DNA from: a virus
DNA: 37,110 bases
IMG/VR virus record: IMGVR_UViG_3300023504_000199
Strand: one strand, 5' to 3'
Shown: piece after piece, positions 1-37,110 of the stretch
Layout: each line of letters begins with the position of its first letter
How positions within the stretch are numbered: the first letter of the stretch is position 1
Translations under genes and position numbers: made by a program
The notes under the pieces: generated by a model
What the model saw: the letters and a program-made list of their open reading frames with translations, nothing else
Databases searched by the model: none
What the model was told of the DNA's origin: nothing

Positions 1-55
1 TCCCTCCTATCTTATAGATCCTTGTACCATGAGTTTTCTTTGAATGTTTTATCAT
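1..55. repeat. 55-bp terminal duplication, copy 1 (identical to 37056..37110); looks like a circular-assembly overlap
   Basis: The string tccctcctatcttatagatccttgtaccatgagttttctttgaatgttttatcat occurs at both window ends. Gene order is continuous across the junction. Confidence 0.9.
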
Positions 56-1370
56 CTTCTTTGAACTTCCATAAGTTTATAGTACAACCTTGATATTTTA
101 TGTATTCAGTCCAAGACTTATGAAAAGTACTTAAACCATAGTAGCCTTTGCAGAATTTTACGGCTTCTGTAAAACTCCATGCTACTCTCTTTGTTCCCCA
201 GCTTATTACGTATACATCAAGGAATCTCGGATTCCCCCATTTTTTTTCAGCTTCGTTATCAGAAGATTTATCCAGGAATATATCGAAGTCAGTAGTATAT
301 CCTCCTGTATCTGTTACTGTAACTATTCCATCTGTATTACCAAATTTACCCTTTAAATAAGGGATATATAATTTGGTCCCATATGGCATGTTATGTGCAC
401 CAACTGTTTTAGCAACCTTTAGTCCTAATCCAGATGCACTTCCACTATCACCGCCATAGCTTGTACAACGTGCTTTTTCAAATCTATATATATATTTATT
501 TCCGTCTATAATGCCTGTTTCATCAAAGCAATTTGGAGTTTCAATCGTAGGTGTTGGTGTAGGTGTTGGTGTTGGTTCCGGCTCATCTCCACTGTCATCT
601 CCTCCAGGATCTGGAATAACTATTTTTTCTGCTATAGCATTTATCAGTACATCTCCTGTTATAGCAAGTATATTTATAACACCATCTGCATAACATTCTT
701 CCGTTATATCTTCGCCTCCCATAATCACAATTACAGAGTTTAATTTATAACCTTCATTTGCTATTATAGTAGCTTTATATGTTGCATTTTCATCAAGCTT
801 CACAGCAAGATTACTTGTCATAGCATTTGTTAAGTTATTAGTTATCGTATATTCAACTTTATCATCTTCATCAAATAACGAATAATCAAAACTCGCTACT
901 TCTATTACAGATGTTTCACCTGTCTCATCATCTAGAAGTGTTAATTTAACTGTACCTTCTGTTTCTATTTCCCCAGCATCGTCCATATCAATTAAGTCAT
1001 CATTAACGTAATATGAAAATTTTTCTGTCGTCACTATTCTTTCATTAGTTTTTTCATCAATAACTAATATTTGACACTCGTATGATCCAGCTATATTTTT
1101 GTAATTATAAGGCAGATTACAATAAAATAAGCCTTTTTGATTTCTACTACTTTGTAATAACTTAGGTGGCAATTTCTCTTTATTTGGATTTATAACAAAT
1201 AAGATAGTTTTATATGACGTTAAATCTATTTCTGCTTTATTTTTAGTTATAAGTATAAAAAAATCCGATGTATTTACATCAGATCTAGAAAAAGATAAAT
1301 TTATATCGTTATACATTTTTTCTGTGATATCTAACTTAACTGTTTTATATCTTTTGTCTATATTACTCAT
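12..1370 (-). CDS. Tail fibre/tail-associated protein with (PT)n linker and C-terminal 3D (MltA-like double-psi beta-barrel) cell-wall-lytic domain
   Basis: 452-aa ORF with GGAGG RBS at 1377-1383. It has an EPEPTPTPTPTPT linker. The C-terminus reads GTKLYIPYL...GIVTVTDTGG...DFDIFLD, typical of 3D domains. It sits after the other tail-tip genes. Confidence 0.6.
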   Translation of the reverse strand: MSNIDKRYKTVKLDITEKMYNDINLSFSRSDVNTSDFFILITKNKAEIDLTSYKTILFVINPNKEKLPPKLLQSSRNQKGLFYCNLPYNYKNIAGSYECQILVIDEKTNERIVTTEKFSYYVNDDLIDMDDAGEIETEGTVKLTLLDDETGETSVIEVASFDYSLFDEDDKVEYTITNNLTNAMTSNLAVKLDENATYKATIIANEGYKLNSVIVIMGGEDITEECYADGVINILAITGDVLINAIAEKIVIPDPGGDDSGDEPEPTPTPTPTPTIETPNCFDETGIIDGNKYIYRFEKARCTSYGGDSGSASGLGLKVAKTVGAHNMPYGTKLYIPYLKGKFGNTDGIVTVTDTGGYTTDFDIFLDKSSDNEAEKKWGNPRFLDVYVISWGTKRVAWSFTEAVKFCKGYYGLSTFHKSWTEYIKYQGCTINLWKFKEDDKTFKENSWYKDL

Positions 1371-1387
1371 TAATATTCCTCCTTATG

Positions 1388-2827
1388 CTATGCTGTTCTA
1401 ATTAGCTTAGGTGTAAATTTATATCCAGTACTATTTTTAACTTTAGAAATATAAATATATATGTATATTTCCGCAAAATCTTCTGTAACAGTAAATGTAG
1501 CACCATCTCCTAAATCCCATGCTAAATCTGTTCCATCTTTTTTCTTTATTGAAAGTCCCCATGTTTTACCTGTTGTTACATCTGAGCGCTTTGGACATCC
1601 AGTTAATTTATAAGTGCCTTTCTTTAGATACTGAGGATAAGATTTATGAGATAAATAGAAAGTGGTACTACTTGTAGGTTGTCCTGTTGTTTCTATACTT
1701 AAATCTGTATTAACCTTAAATTTCATACTATTTAGTGTTAATGTTTTACCTACTTTACAACTTTTATATGTTAATGGCATAAGGTTTATTGTTTCATTTA
1801 TTTCAGATACATCAATTCTCGGTCTATAATCTGGTCTAACTACGAAGACTATATCATCTCTTGATGTCGATTTAGTTCTTATACATACATTTTCTGTAGA
1901 TGTAACATTGTAATATTCAAAATATGTAACCTTACCATTTGCATCACGTTGTATATATTTTTCTTCAGCTACAATTCCAACGTGACTTATATTTTTAAAA
2001 CGATTTTTTATTTTATATGTTCCATCCGCATTTTTGCCTGCATGACAAGTAATATCCCCTGGCATTACTTCATCTATAGGAACAAGTCTACTATAAAAAT
2101 ACTCTGCTATATCTGCAGCATATCTTACTTTTCCTCTATCATGTGCCCATGGGAATTTACTTATAGGAACTATTGTACTTGCATCAATAGTCTTATTATT
2201 CCCTGATGCATTTACAAATGGTGAATTGGCAAAATCTATTCCTAAGAATGCTACTAATACAAGAAATGTAGAGCAATCAAATAATATATTTCCAACTGAA
2301 TTTGTAAGTTTACCTTCAAATATACTCTTTCCAGCTGAATACGTAAATTTTATTTGACCATCAACTCTAGCATCCCAATAACTTCTTGCAGCTTGAACAG
2401 CTTGGTTTGCATAGCAACCACTCCAAACTATTTTATCATCTACATCAAAAGAACTGCCTTGTTCAGCAGTCCCATTTACTCCAAATATACTTTTACCTTT
2501 TACTATATTTTCTCCTTTTAGATTTATATCTCCTAATATAGTTTGATCACCAGCTAGATATTGTCCTTTACTTATTACCTGATTTTGTGTTGTAGGAGTA
2601 TAAATTTTAGCAGAAAGTTTAATATCGTCAGATATTCCTGTTATATTTTCTATTCTTTCTTTTAAAGTTGCATATGGGGCCTTTGCTTCTTCAATTTCTT
2701 TGTTTACATCAACCCCCTGTGTTGAATCTATATAACATTGCCATATAGCATCATGAATAGCTTTTCTTATATCAATCCCATATACAGCATTTTTTATATT
2801 ATTCAATAATTTATTTATACTTGGCAT
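1388..2827 (-). CDS. Tail fibre/host-interaction protein with NlpC/P60-like cysteine peptidase core
   Basis: 479-aa ORF with RBS GGAGGCGAAC upstream. FDCSTF (catalytic Cys context) and ISHVGIV (His context) are spaced as in NlpC/P60. The N-terminal IKNAVYGIDIRKAIHDAI motif is typical of phage fibre N-termini. Confidence 0.55.
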   Translation of the reverse strand: MPSINKLLNNIKNAVYGIDIRKAIHDAIWQCYIDSTQGVDVNKEIEEAKAPYATLKERIENITGISDDIKLSAKIYTPTTQNQVISKGQYLAGDQTILGDINLKGENIVKGKSIFGVNGTAEQGSSFDVDDKIVWSGCYANQAVQAARSYWDARVDGQIKFTYSAGKSIFEGKLTNSVGNILFDCSTFLVLVAFLGIDFANSPFVNASGNNKTIDASTIVPISKFPWAHDRGKVRYAADIAEYFYSRLVPIDEVMPGDITCHAGKNADGTYKIKNRFKNISHVGIVAEEKYIQRDANGKVTYFEYYNVTSTENVCIRTKSTSRDDIVFVVRPDYRPRIDVSEINETINLMPLTYKSCKVGKTLTLNSMKFKVNTDLSIETTGQPTSSTTFYLSHKSYPQYLKKGTYKLTGCPKRSDVTTGKTWGLSIKKKDGTDLAWDLGDGATFTVTEDFAEIYIYIYISKVKNSTGYKFTPKLIRTA

Positions 2828-2838
2828 CTGTTCGCCTC

Positions 2839-3024
2839 CTAATTTATACTATTAAGCTTATCCTTTAGTGAGTTATATTCCCCTTTTGCATATATTATTT
2901 CTAAATTGGGATTCCCCACATTTGCTCCTTGGATATAACACTCTTTAATAGCTTCTTGTATAGCTTTTAAAACATCTGTTACAAATACTGCAGTTTTAAT
3001 TTTATCTAGCCAAATTGTTATCAT
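2839..3024 (-). CDS. Small protein paralogous to the N-terminal module of the 479-aa fibre protein
   Basis: 61-aa ORF whose start overlaps the stop of the upstream gene. By eye it is about 35-40 percent identical to residues 10-63 of the 1388..2827 product (IK.AV...D..KAI..AI..CYI ... EI..AK..Y..LK). Confidence 0.5.
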   Translation of the reverse strand: MITIWLDKIKTAVFVTDVLKAIQEAIKECYIQGANVGNPNLEIIYAKGEYNSLKDKLNSIN

Positions 3025-4391
3025 GTAGTTGTACCTCCTTCTAATTTTGTTAGTCTCTCTTTAATGTTTTTAATTTCGTTATTTACTTTATTGAAATTTT
3101 CATTTATTGTATTAACAAAATTATTATATGTTGTCTTTTTAACATATCCGGATAAATCGCCTTCCAATATTTCAACTTTTTTTGTATTAGTTGTTACACT
3201 CTTATTTATTTTTTCTACTTTTTTAGCTGTATTTTCTACTTCTAATTTTATTTGTTCATAATTAGTTACTTGTTTTTTCGATTCTAGCTGATAATCCTTT
3301 ATATCAACTACTTTGTCTCCAAATGTAAGACTTGAAGTATGAGGATTATTAATATCTATTGTTTCTTTTACAACTCTTACATAATAATCGACATTAAAAA
3401 AAGGAACATCTAACTTGTAAAAGTTCCCCAAAGTAAATGCATCATATTTAAGTCCTAATATACTTAAATCTAATGCGGTTATATTGTTACTAATACTTAA
3501 TTTCTGTGTTTTTAGAAATTCTATAGCATTTTGCTTTAATGCATCTTTATCTTCTTCATCATCATACTCTAAAATTTTAGTAACATATCCAATTTTTTTT
3601 ATCAATTCTTCATCTTCAATATAAAGACTATTATTATTTATACTCGCTATAGTTATCCTTTCTTCACTGTCTACTTCTTTTCCCTCGCTATCTGTAGTCT
3701 TTAATTTTGCTCCAACTGGCATAACTCTTGAATAACATTGTGTTGGATCTATATCTTCTTCAAATTTTTTTAGATTAACACCTAATTTTATTTCTGTCTC
3801 TGTATATTCTCCTATTATATCTTTATAGTCGAAATAATTTATATTTTTTTCAGTTCTTATATTTACCTCTCCACCGTAAGAAGATATTAAATCTTTTATA
3901 TTTTCTAGAGAATCTTTATAATTTAGTACTATTTTTTCCTCTGCATCTACTTTGAGTGTTATTTCTCCTATATATATTTTCTTCCAATCTTCTACACATA
4001 AATTATGTGTATTTAATAAGGCAGTAATAGCTTCATTTATCGAATTATATTCCCCATAAACTTGTACACTATCTATTAGATATCCCAACTTATCTTCAGC
4101 TTTAAAAGTCTTATAAACTTTACCTTCGCTTTCTAATAAATTAGATTGTTTTAAAATCCTTCCTTCAAATACATTCTTATTTGTAAAAGTATTTAACACT
4201 CTTATTTGTGTTTTCATTGGATTTAAATAATTATATCCAATATTATCTAGAGGAATATCAAATTCAAAATTACCTACAGCATTTCTTTCTTTATTTATTT
4301 TCCCACTTAATAAACGTTTTGATATATCTTTTGCTGTAATATCACCTATTACAATATCATTATTTTCGTGATTTATAATTACCTGATACAT
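3021..4391 (-). CDS. Tail tip / Tal-like protein (prophage tail endopeptidase-family position)
   Basis: 456-aa ORF immediately after the Dit-like gene, with an ATGA-type overlap at 4391. It has a C-terminal coiled coil. The call is by synteny TMP-Dit-Tal. Confidence 0.6.
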   Translation of the reverse strand: MYQVIINHENNDIVIGDITAKDISKRLLSGKINKERNAVGNFEFDIPLDNIGYNYLNPMKTQIRVLNTFTNKNVFEGRILKQSNLLESEGKVYKTFKAEDKLGYLIDSVQVYGEYNSINEAITALLNTHNLCVEDWKKIYIGEITLKVDAEEKIVLNYKDSLENIKDLISSYGGEVNIRTEKNINYFDYKDIIGEYTETEIKLGVNLKKFEEDIDPTQCYSRVMPVGAKLKTTDSEGKEVDSEERITIASINNNSLYIEDEELIKKIGYVTKILEYDDEEDKDALKQNAIEFLKTQKLSISNNITALDLSILGLKYDAFTLGNFYKLDVPFFNVDYYVRVVKETIDINNPHTSSLTFGDKVVDIKDYQLESKKQVTNYEQIKLEVENTAKKVEKINKSVTTNTKKVEILEGDLSGYVKKTTYNNFVNTINENFNKVNNEIKNIKERLTKLEGGTTT

Positions 4392-5086
4392 TAGATTACC
4401 TCTATTTTATATTTAAATTGTATATTCCCATTGCCAATTATGGTTAATTTATTTACACCTGTATTTAACTTAAAATCCGTACTTTCTGTAGTTCCCATTG
4501 GAATTAGGTATTTTACATTATTTCTATATATTTCAAAGCTATTATCAGCTATAATTTTAGGAACAACTTCAACTATTGAGTTATTAATTAAACTTATTTC
4601 TCTAGCTTCATTTATGATAAACGTTGTTTGTTGTAATATATCTGTTAAAAAACAAAAATCATCCCATAGCATTTCACCTTCATATTCATTTTTTATTCTA
4701 AAAGGATATCCTTCAAAAGTTGCCTTTATAGTTCCATATGTTTTAAGATCTTCAAAGTCAATCTCTATACATTCTGCTAAAAAATGATATCCTGGTGTTA
4801 CTTCATCTCTCAATTCCGTTTTTTCATTGCTTGAATATAACCAGTTTTCTACAACGATCCTTATAGCCTCTAAATTATGTTTAAACATTTCATCTACAAA
4901 AAATTTATATTCTAATTTTCTTGGTTCAAAAATTTGTGAACCATATAAAAAAGAAAAATCATATATAACGTTTGAGAAAGGTATTTCTTCTGTTACCTTC
5001 TTTTTAGCTGGTGTCGAAATATTACGTTCTAGCACTTTTAATCCTAAATCCCAGGAATATTTATTGTTATATTTTATTCCATACAT
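4391..5086 (-). CDS. Distal tail protein (Dit-like, phage tail family)
   Basis: 231-aa ORF directly downstream of the tape measure gene. Size and position are typical of siphovirus Dit. Confidence 0.65.
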   Translation of the reverse strand: MYGIKYNNKYSWDLGLKVLERNISTPAKKKVTEEIPFSNVIYDFSFLYGSQIFEPRKLEYKFFVDEMFKHNLEAIRIVVENWLYSSNEKTELRDEVTPGYHFLAECIEIDFEDLKTYGTIKATFEGYPFRIKNEYEGEMLWDDFCFLTDILQQTTFIINEAREISLINNSIVEVVPKIIADNSFEIYRNNVKYLIPMGTTESTDFKLNTGVNKLTIIGNGNIQFKYKIEVI

Positions 5087-7501
5087 TTAGAGTTGCCACC
5101 TTTCTTTTAATTGTAATCTTTCACCACTTAATTTATCTGTTGTATCAGCTATAGTTTTACTTAATTTTACCTTATCAATTTCTATTACTGGATTATTCAT
5201 ACCTGTTGTTTTTATTGCCTCTTTAAAAGATTCTAATAATATATTTCCTAATCTACTATAATCAATCTCTTTAGATTTTGTTGTATTAGATGTTTTAGGG
5301 TTAAAATTCGATGTTATACTATTTGCCATTTGTTTTGATTTACTTGATATTGCTTTAATTTTATTATCTAAACCTTGTACAAGACCTTCTCCAGTATATT
5401 CTCCAAGTTCCATCATTACTCTTGAAGGCGAATGTATACCAAGTATACCTTTAACCTTTGATGTTATTGCATTAGCTACATTCTTACAGGCATCCTTTAC
5501 TGCATTAACTTTACTTTTTATCCCATTAATAAGGCCTTGAATTGCATTTTTACCTATATTAACTAAGTTTATACCTTTTATTTTGTTTATTATGCCATCT
5601 TTAATACTTTGTGCAACTTGTATAACCCTAGATTTCATGTTATTAAACGTATTTATAAAACCATTCTTTATATTGTTTACTGTGTTTATCACACCACTTT
5701 TCAAAGCATTAATAGAATTAATTACACTACTTTTCAAATTATTAAAAGTATTCATCACATTACTTTTTAAATTATTAAAGGCATTTACAACTTGATTTTT
5801 TAGTTCTATAGCCTTAGCTTTTACTGTGTCCCAGTTTTTATAAAGTAGCACTCCTGCTGCAACAACTGCTGCTATTACAGCTATAATAGCTATTAATGGT
5901 AATGATACTGCTCCTATTCCTACTCCTAGTGCACTTGCAGCAGTCGCAACTGCAGTAAAAATTGGTGCTAAAGTTGTGAGTATTCCAACTAATATTGTTA
6001 TTACAGATACTATAGCTACAATAGCAGCTGATAATTGGGGATTTGCTTGTATCCATTCCGCTATTTTACCTATTACATTAGCAATAGCTAACATTACTGG
6101 TGCAAGGGCCAACTGAATTTGACTTATTGCCTGTGACATTGCAACTGCTGGATCTGAATTTAATGTTTCAACCGAACTATTTAAACCCTCCATATTCTCC
6201 TCTGCATTGCCTAAGTTATCACTCATTCCTAATATTGTATCTGTTATATTTTCGCCATTTTCTTCCCATAGTGTTCCAAAAATCTTTGTTCCAAGTTGAT
6301 TTTGAAGGGTTTTATCATCTACTTCTGATAAAGCTTTTGCTACTTCTTGCATCGCAGTTTTTCCGCCTTCTCCACCTTCTGCAACTGCTTGACCCCACTT
6401 TTGTAGTTGTTCCCCTGAAATACCTACCTTTTGGAATAATTTTGCAGTTTCTGCATCTACACCTTGACCAAACTCAGCTAATACAATACGACCTTCTTTA
6501 AGTCCATCTAATAAAACATCTATATTCCAAGTTCCTGTCTCTACTCCCGCTGCCATTATCCCTTGGATTTCTTCAGCACTATATCCTGCTCTTTCTAACT
6601 GTGAACCATATTCTGTTATTATATCAATTTGGTCTGGTGGGAATCCTATTTTTAGTAAGCTATCTACCATACCTAGAGCTTGTTCATCAGATATATTAAG
6701 ACAGTCTGCAAGTTCATTAGATTCTTGTATTAATTCGGTAAAATCTACATCTCCATATGCAGCACAAATTGCTGCTGCTCCTTGTACTACTCTAGAATTT
6801 GATTCATCTGAAGCATCTGCATTTAATGCCCATTGTCTTCGTATACCTTCTAATGCAGCTTCACTATCTACACCATAGCTTTCTACAATTGCTCCAGCTT
6901 CTTTTACTGCTTGCTTACTCTCTTCAGATACTTCCATACTTATATCTATTTTTGTATCTAGACTAGATGTGTCTAATGCCTGTTCTATAGCTTCTCCTAT
7001 AGTCCCTACTGCTGCCGCTCCTGCTGCAAGGTCTAATAATTCATTTCCAAGACCTTCAACTCCATCTGCTGCTTCATCTGTTGATTCATCTAGTTGTTGC
7101 ATATCTTGCCTTACTTGTTGTATATCATTTCCGGAATCAACATCTTGAAGTGAATTTTGTAGATTTTCTAATTCTCTTTCTGTAAATTCAATTTCTCTTC
7201 TAAAGGCTCTATATTGTTCCTCTCCTATATCCCCACTAGAAAATTTTTGGTCCACTTGTTCCTGTGCATCTTTAAGTCTCTGTAGCTTTTCTTCAGTATT
7301 TTGAATTTGTCTAGCTAATAACTCTTGTTTTTGTGCTAATGCTTCAGTATTACCCGGGTCGAATTTCAAAAGTCGCTCTACATCTCTTAATTCACTTTGC
7401 AAATCAATTGATTTTTTATTTACATCCGATAAAGATTCTTGTAAACCAGTTGTATTTCCATCAATTTCTATAGTAATTCCTTTTATCCTACTTTTTGCCA
7501 T
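5087..7501 (-). CDS. Tail tape measure protein
   Basis: 804 aa with an N-terminal coiled coil, a central hydrophobic TM-like block (AAIVAIVSVITILVGILTTLAPIF...) and repeat-rich C-terminal half. It follows the chaperone pair. RBS GGAGGTGAGGA. Confidence 0.9.
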   Translation of the reverse strand: MAKSRIKGITIEIDGNTTGLQESLSDVNKKSIDLQSELRDVERLLKFDPGNTEALAQKQELLARQIQNTEEKLQRLKDAQEQVDQKFSSGDIGEEQYRAFRREIEFTERELENLQNSLQDVDSGNDIQQVRQDMQQLDESTDEAADGVEGLGNELLDLAAGAAAVGTIGEAIEQALDTSSLDTKIDISMEVSEESKQAVKEAGAIVESYGVDSEAALEGIRRQWALNADASDESNSRVVQGAAAICAAYGDVDFTELIQESNELADCLNISDEQALGMVDSLLKIGFPPDQIDIITEYGSQLERAGYSAEEIQGIMAAGVETGTWNIDVLLDGLKEGRIVLAEFGQGVDAETAKLFQKVGISGEQLQKWGQAVAEGGEGGKTAMQEVAKALSEVDDKTLQNQLGTKIFGTLWEENGENITDTILGMSDNLGNAEENMEGLNSSVETLNSDPAVAMSQAISQIQLALAPVMLAIANVIGKIAEWIQANPQLSAAIVAIVSVITILVGILTTLAPIFTAVATAASALGVGIGAVSLPLIAIIAVIAAVVAAGVLLYKNWDTVKAKAIELKNQVVNAFNNLKSNVMNTFNNLKSSVINSINALKSGVINTVNNIKNGFINTFNNMKSRVIQVAQSIKDGIINKIKGINLVNIGKNAIQGLINGIKSKVNAVKDACKNVANAITSKVKGILGIHSPSRVMMELGEYTGEGLVQGLDNKIKAISSKSKQMANSITSNFNPKTSNTTKSKEIDYSRLGNILLESFKEAIKTTGMNNPVIEIDKVKLSKTIADTTDKLSGERLQLKERWQL
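5495..5800 (-). repeat. In-frame approx. 11-aa periodic repeats inside the tape measure gene
   Basis: VVNAFNNLKSN / VMNTFNNLKSS / VINSINALKSG / VINTVNNIKNG / FINTFNNMKSR / VIQVAQSIKDG ... read from the translation. Confidence 0.5.
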
Positions 7502-7513
7502 ATCCTCACCTCC

Positions 7514-8085
7514 TTAAAATCTATCAAAGTCAGCTTGTGTAGCTCGTCTAGGACCTTTTGCTTCTGGGTTATTAAATCTTACAAATTCATCTATGTATTC
7601 AATTGCCATATAAATTGTCATTGTCTCTAAATCATAGAGTGTTAAACCTGCTTTTTTACATAATAAAAAGAATGATTCAGTTGTAATACCTTCATCATTC
7701 TTTTCATTATTATTACTATTATCTATTTTTTTTTTGAGTTAGGTGAAATACTTCTTAATATAAGATCTTGTAATTCTGTAAATACCTCTGAAATATCAAA
7801 ATCTTCAAATGTATCATACCATGTCATTGGTTCTGGTATACTTTTATCAGCAGTTTTAGCCAATACCCAAACAACATTGTATAATATTTCAAAATTTATA
7901 TTTTCTATATCTCTTACAGTTACACTTTTCTTACTTTTTACACTTTTTTTGTTATTTATAGATTTATCTATTTTTAAAATATCTTTAAAAAAGTCTCTAT
8001 GAAACTGTGCTTTATATCTTAATGGTGTAGCTCCAGTAGATTTAAACCTAACTTCTTTATTATCTATAACTAATGTCTTTTCCAT
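7514..8085 (-). CDS. Tail assembly chaperone, predicted -1 frameshift fusion product (gpGT-like)
   Basis: A slippery A_AAA_AAA lies within the A10 run (plus-strand T run 7726-7735). The -1 frame stays open for about 72 codons (IDNSNNNEKNDEGITTESFF...ADFDRF) and stops at 7514-7516, just before the TMP RBS. The +1 frame closes immediately. Confidence 0.5.
7723..8085 (-). CDS. Tail assembly chaperone (gpG-like, short product)
   Basis: 120-aa ORF between the major tail and tape measure genes. It ends in an A10 run followed by TAG. Confidence 0.7.
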   Translation of the reverse strand: MEKTLVIDNKEVRFKSTGATPLRYKAQFHRDFFKDILKIDKSINNKKSVKSKKSVTVRDIENINFEILYNVVWVLAKTADKSIPEPMTWYDTFEDFDISEVFTELQDLILRSISPNSKKK

Positions 8086-8096
8086 GTTCTATCTCC

Positions 8097-8687
8097 CTAT
8101 GAAGCTTCTTTTTCATATACTTTATCGAACCAAGCATTATAGATTGCATCTGGTGTATTTGTTGTTGTTTTAGTCTTAACTCTCTTATCTCCTTCGCGTG
8201 GATTAGCGACAATTGATAATTCGACTGTATTTGGGTCAACACTATTAGTTTTAGTAGCTGATGCAATTGTAGGTCTACTTACTGTACAGTTATATAATAA
8301 ATGTCTTACTTCTTTTATATCTCCTTCGAATTGGAACATAAGGGCAAATGAGCTTGTTTTAGCATTTGCCACTTCATGCACCACCTTATCCGTATCATCT
8401 TCAACTTCTCCTAATATATCCTTTGAGAAACTTATTGGTACATTAGCTACTTTTAATGTTCCTTCATATCCCTGGTTATTATCACTTGAATAATAGACCA
8501 TATTGTCCGCATAAAATTCGATTAAATCACCTCTAGCATCAAGAGAAATTTCTACACCTCCAGGAATTGCAACTGGTGTTCCATATGTTACTGTACCATT
8601 TTCTTCTATTCCTGTAATTTTAGCATAATGAACATTACATAGACCATATGTTATTTTATTATCTGCTTTAGTATTAGTAGTCGGCAT
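8097..8687 (-). CDS. Major tail protein (phi13-like family)
   Basis: 196 aa, N-terminal ITYGLCNVHYAKI pattern, positioned upstream of the chaperone pair. Confidence 0.8.
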   Translation of the reverse strand: MPTTNTKADNKITYGLCNVHYAKITGIEENGTVTYGTPVAIPGGVEISLDARGDLIEFYADNMVYYSSDNNQGYEGTLKVANVPISFSKDILGEVEDDTDKVVHEVANAKTSSFALMFQFEGDIKEVRHLLYNCTVSRPTIASATKTNSVDPNTVELSIVANPREGDKRVKTKTTTNTPDAIYNAWFDKVYEKEAS

Positions 8688-9003
8688 CTAAAATCACTCC
8701 TATCTCATAAGTTTTTTTAAATAATTCTTCGGAATCAATATAATATTCTATATTTTCATAAAAAATATTATTATCATCTAAAATTTTTTCTAATTTTCCT
8801 TCCAACTCTAAATCTTTTTTATCCGTATATAACTCTATATTTATATTGTCTATTTTCTTATATACTTTATTGTCAGCGCCCATATTATTATCATCATCTA
8901 CAACATAACATATATATGGTGCTTCTTGAGCTTCTTTAAAATGTGAATATGCAACTGGTATTCCAAGTTGATTTAAAATAGAATTTAATTCTTCTAATTT
9001 CAT
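8674..9003 (-). CDS. Tail completion/terminator-position protein (function by synteny only)
   Basis: 109-aa ORF overlapping both neighbours, between the gp10-like gene and the major tail gene. Confidence 0.35.
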   Translation of the reverse strand: MKLEELNSILNQLGIPVAYSHFKEAQEAPYICYVVDDDNNMGADNKVYKKIDNINIELYTDKKDLELEGKLEKILDDNNIFYENIEYYIDSEELFKKTYEIGVILDADY

Positions 9004-9353
9004 TCTATTTCCTCCCTAATAGCTCTTTCAAAATCTTCAATTGCTTTTTCTTCAACTGGTTTTATATGTACTCTAGGTGCTACTCTACCTCCATTTTTTT
9101 TAGCATGTCCATGTTCAAGTAAATGTGTTAATTGATAATCTGTAGCATTATGTACAACTTTAGCTGTTCCTACCTGTTTTACTCTCCAACCTTTTTTATA
9201 ACTTCCAGTTTCAGATGGTGATGTACTTTTAAGAGTTTTAACTGCTTCTTTTGCAACTTTTTCTTTTGATTTTTCAAGACTTTTTTCTACTTCACTTGAA
9301 TATTGCTGTAAAGCCCTTGTTATTTCATTGTTTATTCCTCTTATTCTAGTCAT
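9000..9353 (-). CDS. HK97 gp10-like tail-component/neck protein
   Basis: 117 aa. The pattern SLEKSKEKVAKEAVKTLKSTSP...GSYKKGWRVK...LLEHGH is typical of the HK97 gp10 family. Overlapping start and stop. Confidence 0.65.
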   Translation of the reverse strand: MTRIRGINNEITRALQQYSSEVEKSLEKSKEKVAKEAVKTLKSTSPSETGSYKKGWRVKQVGTAKVVHNATDYQLTHLLEHGHAKKNGGRVAPRVHIKPVEEKAIEDFERAIREEIE

Positions 9354-9646
9354 CCAATCACCCTTTCACATGTTAACTCTATATCATTTTCATTAATTTT
9401 ATAAGTTTTTATAACTTTATATTCAACATCGTTATAAATAACAGTGTCCTGATTGTCATATTCAAATAAATATATTATAAAAGCAGCTCCGGGTTTCATA
9501 CCACTTTGAGCTGCTTGATAAAATTCGGTACGTGAAATGGACTTAACTTCACAAAATACCGTTGTTTTTTCTAATACTTCCATTTGATTTCCAATTTTAT
9601 CAGACTCATATATTTTTCTTACTAATTCTATTTCTGTAGTTCTCAT
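9350..9646 (-). CDS. Head closure / head-tail adaptor protein
   Basis: 98 aa, with size, position and beta-rich pattern typical of the SPP1 gp16/HK97 gp7-type adaptor. Confidence 0.55.
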   Translation of the reverse strand: MRTTEIELVRKIYESDKIGNQMEVLEKTTVFCEVKSISRTEFYQAAQSGMKPGAAFIIYLFEYDNQDTVIYNDVEYKVIKTYKINENDIELTCERVIG

Positions 9647-9655
9647 AAAATCACC

Positions 9656-9928
9656 TTATTTATTATATTCTGAACTTAATGTCATTACTTCTTTTAAGTT
9701 TTCAAAGCAATTCATATACTTTTCTGCTTTATTCGAGTCTGTTTCTAACTGTGCTTTACAATAAAATTTTATTGCTTTAATTATTAAGGGGTCCTTTTCA
9801 TCAGTAAAAACAACCCCAGCTACTTTTAAACTTTTTTTTGCTGCTTGTATATCATCATTAATATCGTCATCCAATGCATTAGATTTTATCCTAAGTGCTA
9901 ATTTTACCTTTTCTAGCACATTACTCAC
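9656..9928 (-). CDS. Head-tail connector (gp6-like)
   Basis: 90-aa helical protein immediately after the capsid gene. The LRI...DDDI...I..A pattern is typical of gp6-like connectors. Confidence 0.55.
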   Translation of the reverse strand: MSNVLEKVKLALRIKSNALDDDINDDIQAAKKSLKVAGVVFTDEKDPLIIKAIKFYCKAQLETDSNKAEKYMNCFENLKEVMTLSSEYNK

Positions 9929-9939
9929 CTACATTCATT

Positions 9940-11187
9940 TTAAGATGCTGATTCTTGTAGTAATACAAATGCTTTAGTAGTTAATATATCACCATCTACT
10001 ATAGAATATGTCATATAATCAGTCTTTCTACCTTTTACATGTTCTTCTTTATATAAAGAAACATTTTCATTTATATTCATTACATAAGCTTTTTTTACAT
10101 TACCTATAAGAACTTCACCATCACCTATAGAATCTTCTTCTTTTAATACCTTTCCTAATATTCTTCCCACTCCTCCACTTGTAGGATCTGGTATAAATAT
10201 AGGTCTTCCTGTTGTGTCTTTTATTTGTGCTAAATGTGTCCAAATTGTCTTATTATTGGCATACATGCAGGCCCCATTAGAATACTTACCTACTGCTGCC
10301 ATAGCTTCAGTTAATGAATCATAACTTACTTTTCCGCCTTTTGTATATTTAATTATTTGTGGTGTACTTGTTTCAGCAGCTAAAGCTGTTTTTATACCTT
10401 TAGGTTGTGGTTTAAATGTATCTAAATTTCCTGGTTTTCCTTTTCCTACATATATAGCTTTCCCTAATGCTGCACCCATTTTTTCAGCAAGGAGTGTAGT
10501 TATATATGGTATAAATTCTTTTATTGCCATTTTTTGTAATTTCCAAGATATAGTTATATCTTTTGCAAGTTCACAACCAGTAAGTTTTAATTCCCCTAAA
10601 TTAAAATCACTTTCTGTTACTTCTGTTGCTTCATCATACCATGCTGCATCATCTCCACTAGATGTTTCCTTTATTATTGTTAAGTCCCCTTCTATATAAG
10701 TAGGAGCTACATCTCCAAATAGAGGATATAATTCTCCAGCTTCTCTCCAAATACCTGCTCTAACACTTTCTGGTATTAAAACTTGATTATCTTTTGCAGT
10801 TTCTGTAGCATTTCTAAAATCAATATTTATTTTATTAAATATTTCATTTTCTTTTTCTGTCATACTTTTATTTTGCATGTGTTTTGCCCATGCAGAAAGA
10901 TATATCTCTTTTTCATCTTCTTGGTTATCTTCCCCTGTGCTTACTACTTTATTGAAATTCACCTTATTTTGTGGTTCTTGTATATTTACTATAGGTGCTG
11001 GTATAGAAACATTGTCTATTAATGCATTTAGATTTGCTTGTGCTGTTGCAGCTTCTTCATATTTATTATCTAAATCTTCTATCTCTTTTTTTACTGCATT
11101 AAATTCTTCTATTTTCCCTTCATTTAAAAGACTTTGTGCCCTTTCTATTAATTCATTTCTTTGTTTAAAATATTCTACTCTAGTCAT
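9940..11187 (-). CDS. Major capsid protein, HK97 fold with N-terminal coiled-coil delta domain
   Basis: 415 aa, follows the prohead protease. It has an N-terminal helical scaffold-like region followed by a capsid-like body. Confidence 0.85.
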   Translation of the reverse strand: MTRVEYFKQRNELIERAQSLLNEGKIEEFNAVKKEIEDLDNKYEEAATAQANLNALIDNVSIPAPIVNIQEPQNKVNFNKVVSTGEDNQEDEKEIYLSAWAKHMQNKSMTEKENEIFNKINIDFRNATETAKDNQVLIPESVRAGIWREAGELYPLFGDVAPTYIEGDLTIIKETSSGDDAAWYDEATEVTESDFNLGELKLTGCELAKDITISWKLQKMAIKEFIPYITTLLAEKMGAALGKAIYVGKGKPGNLDTFKPQPKGIKTALAAETSTPQIIKYTKGGKVSYDSLTEAMAAVGKYSNGACMYANNKTIWTHLAQIKDTTGRPIFIPDPTSGGVGRILGKVLKEEDSIGDGEVLIGNVKKAYVMNINENVSLYKEEHVKGRKTDYMTYSIVDGDILTTKAFVLLQESAS

Positions 11188-11914
11188 GTTTATTTTTACC
11201 TCCTCTAAGTTTTAAAAGTTCTAATTCTGCTTGTGCTTTTTGTATTAAAAAATCAACCTTTTCATTATTTAAATTTGGTTGACTAAAATTAATATCTTTA
11301 ATTTTTTCTAATTGATCTAATAACTCTTTTGGAATACTAGAAAAAGAGTTATATAAACCTTTTAATTGCTTATTTTGTATGTTTATATTAGTGTTTCTAA
11401 ACATTATTTCATCTATCATGCCTAATTCTAGTGCTCTCTCAGCACTTAACCATGTTTCATTATCCATTAAATTTAATGCTTCTTCTTCTGACATACCTGT
11501 TTTATCTATATAAGCATTTGCTATTGTCATATTTGCATTTCTAAGCATCTCTGCAGTATGTTCCATAACTCTATAATCTCCATCTACACCAGATGTTGAA
11601 ACATTGTGCACCATCATTTGTCCTGTTGGTGACATCTTACAATGTCCTGCCATTGCAATAACACTTGCTGCCGATGCTGCAAGGCCATGTATTTCTATAT
11701 TTACATTTCCTTTATAACCTCTAAGTGCGGTATATATTTCTGATGCCGCAAATACACTTCCTCCTGGGGAGTTTATTTTCACTAATACATCTTCTCCATT
11801 AGCTTTTTTAAGTGATTTTAATACATTCCTAGCACTTGTATAACTCCATCCTATCCAGTCATAAATCCACTGACTGTCATCTGAGATTATATCTCCTTTT
11901 ACCTCTATATCCAT
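11180..11914 (-). CDS. Prohead (head maturation) serine protease, ClpP/S14 family
   Basis: INSPGGSVFAASEIY and GLAASAASVIAMAG motifs. It lies between the portal and capsid genes. Confidence 0.9.
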   Translation of the reverse strand: MDIEVKGDIISDDSQWIYDWIGWSYTSARNVLKSLKKANGEDVLVKINSPGGSVFAASEIYTALRGYKGNVNIEIHGLAASAASVIAMAGHCKMSPTGQMMVHNVSTSGVDGDYRVMEHTAEMLRNANMTIANAYIDKTGMSEEEALNLMDNETWLSAERALELGMIDEIMFRNTNINIQNKQLKGLYNSFSSIPKELLDQLEKIKDINFSQPNLNNEKVDFLIQKAQAELELLKLRGGKNKHD

Positions 11915-13089
11915 TATTTTTCACCTCCTTCTTCTACTCTTGCTGTGTCTAATCTTCTAATAGGCTGGTCTCCACCAGCTATAGGACCCATATTTAATAT
12001 TTTTCTCCACTCATTTGGTAGTAATGATCCCCTGTCTACCATTTGGAAAAGATTTAATTTTGTTGCCATAGAAGCATATTGTAAATTAGCAGCTTCAAAA
12101 ATAAATTCATTTCCAAAACTTCTCATTCTAGCTGTAAATAATTTTATATTATATTCATTTATCCAATCGAGTGCAGTTGGTTCTATTTCAGACTCATAAT
12201 ATGCATTCCATTCGTCTTCATTGTACTTACTTTGTACTATATTTTCATTTGTATTGTAGTAATTATATAGTCTCTGTGTGGTTCTATCCATTTGTTGGGC
12301 ATTCGGAACATAACTTTTATATTCTACTTGCTCTACATCATATTTTGCATCTGCTGCAGCCGCTCCTGGAGTATCTGAATTTATGTTTAAGAAATTGTCT
12401 ATAAATCTTTTAGTTTCTTTTTTTATGTCAGCCTCTTTTAATACTTGTTTAAACTTAAGTAACCATTGAATTACATTACTATTTAAAATAGCATTTTTTA
12501 TTCCTTGATCAGTTACGCTTACTATTTCCATAAGCGGTAATAATATATCTGTCTGTATTGTTCCAAACACATCATTATTATTAAAATCTCTTCGTAAGTG
12601 TATTATTTTATGATATGGATATATTAATGAATTACCATTTACTAAAGTAAATTTAAGATACATTATATTATCAATATATTTTACTTCTGCAGAATAGCAA
12701 TTAACAGGATATATCTCATTTGGAATCCCATTTTCATCATCTACTATAATTGCAAAAGCATTATTATTTAGCATCAACTGCCATGTCATCTTTTCTCTAA
12801 ACTTCTGTCCTGACATCAATGGATTTGGTTTATCTAAAAGTTTTTTTATATAAGCATCTGGATTAACCACAAATTCTTTTTCATTACTCCTAATGTGTTT
12901 TATTTCACCCTTTCCCATTGCTTGCACTTTAACTCTTATTAAACTTGTTATTATATCACTTTTATATAGCTTCCCATTCCAACTATAAAATCCATTTCCA
13001 GTAGTTGTTACTAATTCTATTTTTGTTTGTGCTGGGGCATCTGTATTTCTACTTTTATTTTTCTGCTTAAATAATCCCATATTTTTCAC
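11914..13089 (-). CDS. Portal protein (HK97 family)
   Basis: 391 aa, directly downstream of the large terminase and upstream of the protease. Confidence 0.85.
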   Translation of the reverse strand: MKNMGLFKQKNKSRNTDAPAQTKIELVTTTGNGFYSWNGKLYKSDIITSLIRVKVQAMGKGEIKHIRSNEKEFVVNPDAYIKKLLDKPNPLMSGQKFREKMTWQLMLNNNAFAIIVDDENGIPNEIYPVNCYSAEVKYIDNIMYLKFTLVNGNSLIYPYHKIIHLRRDFNNNDVFGTIQTDILLPLMEIVSVTDQGIKNAILNSNVIQWLLKFKQVLKEADIKKETKRFIDNFLNINSDTPGAAAADAKYDVEQVEYKSYVPNAQQMDRTTQRLYNYYNTNENIVQSKYNEDEWNAYYESEIEPTALDWINEYNIKLFTARMRSFGNEFIFEAANLQYASMATKLNLFQMVDRGSLLPNEWRKILNMGPIAGGDQPIRRLDTARVEEGGEK

Positions 13090-13095
13090 CCCCTT

Positions 13096-14805
13096 TTAAA
13101 TAAGATTTTTATATTCTGCTTCATGTCTAGACTTCAATATTGTATATGCATTTAATAATGCTGCCCCAAGATCTATCCTTCTACGTTGATTATTGGTTTT
13201 ACATGGTTGAATATTTTCGTTCTTATCAATATCTACTGCTATATTAGATAAGCACCATTTCATAACTGGATTATTATTATAATTTACAATCTTCTTTTCT
13301 AAATCTGCTTTTAATTCATACATTGGTGCAGATAAAGTTTTTTTACCTTGAAATATTTTTTCCATAGCCTCTTTACCAAAGTAACCTTCCATCTCTTCAA
13401 CCCAGTAATCAGCACTCCAAGCATCGTATCCAATCCATGGTAAATATATTTCTAACTCTTCTCTTATTTCCAAAAACCATTTTGTAATATATTTTGGATG
13501 TACTTTATTACCTGGTGTTGTCCTTATGTATCCTAAATCCTTCCAAATATCATATGGTATTTTATCTTCTTTACTTCGTTTTTCTAGTAAGTCTTCTGGA
13601 AGCCATGCCATAGAAATACAGTAAATAGTATCATCCCCAGGTAACATAAAAAGGACAACTGCTGCAGTTAGATCAGTTGTCTTAGATAAGTCTGTTCCAC
13701 CTATACCATAATTAGGTTTTAATTCTAACACATCAAATGTTGCTTTATTATCTAGTTCTTCAAATGTCAACCAAGTTTCCCCTTCTGTTTGTCTTATATT
13801 AAAATCTTTACATAATAAGTTTTTAACTAAAAGTGGGTTTGCTTTTGCTTTATTAACTTTGGATTTTAATTGGTCTACTTTTTTTATAGTACCTAAACCA
13901 GGATTTGCTTTAGGCCAGCATTCCTCTTCTAACCACTCTTTCCTATTATCAAGCTCATAAACTATAGCTAATAGTCGCTCATTTTTATATCCTTCTTCAT
14001 CTTCGTATCCATTTATAGTCATATCTATTTCATCATATTTAATATCATAAATAGATTCTCTAACTGTTCCTGCTGTAGAAGTTATAAAAATTAAAGGTTC
14101 ATCCCTTGCACTCGTTCCATCTACTATTACATCATAAAGATTTTTATCCTTCCAAGCATGTATTTCATCTAGTAAAGCCCCATGAACATTAAGTCCATCT
14201 AATGTATCTGAGTCTGATCCTAAAGGTTTAAAAAAAGAATCGTTAAAATCACTATTCATTTCTGCTACTAATGGTTTAATCCTCTTTAGTAGTATTGGTG
14301 ATTTTTTGACCATCCTTTTTGCTTCCAACCAAATGATTTTAGCTTGGTCTTTCTTAGTTGCAACTGCATACACTTCTGGACCAGCTTCTCCATCAGCTAT
14401 CATTAAATATAGGCCTATTGCACTTGCAAGTGTAGATTTTCCGTTTTTTCTAGCTACTATTAAAATTACTTCCTGATATTTTCTTGTACCATCTATTTTA
14501 TGTACTATACCAAAAGTTGCAGCTACTAATGCTTTTTGCCATAACTCCAATAAAAATGGTTTACCTCCCATTTTCCCTTTCGAATGCTTACAATATTTTT
14601 CTATAAACGTTATAGCATGATTTGCTTTTCTAGAATTATATTCCCATTCACTTTGTTGATCATGTATTAATCTATATAATTCTTTATATACTTTATATAC
14701 TTTTTTACTTACAACTACTTTTTTGTCTTTAATTTGATACCAATATTCTATAATAGGATTATACGATAGTGGATAGTTAAATACTTTATTATCCGTTTTT
14801 TGCAT
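13096..14805 (-). CDS. terL: Terminase large subunit
   Basis: 569 aa. Walker A-like VARKNGKSTLAS, Walker B LLDEIH, and a C-terminal nuclease-like region. Confidence 0.9.
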   Translation of the reverse strand: MQKTDNKVFNYPLSYNPIIEYWYQIKDKKVVVSKKVYKVYKELYRLIHDQQSEWEYNSRKANHAITFIEKYCKHSKGKMGGKPFLLELWQKALVAATFGIVHKIDGTRKYQEVILIVARKNGKSTLASAIGLYLMIADGEAGPEVYAVATKKDQAKIIWLEAKRMVKKSPILLKRIKPLVAEMNSDFNDSFFKPLGSDSDTLDGLNVHGALLDEIHAWKDKNLYDVIVDGTSARDEPLIFITSTAGTVRESIYDIKYDEIDMTINGYEDEEGYKNERLLAIVYELDNRKEWLEEECWPKANPGLGTIKKVDQLKSKVNKAKANPLLVKNLLCKDFNIRQTEGETWLTFEELDNKATFDVLELKPNYGIGGTDLSKTTDLTAAVVLFMLPGDDTIYCISMAWLPEDLLEKRSKEDKIPYDIWKDLGYIRTTPGNKVHPKYITKWFLEIREELEIYLPWIGYDAWSADYWVEEMEGYFGKEAMEKIFQGKKTLSAPMYELKADLEKKIVNYNNNPVMKWCLSNIAVDIDKNENIQPCKTNNQRRRIDLGAALLNAYTILKSRHEAEYKNLI

Positions 14806-15157
14806 TTACAAACTCCTCAAATCCATCATCTATTCCTTTTGGAATATCTTTAGGAAGTAAATCAGTAAGTTGCTTTATAACACTAGAATAGTTTTTTATC
14901 ATTGTATTATAAATTTCTACTTCTGAACATTTTTTTACCCCCATTTGATTAGCTCCATTTTGATATACTTCTGTATAACCCTTTTCATTAATTATTTTTT
15001 GTAGATCTTCTAAGCTTATAGCCATAAATGCTGCATTCATAACTAACTTTTCTACGGTTTTCTTCTTTTTTTCCTCTATTTCCTTAAACATTCTATTTAG
15101 CTTGTTTTTTTCTTGATTTATCCTATCTTCTTTAGTTTTTTCTTTTTTTGTGGCCAT
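14789..15157 (-). CDS. terS: Terminase small subunit (P27-like)
   Basis: 122 aa, overlaps the terL start by 17 nt. Basic N-terminus plus helical body. Paired with an upstream HNH gene. Confidence 0.7.
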   Translation of the reverse strand: MATKKEKTKEDRINQEKNKLNRMFKEIEEKKKKTVEKLVMNAAFMAISLEDLQKIINEKGYTEVYQNGANQMGVKKCSEVEIYNTMIKNYSSVIKQLTDLLPKDIPKGIDDGFEEFVNAKNG

Positions 15158-15253
15158 AAGTTCACCTCCTTAACCTACACCCCCCTTGAAAATTCCTTGT
15201 GTATTTTTTGAAGGTCCTTCCCTCGGTATCCTGTTAGAGAAATTTAAATTTTT

Positions 15254-15556
15254 TTAAGGGGGGACTATTGGCTCGATGTCTCCAGTTGAAGTAAATCGAA
15301 GTCCATCTCTTATAACGCTTTTAGCTTCACTATGTATCTTTTCATGGCAATCTTTACATAATAAAACAAGATTATCTTCATTCAATGTTACATCTGGATT
15401 GTCTATGTTATATGGTGTTAAGTATGTCTTATGATGTACTATCTTCCCTGGCTCTCCACACTTAGCACATAACCCATGATACTTGTTAAATATATATTGT
15501 CTACACTTCTTCCATTGTCTACTGTTATAAAATGATTTAGCAAAGTCTTTGGCCAT
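15254..15556 (-). CDS. HNH endonuclease (packaging-associated)
   Basis: CAKCG ... HHKTY ... N..LLCKDCHEKIH form a His-Me finger with two CxxC pairs. The position upstream of terS is classic. Confidence 0.85.
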   Translation of the reverse strand: MAKDFAKSFYNSRQWKKCRQYIFNKYHGLCAKCGEPGKIVHHKTYLTPYNIDNPDVTLNEDNLVLLCKDCHEKIHSEAKSVIRDGLRFTSTGDIEPIVPP

Positions 15557-15570
15557 ACTATTCTCCTTTA

Positions 15571-15602
15571 AAATAAAAAAGAACCTATGATCAATAGGTC
15601 CT
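15571..15602 (-). terminator. Rho-independent terminator after the lipoprotein gene
   Basis: Minus-strand RNA ggaccuau-ugauc-auagguuc followed by UUUUUUAUUUU. The G-U wobble pairs only on the minus strand. Confidence 0.6.
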
Positions 15603-15626
15603 TTGTATTTATACTCATATAGTATA

Positions 15627-16001
15627 TTATTGTAATCCTTCTATACTTTTCTTTACTTGTTTTATATTTGATATTGTTGCACTATCATCTGGCTTTTCTA
15701 TTCCTCTATAAACATATTTAACCATTTGTATGGAGTCTGTACCTAATTCATTTAGTAGCTTTGCTGTACTATATTCCTTACTCTCTTGCTTCCCAGCACT
15801 TTCAAGTATATCCATAGTATCTTTTCCATATTGATATAGAAATCCACCTTTTGTTATAAAGTAATCAACCTTTTCTGAACCTGTCATATCTTCTAGGTTA
15901 ACCTTGCTGCTTTCCTCTGATGTTGTTCCACTACAAGCAACACATCCAATAGATATCATACATACTAATAATACTACTAATAATCTTTTTATATTTCCCA
16001 T
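15627..16001 (-). CDS. Lipoprotein (candidate moron, for example surface exclusion)
   Basis: 124 aa. Signal peptide MGNIKRLLVVLLVCMISIGC with lipobox-like SIGC/VACS. RBS AAAGGAGTGAG. Confidence 0.7.
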   Translation of the reverse strand: MGNIKRLLVVLLVCMISIGCVACSGTTSEESSKVNLEDMTGSEKVDYFITKGGFLYQYGKDTMDILESAGKQESKEYSTAKLLNELGTDSIQMVKYVYRGIEKPDDSATISNIKQVKKSIEGLQ

Positions 16002-16066
16002 AAACTCACTCCTTTAGTTATTAATCTTAATTAAAGAGTATCTGCTTATATTAATATTCGCAACAT

Positions 16067-16366
16067 TTATTTTAATTCTAATAATAAGCTTCTTAATTTT
16101 TTTTTATATTTTTCATCTTTAACTATTCTTAATAAACATTCTATCTCCCATTGTCTTGGTGTGTTAGGTGTCTTCTTTCTTACAGCTAAATCTATTATAC
16201 TTTTAGCTTTGTTATAGTTATGTATATGTGTATGTCCTTCCTCAAAGTTTTTCTTAGTATTATGTACTATATATCCATGTTTTACCTGATATATAACATA
16301 TTCCTTCCTTTGATATATCTTTCTTGCTCCTGGTGCTTTATCAAAGTTAGGTTTATCACGCATCAT
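16067..16366 (-). CDS. Hypothetical protein
   Basis: 99-aa basic ORF, the first gene after the 16465-16500 terminator. No recognisable motif. Confidence 0.55.
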   Translation of the reverse strand: MMRDKPNFDKAPGARKIYQRKEYVIYQVKHGYIVHNTKKNFEEGHTHIHNYNKAKSIIDLAVRKKTPNTPRQWEIECLLRIVKDEKYKKKLRSLLLELK

Positions 16367-16464
16367 TTCTTCAAACTCCCAATATTTCTTAGGAACTTCT
16401 ATTGTTGCTTCTAATACTTCATTTATATCCTTATAAACTTTCCCACCTTTTTCAACTCCTTTAA

Positions 16465-16500
16465 TAAAATAAAAAAGGACTACTTAAATTAAGTAATCCT
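16465..16500 (-). terminator. Rho-independent terminator ending the early/middle operon
   Basis: Minus RNA aggauuacuua-auu-uaaguaguccu followed by UUUUUAUUUUAUU. An 11-bp stem with one G-U that pairs only on the minus strand. Confidence 0.65.
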
Positions 16501-16627
16501 TTTTCGTGTCATTTTCTGACACCTATCAAATCAGTGGTATTTTAAATGTTTTTTATTATTTATATAGTAACACAAGTTATGTACACTTTGTGTCTAATAT
16601 TTGTCTAAATTTAATACATTTTTTGTA

Positions 16628-17080
16628 CTAAATAACTTTTTTTATTTTTTCTATAGCTTCTACTCTTATTTTCTTGCAATTTGAAGTAGAATTTTCAAGT
16701 TTATCAGATATTTCTATCCAAGTCTTATCCTTAAAATATCTTAATTCTATAATCTCTTTTTCTAAGCTATTTAATACTTCTAAAGCATTATCTATTATTT
16801 TTACTTCTTTTACAGCCTTTGACTTTTCTCTTAATAATCTGTCATATTCTTCATCATGATAAAGTAACCATTGTTCTATTGGTGATGAATTAGTTGGGCT
16901 TGTCATTACTCTATCATAGCTTATTCCTTCTTTTTTATATCCACCTCTTATATATTTATCTTCTATAGCTTCTAGTTCTATTGTTTTATTCTTGATAATA
17001 GCTTTATTATAAGTATATTCGTACAATTTACGTTCTGCTTTTGTATAGGCACTATCCCTCATACGATTCCTCCTTATCAC
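16628..17080 (-). CDS. Late-gene transcriptional activator, sigma-70 region-4-like (RinA/ArpU-type)
   Basis: 150 aa. The C-terminal EKEIIELRYFKDKTWIEISDKLENSTSNCKKIRVEAIEKI resembles a sigma region 4 HTH. It is the last gene before the late operon. Confidence 0.6.
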   Translation of the reverse strand: MIRRNRMRDSAYTKAERKLYEYTYNKAIIKNKTIELEAIEDKYIRGGYKKEGISYDRVMTSPTNSSPIEQWLLYHDEEYDRLLREKSKAVKEVKIIDNALEVLNSLEKEIIELRYFKDKTWIEISDKLENSTSNCKKIRVEAIEKIKKVI

Positions 17081-17189
17081 GTTTTTCTATATCCTGCATC
17101 GCACATTCAATAGCTTCTATTGGACTTATTTTATAAGTTTCTATATATATTTTTGCCAATTCTACTATTTCATCTATTTTACTTAGCAT
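17052..17189 (-). CDS. Small hypothetical protein (45 aa, below the ORF-track cutoff)
   Basis: ATG at 17189 preceded by AAGGGGGGGA. Translation MLSKIDEIVELAKIYIETYKISPIEAIECAMQDIEKRDKEESYEG. It overlaps the next gene start. Confidence 0.35.
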   Translation of the reverse strand: MLSKIDEIVELAKIYIETYKISPIEAIECAMQDIEKRDKEESYEG

Positions 17190-17202
17190 ACAAATCCCCC
17201 CC

Positions 17203-17520
17203 TTATAAATTTACTAACACTGTATATACCTTACTTGCCCCTCTACCTTTTTTACAAAATGTATATCCTTCTTGTTCTTGTATATATTGTGCTACTTCTG
17301 TTTTCTTTGGTAGCATACTGTAATATCTAATATAAGCTTCTTTTATATCTTGATAATTAATATGTATATTGTTTCCTACTAAGTATTTATAAAACATTTC
17401 TATACTCTCAAAATCTTCTGTTTTAGCTACTATATTTTTTATATTTCCTTTTCTGTCCTTAAACGTTCTAATTTTGTGATTATCAAGAATTGAAGCATCA
17501 AAAGGGTATATCATCATCAT
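17203..17520 (-). CDS. Hypothetical protein
   Basis: 105-aa ORF overlapping the ssb stop. No motif recognised. Confidence 0.55.
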   Translation of the reverse strand: MMMIYPFDASILDNHKIRTFKDRKGNIKNIVAKTEDFESIEMFYKYLVGNNIHINYQDIKEAYIRYYSMLPKKTEVAQYIQEQEGYTFCKKGRGASKVYTVLVNL

Positions 17521-17926
17521 CTATTGCTTGAAATCCGTTTGGATCTAATCCTTGTGTAGGTTCAAAATTTGAATTTTCATCTAAGTTACTTGGATTATTA
17601 TCATTTTTTACATAATCTAAAGCTTGTACACTTCTTGCACTCACTTTAGTAAATGTTCTATTTTCTCCTGTTTGAGTTTGGTATCTATCTACTCTAAGAT
17701 TTCCTTGAATTGCTACTAATCTACCTTTTGTTATATAGTTCGCACAAAATTCAGCTGCTTTCCCTATAACTTCTATAGGTATAAAGTCTGTTTCTTGTGT
17801 CCCATCTTTTTTCTTATACTCTCTATTTATTGCCATTGTAAATGTTGCAACTGCAGTTCCTGTTCCTGATATATATCTTAGTTCTGGATCCTTTGTTAAT
17901 CTCCCCACCAATACTACACTGTTCAT
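17498..17926 (-). CDS. ssb: Single-stranded DNA-binding protein
   Basis: OB-fold N-terminus MNSVVLVGRLTKDPELRY, with acidic tail ending DDDDIPF. Confidence 0.92.
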   Translation of the reverse strand: MNSVVLVGRLTKDPELRYISGTGTAVATFTMAINREYKKKDGTQETDFIPIEVIGKAAEFCANYITKGRLVAIQGNLRVDRYQTQTGENRTFTKVSARSVQALDYVKNDNNPSNLDENSNFEPTQGLDPNGFQAIDDDDIPF

Positions 17927-18093
17927 TATTTATTCCCCTCTCTTCTTTCTTTAAATTTTCTAGTTTCTTCTTCTAGATATCTGTCTATACGTTCTATTTG
18001 TTTATTTGTAGTATGTATGTAATTCCATGTTGCTCCTGCTACAAAACCGATGCTAAATACTATGGAAATTCCTAAAAATAAAATTAATTTCAT
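17926..18093 (-). CDS. Small membrane protein (55 aa, below the ORF-track cutoff)
   Basis: ATG at 18093 with AGGAGG at 18101-18106. Translation MKLILFLGISIVFSIGFVAGATW... has one TM segment. Its stop TAA overlaps the ssb ATG (TAATG). Confidence 0.5.
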   Translation of the reverse strand: MKLILFLGISIVFSIGFVAGATWNYIHTTNKQIERIDRYLEEETRKFKERREGNK

Positions 18094-18104
18094 TTTGTTG
18101 CCTC

Positions 18105-18296
18105 CTAAACTTTTTCACAAATACAATTTTTAGGCGCTTTTTCTAGCCAATCATTCATAATCTTTTCTGCTTCATCTTTACTTTCTACTTTTATTTTTTG
18201 TACTCGTTTATCTTTTATCTCGTCCCATATCCACACTTCTTTATATTTTTCTATATATAATATAGTGCTATAAACAGTATATTTATATTTACTCAT
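18105..18296 (-). CDS. Hypothetical protein
   Basis: 63-aa ORF overlapping the upstream gene end. No motif recognised. Confidence 0.5.
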   Translation of the reverse strand: MSKYKYTVYSTILYIEKYKEVWIWDEIKDKRVQKIKVESKDEAEKIMNDWLEKAPKNCICEKV

Positions 18297-18714
18297 TTTT
18301 AAACTTCCATCCCCTGCCTTTTAGCTTCTCTATATGTCGTTCTAAGCCTTCTTGCATATAATCAATTAATCCTAATCTGTCTATAATATTTACAACTACT
18401 TGTATCACATCGTAGCCTTCTTCTATTACATTATCTATCAGTTCAAATTCATTTGTTTTATATTTAATTACAGCTCCTAATAATTCTTCTGTTTCTTCTT
18501 TTAATTTTTCTAGTTCTATTTCGAATTCTATTTCTGATGTATCTAAAATAGGAAAATTAAATCCAGGTTTTCCATTATTAGATACACAATCTTTACACCA
18601 ATGTATTCCTTCCTTTTCTACTCTATTAGTATAATTATCATGTACTTTTATTTGCTTAATTTCATCTTTTCTCTCTATTTCTTTTCCACAACAATCACAT
18701 ACATATTTAATCAT
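18289..18714 (-). CDS. Zinc-ribbon + MazG-like all-alpha NTP pyrophosphohydrolase domain protein
   Basis: N-terminal CDCCG...CKDC. The C-terminal LKEETEELLGAV ... VIEEGYDVIQVVVNIIDRLGL follows the EExxE ... ExxD pattern of MazG-type enzymes. Confidence 0.45.
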   Translation of the reverse strand: MIKYVCDCCGKEIERKDEIKQIKVHDNYTNRVEKEGIHWCKDCVSNNGKPGFNFPILDTSEIEFEIELEKLKEETEELLGAVIKYKTNEFELIDNVIEEGYDVIQVVVNIIDRLGLIDYMQEGLERHIEKLKGRGWKFKNE

Positions 18715-19492
18715 TTATATCCCCCTCTTTTCTTGCTTTTTCTAGATTTCCAGTACCATATATTACATATGTTTTTGTTCTTAAGGATTTTATTGTTCTA
18801 GTTGGTATAAAACTTTTAATTGTTTCATAATCATATCCTCGTTTTATTAATTCTTTTAATGTATCTACCTCTTCTTTAGTCCATTTTTCTGTATTTTTAA
18901 CCTCTTTTACTACTGGTCTAGTTTTTATTTTTAATCTATGTAATCTATGTCTTATAGAATCTTCAGTCCTTTGCATTTTTTCTGCTATTTCTGTGCAGTT
19001 ATACTTATATTGACTAACTAAAAATATTAATCTTTCGTCCTCTTTTTCAGTCCATAATCTTCTTTTATAAGTTTTTTCCAATATATCTTTCTGTCTTTTA
19101 GCTTCTACCCAATCTGGTTCTTTTCCCAATATGTATCGCTCAAATTTTGAAAAATCTAATTTTTTTTGATTTTCTTCTGCCCATATCCAAAAATCATCTA
19201 TTCTTACTGCTTTAAAACTATTATTATTGACTTTTTTATTTATTATTGGTATTTCTCTATCTACCCATCTCTTTGCTGCCTGTCCACCTACAGAATATCC
19301 TACTGCTTTCATTAATTGATTTAGTGTTATATAATCACCATTATCAAGAAAAGCACCTAGTTTTAATTTATCTTTTTTTGCTAATACTGAACTTTCACTT
19401 CTATTTAAAGTTCTTGCTATTGTTTTTACACTTATTATGCCCCAGTTATCTCTTAAATAAGTTGTTTCCTCTTGTGTCCAACCCCTACACAT
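18707..19492 (-). CDS. DNA-binding protein with three Myb/SANT-like repeats
   Basis: Three W-centred repeats: GWTQEETTYLRDNW..., RLWTEKEDERLIFLV...IAEKM.RTEDSIRHRLHRL, and EKWTKEEVDTLKELI...RTIKSLRTK. Confidence 0.55.
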   Translation of the reverse strand: MCRGWTQEETTYLRDNWGIISVKTIARTLNRSESSVLAKKDKLKLGAFLDNGDYITLNQLMKAVGYSVGGQAAKRWVDREIPIINKKVNNNSFKAVRIDDFWIWAEENQKKLDFSKFERYILGKEPDWVEAKRQKDILEKTYKRRLWTEKEDERLIFLVSQYKYNCTEIAEKMQRTEDSIRHRLHRLKIKTRPVVKEVKNTEKWTKEEVDTLKELIKRGYDYETIKSFIPTRTIKSLRTKTYVIYGTGNLEKARKEGDIND

Positions 19493-19507
19493 ATATTCAT
19501 CCCCCTC

Positions 19508-20086
19508 TTAATCAATATCTAATAAGTACAATATTGCAGCTTCTTTACAGTCATGTTTTTTTATTTTCTTTTCACCATTTTTATTGCATATACTCAAATA
19601 TCCATCATTATTTTCTATATAAAACAGTCCACGTGGATATCCAGTATCAAGCATACTGATAAAATCTCCAGGTCTAATTTGTTTTAACTTTATTTTTTTC
19701 TCACTTATAATATAGTTATTTATTATTTTGTAATTTTCTATTTTTGCTAATTTATATCTAGCTATATTTAATTTTTCGGCTGCTATTTTTTTACTTTCAA
19801 AGTTATATATTTTATTAAGATCTATGTCATATACATAAGTTTTTTTATTGTGTGAATTATTTTTATTCTTTTTAAATATTGTTTCTAATTCTGTTTTTCC
19901 CCCTGATGCTCTAAGTTCTTTTATTTCATTTATTCTTTTTTTAGCTTCTTGCTTGTCTTGTAAGGTAGTAAAGTTAGGAACATCTTTACTACCTTCTAAA
20001 ATTGTGTATGCAAGCGCTAAATAGTTATCATATAAAGGCTCTTTTTCCTCATAATACCAACTCATAAAATCACTCCCACTACTCAT
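19508..20086 (-). CDS. Hypothetical protein
   Basis: 192-aa ORF overlapping the upstream gene end. No confident motif. Confidence 0.55.
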   Translation of the reverse strand: MSSGSDFMSWYYEEKEPLYDNYLALAYTILEGSKDVPNFTTLQDKQEAKKRINEIKELRASGGKTELETIFKKNKNNSHNKKTYVYDIDLNKIYNFESKKIAAEKLNIARYKLAKIENYKIINNYIISEKKIKLKQIRPGDFISMLDTGYPRGLFYIENNDGYLSICNKNGEKKIKKHDCKEAAILYLLDID

Positions 20087-20705
20087 CGTATCTGTTAGCT
20101 ATTTTCTTTTGTTTTCTCTTACTTATTTTCTTTTTAGTGCCAATCTTTTTATTTTCCTCATGCGCTTTTTTATTTAATTGCAAACTTTTATAAAACTCCT
20201 TTGTATCTTTTGATTGTTTCAAGTTATCAATATTTTCTTCTGTTTCAAATGCAAAAGGACAATTAGGTTGACTTTCTAGTCCTGGTACTAAGCTTTCTAA
20301 GAAAATATTGTATATATCACATTTATTACATAGCATTTTACAGTTATTGCATCTAAATGTTATTGTTTCTGATACAAGAGTTTTTATATCATCGTCTGAC
20401 ATCTTTATACTGTTATATTCGTCAAATGTTCTTTTTTCTAATGCTTTCGCTCCCTCTACTGACATTATTTTTACTTCAAAGTTTTTAGCATGTTTTACTA
20501 ATTTATCTTTTTCATGCTCTGGCATTCTACTTACAATGCTTACTAATGCATTATTAGTCATAGTTATACTTGTTTTTAGCTTTCTTTTTTCTTCTGATGT
20601 TAAATTATTTTCCCAAAGGTCCATAATGTTATCAAGATACATTGTTGTTGTCATTGCTAATAGCCAATTATCTCTTTCCTTTCTACTTAAATAATTTTTA
20701 GTCAT
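20079..20705 (-). CDS. Hypothetical protein with C-terminal Cys cluster
   Basis: 208 aa. It carries RCNNCKMLCNKCD ... NCPF and a basic tail. It lies immediately downstream of parB. Confidence 0.55.
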   Translation of the reverse strand: MTKNYLSRKERDNWLLAMTTTMYLDNIMDLWENNLTSEEKRKLKTSITMTNNALVSIVSRMPEHEKDKLVKHAKNFEVKIMSVEGAKALEKRTFDEYNSIKMSDDDIKTLVSETITFRCNNCKMLCNKCDIYNIFLESLVPGLESQPNCPFAFETEENIDNLKQSKDTKEFYKSLQLNKKAHEENKKIGTKKKISKRKQKKIANRYDE

Positions 20706-20717
20706 TTAAAACACCCC

Positions 20718-21737
20718 CTAGCCTGGAAATTCAGCTTCTAACATATTTTCTGTATCTAACCATATTCTTATTTGTTTTTTACATAATCTATCTGTTACGT
20801 CTTCTGTATTATAAAAAATACATTTACCTTTACTTCCAATCGGACAAATTTTACATTGTCGATTTATCATTCTAAACATAAATTCTGACATATATATCGT
20901 GTCAAATGTTTTAATTTTATCTAAATTACTTATTTTTTTATTTTCCACTTCTATGTTTTCTAATACTTCCTCAACATCTATTTGACCTTTTATATTTTCA
21001 TCTTTAAATTCTTTTTTAAAGTCTTTAATATTTTGTACTTTTAGATCACCTATGTTGTCCTTTGTTTTCTCATATATTTCTTGTTGCTTTTCCTTGTCTA
21101 TCCCAGCAATTTCGTTTGCAGTTGCAAAATTTATATTTCCTTCGTCTAATTCTTTTCTAAAGTCATTATGTAAATTATTATTTATATTTTCCATCTGGGC
21201 TACCTTTGTTTTACTGACACCTAGTATAGATGCAACTACATCCCTTAATCTTCCTTTACTTAGGTCATATCCTTTTAACTGTTTACCTTCTTGTTTCATC
21301 TTTTGAAGATTTGTTTTTAACTTAGCTTCTTCCTGTAGCATTTCATTAACTGTTTTCACTCTACTACTATTAGCAATTATAATTTCTATTTCTTCTTCCT
21401 CTTCTGATGCTTCTTTTTTAATTTGACAAGTTACATATTCATACTCTTTATGTCCCTTTTCATACAGGCTCTTTAAAGCTTCTAGTCTACGTTCCCCAGA
21501 TATTAATTTATATTCTTTACCTTCTTTTGGTTCATAAACTACTACCAAGTTGGACATAAGTCCAACAAGGAGTATACTATTTGCTAATTCTTCTATATCA
21601 ATGATTTGATAGAAATTTTTATCATTTCTATAAATGTTAAATATACTAATATCTTTTGTTCTAAAATTCGCTGAAGGCTTATCTTCTACTACATTTTTAC
21701 TATTATTATTCAAACTATCTAAAATATTAAATGCCAT
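20718..21737 (-). CDS. parB: ParB/Spo0J-like partition protein with extra C-terminal Cys-rich region
   Basis: LISGERRLEALKSL (ParB GxRR box) and an HTH-like GVSKTKVAQMENI. The start abuts the parA stop. The C-terminus reads QCKICP...GKC...LCKK. Confidence 0.75.
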   Translation of the reverse strand: MAFNILDSLNNNSKNVVEDKPSANFRTKDISIFNIYRNDKNFYQIIDIEELANSILLVGLMSNLVVVYEPKEGKEYKLISGERRLEALKSLYEKGHKEYEYVTCQIKKEASEEEEEIEIIIANSSRVKTVNEMLQEEAKLKTNLQKMKQEGKQLKGYDLSKGRLRDVVASILGVSKTKVAQMENINNNLHNDFRKELDEGNINFATANEIAGIDKEKQQEIYEKTKDNIGDLKVQNIKDFKKEFKDENIKGQIDVEEVLENIEVENKKISNLDKIKTFDTIYMSEFMFRMINRQCKICPIGSKGKCIFYNTEDVTDRLCKKQIRIWLDTENMLEAEFPG

Positions 21738-22559
21738 TTATAAAACCTCCAATATTTCATCAGTTAAACTTTTATATTGCTTTGTAACTTTACTATTTTT
21801 ACTTATATTTGGTAATGGTAAAAATGCTGCTGTTGATTTTTCTACAATTACACTTCTACTAATTATAGAGTCGAACATATCATGTTCATTTTTAAAAAAC
21901 TCTTCTATCTGTTCAGTAGGTTTATTCTTTTGTTTCATTGTAAAAAGTCCTTTTACTTTTATATGTGAATTAAATCCCTCTAAATTTTTAATTTGTACTT
22001 TTAAATCATTAATTGCATCAGCTTCAAATCCACCTAATTTTATTGGTGCTATAAGAAGATCTGTCGCTATTAATATATTTAATACAGTCATATCTAACAC
22101 TAAACCGCAATCACATATCACATAGTCGTAATCATGTAAAAACTCAGATTCCGTTATTTTTTTTAATACATTTTTCATTAATAAAACTTGTCCTGACTTT
22201 TCTGATATTGCTATCTTAATATTTGTATTCATAAGATATCCATTTGAAGGTATTATATCTAATCTACCTTCTGCATCATCTTTTTTAACTTTGTTATATA
22301 CATTGTCTTTATGTATGCATCTCTTTATAACCTCTTCATTTATGTTATTGCTTAATTGTGCTTCTAATAAGCCAGATATACTGTCAGATTCTCCTGTATC
22401 TATTACATGATATAATTTAGATGCATTCCCTTGTTGGTCCCCATCTACAAGTAATACATTATATCCTTTATCTGCTAATATCCATGCAATACTCGTAGCT
22501 GTTATTGTTTTTCCTATTCCACCTTTTTCATTCATCACTGAAATTACTTTCATATGCAT
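21738..22559 (-). CDS. parA: ParA/Soj-family partition ATPase
   Basis: Deviant Walker A EKGGIGKTITATS, LLVDGDQQGNAS, 273 aa. Confidence 0.9.
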   Translation of the reverse strand: MHMKVISVMNEKGGIGKTITATSIAWILADKGYNVLLVDGDQQGNASKLYHVIDTGESDSISGLLEAQLSNNINEEVIKRCIHKDNVYNKVKKDDAEGRLDIIPSNGYLMNTNIKIAISEKSGQVLLMKNVLKKITESEFLHDYDYVICDCGLVLDMTVLNILIATDLLIAPIKLGGFEADAINDLKVQIKNLEGFNSHIKVKGLFTMKQKNKPTEQIEEFFKNEHDMFDSIISRSVIVEKSTAAFLPLPNISKNSKVTKQYKSLTDEILEVL

Positions 22560-22570
22560 ATCCTCCTGTT

Positions 22571-23089
22571 TTATTCTGTGTCAATTTCTGACACCATTTT
22601 AAAATCTACTTTTCCAGTAGTTCCATCCTCTTGCAAGTATCTATGCGCCTTTAAAAATTTCTCATAATCACTACTCATGTAAGAAGCTATTAAATTTATA
22701 GCTTCATCTGCACCATAACAAACAGTAGCTATATATTTTTGATGACTTAACTTCTTAATCCATTCTATTTGCTCTTTTGATACTTTACTTTGTTTATCTT
22801 TTTTTAATTCGATATATAGTCCGTGCATCCCCATTTTAGGAACTGCCACACATATATCTGGAACACCTTTTTTAAGTCCAGCCTTAACTAAGTTACTTCC
22901 TGTTTTTCGATTTCTATTACCTTCATTAGGAACATGATAAATTAATGAGTAATCCTTATCATAAGCCTCCATTGATTTACACCACTGCATAACTCTTATT
23001 TGTTCGGTTAATTCGCTCTTAGGCGCTAAATATTGCGTTTTTCTATATTTAGACATAATCTTCTCCTTTTCTATTGATTTATTTTTCAA
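22571..23089 (-). CDS. VRR-NUC domain nuclease
   Basis: The pattern HVPNEG...GLKKGVPDICVAV...GLYIELKKDK..VSKEQIEWIKKL...CYGADEAI matches the VRR-NUC PD-(D/E)xK architecture. Confidence 0.8.
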   Translation of the reverse strand: MKNKSIEKEKIMSKYRKTQYLAPKSELTEQIRVMQWCKSMEAYDKDYSLIYHVPNEGNRNRKTGSNLVKAGLKKGVPDICVAVPKMGMHGLYIELKKDKQSKVSKEQIEWIKKLSHQKYIATVCYGADEAINLIASYMSSDYEKFLKAHRYLQEDGTTGKVDFKMVSEIDTE

Positions 23090-23826
23090 TTTTTACTCTT
23101 TATCAGTGTATAAGTAAAAAATTTATATCCTGTTTCATAATGAAATCCATTGTATATGCTATCTTTTTGTAGGTAATATTCATTTCTATATTTTTTAGGA
23201 ATAGATACTTTTTCTTTAAAGAAATCATGTTTATTTATTATTTTTTTGATTATAAGAGGTTTCTTTAAATTTCTACTTGAACTCCAAGCTTTACCACTTA
23301 ACTTTTTAGCTTCTTGTTTATGTTCTTTTGTGAATTTCAACAAATAAGCAGCTAGATCTTTATATTGTCCCGTATTATCAAGCATGTGTATATTTACTCT
23401 CCCTTTTTTCCAAATAGAAGTTAATATACCAGGATCTATTTTATTAATCACCATATGGAAATGTAATGCTCCTTTTTTTCCTCTTTCTGCTACATATATA
23501 TATTTCAAATCAATATCATTCTTTTTACATACTCCTCTTAAACTTTTAAGGAATTGTCTCATATCATTTTTCATATCTTCAATAGTTGCTGGTCTTTCTT
23601 CTTTTTTATAATTAAGTACAACATGATAGTCATTTTCTTTAAAGTTAGTATTTATTAATCTTGTTAACTTCTTTTCTTGTCTTTTATAATTTATTCTCTC
23701 TTGAGCTTCTTTTGTATTCTCTATTGATTTACTTCTAATTGCATTTTTACATTTATACCTGTGAGAATAATATTTACTTATCTCGATTGTCTTACCAGCA
23801 ATTACAGTTTCATGTATATATGGCAT
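23086..23826 (-). CDS. rep: HUH-superfamily rolling-circle replication initiator (or relaxase-like nickase)
   Basis: Motif I-like YHVVLNY, HUH motif ALHFHMVIN, and Y-motif LAAYLLKFTKE (YxxK). It lies downstream of a hairpin-rich non-coding region carrying a CTTGATA heptamer. Confidence 0.6.
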   Translation of the reverse strand: MPYIHETVIAGKTIEISKYYSHRYKCKNAIRSKSIENTKEAQERINYKRQEKKLTRLINTNFKENDYHVVLNYKKEERPATIEDMKNDMRQFLKSLRGVCKKNDIDLKYIYVAERGKKGALHFHMVINKIDPGILTSIWKKGRVNIHMLDNTGQYKDLAAYLLKFTKEHKQEAKKLSGKAWSSSRNLKKPLIIKKIINKHDFFKEKVSIPKKYRNEYYLQKDSIYNGFHYETGYKFFTYTLIKSKN

Positions 23827-23948
23827 TTTCTATTCCCCCTATTACAATTAATTAATGAATAATTAATTTAGTAATGTCTAATAATAAAAAGAATAATATT
23901 TATTATTTTTTATTAATTAAAATATATATTAGGTTCTTAAGTTAATAC

Positions 23949-23997
23949 TATTATCAAGCTTTCAAGCACCGACCAGTGCATTGGTATATCTTGATTA
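23949..23997 (-). promoter_or_regulatory. Candidate double-strand origin: inverted ATCAAG/CTTGAT arms around a GC-rich core, with CTTGATAATA on the rep strand
   Basis: The minus strand reads AGCTTGATAATAGTATTAAC (23941-23960). The arms are 23953-23958 and 23990-23995. The inner element is GCACcgaccaGTGC. Confidence 0.35.
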
Positions 23998-24025
23998 TGT
24001 AGTTTTAAAATGTTATAATTTTTAT

Positions 24026-24252
24026 ATACTTATAGTTGCAGCTATAAGTTACATATGGCATTTTTTAACCAGATAATAAAAAATACCTGGTTAATTTTTT
24101 TGCCATTTTTTGATATAATGTTTTTATTTGTTATCAACAGAAGTTATTAACAAATTATGTATAACTTCTGTGCTTGTTTTTATCTAAGTTGTAATTTTAC
24201 TTTCTTTCTATCTTTTTTATTGCGAAGTGAAATTACAACTTCTTTTTTATCT
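24026..24252 (+). ncRNA. Candidate structured plus-strand RNA / sso-like hairpin cluster antisense to the rep leader
   Basis: Extended -10 boxes TGTTATAAT (24011-24019) and TGATATAAT (24111-24119). Hairpins at 24028-24049, 24056-24106, 24137-24171 and 24186-24241. The last has a 17-bp stem with a plus-only G-U and is followed by CTTTTTTAT. Confidence 0.35.
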
Positions 24253-24332
24253 GTTATAATAACTATTTGGTTATCACTTATTTGTTTTACTTTCATCTTT
24301 TATCTTTTCCCCTTCCTTTTACTACTCGCAAA

Positions 24333-24815
24333 TTATTGTTGAATATAATTTTTACAATAATCTAACCATACTAATACATCAATTTCATTGTCACTAACTT
24401 CTCCTGCTTCGGCAACTTTATAGTTTTTATTGATTTCTTCTATGATTTCAGCCTTATATCTTATAAATTCACTTTCAGATATAACCCCTTTTACATCCAA
24501 TGGATCTACTATATAGTTTCCGTTTTTTGATTCTTCACAAACTATATCAACTATATAATCTGATACTTTTTTTATATCTGGTTTAGATTCATCAGTTGTT
24601 ATAACTTTATTGATTCTAATCCATGAACAAAAACCTTTCTTTCCAGCACCTTCGCAATCATGCCCATCAATAAATCTATCAAACTCTATACCTAAAACTG
24701 CTCCTACAAGGCTGTCATATTGATATGTTATAATTCTTCCTATATCACCATATCTAATATTTTTATTTGATACATTTTTTAGATTTATAACTTTAACTTG
24801 ATCTCCTATATTCAT
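24333..24815 (-). CDS. Hypothetical protein
   Basis: 160-aa ORF with tight spacing to the upstream gene. No motif recognised. Confidence 0.6.
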   Translation of the reverse strand: MNIGDQVKVINLKNVSNKNIRYGDIGRIITYQYDSLVGAVLGIEFDRFIDGHDCEGAGKKGFCSWIRINKVITTDESKPDIKKVSDYIVDIVCEESKNGNYIVDPLDVKGVISESEFIRYKAEIIEEINKNYKVAEAGEVSDNEIDVLVWLDYCKNYIQQ

Positions 24816-24818
24816 TTT

Positions 24819-25100
24819 TTACACCTCTCTACACCAATAAGGTTTTACAAATATTACATTTGGATATGCTCCTTTAGCACCTGTAATTAATTCAGCGCCT
24901 TTACTATGTCTTACCTTTACTTTTTTCTTATCCATTTTTTTATACATGTCTATTTTGTGATATCGTTTTGCTGTGCAATAGTCTTGATATGCTTCATAAG
25001 AAAAAACATACTCTTTTCCTTTTTCGAAATTACGAACATAATCTTTATTTTTTATGTACTTTTTTAGGTTTATTTGAACAACTTCCATTTGACCCTCCAT
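24819..25100 (-). CDS. Hypothetical protein
   Basis: 93-aa ORF. The alternative internal start MEVVQ has RBS-like GGAGGG just upstream. Confidence 0.5.
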   Translation of the reverse strand: MEGQMEVVQINLKKYIKNKDYVRNFEKGKEYVFSYEAYQDYCTAKRYHKIDMYKKMDKKKVKVRHSKGAELITGAKGAYPNVIFVKPYWCREV

Positions 25101-25536
25101 ATCTAATTTTTTTATAATCTCTTTCAGTTATATAAAAATGAACTGAGTCATTATTTTCTATTAGATATATTGTGTTAGATCTTCCAGGACTCTTTACTAC
25201 TTTTAAATATTTATTTTTATGTTCTATTTTGATTGTTGTTAATACTCCTGTTTTTTCTTTTATATACTTTTTATCTTTGTTTAGAATTTTTACTTTAACT
25301 GGTGTTCCATTAGGCATTGTTTTTAATACATCTGCCCATATTCTAATTTCAGCTTCCTTTTTTATGTTTTGATTAGTCTTATTTTGATTAGTCTCTTGAT
25401 TAGCATTCTTTTCTTCTTTTCTTGTTTCTAAAGCAAAAACCAATTGTTCTTTATTCATTTTGCTTCTTCCTTTGATACAAAATTCTTTTGCTTTCTGTCT
25501 TAATTCTTTAAATGTCAAATTCTCTAAGTATTTCAT
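25045..25536 (-). CDS. Rho_N/SAP-like domain protein
   Basis: The preferred start MKYLENL at 25536 follows AAGGGGGA. LTFKELRQKAKEFCIKGRSKMNKEQLVFALE resembles the Rho N-terminal helical motif. The longer ORF to 25596 lacks an RBS. Confidence 0.45.
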   Translation of the reverse strand: MKYLENLTFKELRQKAKEFCIKGRSKMNKEQLVFALETRKEEKNANQETNQNKTNQNIKKEAEIRIWADVLKTMPNGTPVKVKILNKDKKYIKEKTGVLTTIKIEHKNKYLKVVKSPGRSNTIYLIENNDSVHFYITERDYKKIRYGGSNGSCSNKPKKVHKK

Positions 25537-25561
25537 AAACTTTTCCCCCTTTGAATTTGAT

Positions 25562-25870
25562 TTAAAACTCTCCTCCAGCTGCAACCCATTTATCATACGA
25601 TATTCTATCTATTCTAAATGTTTTACCTACTGTCGCAACATTAAATGCATTTGTTTTTTTTGCATATTTGATTAAATCTCTTACATATGCTTCACTACAT
25701 TTTAGATATTTTGCAAAATCTTGTACTTTCATATAGTCTCTTGCTGCAAATTCATCATGTGTACGAAATTTCTGTACAATCTCATCAATATCTATTCTTT
25801 CAAGTATGCAACTTATAAGATCTTCTTGATTTATATTTCTTATCAGAAATTTTTGCGTTTCAGTTGCCAT
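25562..25870 (-). CDS. HTH_17/excisionase-family DNA-binding protein (Cro/Xis-like position)
   Basis: VQDFAKYLKCSEAYVRDLIKYAKK...VGKTFRIDRISYDKWV matches the MerR/excisionase-type HTH pattern. RBS AAGGGGGGAG. Confidence 0.55.
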   Translation of the reverse strand: MATETQKFLIRNINQEDLISCILERIDIDEIVQKFRTHDEFAARDYMKVQDFAKYLKCSEAYVRDLIKYAKKTNAFNVATVGKTFRIDRISYDKWVAAGGEF

Positions 25871-25919
25871 TTTTCTCCCCCCTTAGTTTTAATTAGGCGA
25901 GATATGACTCGCCATTTTC

Positions 25920-26078
25920 TCATTGTTTTTGCTTATCGTTTTTTTGTTTTTCTATTTCTTGTTTTGCATATAATGCTTGTGCAACCATCCATATTCCTTT
26001 TATATCTGTAGCATTTAGATTATTTATTATTGTTGCTATTTCATTAGCTAATTCTTTTTTTCTTCTTATTTCATCCAT
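25920..26078 (-). CDS. Small early protein (52 aa, below the ORF-track cutoff)
   Basis: ATG at 26078 preceded by AAAGGAGGA. Translation MDEIRRKKELANEIATIINNLNATDIKGIWMVAQALYAKQEIEKQKNDKQKQ. It is the first gene of the leftward operon. Confidence 0.5.
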   Translation of the reverse strand: MDEIRRKKELANEIATIINNLNATDIKGIWMVAQALYAKQEIEKQKNDKQKQ

Positions 26079-26122
26079 TTTTCGTCCTCCTTTTTTAGCA
26101 ACGATTGTTAATATACTTATAT

Positions 26123-26149
26123 ATTATAGCAATTTTTGATATAAGTCAA
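26123..26149 (-). promoter_or_regulatory. Candidate early leftward promoter
   Basis: On the minus strand: TTGACT (26144-26149), a 15-nt spacer, then TGCTATAAT (extended -10, 26123-26131). Confidence 0.5.
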
Positions 26150-26168
26150 CTTATTTTTGCTATTTTTC

Positions 26169-26197
26169 TTGTTTTTTTTAGCAGTCATTGTTATAAT
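26169..26197 (+). promoter_or_regulatory. Candidate repressor-gene promoter
   Basis: TTGTTT (26169-26174), a 17-nt spacer, then TGTTATAAT (26189-26197). This lies 31 nt upstream of the ATG at 26228, which has RBS GGGAGG. Confidence 0.5.
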
Positions 26198-26227
26198 TTG
26201 TATATAAGGATATAGGGAGGTTCATAA

Positions 26228-26596
26228 ATGAATAAGAGGATAAAAGAATTAAGAAAATATTTACAGTACAATCAGAAGCAGTTTGCTGATGCACTCGGTA
26301 TTGCTCAAACATCTGTTAGTTTTCTAGAACGTGAAGGCTCTAATGTTACTGAACAAAATATAAAAACTATTTGTACAGTATTTAATGTACGTGAAGAATG
26401 GCTAAGAGAAGGAAAAGGAGAAATGTTTAATCAATTATCTATCGATGAGGAAATCGTAAAATACGTTTCTAAATTGGTACAGGATGGAGATCAACTAAAA
26501 AAGGATTTAATCCTTACTATTCTAAAATTAGATGCAGAAGACTGGGAAGTAATAAAAAAAATAATTACTGGTTTAAATTCAAATAAAAAAAGATAA
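26228..26596 (+). CDS. XRE-family HTH repressor (CI-like)
   Basis: NQKQFADALGIAQTSVSFLEREGSNVTEQNIKTICTVFNV is a classic HTH_3 pattern. The gene is divergent from the early operon. Confidence 0.8.
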   Translation: MNKRIKELRKYLQYNQKQFADALGIAQTSVSFLEREGSNVTEQNIKTICTVFNVREEWLREGKGEMFNQLSIDEEIVKYVSKLVQDGDQLKKDLILTILKLDAEDWEVIKKIITGLNSNKKR

Positions 26597-26618
26597 GCAA
26601 ATGCTTATCTTTTTAATT
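26591..26618. terminator. Bidirectional rho-independent terminator
   Basis: agataagc-aaat-gcttatct flanked by an A run (26583-26590) and a T run (26611-26614). Confidence 0.65.
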
Positions 26619-26629
26619 ATTTATTGTCT

Positions 26630-26749
26630 TTATTTGTCTTTATTATAGTTGTCTATGAAAACTTTTATTAATTTTAGATATTCTATATCATGAATTTTTT
26701 TTAAATTGTCTAAAATTTCTTTTTTTATGTTTTCTTCTTTTTTCTTCAT
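26630..26749 (-). CDS. Small hypothetical protein (39 aa)
   Basis: ATG at 26749 preceded by AAGGGGGA. Translation MKKKEENIKKEILDNLKKIHDIEYLKLIKVFIDNYNKDK. Low complexity, so uncertain. Confidence 0.3.
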   Translation of the reverse strand: MKKKEENIKKEILDNLKKIHDIEYLKLIKVFIDNYNKDK

Positions 26750-27050
26750 AAGCGCTATCCCCCTTTACATAAAATAAATACCCCTTTACATTTAGTCGAA
26801 CATATGTTTCATTAACATAATTATAGACTAAAGATATTCTTTTTTCAAGCGACGTACAATTTCGTAAGTTTTATATTATAAATTATTTTGCATAAATTAT
26901 ATATTTTTTTTAAATAATTTACAATACAAAATATATGGATCATAAATTTTTATTTTTTGCAATATTTTTTGTACTTTCATATGTTTATTTTTTAAAAAAT
27001 TTATACATAATAAATAAAAAATTTTTAAAATTATTAGGTAGGTGAAAATT

Positions 27051-28190
27051 ATGGAGGATATCAAAAGTGTATTTCTTAGAAAACGTAGGGATATGTATGA
27101 AGTTACTGTAAGATATACAAGTCCTAATGGAGAAGTTAAAACAAAATGTTATGAAAAATTTAAAAGGAAAAAAGATGCTGAAAAATATCTCGTAGAAATA
27201 AAATCATCTATAAACAATGAAAAATTTATACTTCCTAACACATTATTATTTACTGATAGATGTATTAAATACTATAGAGATAAAGAATATGAATATAGTC
27301 CAAAAACCGTTAATAATGCTTACTCTATTATAAAAAAACATATAAAACCTTATTGGGCCGATATAAAATTAAATGATATAACAATTAGTATGTATCAAGA
27401 TTTTATGAATTACCTAGGTAAGTCTAATCTTAGTAGCGCTACTATAAAAAAAATTTATCAGATATCTAATGCTACACTTAGAGAATGTTACAGATTAAGA
27501 GAAATAAATACAAATATACCCGAATTTGTATTCAAACCTAAATCTAAGAATATTGCTAAAAATAAATCTGATTTATATACTGTAGAGGAAATTCAATTAA
27601 TTCTAGAAAAATGTAAAGATACTAAAATTTTAGAAATTCCAATTAACCTTTTTTTATTCGCGGGCATGCGCTTTGGCGAAATTAGTGGCTTATGTTGGGA
27701 AGATATAGATTTTGACAATAATACATTAAATATAAACCATAATTTAGTGTATGATGAAAAAAATAAAACTTTTACGATGCGTACACCAAAAACAGATAGT
27801 GGTATACGAACTATTATCGTTCCAGATGCTGTTATTAAATTGTTAGATAATGAAAAACGTAGACAAACTAAGTTATTACTACAAGGCCTTTTTAAGAAAA
27901 ACGAATATAATGTAGTCTGTATGAATACACAATTTAGATATTTATCAGAAAATAATTTTTTACAAAGTTATAAGCGCTTTTTAAAGAATAAATGTAATTT
28001 AAGATATATAAGACCTCATAATTTACGTCATGCTCATGCTACACTTTTACTGGCATCTGGAGTTGATATGAAAACAGTAAGTGAACGATTAGGTCATAGT
28101 AAAATAGATATTACTATGAATACTTATTCACACGTATTAAAAGAGATGGATCAAAGAGCTTCTGATAATATAGAAAGAATGCTATTATAA
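27051..28190 (+). CDS. int: Tyrosine recombinase / phage integrase
   Basis: AGMRFGEISGL (catalytic Arg), HNLRHAHATLLL (HxxR), and GHSKIDITMNTYSHV (catalytic Tyr context). ATG 27051 has AGGTAGGTG upstream. The track's GTG start at 27042 is an alternative. Confidence 0.9.
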   Translation: MEDIKSVFLRKRRDMYEVTVRYTSPNGEVKTKCYEKFKRKKDAEKYLVEIKSSINNEKFILPNTLLFTDRCIKYYRDKEYEYSPKTVNNAYSIIKKHIKPYWADIKLNDITISMYQDFMNYLGKSNLSSATIKKIYQISNATLRECYRLREINTNIPEFVFKPKSKNIAKNKSDLYTVEEIQLILEKCKDTKILEIPINLFLFAGMRFGEISGLCWEDIDFDNNTLNINHNLVYDEKNKTFTMRTPKTDSGIRTIIVPDAVIKLLDNEKRRQTKLLLQGLFKKNEYNVVCMNTQFRYLSENNFLQSYKRFLKNKCNLRYIRPHNLRHAHATLLLASGVDMKTVSERLGHSKIDITMNTYSHVLKEMDQRASDNIERMLL

Positions 28191-28200
28191 TATAATTTAA

Positions 28201-28230
28201 GGTATGTATCTAAATTACATACCTTTTTTC
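28201..28230 (+). terminator. Rho-independent terminator of int
   Basis: ggtatgta-tctaaat-tacatacc followed by TTTTTTC. Confidence 0.7.
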
Positions 28231-28280
28231 TTGGGCACTTTTTGGGCACTCAAAACTCATTTGGGCACTTTCAGGGCACT
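28231..28280 (+). repeat. Four direct copies of TTGGGCACT (one is cAGGGCACT) as two pairs with 11-bp phasing
   Basis: Copies start at 28231, 28242, 28261 and 28272. Confidence 0.85.
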
Positions 28281-28281
28281 C

Positions 28282-28301
28282 ATTCCATATAATTCCATAT
28301 A
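28282..28301 (+). repeat. Tandem 10-mer ATTCCATATA x2
   Basis: Read directly at 28282-28291 and 28292-28301. Confidence 0.8.
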
Positions 28302-28390
28302 ACTAAAATCTAGCATTCTCAATATGTATATCATTAGAATCAACTCAAATAAACCTATTTCATTTATCCCCCTAATAAGTATATATTTTA

Positions 28391-28434
28391 AGGCATCTAC
28401 AATTTTTTCCCCCTTGTAGATGCCTCTTTTTTTA
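28391..28434 (+). terminator. Strong plus-strand hairpin plus T run inside the non-coding att-like region
   Basis: aggcatctaca-(13 nt)-tgtagatgcct followed by CTTTTTTTT. No plus-strand gene lies upstream of it. Confidence 0.6.
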
Positions 28435-28506
28435 TTTAAATTTCAACGTTTTATGAACCCTAATAATCAATTTATAGTTATTTTAATTAATTGTCAAAAA
28501 CCTTCA

Positions 28507-28526
28507 TTGGGCACTTATTGGGCACT
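28507..28526 (+). repeat. Third pair of TTGGGCACT direct repeats (11-bp phasing)
   Basis: Copies start at 28507 and 28518, in the same orientation as the 28231-28280 set. Confidence 0.85.
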
Positions 28527-28549
28527 CGTTAAAAATTTTTATTATTTTT

Positions 28550-28596
28550 TTATAAAAATAATAAAGAAGTACATTAAAAATTATTTGTACTTCTTT
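28550..28596 (-). terminator. Rho-independent terminator of the PP2C/Replic_Relax/FtsK operon
   Basis: An 11-bp stem aaagaagtaca / tgtacttcttt (28563-28573 and 28586-28596). On the minus strand it is followed by TTATTATTTTTAT. Confidence 0.6.
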
Positions 28597-28627
28597 ATAT
28601 CTACTATTATAATATTATTAGATAGTT

Positions 28628-29695
28628 TTATTGGTTTCCGGCCTTATTACTATCTGAAGCATCTACTATTTTGGTAGGTGCTTCTTTTATATTAAAACAT
28701 TGTATCTCTCTTACACTACTTCCTGTAAAAATCTTTCCATGCCCCTCACCTCTAAGTTTAGTTAAGGAATCATAATCTCCACAAACTACTTTACTTGCTT
28801 CTTTTGTATTTACTTTTAGTCCAATCTTGGTATTTATATTAGATTTTAATAATCCAGGTAGTATTTCTGCATATGGTGTCTGGGTTGTCAATATAACATA
28901 AATGCTTGCTGCTCTACCTTTTGCTAATAACTCTCCTAGTAATCTATAAAATTCCTTATCTACCTTTGGATTAAAACTCGCTAACTCTTCTATTATTAAG
29001 AATATATCTTTATATCTTCTATCTTTATTTCTTCTTAAAGTTTTATATCTTCTATTCATTTCTTCTATTAACTCTTCCATAATATCCTCTATACCATCTT
29101 TACCTTCACCATAATACTTACATTTATCTTTATATTGATACAAATCTATTAATTTTGTATCTTGAATATATAAATCTACATTTTTTCTTTTGATTAAATT
29201 ATTTACAATTACATCTAAACAAACTGATTTACCTGAGCCAGTTGCCCCTGCAATCAATAAATGGCATTCATTTGATGATCTGTAATACCAGTAAACAATG
29301 TTGTGTGTATCTAAATCTATTCCAACTGGAACTCCCTTTTTATCGTCAAAGCAAAAATCATTATAATTATATTTTTCATCATTGTTATTTATATGAATTA
29401 ATATTAATGTATTTTTATACTTTATTTTTAATTTATCTGAATTTACTTTTAGAAAAGTTGCTATCTCTATTTTATATTTCATAAAGTCATTTACTGAAAG
29501 GCCTGTCGGAATAGTGAAATAAAAATTATTATCTTTATATTGGTGATGTAGTATAGGATATTCTCCACTTCTATTACATAAACCAAGTTCATAAAATAAT
29601 TTATCCCAATTATACTTCTTTTTAAATACTATATTCTCTATTGCTTTAGCAGCATTAAATATACTATCTACTAATAGATTAATCAAATATATCAC
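28628..29695 (-). CDS. FtsK/SpoIIIE-family DNA translocase-like ATPase
   Basis: GVPVGIDLDTHNIVYW...HLLIAGATGSGKS (Walker A), IFLIIEELASF (Walker B), RAASIYVILTTQTP, and KIGLKV...SKVV. 355 aa, no TM segments seen. Confidence 0.85.
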   Translation of the reverse strand: MIYLINLLVDSIFNAAKAIENIVFKKKYNWDKLFYELGLCNRSGEYPILHHQYKDNNFYFTIPTGLSVNDFMKYKIEIATFLKVNSDKLKIKYKNTLILIHINNNDEKYNYNDFCFDDKKGVPVGIDLDTHNIVYWYYRSSNECHLLIAGATGSGKSVCLDVIVNNLIKRKNVDLYIQDTKLIDLYQYKDKCKYYGEGKDGIEDIMEELIEEMNRRYKTLRRNKDRRYKDIFLIIEELASFNPKVDKEFYRLLGELLAKGRAASIYVILTTQTPYAEILPGLLKSNINTKIGLKVNTKEASKVVCGDYDSLTKLRGEGHGKIFTGSSVREIQCFNIKEAPTKIVDASDSNKAGNQ

Positions 29696-30254
29696 CTGCC
29701 TTTTCTATTCTTATGCTATCATAAATAACTTTTATATCTTTCATTCTCTTATTTAATCCTTGATTATTAATAACATATAACGTAGGCATAACAGGCCACT
29801 CTGTATTTTCTATTATTATATCTTTAATTTCTTTATACTTTGATAAGCAGTCATTCGGACTTATTTGGACTTCAAGTAAAATTCTTTTTATTCTTTTATT
29901 TTTTCTTATTTTTAGGTATGCATCTGGAATGATATTGCCTATTTTGGGGCTTTTCTTAAACTCTAAAATTTCATATCCATTTTTTATAAGCTTCACTAAA
30001 AAATCAGTTATATAGAGATCATGTGCTATTAATCTTTTCTTTGGTCTTTTATCTAGATAATATACATACATGTTTTTTGTACCCTCTATATTAAACATTT
30101 CTCGATTTATATATCCTTCATCTGTTAATTTTTTCAATCGTCTAAGCGGTATATTTTCATGAACATCTGTAAATAATAATTCCTGTACTTGTCTTCTAGT
30201 ACATACTCTACAGACAGTCATAAATTCTAAAATTTTCAAATCACGTTCTTGCAT
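29679..30254 (-). CDS. Replication-relaxation (Replic_Relax)-like protein: N-terminal wHTH plus PD-(D/E)xK-like core
   Basis: DLKILEFMTVCRVCTRRQVQELLF...LRRLKKLTDEGYINR (wHTH), then HDLYITDF ... IIPDAYL ... LLEVQIS. It overlaps both neighbours, by 14 and 17 nt. Confidence 0.5.
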   Translation of the reverse strand: MQERDLKILEFMTVCRVCTRRQVQELLFTDVHENIPLRRLKKLTDEGYINREMFNIEGTKNMYVYYLDKRPKKRLIAHDLYITDFLVKLIKNGYEILEFKKSPKIGNIIPDAYLKIRKNKRIKRILLEVQISPNDCLSKYKEIKDIIIENTEWPVMPTLYVINNQGLNKRMKDIKVIYDSIRIEKAGDIFD

Positions 30255-30840
30255 ATTTTTTCCCCCTTTTTCTTTTTATATCTTTCATTTTTAAAATATT
30301 ATACTGCATCTTTTCTTCACAATTGTATAAAGCAAGTGAATTGACAAATTTAAAATTATTATTTTTAAATACATTTACATAGTCTTTGTCTTCTTTTATT
30401 AAAATACTCGAATCGCCTAAATTAAAAAATACTATATATTCTTTTAAAAAAATTACAAAACTCAAAGTCGTTCCAAAAAGCATATAATCTAATTTATATA
30501 CTTTGTAGTTTCTTTTATAAAACTCTCTATATACTAAGTCTCGCCACTTGTTTTTTATATCGTTTTGCACTTTTTTATTTTTTAAATCGCATATAAAGTT
30601 TTGCTCGCCTTTTTCTATATCTTCATTTAATTTATAAGTTTTCAATATCTCAAATACACTTTGACATGCAAGGTATGAACCTATATGGCTATATTTAAAT
30701 ACATCCATACTATGTCCATCTGCGACTGTACAAACTGCATAGTTTTTATACTTCTTATAAAGAAAAAAATCTTGTGATGAAGAAGATTTTACTATATTTT
30801 TATATCCAACAGCACCTTCACCAAATATATTAACTTCCAT
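30241..30840 (-). CDS. Short PP2C-like (PP2C_2-type) domain protein
   Basis: AVCTVADGHS, FGTTLSFVIF and FFNLGDSSILIK are spaced as in PP2C metal-binding motifs. At only 199 aa, the C-terminal metal-binding Asp region appears absent. RBS TAGGAGG. Confidence 0.5.
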   Translation of the reverse strand: MEVNIFGEGAVGYKNIVKSSSSQDFFLYKKYKNYAVCTVADGHSMDVFKYSHIGSYLACQSVFEILKTYKLNEDIEKGEQNFICDLKNKKVQNDIKNKWRDLVYREFYKRNYKVYKLDYMLFGTTLSFVIFLKEYIVFFNLGDSSILIKEDKDYVNVFKNNNFKFVNSLALYNCEEKMQYNILKMKDIKRKRGKKYART

Positions 30841-30910
30841 AAAACCTCCTAATAATCCTATTATTATTTAGTTTATTTAAGGTTTAATTTATTTATTCTA
30901 ATTTTTAACA

Positions 30911-30948
30911 TAAAAATAAGCACCACTTTGTGGTGCTTACTTTTATAT
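30911..30948. terminator. Bidirectional-looking terminator after the small membrane-protein gene
   Basis: aagcaccac-ttt-gtggtgctt forms a 9-bp GC-containing stem flanked by AAAAAT and ACTTTTAT. Confidence 0.65.
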
Positions 30949-30980
30949 TAAACTCGTATATTAACTTTTTTAAATTGTCA

Positions 30981-31295
30981 CTAAGATATTTCTCTTCTTT
31001 TGTTGTTTCTTTGTATATTGTTTTGGGGTGTTTTCGTCCTTTGTACTTCTTTCTTAACTGGTCTTCTACTAGTTCTTTTTGGTGTTTTATTAAAAATATA
31101 ATCTTGTCTAGCAAAAATAAGACCTACAAATAACATTGAAAAGCATAATCCACCTAAAATTAGATATACTATTCCGACACGCTCTACTCCCATTATTTTA
31201 TTACCAATCATTAGTACTAGCATTGCAAAAAAAGTTACTAATAAAGATGTAAGTAAAGTTTTAAAAATTCTTTTGAAAACATTCTTCATAACCAT
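30981..31295 (-). CDS. Small two-TM membrane protein with highly basic C-terminal tail
   Basis: TM-like LLTSLLVTFFAMLVLMI and IVYLILGGLCFSMLFVGLIF, with tail KTPKRTSRRPVKKEVQRTKTPQNNIQRNNKRRE. The ATG at 31289 is better spaced from GGGAGTGG than the ATG at 31295. Confidence 0.6.
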   Translation of the reverse strand: MVMKNVFKRIFKTLLTSLLVTFFAMLVLMIGNKIMGVERVGIVYLILGGLCFSMLFVGLIFARQDYIFNKTPKRTSRRPVKKEVQRTKTPQNNIQRNNKRREIS

Positions 31296-31428
31296 CCACT
31301 CCCAAAAATTATAATTTCCTTCAACTTATATAATAGCAAAATTTTACACAAATATCAATTGTTATCGCAATATTAATATGTTTTTGTTATATTTTGTTAT
31401 TATTTCTTAATTTCTTCATATGTATATT

Positions 31429-31448
31429 TTACAATTTATAAATTGTAA
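31429..31448. promoter_or_regulatory. Perfect 20-bp palindrome TTACAATTTATAAATTGTAA upstream of the peroxiredoxin gene (candidate operator)
   Basis: Read directly. It lies 59 nt upstream of the ATG at 31507. Confidence 0.45.
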
Positions 31449-31506
31449 CAATACTTTTGTTTTTTAATAATATAAATATAAAGATTAAATTTAAAGAGGT
31501 GATATT

Positions 31507-32034
31507 ATGCCATGTTTGCCTAACTTAGGTTCAAAAGCTCCTGATTTCACAGTAAACACTACATTCGGTCCTATCAATCTATCTGATTACTGTGGAAAAT
31601 GGGTAGTATTATTCTCCCATCCTGGAGACTTTACACCAGTATGCACTACTGAATTTATATGCTTTGCGAAGTATTATAATGAATTTAAAAAGAGAAATAC
31701 TCAACTTATAGGCCTTAGCGTCGACAGCAATGCCTCACATTTAGCATGGGTTTATAATATATGTCAACTAACAGGTATTGAAATTCCGTTTCCAATTATA
31801 GATGATTCAAACAAAACAATAGCTAAACTCTATGGAATGATTTCAAAAGATATGAGTGAAACATCAACTGTCAGAGCTGTATATATAATTGATGATAAAC
31901 AAATACTAAGAACTATCTTGTATTATCCTATGACAACTGGAAGAAATATATTTGAGATTCTTAGAATTATAGATGCTCTACAAAAATCTGATTGCGATAA
32001 TGTTGTTACACCAGCTAACTGGTTACCAGTTTAA
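31507..32034 (+). CDS. 1-Cys/Prx6-type peroxiredoxin, C-terminally truncated relative to the family
   Basis: [19 protein letters not shown] active-site motif, then RAVYIIDD...ILYYP...GRN..EILR. It ends at ...TPANWLPV followed by TAA TAG TAA. Full-length relatives continue about 40 aa further. RBS AAAGAGGTGA. Confidence 0.8.
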
Positions 32035-32051
32035 TAGTAACAGTAATTGGA

Positions 32052-32936
32052 TTATTTTTCAAAAATTTCAACGTATTTTTCAGAAGAAGTTATATAAACT
32101 CCTGATTTTAATTTATACATATCTGTTCCAGTTCTCTCAATTTTTTGAGTTATAGTAAATACATCTCCTTTTTCAACTTCTCCTACTACACTGCTTAAAT
32201 TAAAATCGGCTTTATTATGTATGTTTATCTTGTCTGCTATTACTCTAAGATATTTTGTTTTATTATCTGTATTTTTTGCCACATAAGTTACACCTAATTG
32301 TTCACATACTCCTCTTGCTGTTGCTTCAGCACATTTTTCAATATAATCCTCGTCTAACATGCGTTTAGCTTCTTTCCAATAATCCATGAATCCATATTCT
32401 ATTAAAATAGCTGGTGCGTTTGTTTGTCTAAGTATTGCAAGAGTAAATCCACACATTTCAGTATCTTGTACAACACCATAATCTCTTTCCGGCTGTAATG
32501 CTTCTTTTAATTCAGCATGTACCTTATTTGCTAAAGAAACGGATTTAGAAGAACAACCTTTAGTTTTTAATACTAATAAACCTTTAACTCTAGTTTGGAA
32601 TTTAGCACAATTACCACTTGCATTGAAATGGTTTGATACAACTAAATCTACGCCTAAACTATTAAGATGTTTTGCTCTAGTAGCTAAAGGTGTATCTGTT
32701 TTATCTTTAAATCCAGAATATGCAACACCGATGTTACATCTTTTAAGTGCATCACCTAATGCATATGATACCTTTTTATTAAATTCGTATTCATGTATAA
32801 TTTGTCCTTTCTTTTTAAGGACGTTTCCTTGTTTGTCTTTTATATCATCTAGTATTGCTGGAGTTCTTTTTCCATCTGTCACTAAACTGTGACCCGCATC
32901 TATACCTACTAAATATTTACTCATATTATCACTCAC
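32052..32936 (-). CDS. Endolysin: N-acetylmuramoyl-L-alanine amidase (Amidase_3) with C-terminal SH3-like binding domain
   Basis: VGIDAGHS, VVSNHFNA, ILIEYGFMD, and a C-terminal beta-rich region of about 70 aa. It follows the holin gene. Confidence 0.9.
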   Translation of the reverse strand: MSDNMSKYLVGIDAGHSLVTDGKRTPAILDDIKDKQGNVLKKKGQIIHEYEFNKKVSYALGDALKRCNIGVAYSGFKDKTDTPLATRAKHLNSLGVDLVVSNHFNASGNCAKFQTRVKGLLVLKTKGCSSKSVSLANKVHAELKEALQPERDYGVVQDTEMCGFTLAILRQTNAPAILIEYGFMDYWKEAKRMLDEDYIEKCAEATARGVCEQLGVTYVAKNTDNKTKYLRVIADKINIHNKADFNLSSVVGEVEKGDVFTITQKIERTGTDMYKLKSGVYITSSEKYVEIFEK

Positions 32937-32945
32937 TTTCTTATA

Positions 32946-33203
32946 TTACTTATTTTCTATAAAACTTTTAAATACTTGATGTAAACCTGTTGAAGTTAAT
33001 CCTGATAACATACCAGATAATATTATTTCTACATTTAGATCTTTAGTTATCCAAATATTTAGTAATACACCTATTGCAGCTAAAATTGTAGGGATATATT
33101 TATTATCTACATCTTTAACCCATTTTTTTAATATATAACCTATGCATAAGCATACTCCAATTATTGTTGTTACTAAGTATCCATTTAAAACTGTAAAATC
33201 CAT
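32946..33203 (-). CDS. Holin
   Basis: The preferred start MDFTV at 33203 follows AGGAGG. There are 2-3 TM segments (LVTTIIGVCLCIGYIL, IPTILAAIGVLLNIWI, ILSGMLSGLTSTGL). It lies upstream of the endolysin. Confidence 0.7.
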   Translation of the reverse strand: MDFTVLNGYLVTTIIGVCLCIGYILKKWVKDVDNKYIPTILAAIGVLLNIWITKDLNVEIILSGMLSGLTSTGLHQVFKSFIENK

Positions 33204-33213
33204 AATAAACCTC

Positions 33214-33444
33214 CTAAAATATATTGTTTTGCACTGCATAAAAAAAGAAGCTAATGAAAGCTCCTACCAGTGCAGTAATAAACCATTTTAATGTTGCTGT
33301 TAATGACTTTAAGTCGATACATAAATTTTTTATCTCTGTCCTTAGAACTGCACTATCTTCTTTTAGTTTATCAATTTCTTGTGCATGATTATTGATTCTT
33401 CTTTCAAGTCTTTCCAGAGTCTCTTTTAAATGTTCCTCATTCAT
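33214..33444 (-). CDS. xhlA: XhlA-like lysis-associated protein (coiled coil plus C-terminal TM)
   Basis: 76 aa: LERLERRINNHAQEIDKLKEDSAVLRTEIKNL followed by TM WFITALVGAFISFFFYAV. Confidence 0.6.
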   Translation of the reverse strand: MNEEHLKETLERLERRINNHAQEIDKLKEDSAVLRTEIKNLCIDLKSLTATLKWFITALVGAFISFFFYAVQNNIF

Positions 33445-33462
33445 GTTAACTCCTTTCTAGTT

Positions 33463-33546
33463 CTATTTTTTAGAACCTATAAAAATAGCTATAGTAAAAA
33501 CTCCTATAATACTTCCAATTCCTAAACCTATTATAAAATTAATCAT
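33463..33546 (-). CDS. 27-aa single-TM micro-protein at the head of the lysis cassette
   Basis: ATG at 33546 preceded by AAAGGAGGGAAA. Translation MINFIIGLGIGSIIGVFTIAIFIGSKK. Confidence 0.4.
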   Translation of the reverse strand: MINFIIGLGIGSIIGVFTIAIFIGSKK

Positions 33547-33577
33547 TTTCCCTCCTTTCCCTTGTCAATTTATGACA

Positions 33578-33614
33578 TTAAAAAAGAGCACCTAAAAAAT
33601 CAATAGCTACTCTT
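33578..33614 (-). terminator. Candidate terminator after the zinc-ribbon gene
   Basis: Minus RNA agaguagcu-(11 nt)-aggugcucu followed by UUUUUAAUG. Eight of nine positions pair, including one G-U. Confidence 0.45.
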
Positions 33615-33632
33615 TTCTAATTAAAATTTTAT

Positions 33633-33857
33633 CTATAAATTATATCTTTTCTTTCTTTTTCCAAATAATTCTTTTTGTTTATTCATAGAATCTAACATTG
33701 AATTTGTTGATACTATAATTACATTATTGCTATTACATTTTGGACATTTTTCATATTCTCCTATATTGATTGTAAGAGTACTGTTTTCAATCGTATATTC
33801 TAAGCCACAATCCTTACACTTTAATAAAGTATAACATTCCCATGACACTTTATTCAT
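33633..33857 (-). CDS. 4-Cys zinc-ribbon protein with basic tail, translationally coupled to the upstream metallopeptidase gene
   Basis: The preferred start MNKVSW at 33857 follows AAAGGAG. ATG overlaps the upstream stop (ATGAATAA). It carries CKDC ... CPKC and ends KRKKRYNL. Confidence 0.65.
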   Translation of the reverse strand: MNKVSWECYTLLKCKDCGLEYTIENSTLTINIGEYEKCPKCNSNNVIIVSTNSMLDSMNKQKELFGKRKKRYNL

Positions 33858-34965
33858 CTCCTTTAAATAAAGATTTAAAATCACATTTATCATATGGTGC
33901 AAGATGAGTATAATGGACATCTAACATTTCTCTAACCTGTTTCCAATTATCATGTACTTTTTGCATGTGATTAATTCCTAATTCAGTTTTCATTATACTT
34001 ATAAATTGAGGATCTGCTACATCTTCGAAACTTTTAATAAAAATAAACAATGCTTTTAAAACTCTTTCTGATATTTGATTTATTTGTTCTTCTTTAAAAA
34101 ATCCCGTATTTGACAAAGTATTAAATGCATTAAGTGCTATATAACAAATTCTTAAACCGGGTACAGGATGGGTTAAATGTTCTAATTTTTTTTTGTTTAA
34201 AATATCTTTTTTATTACTTGCACCATCAAGCCAATTATATAAAATATATAGACCTATAAGAACACCTGCTAAAAATCGTATTAATGAATCAATTATACAA
34301 CCAAAATCCCCCATTCCCATATTGATAAATGTCATTTGATACATTCTAATTTCTTCATTAATCAAAGCTGCTATAGCACAACAATCTGCATCATATTCCA
34401 ATGTTTGAATTATCATAGAATGTTCTATATTTACATTAGAACTTACTTCACATAATTCATATATTCCAAGTTTTCTTCCTAAATCACAATGACCATTATT
34501 AATATGAAAAAATTCGTGAAATACTAAAAATTTAATACAATTTTTGTATAATACTTGGTTCATTCTCCAAGGTATGACCCTTCCTACTTCTGGAATATTT
34601 GAGAATGCTTCATCCTCAACAAAATATTTAATTCTTTCCTTTAAGAATATGTTTAAACCTTTTAATATTCCTATACAATATTCTTCGTCAATTTTAGTTG
34701 CAAATGCATTTGGAATTAATGAATTTACTGAATAAACATTTATATGTGGATGATAATTATCTTTGTCCATATTAAGATTATCCCACTCAGTATTTTTTAA
34801 TCCTTCAGGTGTTATGATACAAACCTTTTTATTATTATAATATGTATTCAACATACTACTTATCCATTTTATTTCTTTATGAATAATATGATCTTCTTCA
34901 GTTATATCATCAGTATATATTCCACCATACTTAGCATAAATTTCATTAAATCGTTTTTTTATCAT
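33850..34965 (-). CDS. M48/ImmA-like HExxH zinc metallopeptidase-domain protein
   Basis: 371 aa. IPNAFAT, then FLVFHEFFHINNGH (HExxH), then QTLEYDADCCAIAAL (E..D/N..A pattern). Hydrophobic stretch FLAGVLIGLYILYNWL. RBS GGAGGAA. Confidence 0.6.
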   Translation of the reverse strand: MIKKRFNEIYAKYGGIYTDDITEEDHIIHKEIKWISSMLNTYYNNKKVCIITPEGLKNTEWDNLNMDKDNYHPHINVYSVNSLIPNAFATKIDEEYCIGILKGLNIFLKERIKYFVEDEAFSNIPEVGRVIPWRMNQVLYKNCIKFLVFHEFFHINNGHCDLGRKLGIYELCEVSSNVNIEHSMIIQTLEYDADCCAIAALINEEIRMYQMTFINMGMGDFGCIIDSLIRFLAGVLIGLYILYNWLDGASNKKDILNKKKLEHLTHPVPGLRICYIALNAFNTLSNTGFFKEEQINQISERVLKALFIFIKSFEDVADPQFISIMKTELGINHMQKVHDNWKQVREMLDVHYTHLAPYDKCDFKSLFKGDE

Positions 34966-34994
34966 TTAAATTCCTCCATTATATTGGTATATTA

Positions 34995-35029
34995 TGATAT
35001 AATAGAGTTAACAAAACACTATTATATCA
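34995..35029. promoter_or_regulatory. 11-bp perfect inverted repeat TGATATAATAG / CTATTATATCA (13-bp spacer), an extended -10-like box on each strand
   Basis: Arms at 34995-35005 and 35019-35029, lying 30-64 nt upstream of the metallopeptidase ATG. Confidence 0.45.
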
Positions 35030-35072
35030 AGAACTCACAGGTGTCGGATACCTTATGTGGGTTCTTTTTTTC
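35030..35072 (+). terminator. Plus-strand-favoured rho-independent terminator between the tail operon and the metallopeptidase cassette
   Basis: agaactcaca ... tgtgggttct (G-U on the plus strand only, C-A mismatch on the minus strand), an inner ggtg/tacc stem, then TTTTTTTTC. Confidence 0.55.
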
Positions 35073-35164
35073 ATATTTCTATAAAAAGTCTGAATATCCT
35101 CTAATTTTTGACAATAAAAAAGAACTTATTTATTAAGTCCTATGTTCTTAATATTTAATTCTTA

Positions 35165-35188
35165 TTCGCAATATTTTTAAATTGCGAA
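35165..35188 (-). terminator. Weak hairpin after the last tail gene
   Basis: ttcgcaat-atttttaa-attgcgaa. The downstream U tract is poor. Confidence 0.3.
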
Positions 35189-35198
35189 CTAAGTAAAA

Positions 35199-37049
35199 CT
35201 ATAAATTTTTTATTATTTTTGCCATTTTCCTACCAATTTTAACTTGACCTTTTGCTGTTGGGTGACCTCCATTTATACAATCGAGTTGATTTGTAACATA
35301 TTGTGAATATCCGCAATATCTAGTTTCTATATATTCGACCCCATATAATTCAGCACATTTTTTTAAAGGATTTATATAAGTATCATTAATACCTAAACCA
35401 CCTGCGGGAGTATATCCAATTGCAATAATCGCATTTGGCCAAGTATTACAAGCATAATTCAAAGTAGCTTGTATTCCTCCATAATAAGTATTTAAATTAT
35501 AATCATCTATAGATAGACTTGTTGATAATTCACCTATCTCTAAAGAATTATTTTTATCATTAGTACCCATAGCTATCACTATGTAATCTATATTTGTATT
35601 CTTATCATATGTTTTTATTTGTTCATATGCTGTTGGGACTTTACCATCTGTATAAGTAAAAGTTGCACTAGACCTAGCAGTATTTAAATTTGAAGTTTGT
35701 AAAATTTTATTTACTTCTGCTTGCCAAAGATTAGGAGCAGAAAAACTGTCACCTATTGACAAAAATACTTTTTCTGCAAGTTCATTAACACCCAAATAAT
35801 TTTTTAAATATGTGATATTATTTTTATTTCTTAAAATTGGTACTATATCATCATATGGGACAAAAGTGCTATGTAATTCGTTTCTATTAAGTCCGTGTCT
35901 ATGTAATGTAAATTTAAAATCTTCAGGAGGTGTAGAATTTGTAAGTCTACATTTTATATAAAAAGTATCATTAGGTACTATGTACTTTCCAACATTATAT
36001 GTCAAACTTTTACCAAGTGGTTGTTTTTCTTTATCATAACAAGTTATTGTATAACTTCCTCCGTACAAAGTTTCGCCAGGTACTACTTCTTCAATTCCTG
36101 ATTCATGTGCATAATAATCTCCTTGCTTATAATGGGTAATATTGGCAGGATTTATTATAGCCCATCTAAAGTTTTTTAGCACTTTTAATTTGTCTATATC
36201 TATATATTCATCTGATAAATTATCATTAAGATTTATAGTAGATTTTTTTATGCCTAATTCTATATTTTTATATATAGATTTGATAAATTGATTATCTGTT
36301 ATTTGAATATCGTACAAATTATGGTAACTATCATAATCATGTGCTTTATCTCCTAAATATACTTGTACCTGATTATTAGTAAATTGAACTCTCAGATAAT
36401 AAATACCTTCAGGAACTGTCCAAGTTGATTTATTTGAAAAAACATTACCATTAGTATATTTTTTATTTATATCATAAAAATGTACTTTTGAATAATTTTT
36501 TAAATTAACCAAATCACCAGGATTAACTTTTATATAATTACTAATTTTGTTGTTATTATAAGTATTAGTTGAATCAGTAGCATCTGAATACCAATTTCCA
36601 TCAGTAGCTGAATTTACATCTACCTCATTATAATAGAGAAATCTAATCCATGAATTTTTTTTCAATTCTATACTACCATCTTCTATACTTAATGTACTTA
36701 AAGAACCATCATCTATTTTACTTTGAATTATACTTGTTAATTGTTCATCTGTAACTACTGCTGTAGGTATTTCTACAGTTGCTACTTGTTTTCCATCATT
36801 CAGTAATTTTAATGTTTGCCCACTCATACTCATTGTTATTTTAGATAGGTCAACATCACTTCCACCTATTTCGATTCCATCACCTATAAGTGTTCCATCT
36901 TGTTTCTTAATATAAACTTTTCCATCTGTATGTTTTGTAAGAGATAAGTTCGCAATATCTTTAAATTGCGTATCTAATTTTTTGATTGATTCTCTAGCCT
37001 TTGTATCAATTATATTAAATTCTTCTATTTGATTTACTTCTTTTGCCAT
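35199..37049 (-). CDS. Tail fibre protein with C-terminal SGNH/GDSL hydrolase (esterase) domain
   Basis: 616 aa. Block I FLSIGDSFSAP, block III AMGTNDKNN, block V INGGHPT. Fibre-like N-terminus. The RBS and ATG follow the stop of the 452-aa gene across the circular junction. Confidence 0.65.
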   Translation of the reverse strand: MAKEVNQIEEFNIIDTKARESIKKLDTQFKDIANLSLTKHTDGKVYIKKQDGTLIGDGIEIGGSDVDLSKITMSMSGQTLKLLNDGKQVATVEIPTAVVTDEQLTSIIQSKIDDGSLSTLSIEDGSIELKKNSWIRFLYYNEVDVNSATDGNWYSDATDSTNTYNNNKISNYIKVNPGDLVNLKNYSKVHFYDINKKYTNGNVFSNKSTWTVPEGIYYLRVQFTNNQVQVYLGDKAHDYDSYHNLYDIQITDNQFIKSIYKNIELGIKKSTINLNDNLSDEYIDIDKLKVLKNFRWAIINPANITHYKQGDYYAHESGIEEVVPGETLYGGSYTITCYDKEKQPLGKSLTYNVGKYIVPNDTFYIKCRLTNSTPPEDFKFTLHRHGLNRNELHSTFVPYDDIVPILRNKNNITYLKNYLGVNELAEKVFLSIGDSFSAPNLWQAEVNKILQTSNLNTARSSATFTYTDGKVPTAYEQIKTYDKNTNIDYIVIAMGTNDKNNSLEIGELSTSLSIDDYNLNTYYGGIQATLNYACNTWPNAIIAIGYTPAGGLGINDTYINPLKKCAELYGVEYIETRYCGYSQYVTNQLDCINGGHPTAKGQVKIGRKMAKIIKNL

Positions 37050-37055
37050 ATTCTC

Positions 37056-37110
37056 TCCCTCCTATCTTATAGATCCTTGTACCATGAGTTTTCTTTGAAT
37101 GTTTTATCAT
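37056..37110. repeat. 55-bp terminal duplication, copy 2 (identical to 1..55)
   Basis: Exact identity read directly. Confidence 0.9.

Follow-up and report, generated by a model that had tools for sequence, protein, structure and literature searches.

The closest relatives of the gene pair described here are found in temperate Bacillus and Geobacillus siphoviruses (PfEFR-4/5, vB_BceS-MY192, phiCM3, BtCS33, BceA1, GBSV1, and phi18-2) and in the Clostridium and Thermoanaerobacterium plasmids pCP118-34k and pMU3262. The Bacillus-type gene, named "replication-relaxation / replication initiation protein", is paired with an FtsK/SpoIIIE-like gene, and authors working on Bacillus phages have grouped this pair with the parABS/RepA plasmid-prophage functions (PMC11526630; PMC9658697). 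The family of the first protein, Replic_Relax (PF13814), has been placed in the PD-(D/E)xK superfamily (PMC3424549) and corresponds to the MobC superfamily of CONJscan (PMC5357655). TraX, a MOBC relaxase, binds direct repeats distant from nic (PMC12857230). The original prediction for the present locus, made from the sequence alone, drew on the occurrence of FtsK-like/Replic_Relax pairs in transfer modules of Gram-positive integrative and mobilisable elements (IMEs). This is at odds with the streptococcal IMEs, in which MobC/Replic_Relax relaxases are paired with VirD4 and TcpA/FtsK-type proteins have never been found with them (PMC5357655).

The window, i.e. the whole 37,110-nt stretch of DNA that was analysed, has a 55-bp repeat at its ends that closes a 37,055-bp circle, and it is the complete circular genome of a temperate siphovirus of Intestinibacter bartlettii. 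A 37,085-bp Logan contig is compatible with the same circle, given an inferred end overlap of ~30 bp. The sister phage contigs measure ~36.3–36.6 kb, and the window genome is of similar size.

All three overlapping minus-strand ORFs of the original prediction were confirmed, together with an AGGAGG ribosome-binding site before the first ATG, and profile searches supported each of the domain calls (Table 1). The 14-nt overlap between the first two genes stood as well, whereas the 17-nt overlap between the second and the third is obtained only with a GTG start at 29695 (355 aa); with the likely start, TTG at 29686, as chosen by gene callers for ten sister contigs, the protein has 352 aa and the overlap shrinks to 8 nt. 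The two hairpins proposed as flanking terminators are both present, but since the upstream one and the ribosome-binding site lie in host-derived DNA, they do not delimit a phage operon.

Table 1 Features of the window around the gene pair and at the two recombination junctions
Feature	Position	Strand	Remarks
Homologous crossover interval	1703..1714	.	Inside the 479-aa tail gene (1388..2827); L065 match ends, L003/L008 match begins
Tyrosine integrase, 379–382 aa	27042..28190	+	Pfam Phage_integrase 1.4e-22, plus Arm-DNA-bind_4 domain
attP of own integrase	28191..28627	.	Crossover point ~28367
A+T-rich hairpin with T-run, after FtsK-like gene	~28550..28596		Visible in the sequence; not called by terminator scan
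FtsK/TcpA-type P-loop DNA motor, 352–355 aa	28628..29695	-	Pfam FtsK_SpoIIIE 7.9e-15
Replic_Relax (MOBC-type) protein, 191 aa	29679..30254	-	Pfam PF13814 5.1e-8
PP2C' ORF, 199 aa	30241..30840	-	Pfam PP2C_2 (PF13672) 4.9e-32
Illegitimate junction	30283..30284	.	Host PP2C codon 186 meets phage DNA, 29 nt ahead of the Replic_Relax ATG
Captured I. bartlettii chromosome, 1,746 bp	30284..32029	.	prx' + 104-aa membrane ORF + PP2C'
Hairpin after 102/104-aa ORF	30917..30939		Within captured host DNA
Host hydrophobic ORF, 102/104 aa	30981..31295	-	Upstream of PP2C in every host locus; hydropathy maximum 2.5
prx', 5' fragment of gene	31507..32034	+	First 175 codons of host 606-aa peroxiredoxin-GH18 fusion gene
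Endolysin (Amidase_3)	32052..32936	-	Pfam Amidase_3 2.5e-26; 100% identical to L065

The first ORF, hereafter PP2C', had been taken for a short PP2C-like protein and is in fact a 3'-truncated copy of a host gene. Positions 30284..30840 correspond to codons 1–186 of the 256-aa PP2C_2 gene of the host, native ribosome-binding site included, and 30241..30283 provide the last 13 codons and the stop as an out-of-frame reading of the phage leader 5' of the Replic_Relax gene. The 14-nt overlap with the Replic_Relax gene exists because the broken PP2C frame runs 43 nt into phage DNA, and it was created by the fusion of this frame onto the Replic_Relax leader. The match to PF13672 scored 111.6 bits against a cutoff of 24, covering profile positions 1–165 of 209 only, and PP2C' aligned with 98% identity to a 256-aa homologue (P0001). 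The TDGF and DDIS motifs, found past the break point in all seven full-length homologues aligned (249–274 aa), are both missing from PP2C', leaving its catalytic domain incomplete in this alignment. Because these motifs hold two metal-binding aspartates of PP2C enzymes, PP2C' would be catalytically dead, and it is probably a non-functional remnant.

Apart from the window, the 199-aa protein occurred in one other contig of the whole collection, from the same genome, and among the matches listed the host PP2C was present in 53 blocks and the Replic_Relax protein in 34. Full-length PP2C is an I. bartlettii chromosomal gene with its own conserved neighbours (prx of 606 aa, a 104-aa ORF, PP2C of 256 aa, a 470-aa ORF, and VanW, in this order), which are unrelated to the pair; beside the pair, no PP2C gene was found in any of 39 related loci. 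Conservation as a unit was the test set beforehand for a functional trio; the claim fails because all 39 loci keep the Replic_Relax/FtsK pair and none keeps PP2C. The three-gene arrangement is a scar left by recombination; it does not represent a new system.

The PP2C fragment is the inner end of a continuous piece of host chromosome. This piece is 99.2–99.3% identical to I. bartlettii DSM 16795 (NZ_DS499566.1) and to eight uninterrupted chromosomal loci (L011–L018), and 100% identical to both L065 and L071. At its other end, the prx gene, intact with 606 aa in L011–L018, has been interrupted by an integrated prophage, and 32029/32030 marks the attR junction for the family of prophages that use the prx site; the remaining fragment matched the NCBIfam peroxiredoxin profile with 3e-77 (positions 9–178 of 224). 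The same truncation adjoins many different prophage lysis cassettes (182 blocks among the matches listed), and the endolysin gene, with which the phage genes end ahead of the prx-type attR, lies in a segment that comes from a resident prophage.

As judged by these sequence comparisons, the 37,055-bp genome is a recombinant of two parents. From 30284 through the wrap to ~1702 it is a segment of lysogen chromosome, with which L065, a 1.6-Mb chromosomal contig, shows 100.000% identity across 30284..37110 and onward, with 0 mismatches up to 1714. Positions 1715..30283 are the contribution of an L003-like phage: L003 and L008 have 0 mismatches from 1703 to 4361, L008 has none across 26931..30283, and L003 differs near 19.7–20.2 kb only, among the first 40 of its 90 mismatches. 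All sister phages part from the window exactly at 30283/30284, where the microhomology is 1–2 nt and where at least 334 bp common to all of them are missing from the window. The deleted region is the conserved stretch upstream of the pair and includes promoter-like sequence and repeats.

We are confident of the following explanation, and this confidence is one judgement for the chimera and the conserved pair together. An L003-like phage would have recombined with the chromosome of a lysogen carrying a related prophage in its peroxiredoxin gene, by a homologous crossover in the tail gene (1703–1714) and an illegitimate one at 30283/30284. The event would have brought along the 1,746 bp of host DNA and removed the pair's own conserved upstream region; in the window, transcription of the pair probably starts at host-derived promoters. 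That the chimera is an assembly artefact, a molecule that does not exist, is very improbable. Only one sample has yielded it, as two assemblies of one circle, and this sample evidently holds related phage and host sequences with long identical stretches able to mislead assemblers. However, both assemblies gave 37,055 bp, with overlaps of 55 bp and ~30 bp (the latter inferred); with the 1–2 nt shared at 30283/30284, a k-mer graph needs real reads to cross; and the parent-specific SNPs at 1702 and 1715 are 13 bp apart, so that single k-mers must hold both parental alleles.

The phage-by-lysogen recombination proposed here resembles the formation of specialised-transducing phages of the lambda gal/bio type: the captured host DNA runs from precisely the attR of a prophage to an illegitimate junction, the phage DNA beyond is reciprocally lost, and the genome size stays near that of the sisters. 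Unlike in lambda gal/bio, the att site is that of the resident prophage family (prx site) and not that of the phage's own integrase (CNNM site), and the other boundary was formed by homologous crossover in the tail gene, which argues for recombination between a phage and a lysogen over a one-step aberrant excision. Instead of two crossovers with a resident prophage, the history may have been the aberrant excision of an already hybrid prophage. A simple one-step aberrant excision is also disfavoured by the prx-type att arm motif, which is missing from all other Replic_Relax-bearing phages.

In contrast to PP2C', the Replic_Relax and FtsK-like genes are a conserved part of this phage lineage, in which they make up a two-gene module with translational coupling. 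The FtsK-like gene directly follows the Replic_Relax gene in 39/39 related loci, down to 45–47% identity of the Replic_Relax protein and 32% of the FtsK-like protein. In these loci, which were retrieved via the Replic_Relax gene, the pair keeps one fixed position and the region just upstream varies. This position is past the lysis cassette and directly before attP, making the pair the last item before attR in the prophage. With the Replic_Relax protein of PfEFR-5 as query, an FtsK/SpoIIIE-type gene or a neighbouring ATPase lay under the match in 26/26 GenBank phage records (for one of them, DLc1, the ATPase is named in the RefSeq copy only). The hosts of the pair are nearly all endospore-forming (Bacillus, Geobacillus, Cytobacillus, Clostridium, Paraclostridium, and Thermoanaerobacterium), and three of the 26 records are labelled Staphylococcus or Stenotrophomonas phages. 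The pair is also carried by pCP118-34k and pMU3262, where in the latter it has SpoIIIAC/AD-family and Spo0E-family genes on its flanks, with ParM and a recombinase close by; the plasmids with the pair are typed as non-mobilizable.

As predicted, the pair adjoins an integrase gene in a phage. The further proposal of a nested mobilisable element that includes int is not supported by the prophages L020 and L021, whose sequence passes into host DNA (the CNNM gene) at the equivalent of window position 28367; attR follows directly after the FtsK-like gene, and int and the pair are at opposite ends of the whole prophage. The integrase, 99–100% identical in the sister phages L002, L004–L006, L009, and L022–L024, belongs to the whole phage. 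The repeat TTGGGCACT, for which binding of the translocase or the wHTH protein had been suggested, occurs in five exact copies, at 28231, 28242, and 28261 on the int side and at 28507 and 28518 on the FtsK side. This layout is that of integrase arm sites in attP, and the repeats, which flank the attP crossover, are probably such sites.

The match of the Replic_Relax protein to PF13814 (33.6 bits against a cutoff of 25.3) is limited to residues 12–70, the N-terminal wHTH; phrog_9996 matched over the full length (8.7e-17). Every listed homologue carries PF13814, and gp29 of PfEFR-5, 30% identical to the window protein, covers positions 1–183 of 191 of the profile. In the alignment of homologues, H78, D79, D84, D111, E128, and Q130 are invariant. 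The AlphaFold2 model (pLDDT 83.6, pTM 0.81) has an alpha-beta-beta-beta topology, with a winged helix (1–66), a helix at 73–91 that carries H78, D79, and D84, and three strands; D111 is placed just ahead of strand 2 and E128-V-Q130 at the end of strand 3. The model suggests that an N-terminal winged helix is joined to a C-terminal PD-(D/E)xK-like core, in agreement with the original prediction, with Q and not K at the third catalytic position. Foldseek returned wHTH regulators along with FokI, Bax1, NucS, XisH, and BamHI, all as weak matches (nucleases E ≥ 6e-4).

The second protein of the pair matched phrog_1358 with 2.5e-47 and, among PDB sequences, FtsK (2e-14) and TcpA of pCW3 (2.5e-8); the match to NCBIfam plasmid_TraB was weak (6e-6, 25 bits against a cutoff of 800). 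Its AlphaFold2 model (pLDDT 85.9) shows the alpha and beta motor domains. In Foldseek, TcpA ranked first by E-value (3.3e-18 over 349 aligned columns), and TM-scores were highest (0.65–0.72) for the FtsK motor on dsDNA. Walker A and Walker B are intact, and G150, G155, K156, S157, E237, and Q272 are invariant in the alignment. There is no gamma domain: the chain stops after the beta domain, with residues 339–355 disordered in the model, and FtsK_gamma gave no match. Nor was a confident membrane anchor found, the N-terminus being modelled as a single low-confidence helix and the maximum 19-residue Kyte-Doolittle hydropathy being 1.55, at residues 1–19, which include D10 and K17. In PADLOC-DB 2.0, no model matched PP2C' or the Replic_Relax protein, the ATPase obtained ATPase-domain matches only (mad8, 2.9e-19; SspH, 6e-16; HerA), and no system had all of its components matched by the three proteins.

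What the pair does can be proposed by analogy. We tentatively put forward plasmid-type DNA nicking and translocation as a possible function. The winged helix of the Replic_Relax protein would bind the direct repeats in the conserved upstream region, its nuclease core would nick nearby DNA in the manner of the MOBC relaxases TraX and MobC, and an FtsK/TcpA-like hexamer would then translocate the excised or episomal phage DNA, either for plasmid-type mobilisation or to deliver it to a transfer or segregation apparatus that is already resident. Should the site of binding be in the deleted region, the window phage has lost it. This reading is consistent with the placement of PF13814 in the PD-(D/E)xK and MobC superfamilies, with the binding of repeats by TraX, and with TcpA as the best Foldseek match. 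Several observations speak against it: the ATPase has no detected membrane anchor, neither the genes called on the sister phage contigs nor the 14 window proteins scanned include a VirD4 or T4SS family, the MobC relaxases of streptococcal IMEs pair with VirD4 and never with TcpA (PMC5357655), the plasmids bearing the pair are typed as non-mobilizable, and the nuclease core has Q for K in a protein whose Pfam match lies on the wHTH only.

It is somewhat doubtful that the pair serves to maintain or segregate the phage in an episomal, plasmid-like state, for example by multimer resolution, DNA partition, or forespore delivery, with the Replic_Relax protein as a sequence-specific adaptor for a gamma-less dsDNA pump. 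The phage also encodes ParA, ParB, and a HUH Rep, the ATPase model reaches its top TM-scores with the FtsK motor on dsDNA, the hosts nearly all belong to endospore-forming genera, the pMU3262 pair has sporulation-family, ParM, and recombinase genes around it, and in Bacillus phages the pair is placed with the parABS/RepA functions (PMC11526630; PMC9658697). However, no membrane anchor was found that would place the pump at the septum, a nuclease-fold partner is foreign to the known FtsK-Xer or Par systems, and these phages also integrate, as seen in L020 and L021.

A bolder and unlikely idea is that the pair serves as a capsid-independent DNA-delivery module of temperate phages and phage-plasmids, here almost only of endospore-forming Firmicutes. 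A MOBC-type nickase would mark the phage DNA, and the anchor-less FtsK/TcpA-type motor would pass it to a resident machine, be it a conjugative T4SS or the sporulation septum translocase. If true, these phages would gain an additional means of spreading or access to spores, and the window would be a natural variant minus the cis-acting site.

We consider it quite unlikely that the pair acts in prophage defence or superinfection exclusion, as a HerA/FtsK-type ATPase with a PD-(D/E)xK nuclease against incoming DNA. The attR-proximal accessory position would suit such a role, ATPase-plus-nuclease combinations are common in defence, and the ATPase matched mad8 and SspH in PADLOC as well as SIR2/HerA and HerA-NurA complexes in Foldseek, the latter far more weakly than FtsK and TcpA. 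By contrast, PADLOC has no model for the Replic_Relax protein, the fixed position in 39 loci beside a variable upstream region is unlike fast-turnover defence cargo, the plasmid-borne pair adjoins partition and recombinase genes, and the characterised family members named in the cited literature are relaxases only.

A three-gene transfer module with a phosphatase regulator, or an ATPase/nuclease/phosphatase conflict system, as originally predicted, is hardly credible: the ORFs are indeed co-oriented and overlapping with valid domain matches, in the accessory stretch that separates the lysis genes from attP, a frequent home of defence and moron genes, but the PP2C part is 99.2% host chromosome cut at codon 186 by an illegitimate junction, it accompanies the pair in one genome only and in 0/39 related loci, and PADLOC is blank for PP2C' and the Replic_Relax protein, with domain-level matches only for the FtsK-like protein.

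Compared with known systems, the conserved pair combines features of several. By the correspondence of PF13814 to the MobC superfamily, the Replic_Relax protein can be likened to the MOBC relaxases TraX (Enterococcus faecalis pAD1) and MobC (CloDF13), with which it would have in common a winged helix at the N-terminus and a core like that of restriction endonucleases. TraX binds direct repeats, and the sister phages hold conserved direct repeats upstream of the Replic_Relax gene. The known MOBC relaxases, however, use a VirD4-type coupling protein and a T4SS, none of which is encoded here, and the Pfam match of the window protein spans the wHTH only. TcpA of Clostridium perfringens pCW3 is the best Foldseek match of the ATPase, its crystallised chains are of similar size (~350–360 residues), and the ATPase–relaxase-like–integrase adjacency resembles the compact IME layout. 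Unlike TcpA, the ATPase has no detected membrane anchor and is borne by a complete tailed phage; moreover, TcpA in the surveyed streptococcal IMEs/ICEs partners Rep-type or tyrosine-recombinase-type relaxases, not MobC. Streptomyces TraB, likewise an FtsK-family motor on a mobile element, is a single FtsK-like dsDNA conjugative translocase that is anchored in the membrane and recognises clt repeats through a C-terminal wHTH of its own; the window ATPase has neither the anchor nor such a wHTH. The pairs of Bacillus phages and plasmids consist of the same two Pfam families in overlapping genes, and that of PfEFR-5 has the lysis cassette on one side and the integrase/repressor on the other. The Replic_Relax proteins of PfEFR-5 and the window have H..D, PD, and EVQ motifs in common (30% identity, E = 1e-7). 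The similarity between the Bacillus-type pairs and the window pair is low (25–33%), and the gene order is FtsK then Replic_Relax in the Bacillus-type elements and Replic_Relax then FtsK here. Unlike the Bacillus-type pairs, the window pair has lost its own upstream region and has a host gene fragment fused in its place.

The three minus-strand ORFs beside the integrase gene were indeed found where the original prediction had placed them, and the AGGAGG ribosome-binding site before the ATG of the first, the truncated PP2C-like ORF (PP2C'), was confirmed. The 14-nt overlap between PP2C' and the Replic_Relax gene (RR) was present as well, but the 17-nt overlap between RR and the FtsK-like ATPase gene holds only with the GTG start at 29695; gene calls in ten sister contigs place the ATPase start at a TTG at 29686, giving 352 residues and an 8-nt overlap. 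Of the two terminators proposed to flank the ORFs, one was recovered as a hairpin at 30917..30939, and the other, an A+T-rich hairpin plus T-run 3' of the ATPase gene at about 28550..28596, is visible but was uncalled in the terminator scan. Pfam backed the domain assignments of all three ORFs: PP2C_2 for PP2C' (4.9e-32, profile positions 1-165 of 209), Replic_Relax for RR (5.1e-8, 33.6 bits against a cutoff of 25.3, residues 12-70 only) and FtsK_SpoIIIE for the ATPase (7.9e-15). The adjoining gene encodes a tyrosine integrase with an Arm-DNA-bind_4 domain. PHROGs profiles further matched RR over its full length (phrog_9996, 8.7e-17) and the ATPase (phrog_1358, 'FtsK/SpoIIIE-like protein', 2.5e-47).

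Coordinates of the ORFs and related features (window positions unless a related contig is named)
Feature	Position	Strand	Remark
PP2C' ORF	30241..30840	-	199 aa
RR ORF	29679..30254	-	191 aa
FtsK-like ATPase ORF	28628..29695	-	355 aa from GTG at 29695
Conserved RR upstream region	L002 9800-9971; equivalents in L026-L050; deleted in window next to 30283		sequence conservation
Amidase (lysis)	32052..32936	-	lysis-cassette gene before prx'
ParA	21738..22559		in window
ParB_N protein	20718..21737		just under Pfam cutoff
HUH Rep	23086..23826		REP_ORF2-G2P 3.5e-16

We compared 39 related loci, 28 from IMG/VR collected through the RR alignment and 11 contigs from exact look-up. RR was directly followed by an FtsK-like gene in all 39, down to 45-47% RR and 32% FtsK identity, and homologues of PP2C, of the peroxiredoxin and of the 104-aa ORF were found in none of them. 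Among GenBank phages, neither megablast with window 28400..31400 nor tblastn with PP2C' gave a match, and tblastn with RR gave three weak Clostridium botulinum phage matches only. PADLOC returned no system-level match for the trio, and Rfam no match at gathering score in the window. Because PP2C occurs in 0/39 related loci and PP2C' is truncated host DNA, the trio is not a real system.

The closest relative of PP2C' is the 256-aa protein P0001 (98% identical), whose gene is located in long chromosomal contigs, where the gene order is NmrA, a 606-aa peroxiredoxin-GH18 fusion, a 102-aa ORF, PP2C, a 470-aa protein and VanW, with EF-G farther on. All full-length homologues run about 70 residues beyond the break in PP2C' and include conserved TDGF and DDIS motifs, which we take to represent two of the metal-binding aspartates of PP2C enzymes; as both motifs are lost, PP2C' is probably inactive. 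BLAST revealed that window 30284..32029 (1,746 bp) is 99.2-99.3% identical to uninterrupted chromosomal loci and matches scaffold NZ_DS499566.1 of Intestinibacter bartlettii DSM 16795 just as closely. A Clostridium sp. MAG and an I. bartlettii strain of greater divergence have peroxiredoxin, 104-aa ORF and PP2C in the same order, at 74-80% identity.

The window passes from host to phage sequence at 30283/30284, 29 nt upstream of the RR start codon, where host and phage have only 1-2 nt of homology. Consequently, the broken PP2C frame reads 43 nt into the RR leader before a stop, which generates both the 14-nt 'overlap' and the last 13 residues of PP2C'. The other RR-bearing contigs (L001-L006 and L008-L010) all part from the window at precisely this position; upstream of RR they share a conserved non-coding stretch of at least 334 bp that is missing from the window. 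At the opposite end, host identity stops at 32029/32030, 22 nt past the amidase stop codon. This junction between the amidase and prx', the 5' fragment of the host peroxiredoxin-GH18 gene, recurs on numerous chromosomal contigs; listings of the 175-aa prx' run to 182 blocks, on contigs >1 Mb and beside at least three different lysis cassettes, and the phage-side motif T(T/G)TAATAGTAACAGTA is conserved at all such junctions. The shared junction and motif thus identify 32029/32030 as the attR of a prophage family that integrates at peroxiredoxin codon ~175. This codon (window 32019-32050; ~10513-10545 in the related loci L063-L072) serves as attB for many prophages with three kinds of lysis cassette, and integration there costs the gene its C-terminal peroxiredoxin domain and its GH18 part.

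Genes for terminase, tail, holin, amidase, CI-like repressor, ParA, ParB and HUH Rep are present in the window, and its 55-bp terminal direct repeat indicates that the assembly is circular, with a length of 37,055 bp. Along the minus strand, early genes are succeeded by those for packaging, head, tail and lysis and then by prx', the 104-aa ORF, PP2C', RR, the FtsK-like gene and an intergenic region, past which the integrase and repressor lie on the opposite strand. A 1.6-Mb chromosomal contig (L065) is 100.000% identical to window 30284..37110, and the match extends without mismatch to window 1714. The phage contigs L003 and L008 show zero mismatches from window 1703 to 4361, and L008 also over 26931..30283. 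These identity blocks establish that the genome is an L003-like backbone (~1715..30283) recombined with a block from a lysogen chromosome, comprising tail-fibre genes, lysis genes, the attR of the resident prx-site prophage and then the adjacent 1,746 bp of host chromosome. The two parts meet by a homologous crossover within 1703-1714, inside a 479-aa tail gene, and at the illegitimate junction 30283/30284. Close relatives of both parents were found, with 100% identity across the junction regions, and the breakpoints were mapped to 12 bp or less. The capture of host DNA is of a specialised-transduction-like kind.

A simple one-step aberrant excision is unlikely to have produced this genome, as no other RR-bearing phage has the prx-type att arm motif; the version in which an attP just past the amidase allowed such excision from the prx site was rejected on the same ground and because two integrated prophages (L020 and L021) have their attR after the FtsK-like gene, beside the host CNNM gene. 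It is also unlikely that the chimera is an assembly artefact, since the illegitimate junction has no k-mer common to both sides and parent-specific SNPs lie 13 bp apart at the homologous boundary. The two-parent recombinant is rare: the PP2C' protein was found in one other contig, Logan SRR8666058_399 (37,085 bp), which matches the window at 100% identity across the 14.5 kb compared and whose length fits the 37,055-bp circle if its ends overlap by ~30 bp.

In the tail-fibre region inherited from the resident prophage, window 33850-34965 encodes a 371-aa protein without Pfam match, and window 35199-37049 a 616-aa protein with a weak C-terminal GDSL-lipase/acylhydrolase domain (9.7e-5, below cutoff). 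Sister phages carry very different genes in this slot, including ATP-grasp, acyltransferase and an IS607-like resolvase with TnpB.

The phage's own integration site was located from L020 and L021, which lie on 85-kb and 594-kb contigs. Host genes (CNNM-CBS-CorC, metallophosphatase and NAD kinase) directly follow the FtsK-like gene there, and identity to the window stops at the equivalent of 28367, placing the attP of the phage's integrase within 28191..28627. Of five exact copies of TTGGGCACT, three (28231-28269) lie on one side of the crossover point and two (28507-28526) on the other. We considered them as binding sites of the ATPase or the wHTH protein and rejected this reading: their symmetry about the attP crossover, a typical arm-site layout, together with the integrase's Arm-DNA-bind domain, makes them putative integrase arm-type sites. 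Once integrated, the prophage ends with the RR-FtsK pair before attR and has the integrase at its far end, and both are conserved with the phage backbone, which also excludes a nested mobilisable element made of integrase and pair. Taken together, the original observation was partly confirmed and its interpretation partly supported: the domain calls and the RR/FtsK pair hold, but the trio, the nested element and the repeat assignment fail.

CNNM is the host gene beside attR in integrated copies. At this CNNM att site, host DNA was captured a second time, independently, in L001 (ENA ERZ28598809 scaffold_600), where 11888-14424 corresponds to the window from 28367 onward and a 63-aa 5' fragment of CNNM, an Acb2/Tad1-like gene and an ISL3 element stand in place of the integrase and repressor. 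The Acb2/Tad1-hairpin family gene is likely to be anti-defence.

The gap between lysis cassette and RR is variable, containing ~555 bp of empty sequence, an ISL3 element, a second integrase with small regulators or, in the window, host DNA. The ~170 bp proximal to RR is conserved even in a lineage with 65% RR identity. Within it are two direct repeats, placed 22 nt apart and lineage-specific (TCAAATAT twice versus TCATATAT and TCACATAT), as well as an inverted repeat (GTGTGAAG ... CTTCACA) and a -35/-10-like pair (TTGTACA ... TAGTAATAT). The region is a candidate operator or oriT. The window has lost the promoter-like pair, the inverted repeat and the direct repeats, and because the pair's own upstream region is gone, its expression presumably depends on host-derived promoters. 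In the sister phages, this repeat-bearing region offers a concrete target for binding and nicking assays.

Several other features lie near this region. Upstream of the ~170 bp is a G+C-rich element, unusual for an A+T-rich genome, without Rfam match; in the L002 region upstream of RR, Rfam gave only a chance tmRNA fragment. Right after the amidase of L002/L003-type phages, a 10-bp sequence (CGACCGATAA, with variants; L002 9420-9478) is repeated four to five times in tandem; the repeats resemble iterons or parS and are absent from the window, whose lysis cassette derives from the other parent. The L020-L024 phages (e.g. L022 7498-9479) have a 335-aa tyrosine integrase, two small ORFs and an HTH_26 regulator between amidase and RR, and thus two integrase genes, and are without the prx-type att motif. 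In L005 and L010 (3145-4320), a 391-aa ORF without Pfam match lies beside the ISL3 transposase upstream of RR; its internal repeats are ~75-78% identical, with BLAST self-matches offset by ~45 and 90 nt.

The AlphaFold2 model of RR (pLDDT 83.6, pTM 0.81) comprises a winged helix (residues 1-66), a helix (73-91) and three strands. Invariant H78, D79 and D84 lie on helix 73-91, invariant D111 just before strand 2 and E128-x-Q130 at the end of strand 3, so that the modelled core has the classical PD-(D/E)xK layout with Q replacing K. Foldseek returned wHTH regulators together with FokI, Bax1, NucS/EndoMS, XisH and BamHI, all weak (best E 6e-4), and searches against PDB sequences gave a marginal wHTH match only. 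The Replic_Relax family (PF13814) has been placed in the PD-(D/E)xK superfamily (PMC3424549) and corresponds to the MobC relaxase superfamily of CONJscan (PMC5357655); its studied members are the relaxases TraX of pAD1 and MobC of CloDF13, which resemble restriction endonucleases, and the direct repeats bound by TraX lie 70-120 bp from nic (PMC12857230). For the ATPase model (pLDDT 85.9), the best Foldseek E-value was to TcpA, the coupling protein of pCW3 (3.3e-18), and the best TM-score to the FtsK motor on dsDNA (up to 0.72), in agreement with PDB sequence searches. Across 25 homologues there is no variation in its Walker A and B motifs or its TTQ glutamine, and no gamma domain or confident transmembrane segment was found in it (maximum hydropathy 1.55).

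As a tentative reading, the pair may constitute a plasmid-type DNA-processing module. RR would bind the upstream repeats via its winged helix and nick DNA near them, and an FtsK/TcpA-type hexamer would then translocate the genome in its excised or episomal form and perhaps pass it on to a resident T4SS. However, the ATPase has no membrane anchor, the phages encode no T4SS or VirD4, streptococcal IMEs pair MobC relaxases with VirD4 and never with TcpA (PMC5357655), and the plasmids with the pair are typed non-mobilizable. In ICEs and IMEs of the same streptococcal survey, TcpA-type ATPases partner Rep-like relaxases (PMC5357655), which makes the HUH Rep a possible alternative partner of the FtsK-like protein. 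This Rep has a sub-threshold match to the MobA/VirD2 relaxase domain (1.1e-4), and a VRR_NUC nuclease is also encoded within window 20718-23826.

The main rival, which we consider only slightly less likely than the DNA-processing reading, is that the pair serves maintenance, segregation or forespore delivery. In its favour, ParA, ParB and Rep are encoded by the phage, the modelled ATPase is similar to the FtsK dsDNA motor, and nearly all hosts in which the pair was found are endospore formers; three of 26 matching GenBank phage records are labelled Staphylococcus or Stenotrophomonas phages. In the Thermoanaerobacterium plasmid pMU3262 (L055 5221-8035), moreover, the FtsK-to-Replic_Relax pair lies between a SpoIIIAC/SpoIIIAD-family gene and a Spo0E-family phosphatase gene. 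A defence role is improbable, the PADLOC matches bearing on it being to the ATPase domain only.

These results remove a false lead, as the window holds no PP2C/nuclease/ATPase system and PP2C' is unfit for entry in catalogues of defence systems or transfer modules. They provide a clean example from nature of 1.75 kb of host chromosome carried by a gut temperate phage, and the two captures illustrate how phage accessory genes and fused ORFs originate and how recombination scars can mimic operons. The striking feature of the trio is thus explained by an ordinary process, and the remaining question of what the pair does extends beyond the window.

The RR/FtsK pair of the window is a new member of a known phage/plasmid gene pair that is widespread in temperate phages and plasmids of spore-forming Firmicutes and whose function is so far only predicted; genome descriptions of Bacillus phages and phage-plasmids have already noted it (PMC9658697, PMC11526630). 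In Bacillus phage PfEFR-5, a 385-aa FtsK gene overlaps that of a Replic_Relax protein (PF13814, 6e-11) which is 30% identical to RR with aligned H..D, PD and EVQ motifs, and the pair is located between the lysis genes and the integrase/repressor. In all 26 GenBank phage records matching this protein, the adjoining gene is annotated as an FtsK/SpoIIIE-like or related ATPase (for DLc1, in the RefSeq copy only). The same overlapping pair is found in C. perfringens pCP118-34k and in pMU3262.

Follow-up and report, generated by a model that had tools for sequence, protein, structure and literature searches.

The locus examined here raises the question of what a predicted metallopeptidase and a small cysteine-rich protein might be doing in a two-gene insert on the minus strand, between the tail genes and the lysis genes of a phage. 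The insert lies in a 37,110-nucleotide viral stretch from IMG/VR (record IMGVR_UViG_3300023504_000199, hereafter the window), and the carrier is a temperate siphovirus of a low-GC Firmicute. Both genes are genuine and are kept together as a pair (Table 1). They constitute accessory cargo, a moron, in a slot of variable content that separates the tail-fibre operon from the lysis genes, and their most likely role appears to be that of a prophage-expressed exclusion or conversion protease. Megablast and tblastn searches of 50,697 phage records returned no match to the cassette, and no description of this peptidase/zinc-ribbon pair was found in the literature. Neither protein matches any system component model in PADLOC-DB 2.0 at E <= 1, and the pair as such is absent from PADLOC, Pfam and PHROGs, in agreement with the initial annotation, which had recognised no named system in it.

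Table 1. Coordinates of the cassette and its flanking features in the window
Feature	Position	Strand	Basis or remark
Tail-fibre protein with GDSL/SGNH esterase domain, 616 aa	35199..37049	-	Outside the cassette; associated upstream neighbour
Inverted repeat TTCGCAAT-N8-ATTGCGAA	35165..35188	-	Predicted hairpin just past the tail-fibre stop codon
Terminator-like hairpin, AAGAAC...GTTCTT then TTTTTT	35116..35149	-	Read from the sequence
Leader hairpin 1: A-run, 10-bp outer stem, inner stem, loop	35029..35071	-	Fold prediction and alignment
Leader hairpin 2: 15-bp inverted repeat, 5-nt loop	34995..35030	-	Inverted-repeat search and alignment
Predicted M48-like zinc metallopeptidase, 371 aa	33850..34965	-	ORF, motifs, model
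Zinc-ribbon partner, 71 aa from probable GTG start	33633..33848	-	Alignment of 11 homologues
Intrinsic terminator ending the cassette	33577..33622	-	Fold -21.9 kcal/mol, z = -3.25

The larger ORF, preceded by a GGAGG ribosome-binding site at 34973-34977, contains all the segments earlier singled out in it, namely IPNAFAT (residues 83-89), FHEFFHINNGH (149-159) and EYDADCCAIAAL (190-201). Four motifs can be delineated: NAFA (86-89), HEFFH (150-154), EYDAD (190-194) and HPVPGLR (266-272). Given that the motif residues vary little or not at all among homologues, the HExxH is no chance occurrence: it is invariant in 15 close homologues, and in a 149-member superfamily alignment H154 and R272 are invariant, with H150, E151, H266 and P267 conserved in at least 90% of the sequences. 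The same four motifs, in the same order and with a GH/GD just past the HExxH, are found in the M48 peptidases (HtpX, BepA, LoiP, YcaL, Ste24; PF01435). NAxA, HExxH, ExxAD and HP....R are invariant among the E. coli paralogues HtpX, BepA, LoiP and YcaL, and invariant or nearly so in the cassette-peptidase family. At the level of motifs, E190-Y-D-A-D194 matches the invariant E222..A225-D226 of the E. coli paralogues, and H266-P267-V-P-G-L-R272 can be set against their invariant H276-P277....R282. The segment containing N86-A87-F-A89 aligns with the E. coli M48 set in hhalign with 89% probability (E = 2e-6), and a profile match to the HtpX structure 3cqb spans both the NAFA and the HExxHIxNG of the peptidase.

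Peptidase_M48 is the sole Pfam family recurrently matched by the relatives of this protein (14 of 56, best E = 1.7e-7), one of which, P0024, scores above the gathering threshold (22.1 bits against a cut-off of 20.3). The window peptidase itself has no M48 match in Pfam at E <= 1, nor any family-model match in Pfam, PHROGs, PADLOC or NCBIfam. Since only relatives match the M48 model, membership is transitive, and we call the protein M48-like rather than a member of the family. It belongs to a large unnamed superfamily, comprising about 1000 clusters, in which the full M48 signature (NAxA, HExxH, ExxAD and HPxxxxR) is retained. A scan of the GTDB species representatives recovered relatives of the peptidase from Proteobacteria, Actinobacteria and Verrucomicrobia, all of them distant and none close; some of the distant proteobacterial relatives adjoin genes for helix-turn-helix (HTH) regulators.

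In an AlphaFold2 model of the peptidase (pLDDT 88, pTM 0.90) the H150-E151-F-F-H154 motif closes a helix comprising residues 132-156, and E190-Y-D-A-D194, the ExxAD that would supply the putative third zinc ligand, a glutamate, lies on a helix spanning residues 180-216. This helix-helix arrangement of predicted zinc ligands would be that of a gluzincin. The model ends in a C-terminal helical domain carrying a conserved QKVHDNW. Foldseek with the whole model found nothing in the PDB at E < 0.1, helical-bundle noise being dominant. With the catalytic domain the top matches were BlaR1 (8exq, E = 0.33) and HtpX (3cqb, E = 0.84), both non-significant. A Foldseek search of BFVD gave a single match, an uncharacterised homologue. 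No signal peptide or membrane segment was detected, and a membrane-anchored M48 enzyme was rejected, the lone hydrophobic stretch (residues 224-242) not being conserved among homologues. The M48-like character first proposed is thus upheld by the four motifs, the relatives' Pfam Peptidase_M48 matches and weak matches to HtpX and BlaR1 by both sequence and fold. The sequence evidence directly supports the prediction that the enzyme is a zinc endopeptidase of a divergent M48 (HtpX/BepA/LoiP) branch, intact, soluble and cytoplasmic. It differs from classical M48 enzymes in having about 35 extra residues between NAFA and HExxH and a different C-terminal helical domain, in lacking a membrane span, signal peptide and lipobox, and in being phage-borne and paired with a zinc-ribbon gene.

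A second affinity that had been suggested, with the ImmA/IrrE proteases (M78, COG2856), is not supported, just one of 56 relatives having a marginal M78 match (E = 0.025). ImmA and IrrE are likewise HExxH proteases of mobile elements and cleave a neighbouring regulator; the cassette, in contrast, has no M78 match and no adjacent XRE/HTH repressor, its partner being a zinc ribbon, and it lies outside the lysogeny module.

The small ORF directly after the peptidase gene has the CKDC...CPKC and KRKKRY tail described for it, and its identity as a zinc ribbon is supported: the protein is laid out as CxxC...CPxC followed by a helix and the basic tail, weakly matches Pfam zinc-ribbon models, and has the zinc ribbon of ribosomal protein bL31 as its best PDB match (E = 1.4e-3). 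A single-sequence search with the 74-aa form found only itself, and homologues were recovered by alignment-based search. All 11 aligned homologues begin with MSW, so that translation probably starts at the GTG at 33848 and yields 71 aa (74 aa from the ATG at 33857). This GTG has a GGAG 9 nt upstream, whereas the GGAG directly abuts the ATG of the ATGAATAA overlap; the originally assigned ATGA-overlap start is not supported. The two genes are still tightly coupled, the junction reading TAA, one base, GTG.

Co-occurrence of the two genes in other phages, which the initial annotation had set out as a check, is supported by a neighbourhood search, in which the zinc-ribbon gene lies directly downstream of the peptidase gene in all Firmicute-phage loci examined; viewed from the zinc-ribbon gene, the peptidase gene is directly upstream in three of four contexts. 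Pairwise identities of the two proteins are correlated (Spearman 0.85 over 66 pairs, which are non-independent). On this comparison of sequences, inheritance and divergence of the zinc-ribbon protein along with the peptidase are directly supported. Decayed copies of the cassette are seen in L005, L149 and L178. The partner is a pseudogene in L005, which also lacks the leader hairpins, and is truncated in L149, the peptidase being intact in both; it persists as an orphan gene in L178 and L179 and is tandemly duplicated in L007 and L023.

The cassette was originally taken to be bracketed by two terminators. The downstream one is substantiated by a 14-bp stem followed by a U-run. The upstream hairpin (leader hairpin 1) is genuine and conserved, but on the coding strand it has an A-run, the T-run being on the other strand; it is not a standard terminator for tail-fibre transcripts. 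Its region has a z-score of -5.5, and compensatory changes occur in 5 of 10 pairs across 14 sequences. The tail operon probably ends instead at the terminator-like hairpin further upstream, which has a T-run and is represented at the homologous site of L010 by a clean stem and T-run; a consensus terminator scan made no call around either hairpin. The inverted repeat next to the peptidase gene also exists as noted, with TGATATAAT on both arms, but is 15 rather than 11 bp long. Its interpretation as a palindrome of extended -10 promoter boxes fares less well. In the alignment 98.5% of the cells are paired, there is covariation, all seven one-sided changes produce G.U pairs when the coding strand is read, and alifold assigns that strand the better energy. 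The covariation and coding-strand G.U changes fit better with an RNA stem-loop, the second in what would be a conserved two-hairpin 5' leader. This hairpin is also the best promoter-like site inside the window in a promoter scan. A sigma-A-type promoter, TTGnnn-N17-TAAAAT, precedes the leader in most lineages and is weak in that of the window. The pattern directly supports expression of the cassette, as predicted from these signals, through the two-hairpin leader and up to its own terminator.

Two other interpretations of the palindrome were rejected. Face-to-face extended -10 promoters producing a divergent sRNA of about 60 nt that ends at hairpin 1 are at odds with the restriction of G.U changes in hairpin 2 to the coding strand, with a non-functional left-arm -10 in L023, and with the presence, in most lineages, of a canonical promoter preceding both hairpins. 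The view of the palindrome as an operator in common with other promoters of the phage is contradicted by its single occurrence in the genome; a pattern scan of IMG/VR gave, among the matches listed, one instance only, which is unrelated. The leader has no match in Rfam and is a candidate new cis-regulatory RNA.

The gap between tail and lysis genes had been described as a cargo hotspot, and comparison with related phages agrees: close relatives either lack the cassette or have other cargo at the same site. Neither cassette gene was found in any of 39 phages with related endolysins (51-97% identical). In L189, the nearest of these, the lysis module is 96.6% identical, homology with the window starts only at 33613, inside the cassette terminator, and the cassette site is occupied by another small cargo. 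On the other side, the inverted repeat just past the tail-fibre gene recurs as the same 26-33 bp in the cassette-less L207, L218, L220 and L224 (blastn); it is also present in the cassette-less L189, by reading of the sequence, and in L001-L004. By these sequence comparisons the repeat is the predicted left border of a variable hotspot, and the cassette terminator the right border of the cargo. The cassette therefore shows both of the features by which morons are recognised, its own expression signals and presence or absence at a fixed site among homologous phages.

The tail-fibre protein directly upstream of the cassette matches Pfam Lipase_GDSL_2 over residues 436-602 (E = 9.7e-5, under the gathering score). 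Of 19 lineages with the cassette, 18 have a GDSL/SGNH-esterase tail protein in this position, as opposed to 2 of the 39 relatives lacking the cassette. The initial annotation overlooked this association, which weakens its view that the cassette has no structural role and is unconnected with the tail module. Hitch-hiking of one recombining block was rejected as the source of the link, as cassettes that are 99% identical stand behind esterase domains that are merely 25-31% identical. As the cassette occurs almost exclusively with GDSL/SGNH receptor-binding proteins, its target may be tied to the surface structure used by those fibres, although the same disparity between cassettes and esterases makes a single common surface target not obvious. 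The pairing also counts against an exclusion function, for one would not expect a module of general defence to follow a single tail-fibre type. In temperate phages, SGNH tail fibres have polysaccharide deacetylase activity (PMC13123978).

Together these observations lead us to propose, tentatively and with somewhat less than even confidence, that the cassette is an autonomously transcribed moron from which a prophage would express a soluble M48-like protease and its zinc-ribbon subunit, resulting in superinfection exclusion. Expression from the prophage would follow from the architecture of promoter and terminator. The zinc-ribbon protein might act as a specificity or regulatory subunit, and the protease might cut a host or incoming-phage protein site-specifically, the outcome being either abortive infection of the Lit type or conversion at the level of the receptor. 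To our knowledge, Lit is the classic and almost sole metalloprotease among prophage exclusion systems, and if the proposal is correct a protease mechanism would join this short list. Lit (peptidase U49, from prophage e14) is likewise a prophage-encoded, cytoplasmic HExxH...E.EAD zinc protease specified by an accessory gene; the similarity is limited to the active-site helices, and the cassette peptidase has an obligate-looking partner whereas Lit, which a capsid peptide of a phage activates to cleave EF-Tu, acts alone. The Lit model (Peptidase U49/PRK09672) in NCBIfam does not match the window peptidase and gives several distant relatives scores of about 17 bits (E about 2e-3) where the cut-off is 274, the hhalign probability being 20%. 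A weak precomputed U49 match on the L183 peptidase was not reproduced.

For conversion at the receptor there is an analogy of position in the serotype-conversion genes downstream of tailspike genes, such as gtrABC of P22, oac of Sf6 and gp21/22 of epsilon15. These too are independently expressed prophage genes that sit right after the gene for a receptor-binding protein and correspond to the type of receptor which that protein uses; they encode glycosyl- or acetyltransferases or polymerase inhibitors of Gram-negative hosts and no proteases, so that the parallel is positional only. A more specific version, which we regard as doubtful, is an undescribed two-component exclusion or lysogenic-conversion system, in which a zinc-ribbon-guided protease controlled via a new structured RNA leader acts on something connected with the acetylated surface glycans recognised by the esterase fibres, and in which the whole superfamily of about 1000 clusters, soluble M48-like proteins found in mobile elements from several phyla, makes up a hitherto unrecognised class of conflict proteases. 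The proposed function would provide the first functional handle for these unannotated clusters, and would define an accessory module co-selected with a class of receptor-binding proteins, the SGNH esterases, that was recognised just recently as a major host-recognition route in temperate phages. Even should the function prove mundane, these soluble M48-like peptidases merit a family entry in Pfam or PHROGs.

The GDSL association also bears on an alternative that we consider unlikely, in which the protease and zinc-ribbon protein are lytic-cycle helpers of the GDSL/SGNH tail protein, processing it, controlling its quality or cooperating with it. In position they would be analogous to tail-fibre assembly genes, which follow fibre genes directly and suit the C-terminal domain type of the fibre. 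Moreover, the cassette occurs with several unrelated lysis-module types, indicating that it tracks the tail side rather than the lysis side, and it stays beside the GDSL gene even in L012, where the trio is found in the head module apart from the lysis genes. However, between fibre gene and cassette there are a terminator-like hairpin and a structured leader, the cassette does not co-diverge with the esterase, and each can occur without the other, L207 and L223 having a GDSL fibre but no cassette and L025 a cassette but no GDSL fibre. In addition, SGNH domains of phage fibres show activity when produced on their own (PMC13123978).

Quite unlikely, in our estimate, is a sensor-protease/regulator switch of the BlaR1/BlaI or ImmA/ImmR kind, in which the zinc-ribbon protein would bind nucleic acid, for instance the leader hairpins, and control expression until cleaved by the protease on a signal sensed by the C-terminal helical domain. 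In blaR1-blaI a protease gene is followed by a small, tightly coupled partner, an order that the cassette resembles, and BlaR1/MecR1 (M56) shares a related NAFA/HExxH core and is the top, if non-significant, fold match. The bL31-like ribbon with its basic tail, the conserved leader, its loss along with the partner in L005, and the HTH regulators beside some distant proteobacterial relatives are also consistent with such a switch. Yet the cassette peptidase is devoid of the transmembrane and penicillin-binding sensor domains of BlaR1/MecR1, and its partner is a zinc ribbon rather than the winged-helix repressor seen in BlaI/MecI, with no HTH or other established DNA-binding fold. Furthermore, there is no evident output gene, no second copy of the hairpin sequence exists in the phage genome, and the cassette lies outside the lysogeny module.

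Improbable too is a protease acting on the host during infection for the benefit of the phage, be it in anti-defence, host takeover or modification of the envelope before lysis. Its conserved, intact active site and the adjacency of the cassette to lysis genes in most loci would suit such a role. Against it stands the fact that the cassette closes the late region and has a terminator of its own, an arrangement atypical for early anti-defence genes, as well as the existence of close relatives with the same lysis module but no cassette, and the separation of the cassette from the lysis genes in L012.

An addiction pair akin to toxin-antitoxin systems, with the zinc-ribbon protein inhibiting a toxic protease, would account for the tight coupling, co-divergence and tandem duplications of the partner, but is highly improbable given the lack of a PADLOC match, a gene order opposite to most type II systems, the intact peptidases beside a pseudogene or truncated partner, and the orphan partners, which indicate that the genes do persist singly.

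The 371-aa ORF of the cassette is borne out together with its initially annotated motifs. Searched directly against Pfam, PHROGs, PADLOC and NCBIfam, the protein gave no match, and none of 50,697 phage records yielded a relative. A word-indexed search recovered just 20 relatives; when a profile was run against 1.8 billion cluster representatives, about 1000 proteins passed E <= 1e-3, of which 236 also passed E <= 1e-10, and almost all were 330-400 aa in length. Across 149 relatives conservation is complete or no lower than 90% at N86, A87, H150, E151, H154, G158, H159, E190, D192, A193, D194, H266, P267, R272 and W341. The invariant columns of an alignment of E. coli HtpX, BepA, LoiP and YcaL (NAxA, HExxH, ExxAD and HP....R) are the same four motifs in identical order, and, as read from these residues, the catalytic apparatus of the M48-like type is intact. 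Pfam Peptidase_M48 is matched by 14 of 56 relatives (best E = 1.7e-7) with no second family recurring, and one relative, P0024, exceeds its gathering score; the window's protein thus matches the M48 profile only transitively, via relatives. The four motifs and these matches uphold the proposed M48 likeness, and the suggested ImmA/IrrE resemblance is essentially unsupported in the family matches of the 56 relatives. Comparison of profiles with the E. coli M48 set gave 89% probability across the NAFA segment, and in a PDB profile search the HtpX fragment 3cqb aligned over NAFA as well as HExxHIxNG (E = 0.016). The confident AlphaFold model (pLDDT 88, pTM 0.90) comprises a five-stranded sheet, the HExxH helix, a long E190-bearing helix and then a helical C-terminal domain; Foldseek gave no significant match to it, and with the catalytic domain alone ranked BlaR1 and HtpX top at a non-significant E = 0.3-0.8. 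Given the motif and profile evidence, and the absence of a conserved hydrophobic span or signal peptide, we predict a soluble, divergent M48-like peptidase. A link with Lit appears weak: 17-bit NCBIfam matches involve distant relatives only, the hhalign probability against the peptidase family is 20%, and one weak precomputed U49 match, to the peptidase of locus L183, did not reproduce.

The downstream small ORF with two CxxC knuckles and a basic tail is likewise real. All 11 distinct homologues begin with MSW, and its start is therefore probably the GTG at 33848; a GGAG lies nine bases upstream of this codon and abuts the ATG of the ATGAATAA overlap. The tight coupling first proposed stands, with the GTG in place of the ATG as start. 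Starting from the peptidase, each Firmicute-phage locus retrieved has the zinc-ribbon gene directly downstream (L001-4, L007, L010-12, L021-25 and L150-157). A partner-side alignment search gave 63 clusters, with the peptidase directly upstream in three of the four contexts inspected, the fourth (L178/L179) being an orphan partner at a rearranged site. The partner is decayed in L005 (pseudogene) and L149 (truncated), and L007 and L023 carry two tandem copies of it. There the first copy is divergent and devoid of the basic tail, and the second shares 83-90% identity with the L021/L022 partners, the adjacent peptidases being only ~38% identical; this suggests possible exchange of partners between cassettes. 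Peptidase and partner identities correlate strongly (Spearman 0.85 over 66 non-independent pairs), which indicates that the pair evolves as a unit. Thus, the anticipated co-occurrence holds by neighborhood across Firmicute-phage loci, and the small partner is obligate-looking. Distant proteobacterial relatives of the peptidase are not accompanied by the zinc ribbon; in two of these loci (L014 and L028) another small ORF of ~60 aa, mutually homologous, follows and overlaps the peptidase relative, and some adjoin HTH regulators (XRE-type upstream in L028, LexA-like winged-helix downstream in L014). By sequence, the structure closest to the partner is the bL31 ribosomal zinc ribbon, a weak and generic match (E = 1.4e-3).

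Upstream of the peptidase gene two abutting hairpins are common to loci whose proteins are just 32-64% identical. In a 14-sequence alignment 94.6% of cells are paired; shuffling gives 84.8%, with none of 500 shuffles as high as the alignment itself, and sliding the partners gives 35-56%. In these sequences compensatory changes affect 5 of the 10 pairs of hairpin 1, with mixed wobble evidence; in hairpin 2 98.5% of cells pair, and the seven changes confined to one side are all G.U on the coding strand and would be C.A on the other. The consensus leader folds at -20.6 kcal/mol on the coding strand versus -15.4 on the other, and in most lineages a canonical promoter (TTGnnn-N17-TAAAAT) precedes hairpin 1 by 7-12 nt; the window's own lineage has a weak upstream promoter, and TGATATAAT inside hairpin 2 is its best promoter-like site. 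In light of the covariation, the coding-strand G.U changes and the upstream promoter, we read both hairpins as an mRNA leader, for which Rfam gave no match. The inverted repeat of hairpin 2, found once in the whole phage genome, is real but spans 15 bp rather than 11, and its earlier interpretation as a promoter gives way to the leader. The alternative of two promoters facing each other and yielding a small divergent RNA was dropped given the G.U pattern, the upstream promoter and the TGCAAT left arm of hairpin 2 in L023, a poor -10. Hairpin 1 had been taken for a bracketing terminator, a role contradicted by its polarity, the coding strand bearing the A-run and the opposite strand the T-run; the tail operon seems to end at a separate T-run hairpin farther upstream, and the terminator downstream of the cassette is convincing.

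The identical 55-base ends indicate that the window is a complete phage genome, assembled as a circle of about 37,055 bp (G+C 28%). Its large terminase shares 64-70% identity with its counterparts in Caldibacillus, Bacillus and Terrisporobacter siphoviruses of equal size. In 39 IMG/VR loci with an endolysin 51-97% identical to the window's, checked HMMs found both peptidase and partner absent from all 39. The nearest cassette-less relative, L189, matches the window's lysis module at 96.6% identity, with homology beginning at window position 33613, within the cassette terminator, and its slot holds a different 49-aa cysteine-rich zinc-ribbon-like ORF (MTKRIVRICSKCKTQMRLIACPDGTTKWQCQNPKCSK...), equipped with an RBS and a terminator of its own. 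The tail-fibre stop codon is followed immediately by the inverted repeat TTCGCAAT-N8-ATTGCGAA, which also marks the left slot edge of cassette-less L189, L207, L218, L220 and L224 and recurs in L001-4, with similar versions in L010 and L024. It is kept at the sequence level despite quite different fibre genes, cassette present or absent, and may mark a module boundary, serve in recombination or bind a protein. Absence from relatives and conserved borders define the cassette as discrete cargo of ~1.5 kb with autonomous signals, in support of the suggestion of a moron at a hotspot. The 27-aa hydrophobic ORF beyond the cassette is kept in L189 and thus probably belongs to the lysis module as a small membrane protein. 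The second accessory region resembles either the relic of a further mobile element or a set of conversion genes.

Features of the window and of compared loci
Sequence	Feature	Coordinates	Strand	Remarks
Window	Terminal direct repeat	1-55 = 37056-37110		55 bp, identical
Window	Terminase, head and tail genes, then tape measure protein		minus	first in gene order
Window	Tail fibres	12..2827, wrapping round into fibre gene 37049..35199	minus	
Window	Inverted repeat	35165-35188	minus	left slot edge
Window	T-run hairpin	35116-35149		
Window	Hairpin 1	35029-35071		leader
Window	Hairpin 2	34995-35030		leader
Window	Peptidase	33850..34965	minus	after tail fibres, before XhlA
Window	Zinc-ribbon partner	33633..33848	minus	
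Window	Cassette terminator	33577-33622		
Window	27-aa ORF (MINFIIGLGIGSIIGVFTIAIFIGSKK)	33463-33546	minus	good RBS; between terminator and xhlA
Window	XhlA, holin, Amidase_3 endolysin		minus	after cassette
Window	Tyrosine integrase			last in gene order read on the minus strand
Window	Second accessory region	28628-32034		between endolysin and integrase
Window	FtsK/SpoIIIE-like ATPase, 355 aa	within 28628-32034		
Window	Replic_Relax-like protein, 191 aa	within 28628-32034		
Window	PP2C phosphatase, 199 aa	within 28628-32034		
Window	AhpC/TSA peroxiredoxin, 175 aa	within 28628-32034	plus	
L189	49-aa ORF in slot	about 4135-4285		
L007	Tandem partners	6065-6523		
L023	Tandem partners	7050-7517		
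L014	Small ORF	7019-7210		
L028	Small ORF	4437-4610		
L012	GDSL protein, peptidase, partner and 75-aa ORF	3322-6462		
L175	162-aa GNAT-like protein	4497-4985		

The cassette is associated with esterase fibres: a protein with a C-terminal Lipase_GDSL_2 domain is encoded directly upstream, or at most two small genes away, in 18 of 19 distinct lineages (L025 being the sole exception), whereas a GDSL-like protein was found in just 2 of the 39 cassette-less relatives, counts that ignore kinship among loci. Detection in the latter used a local HMM that recovered 5/5 held-out positives at E <= 1e-21. The contrast also holds in the closest group (the window and L001-4 versus L189-192). Hitch-hiking of one block is ruled out, as five phages with a 99-100% identical cassette have esterase proteins mostly only 25-31% identical. 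The SGNH domains of temperate-phage tail fibres are active polysaccharide deacetylases (PMC13123978).

Both the enzyme class and the idea of a prophage accessory protease are already known. No description of the peptidase family, the partner, the leader or the esterase-fibre link was found in the libraries or literature searched, and PADLOC gave no match to the peptidase, in agreement with the initial annotation, which recognized no named defence system. We propose a role only tentatively: the cassette perhaps has a prophage-expressed exclusion or conversion function, in which it would be expressed in the lysogen, the peptidase would act by site-specific proteolysis and a conflict-related benefit would result. 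We favor exclusion or conversion because it accounts for the autonomy, patchiness and decayed copies of the cassette and, by analogy with serotype-conversion genes, which sit after tailspike genes, for its match to a receptor-binding-protein type. A lytic-cycle helper of the esterase fibre is unlikely; a BlaR1/BlaI-like regulatory pair that uses the leader is rather improbable, and a host-directed protease of benefit to the phage highly so. Least probable of all is a toxin-antitoxin pair, weakened by intact peptidases beside a decayed partner.

In L012 the GDSL gene, peptidase, partner and an extra 75-aa cysteine-rich ORF have an unusual placement inside the head-morphogenesis module, flanked by a MuF-like minor capsid gene on one side and the scaffold gene on the other. 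In L175 a protein with a weak GNAT acetyltransferase match (E = 0.0025) is encoded between cassette and holin, of possible interest beside the upstream deacetylase-type tail fibre.
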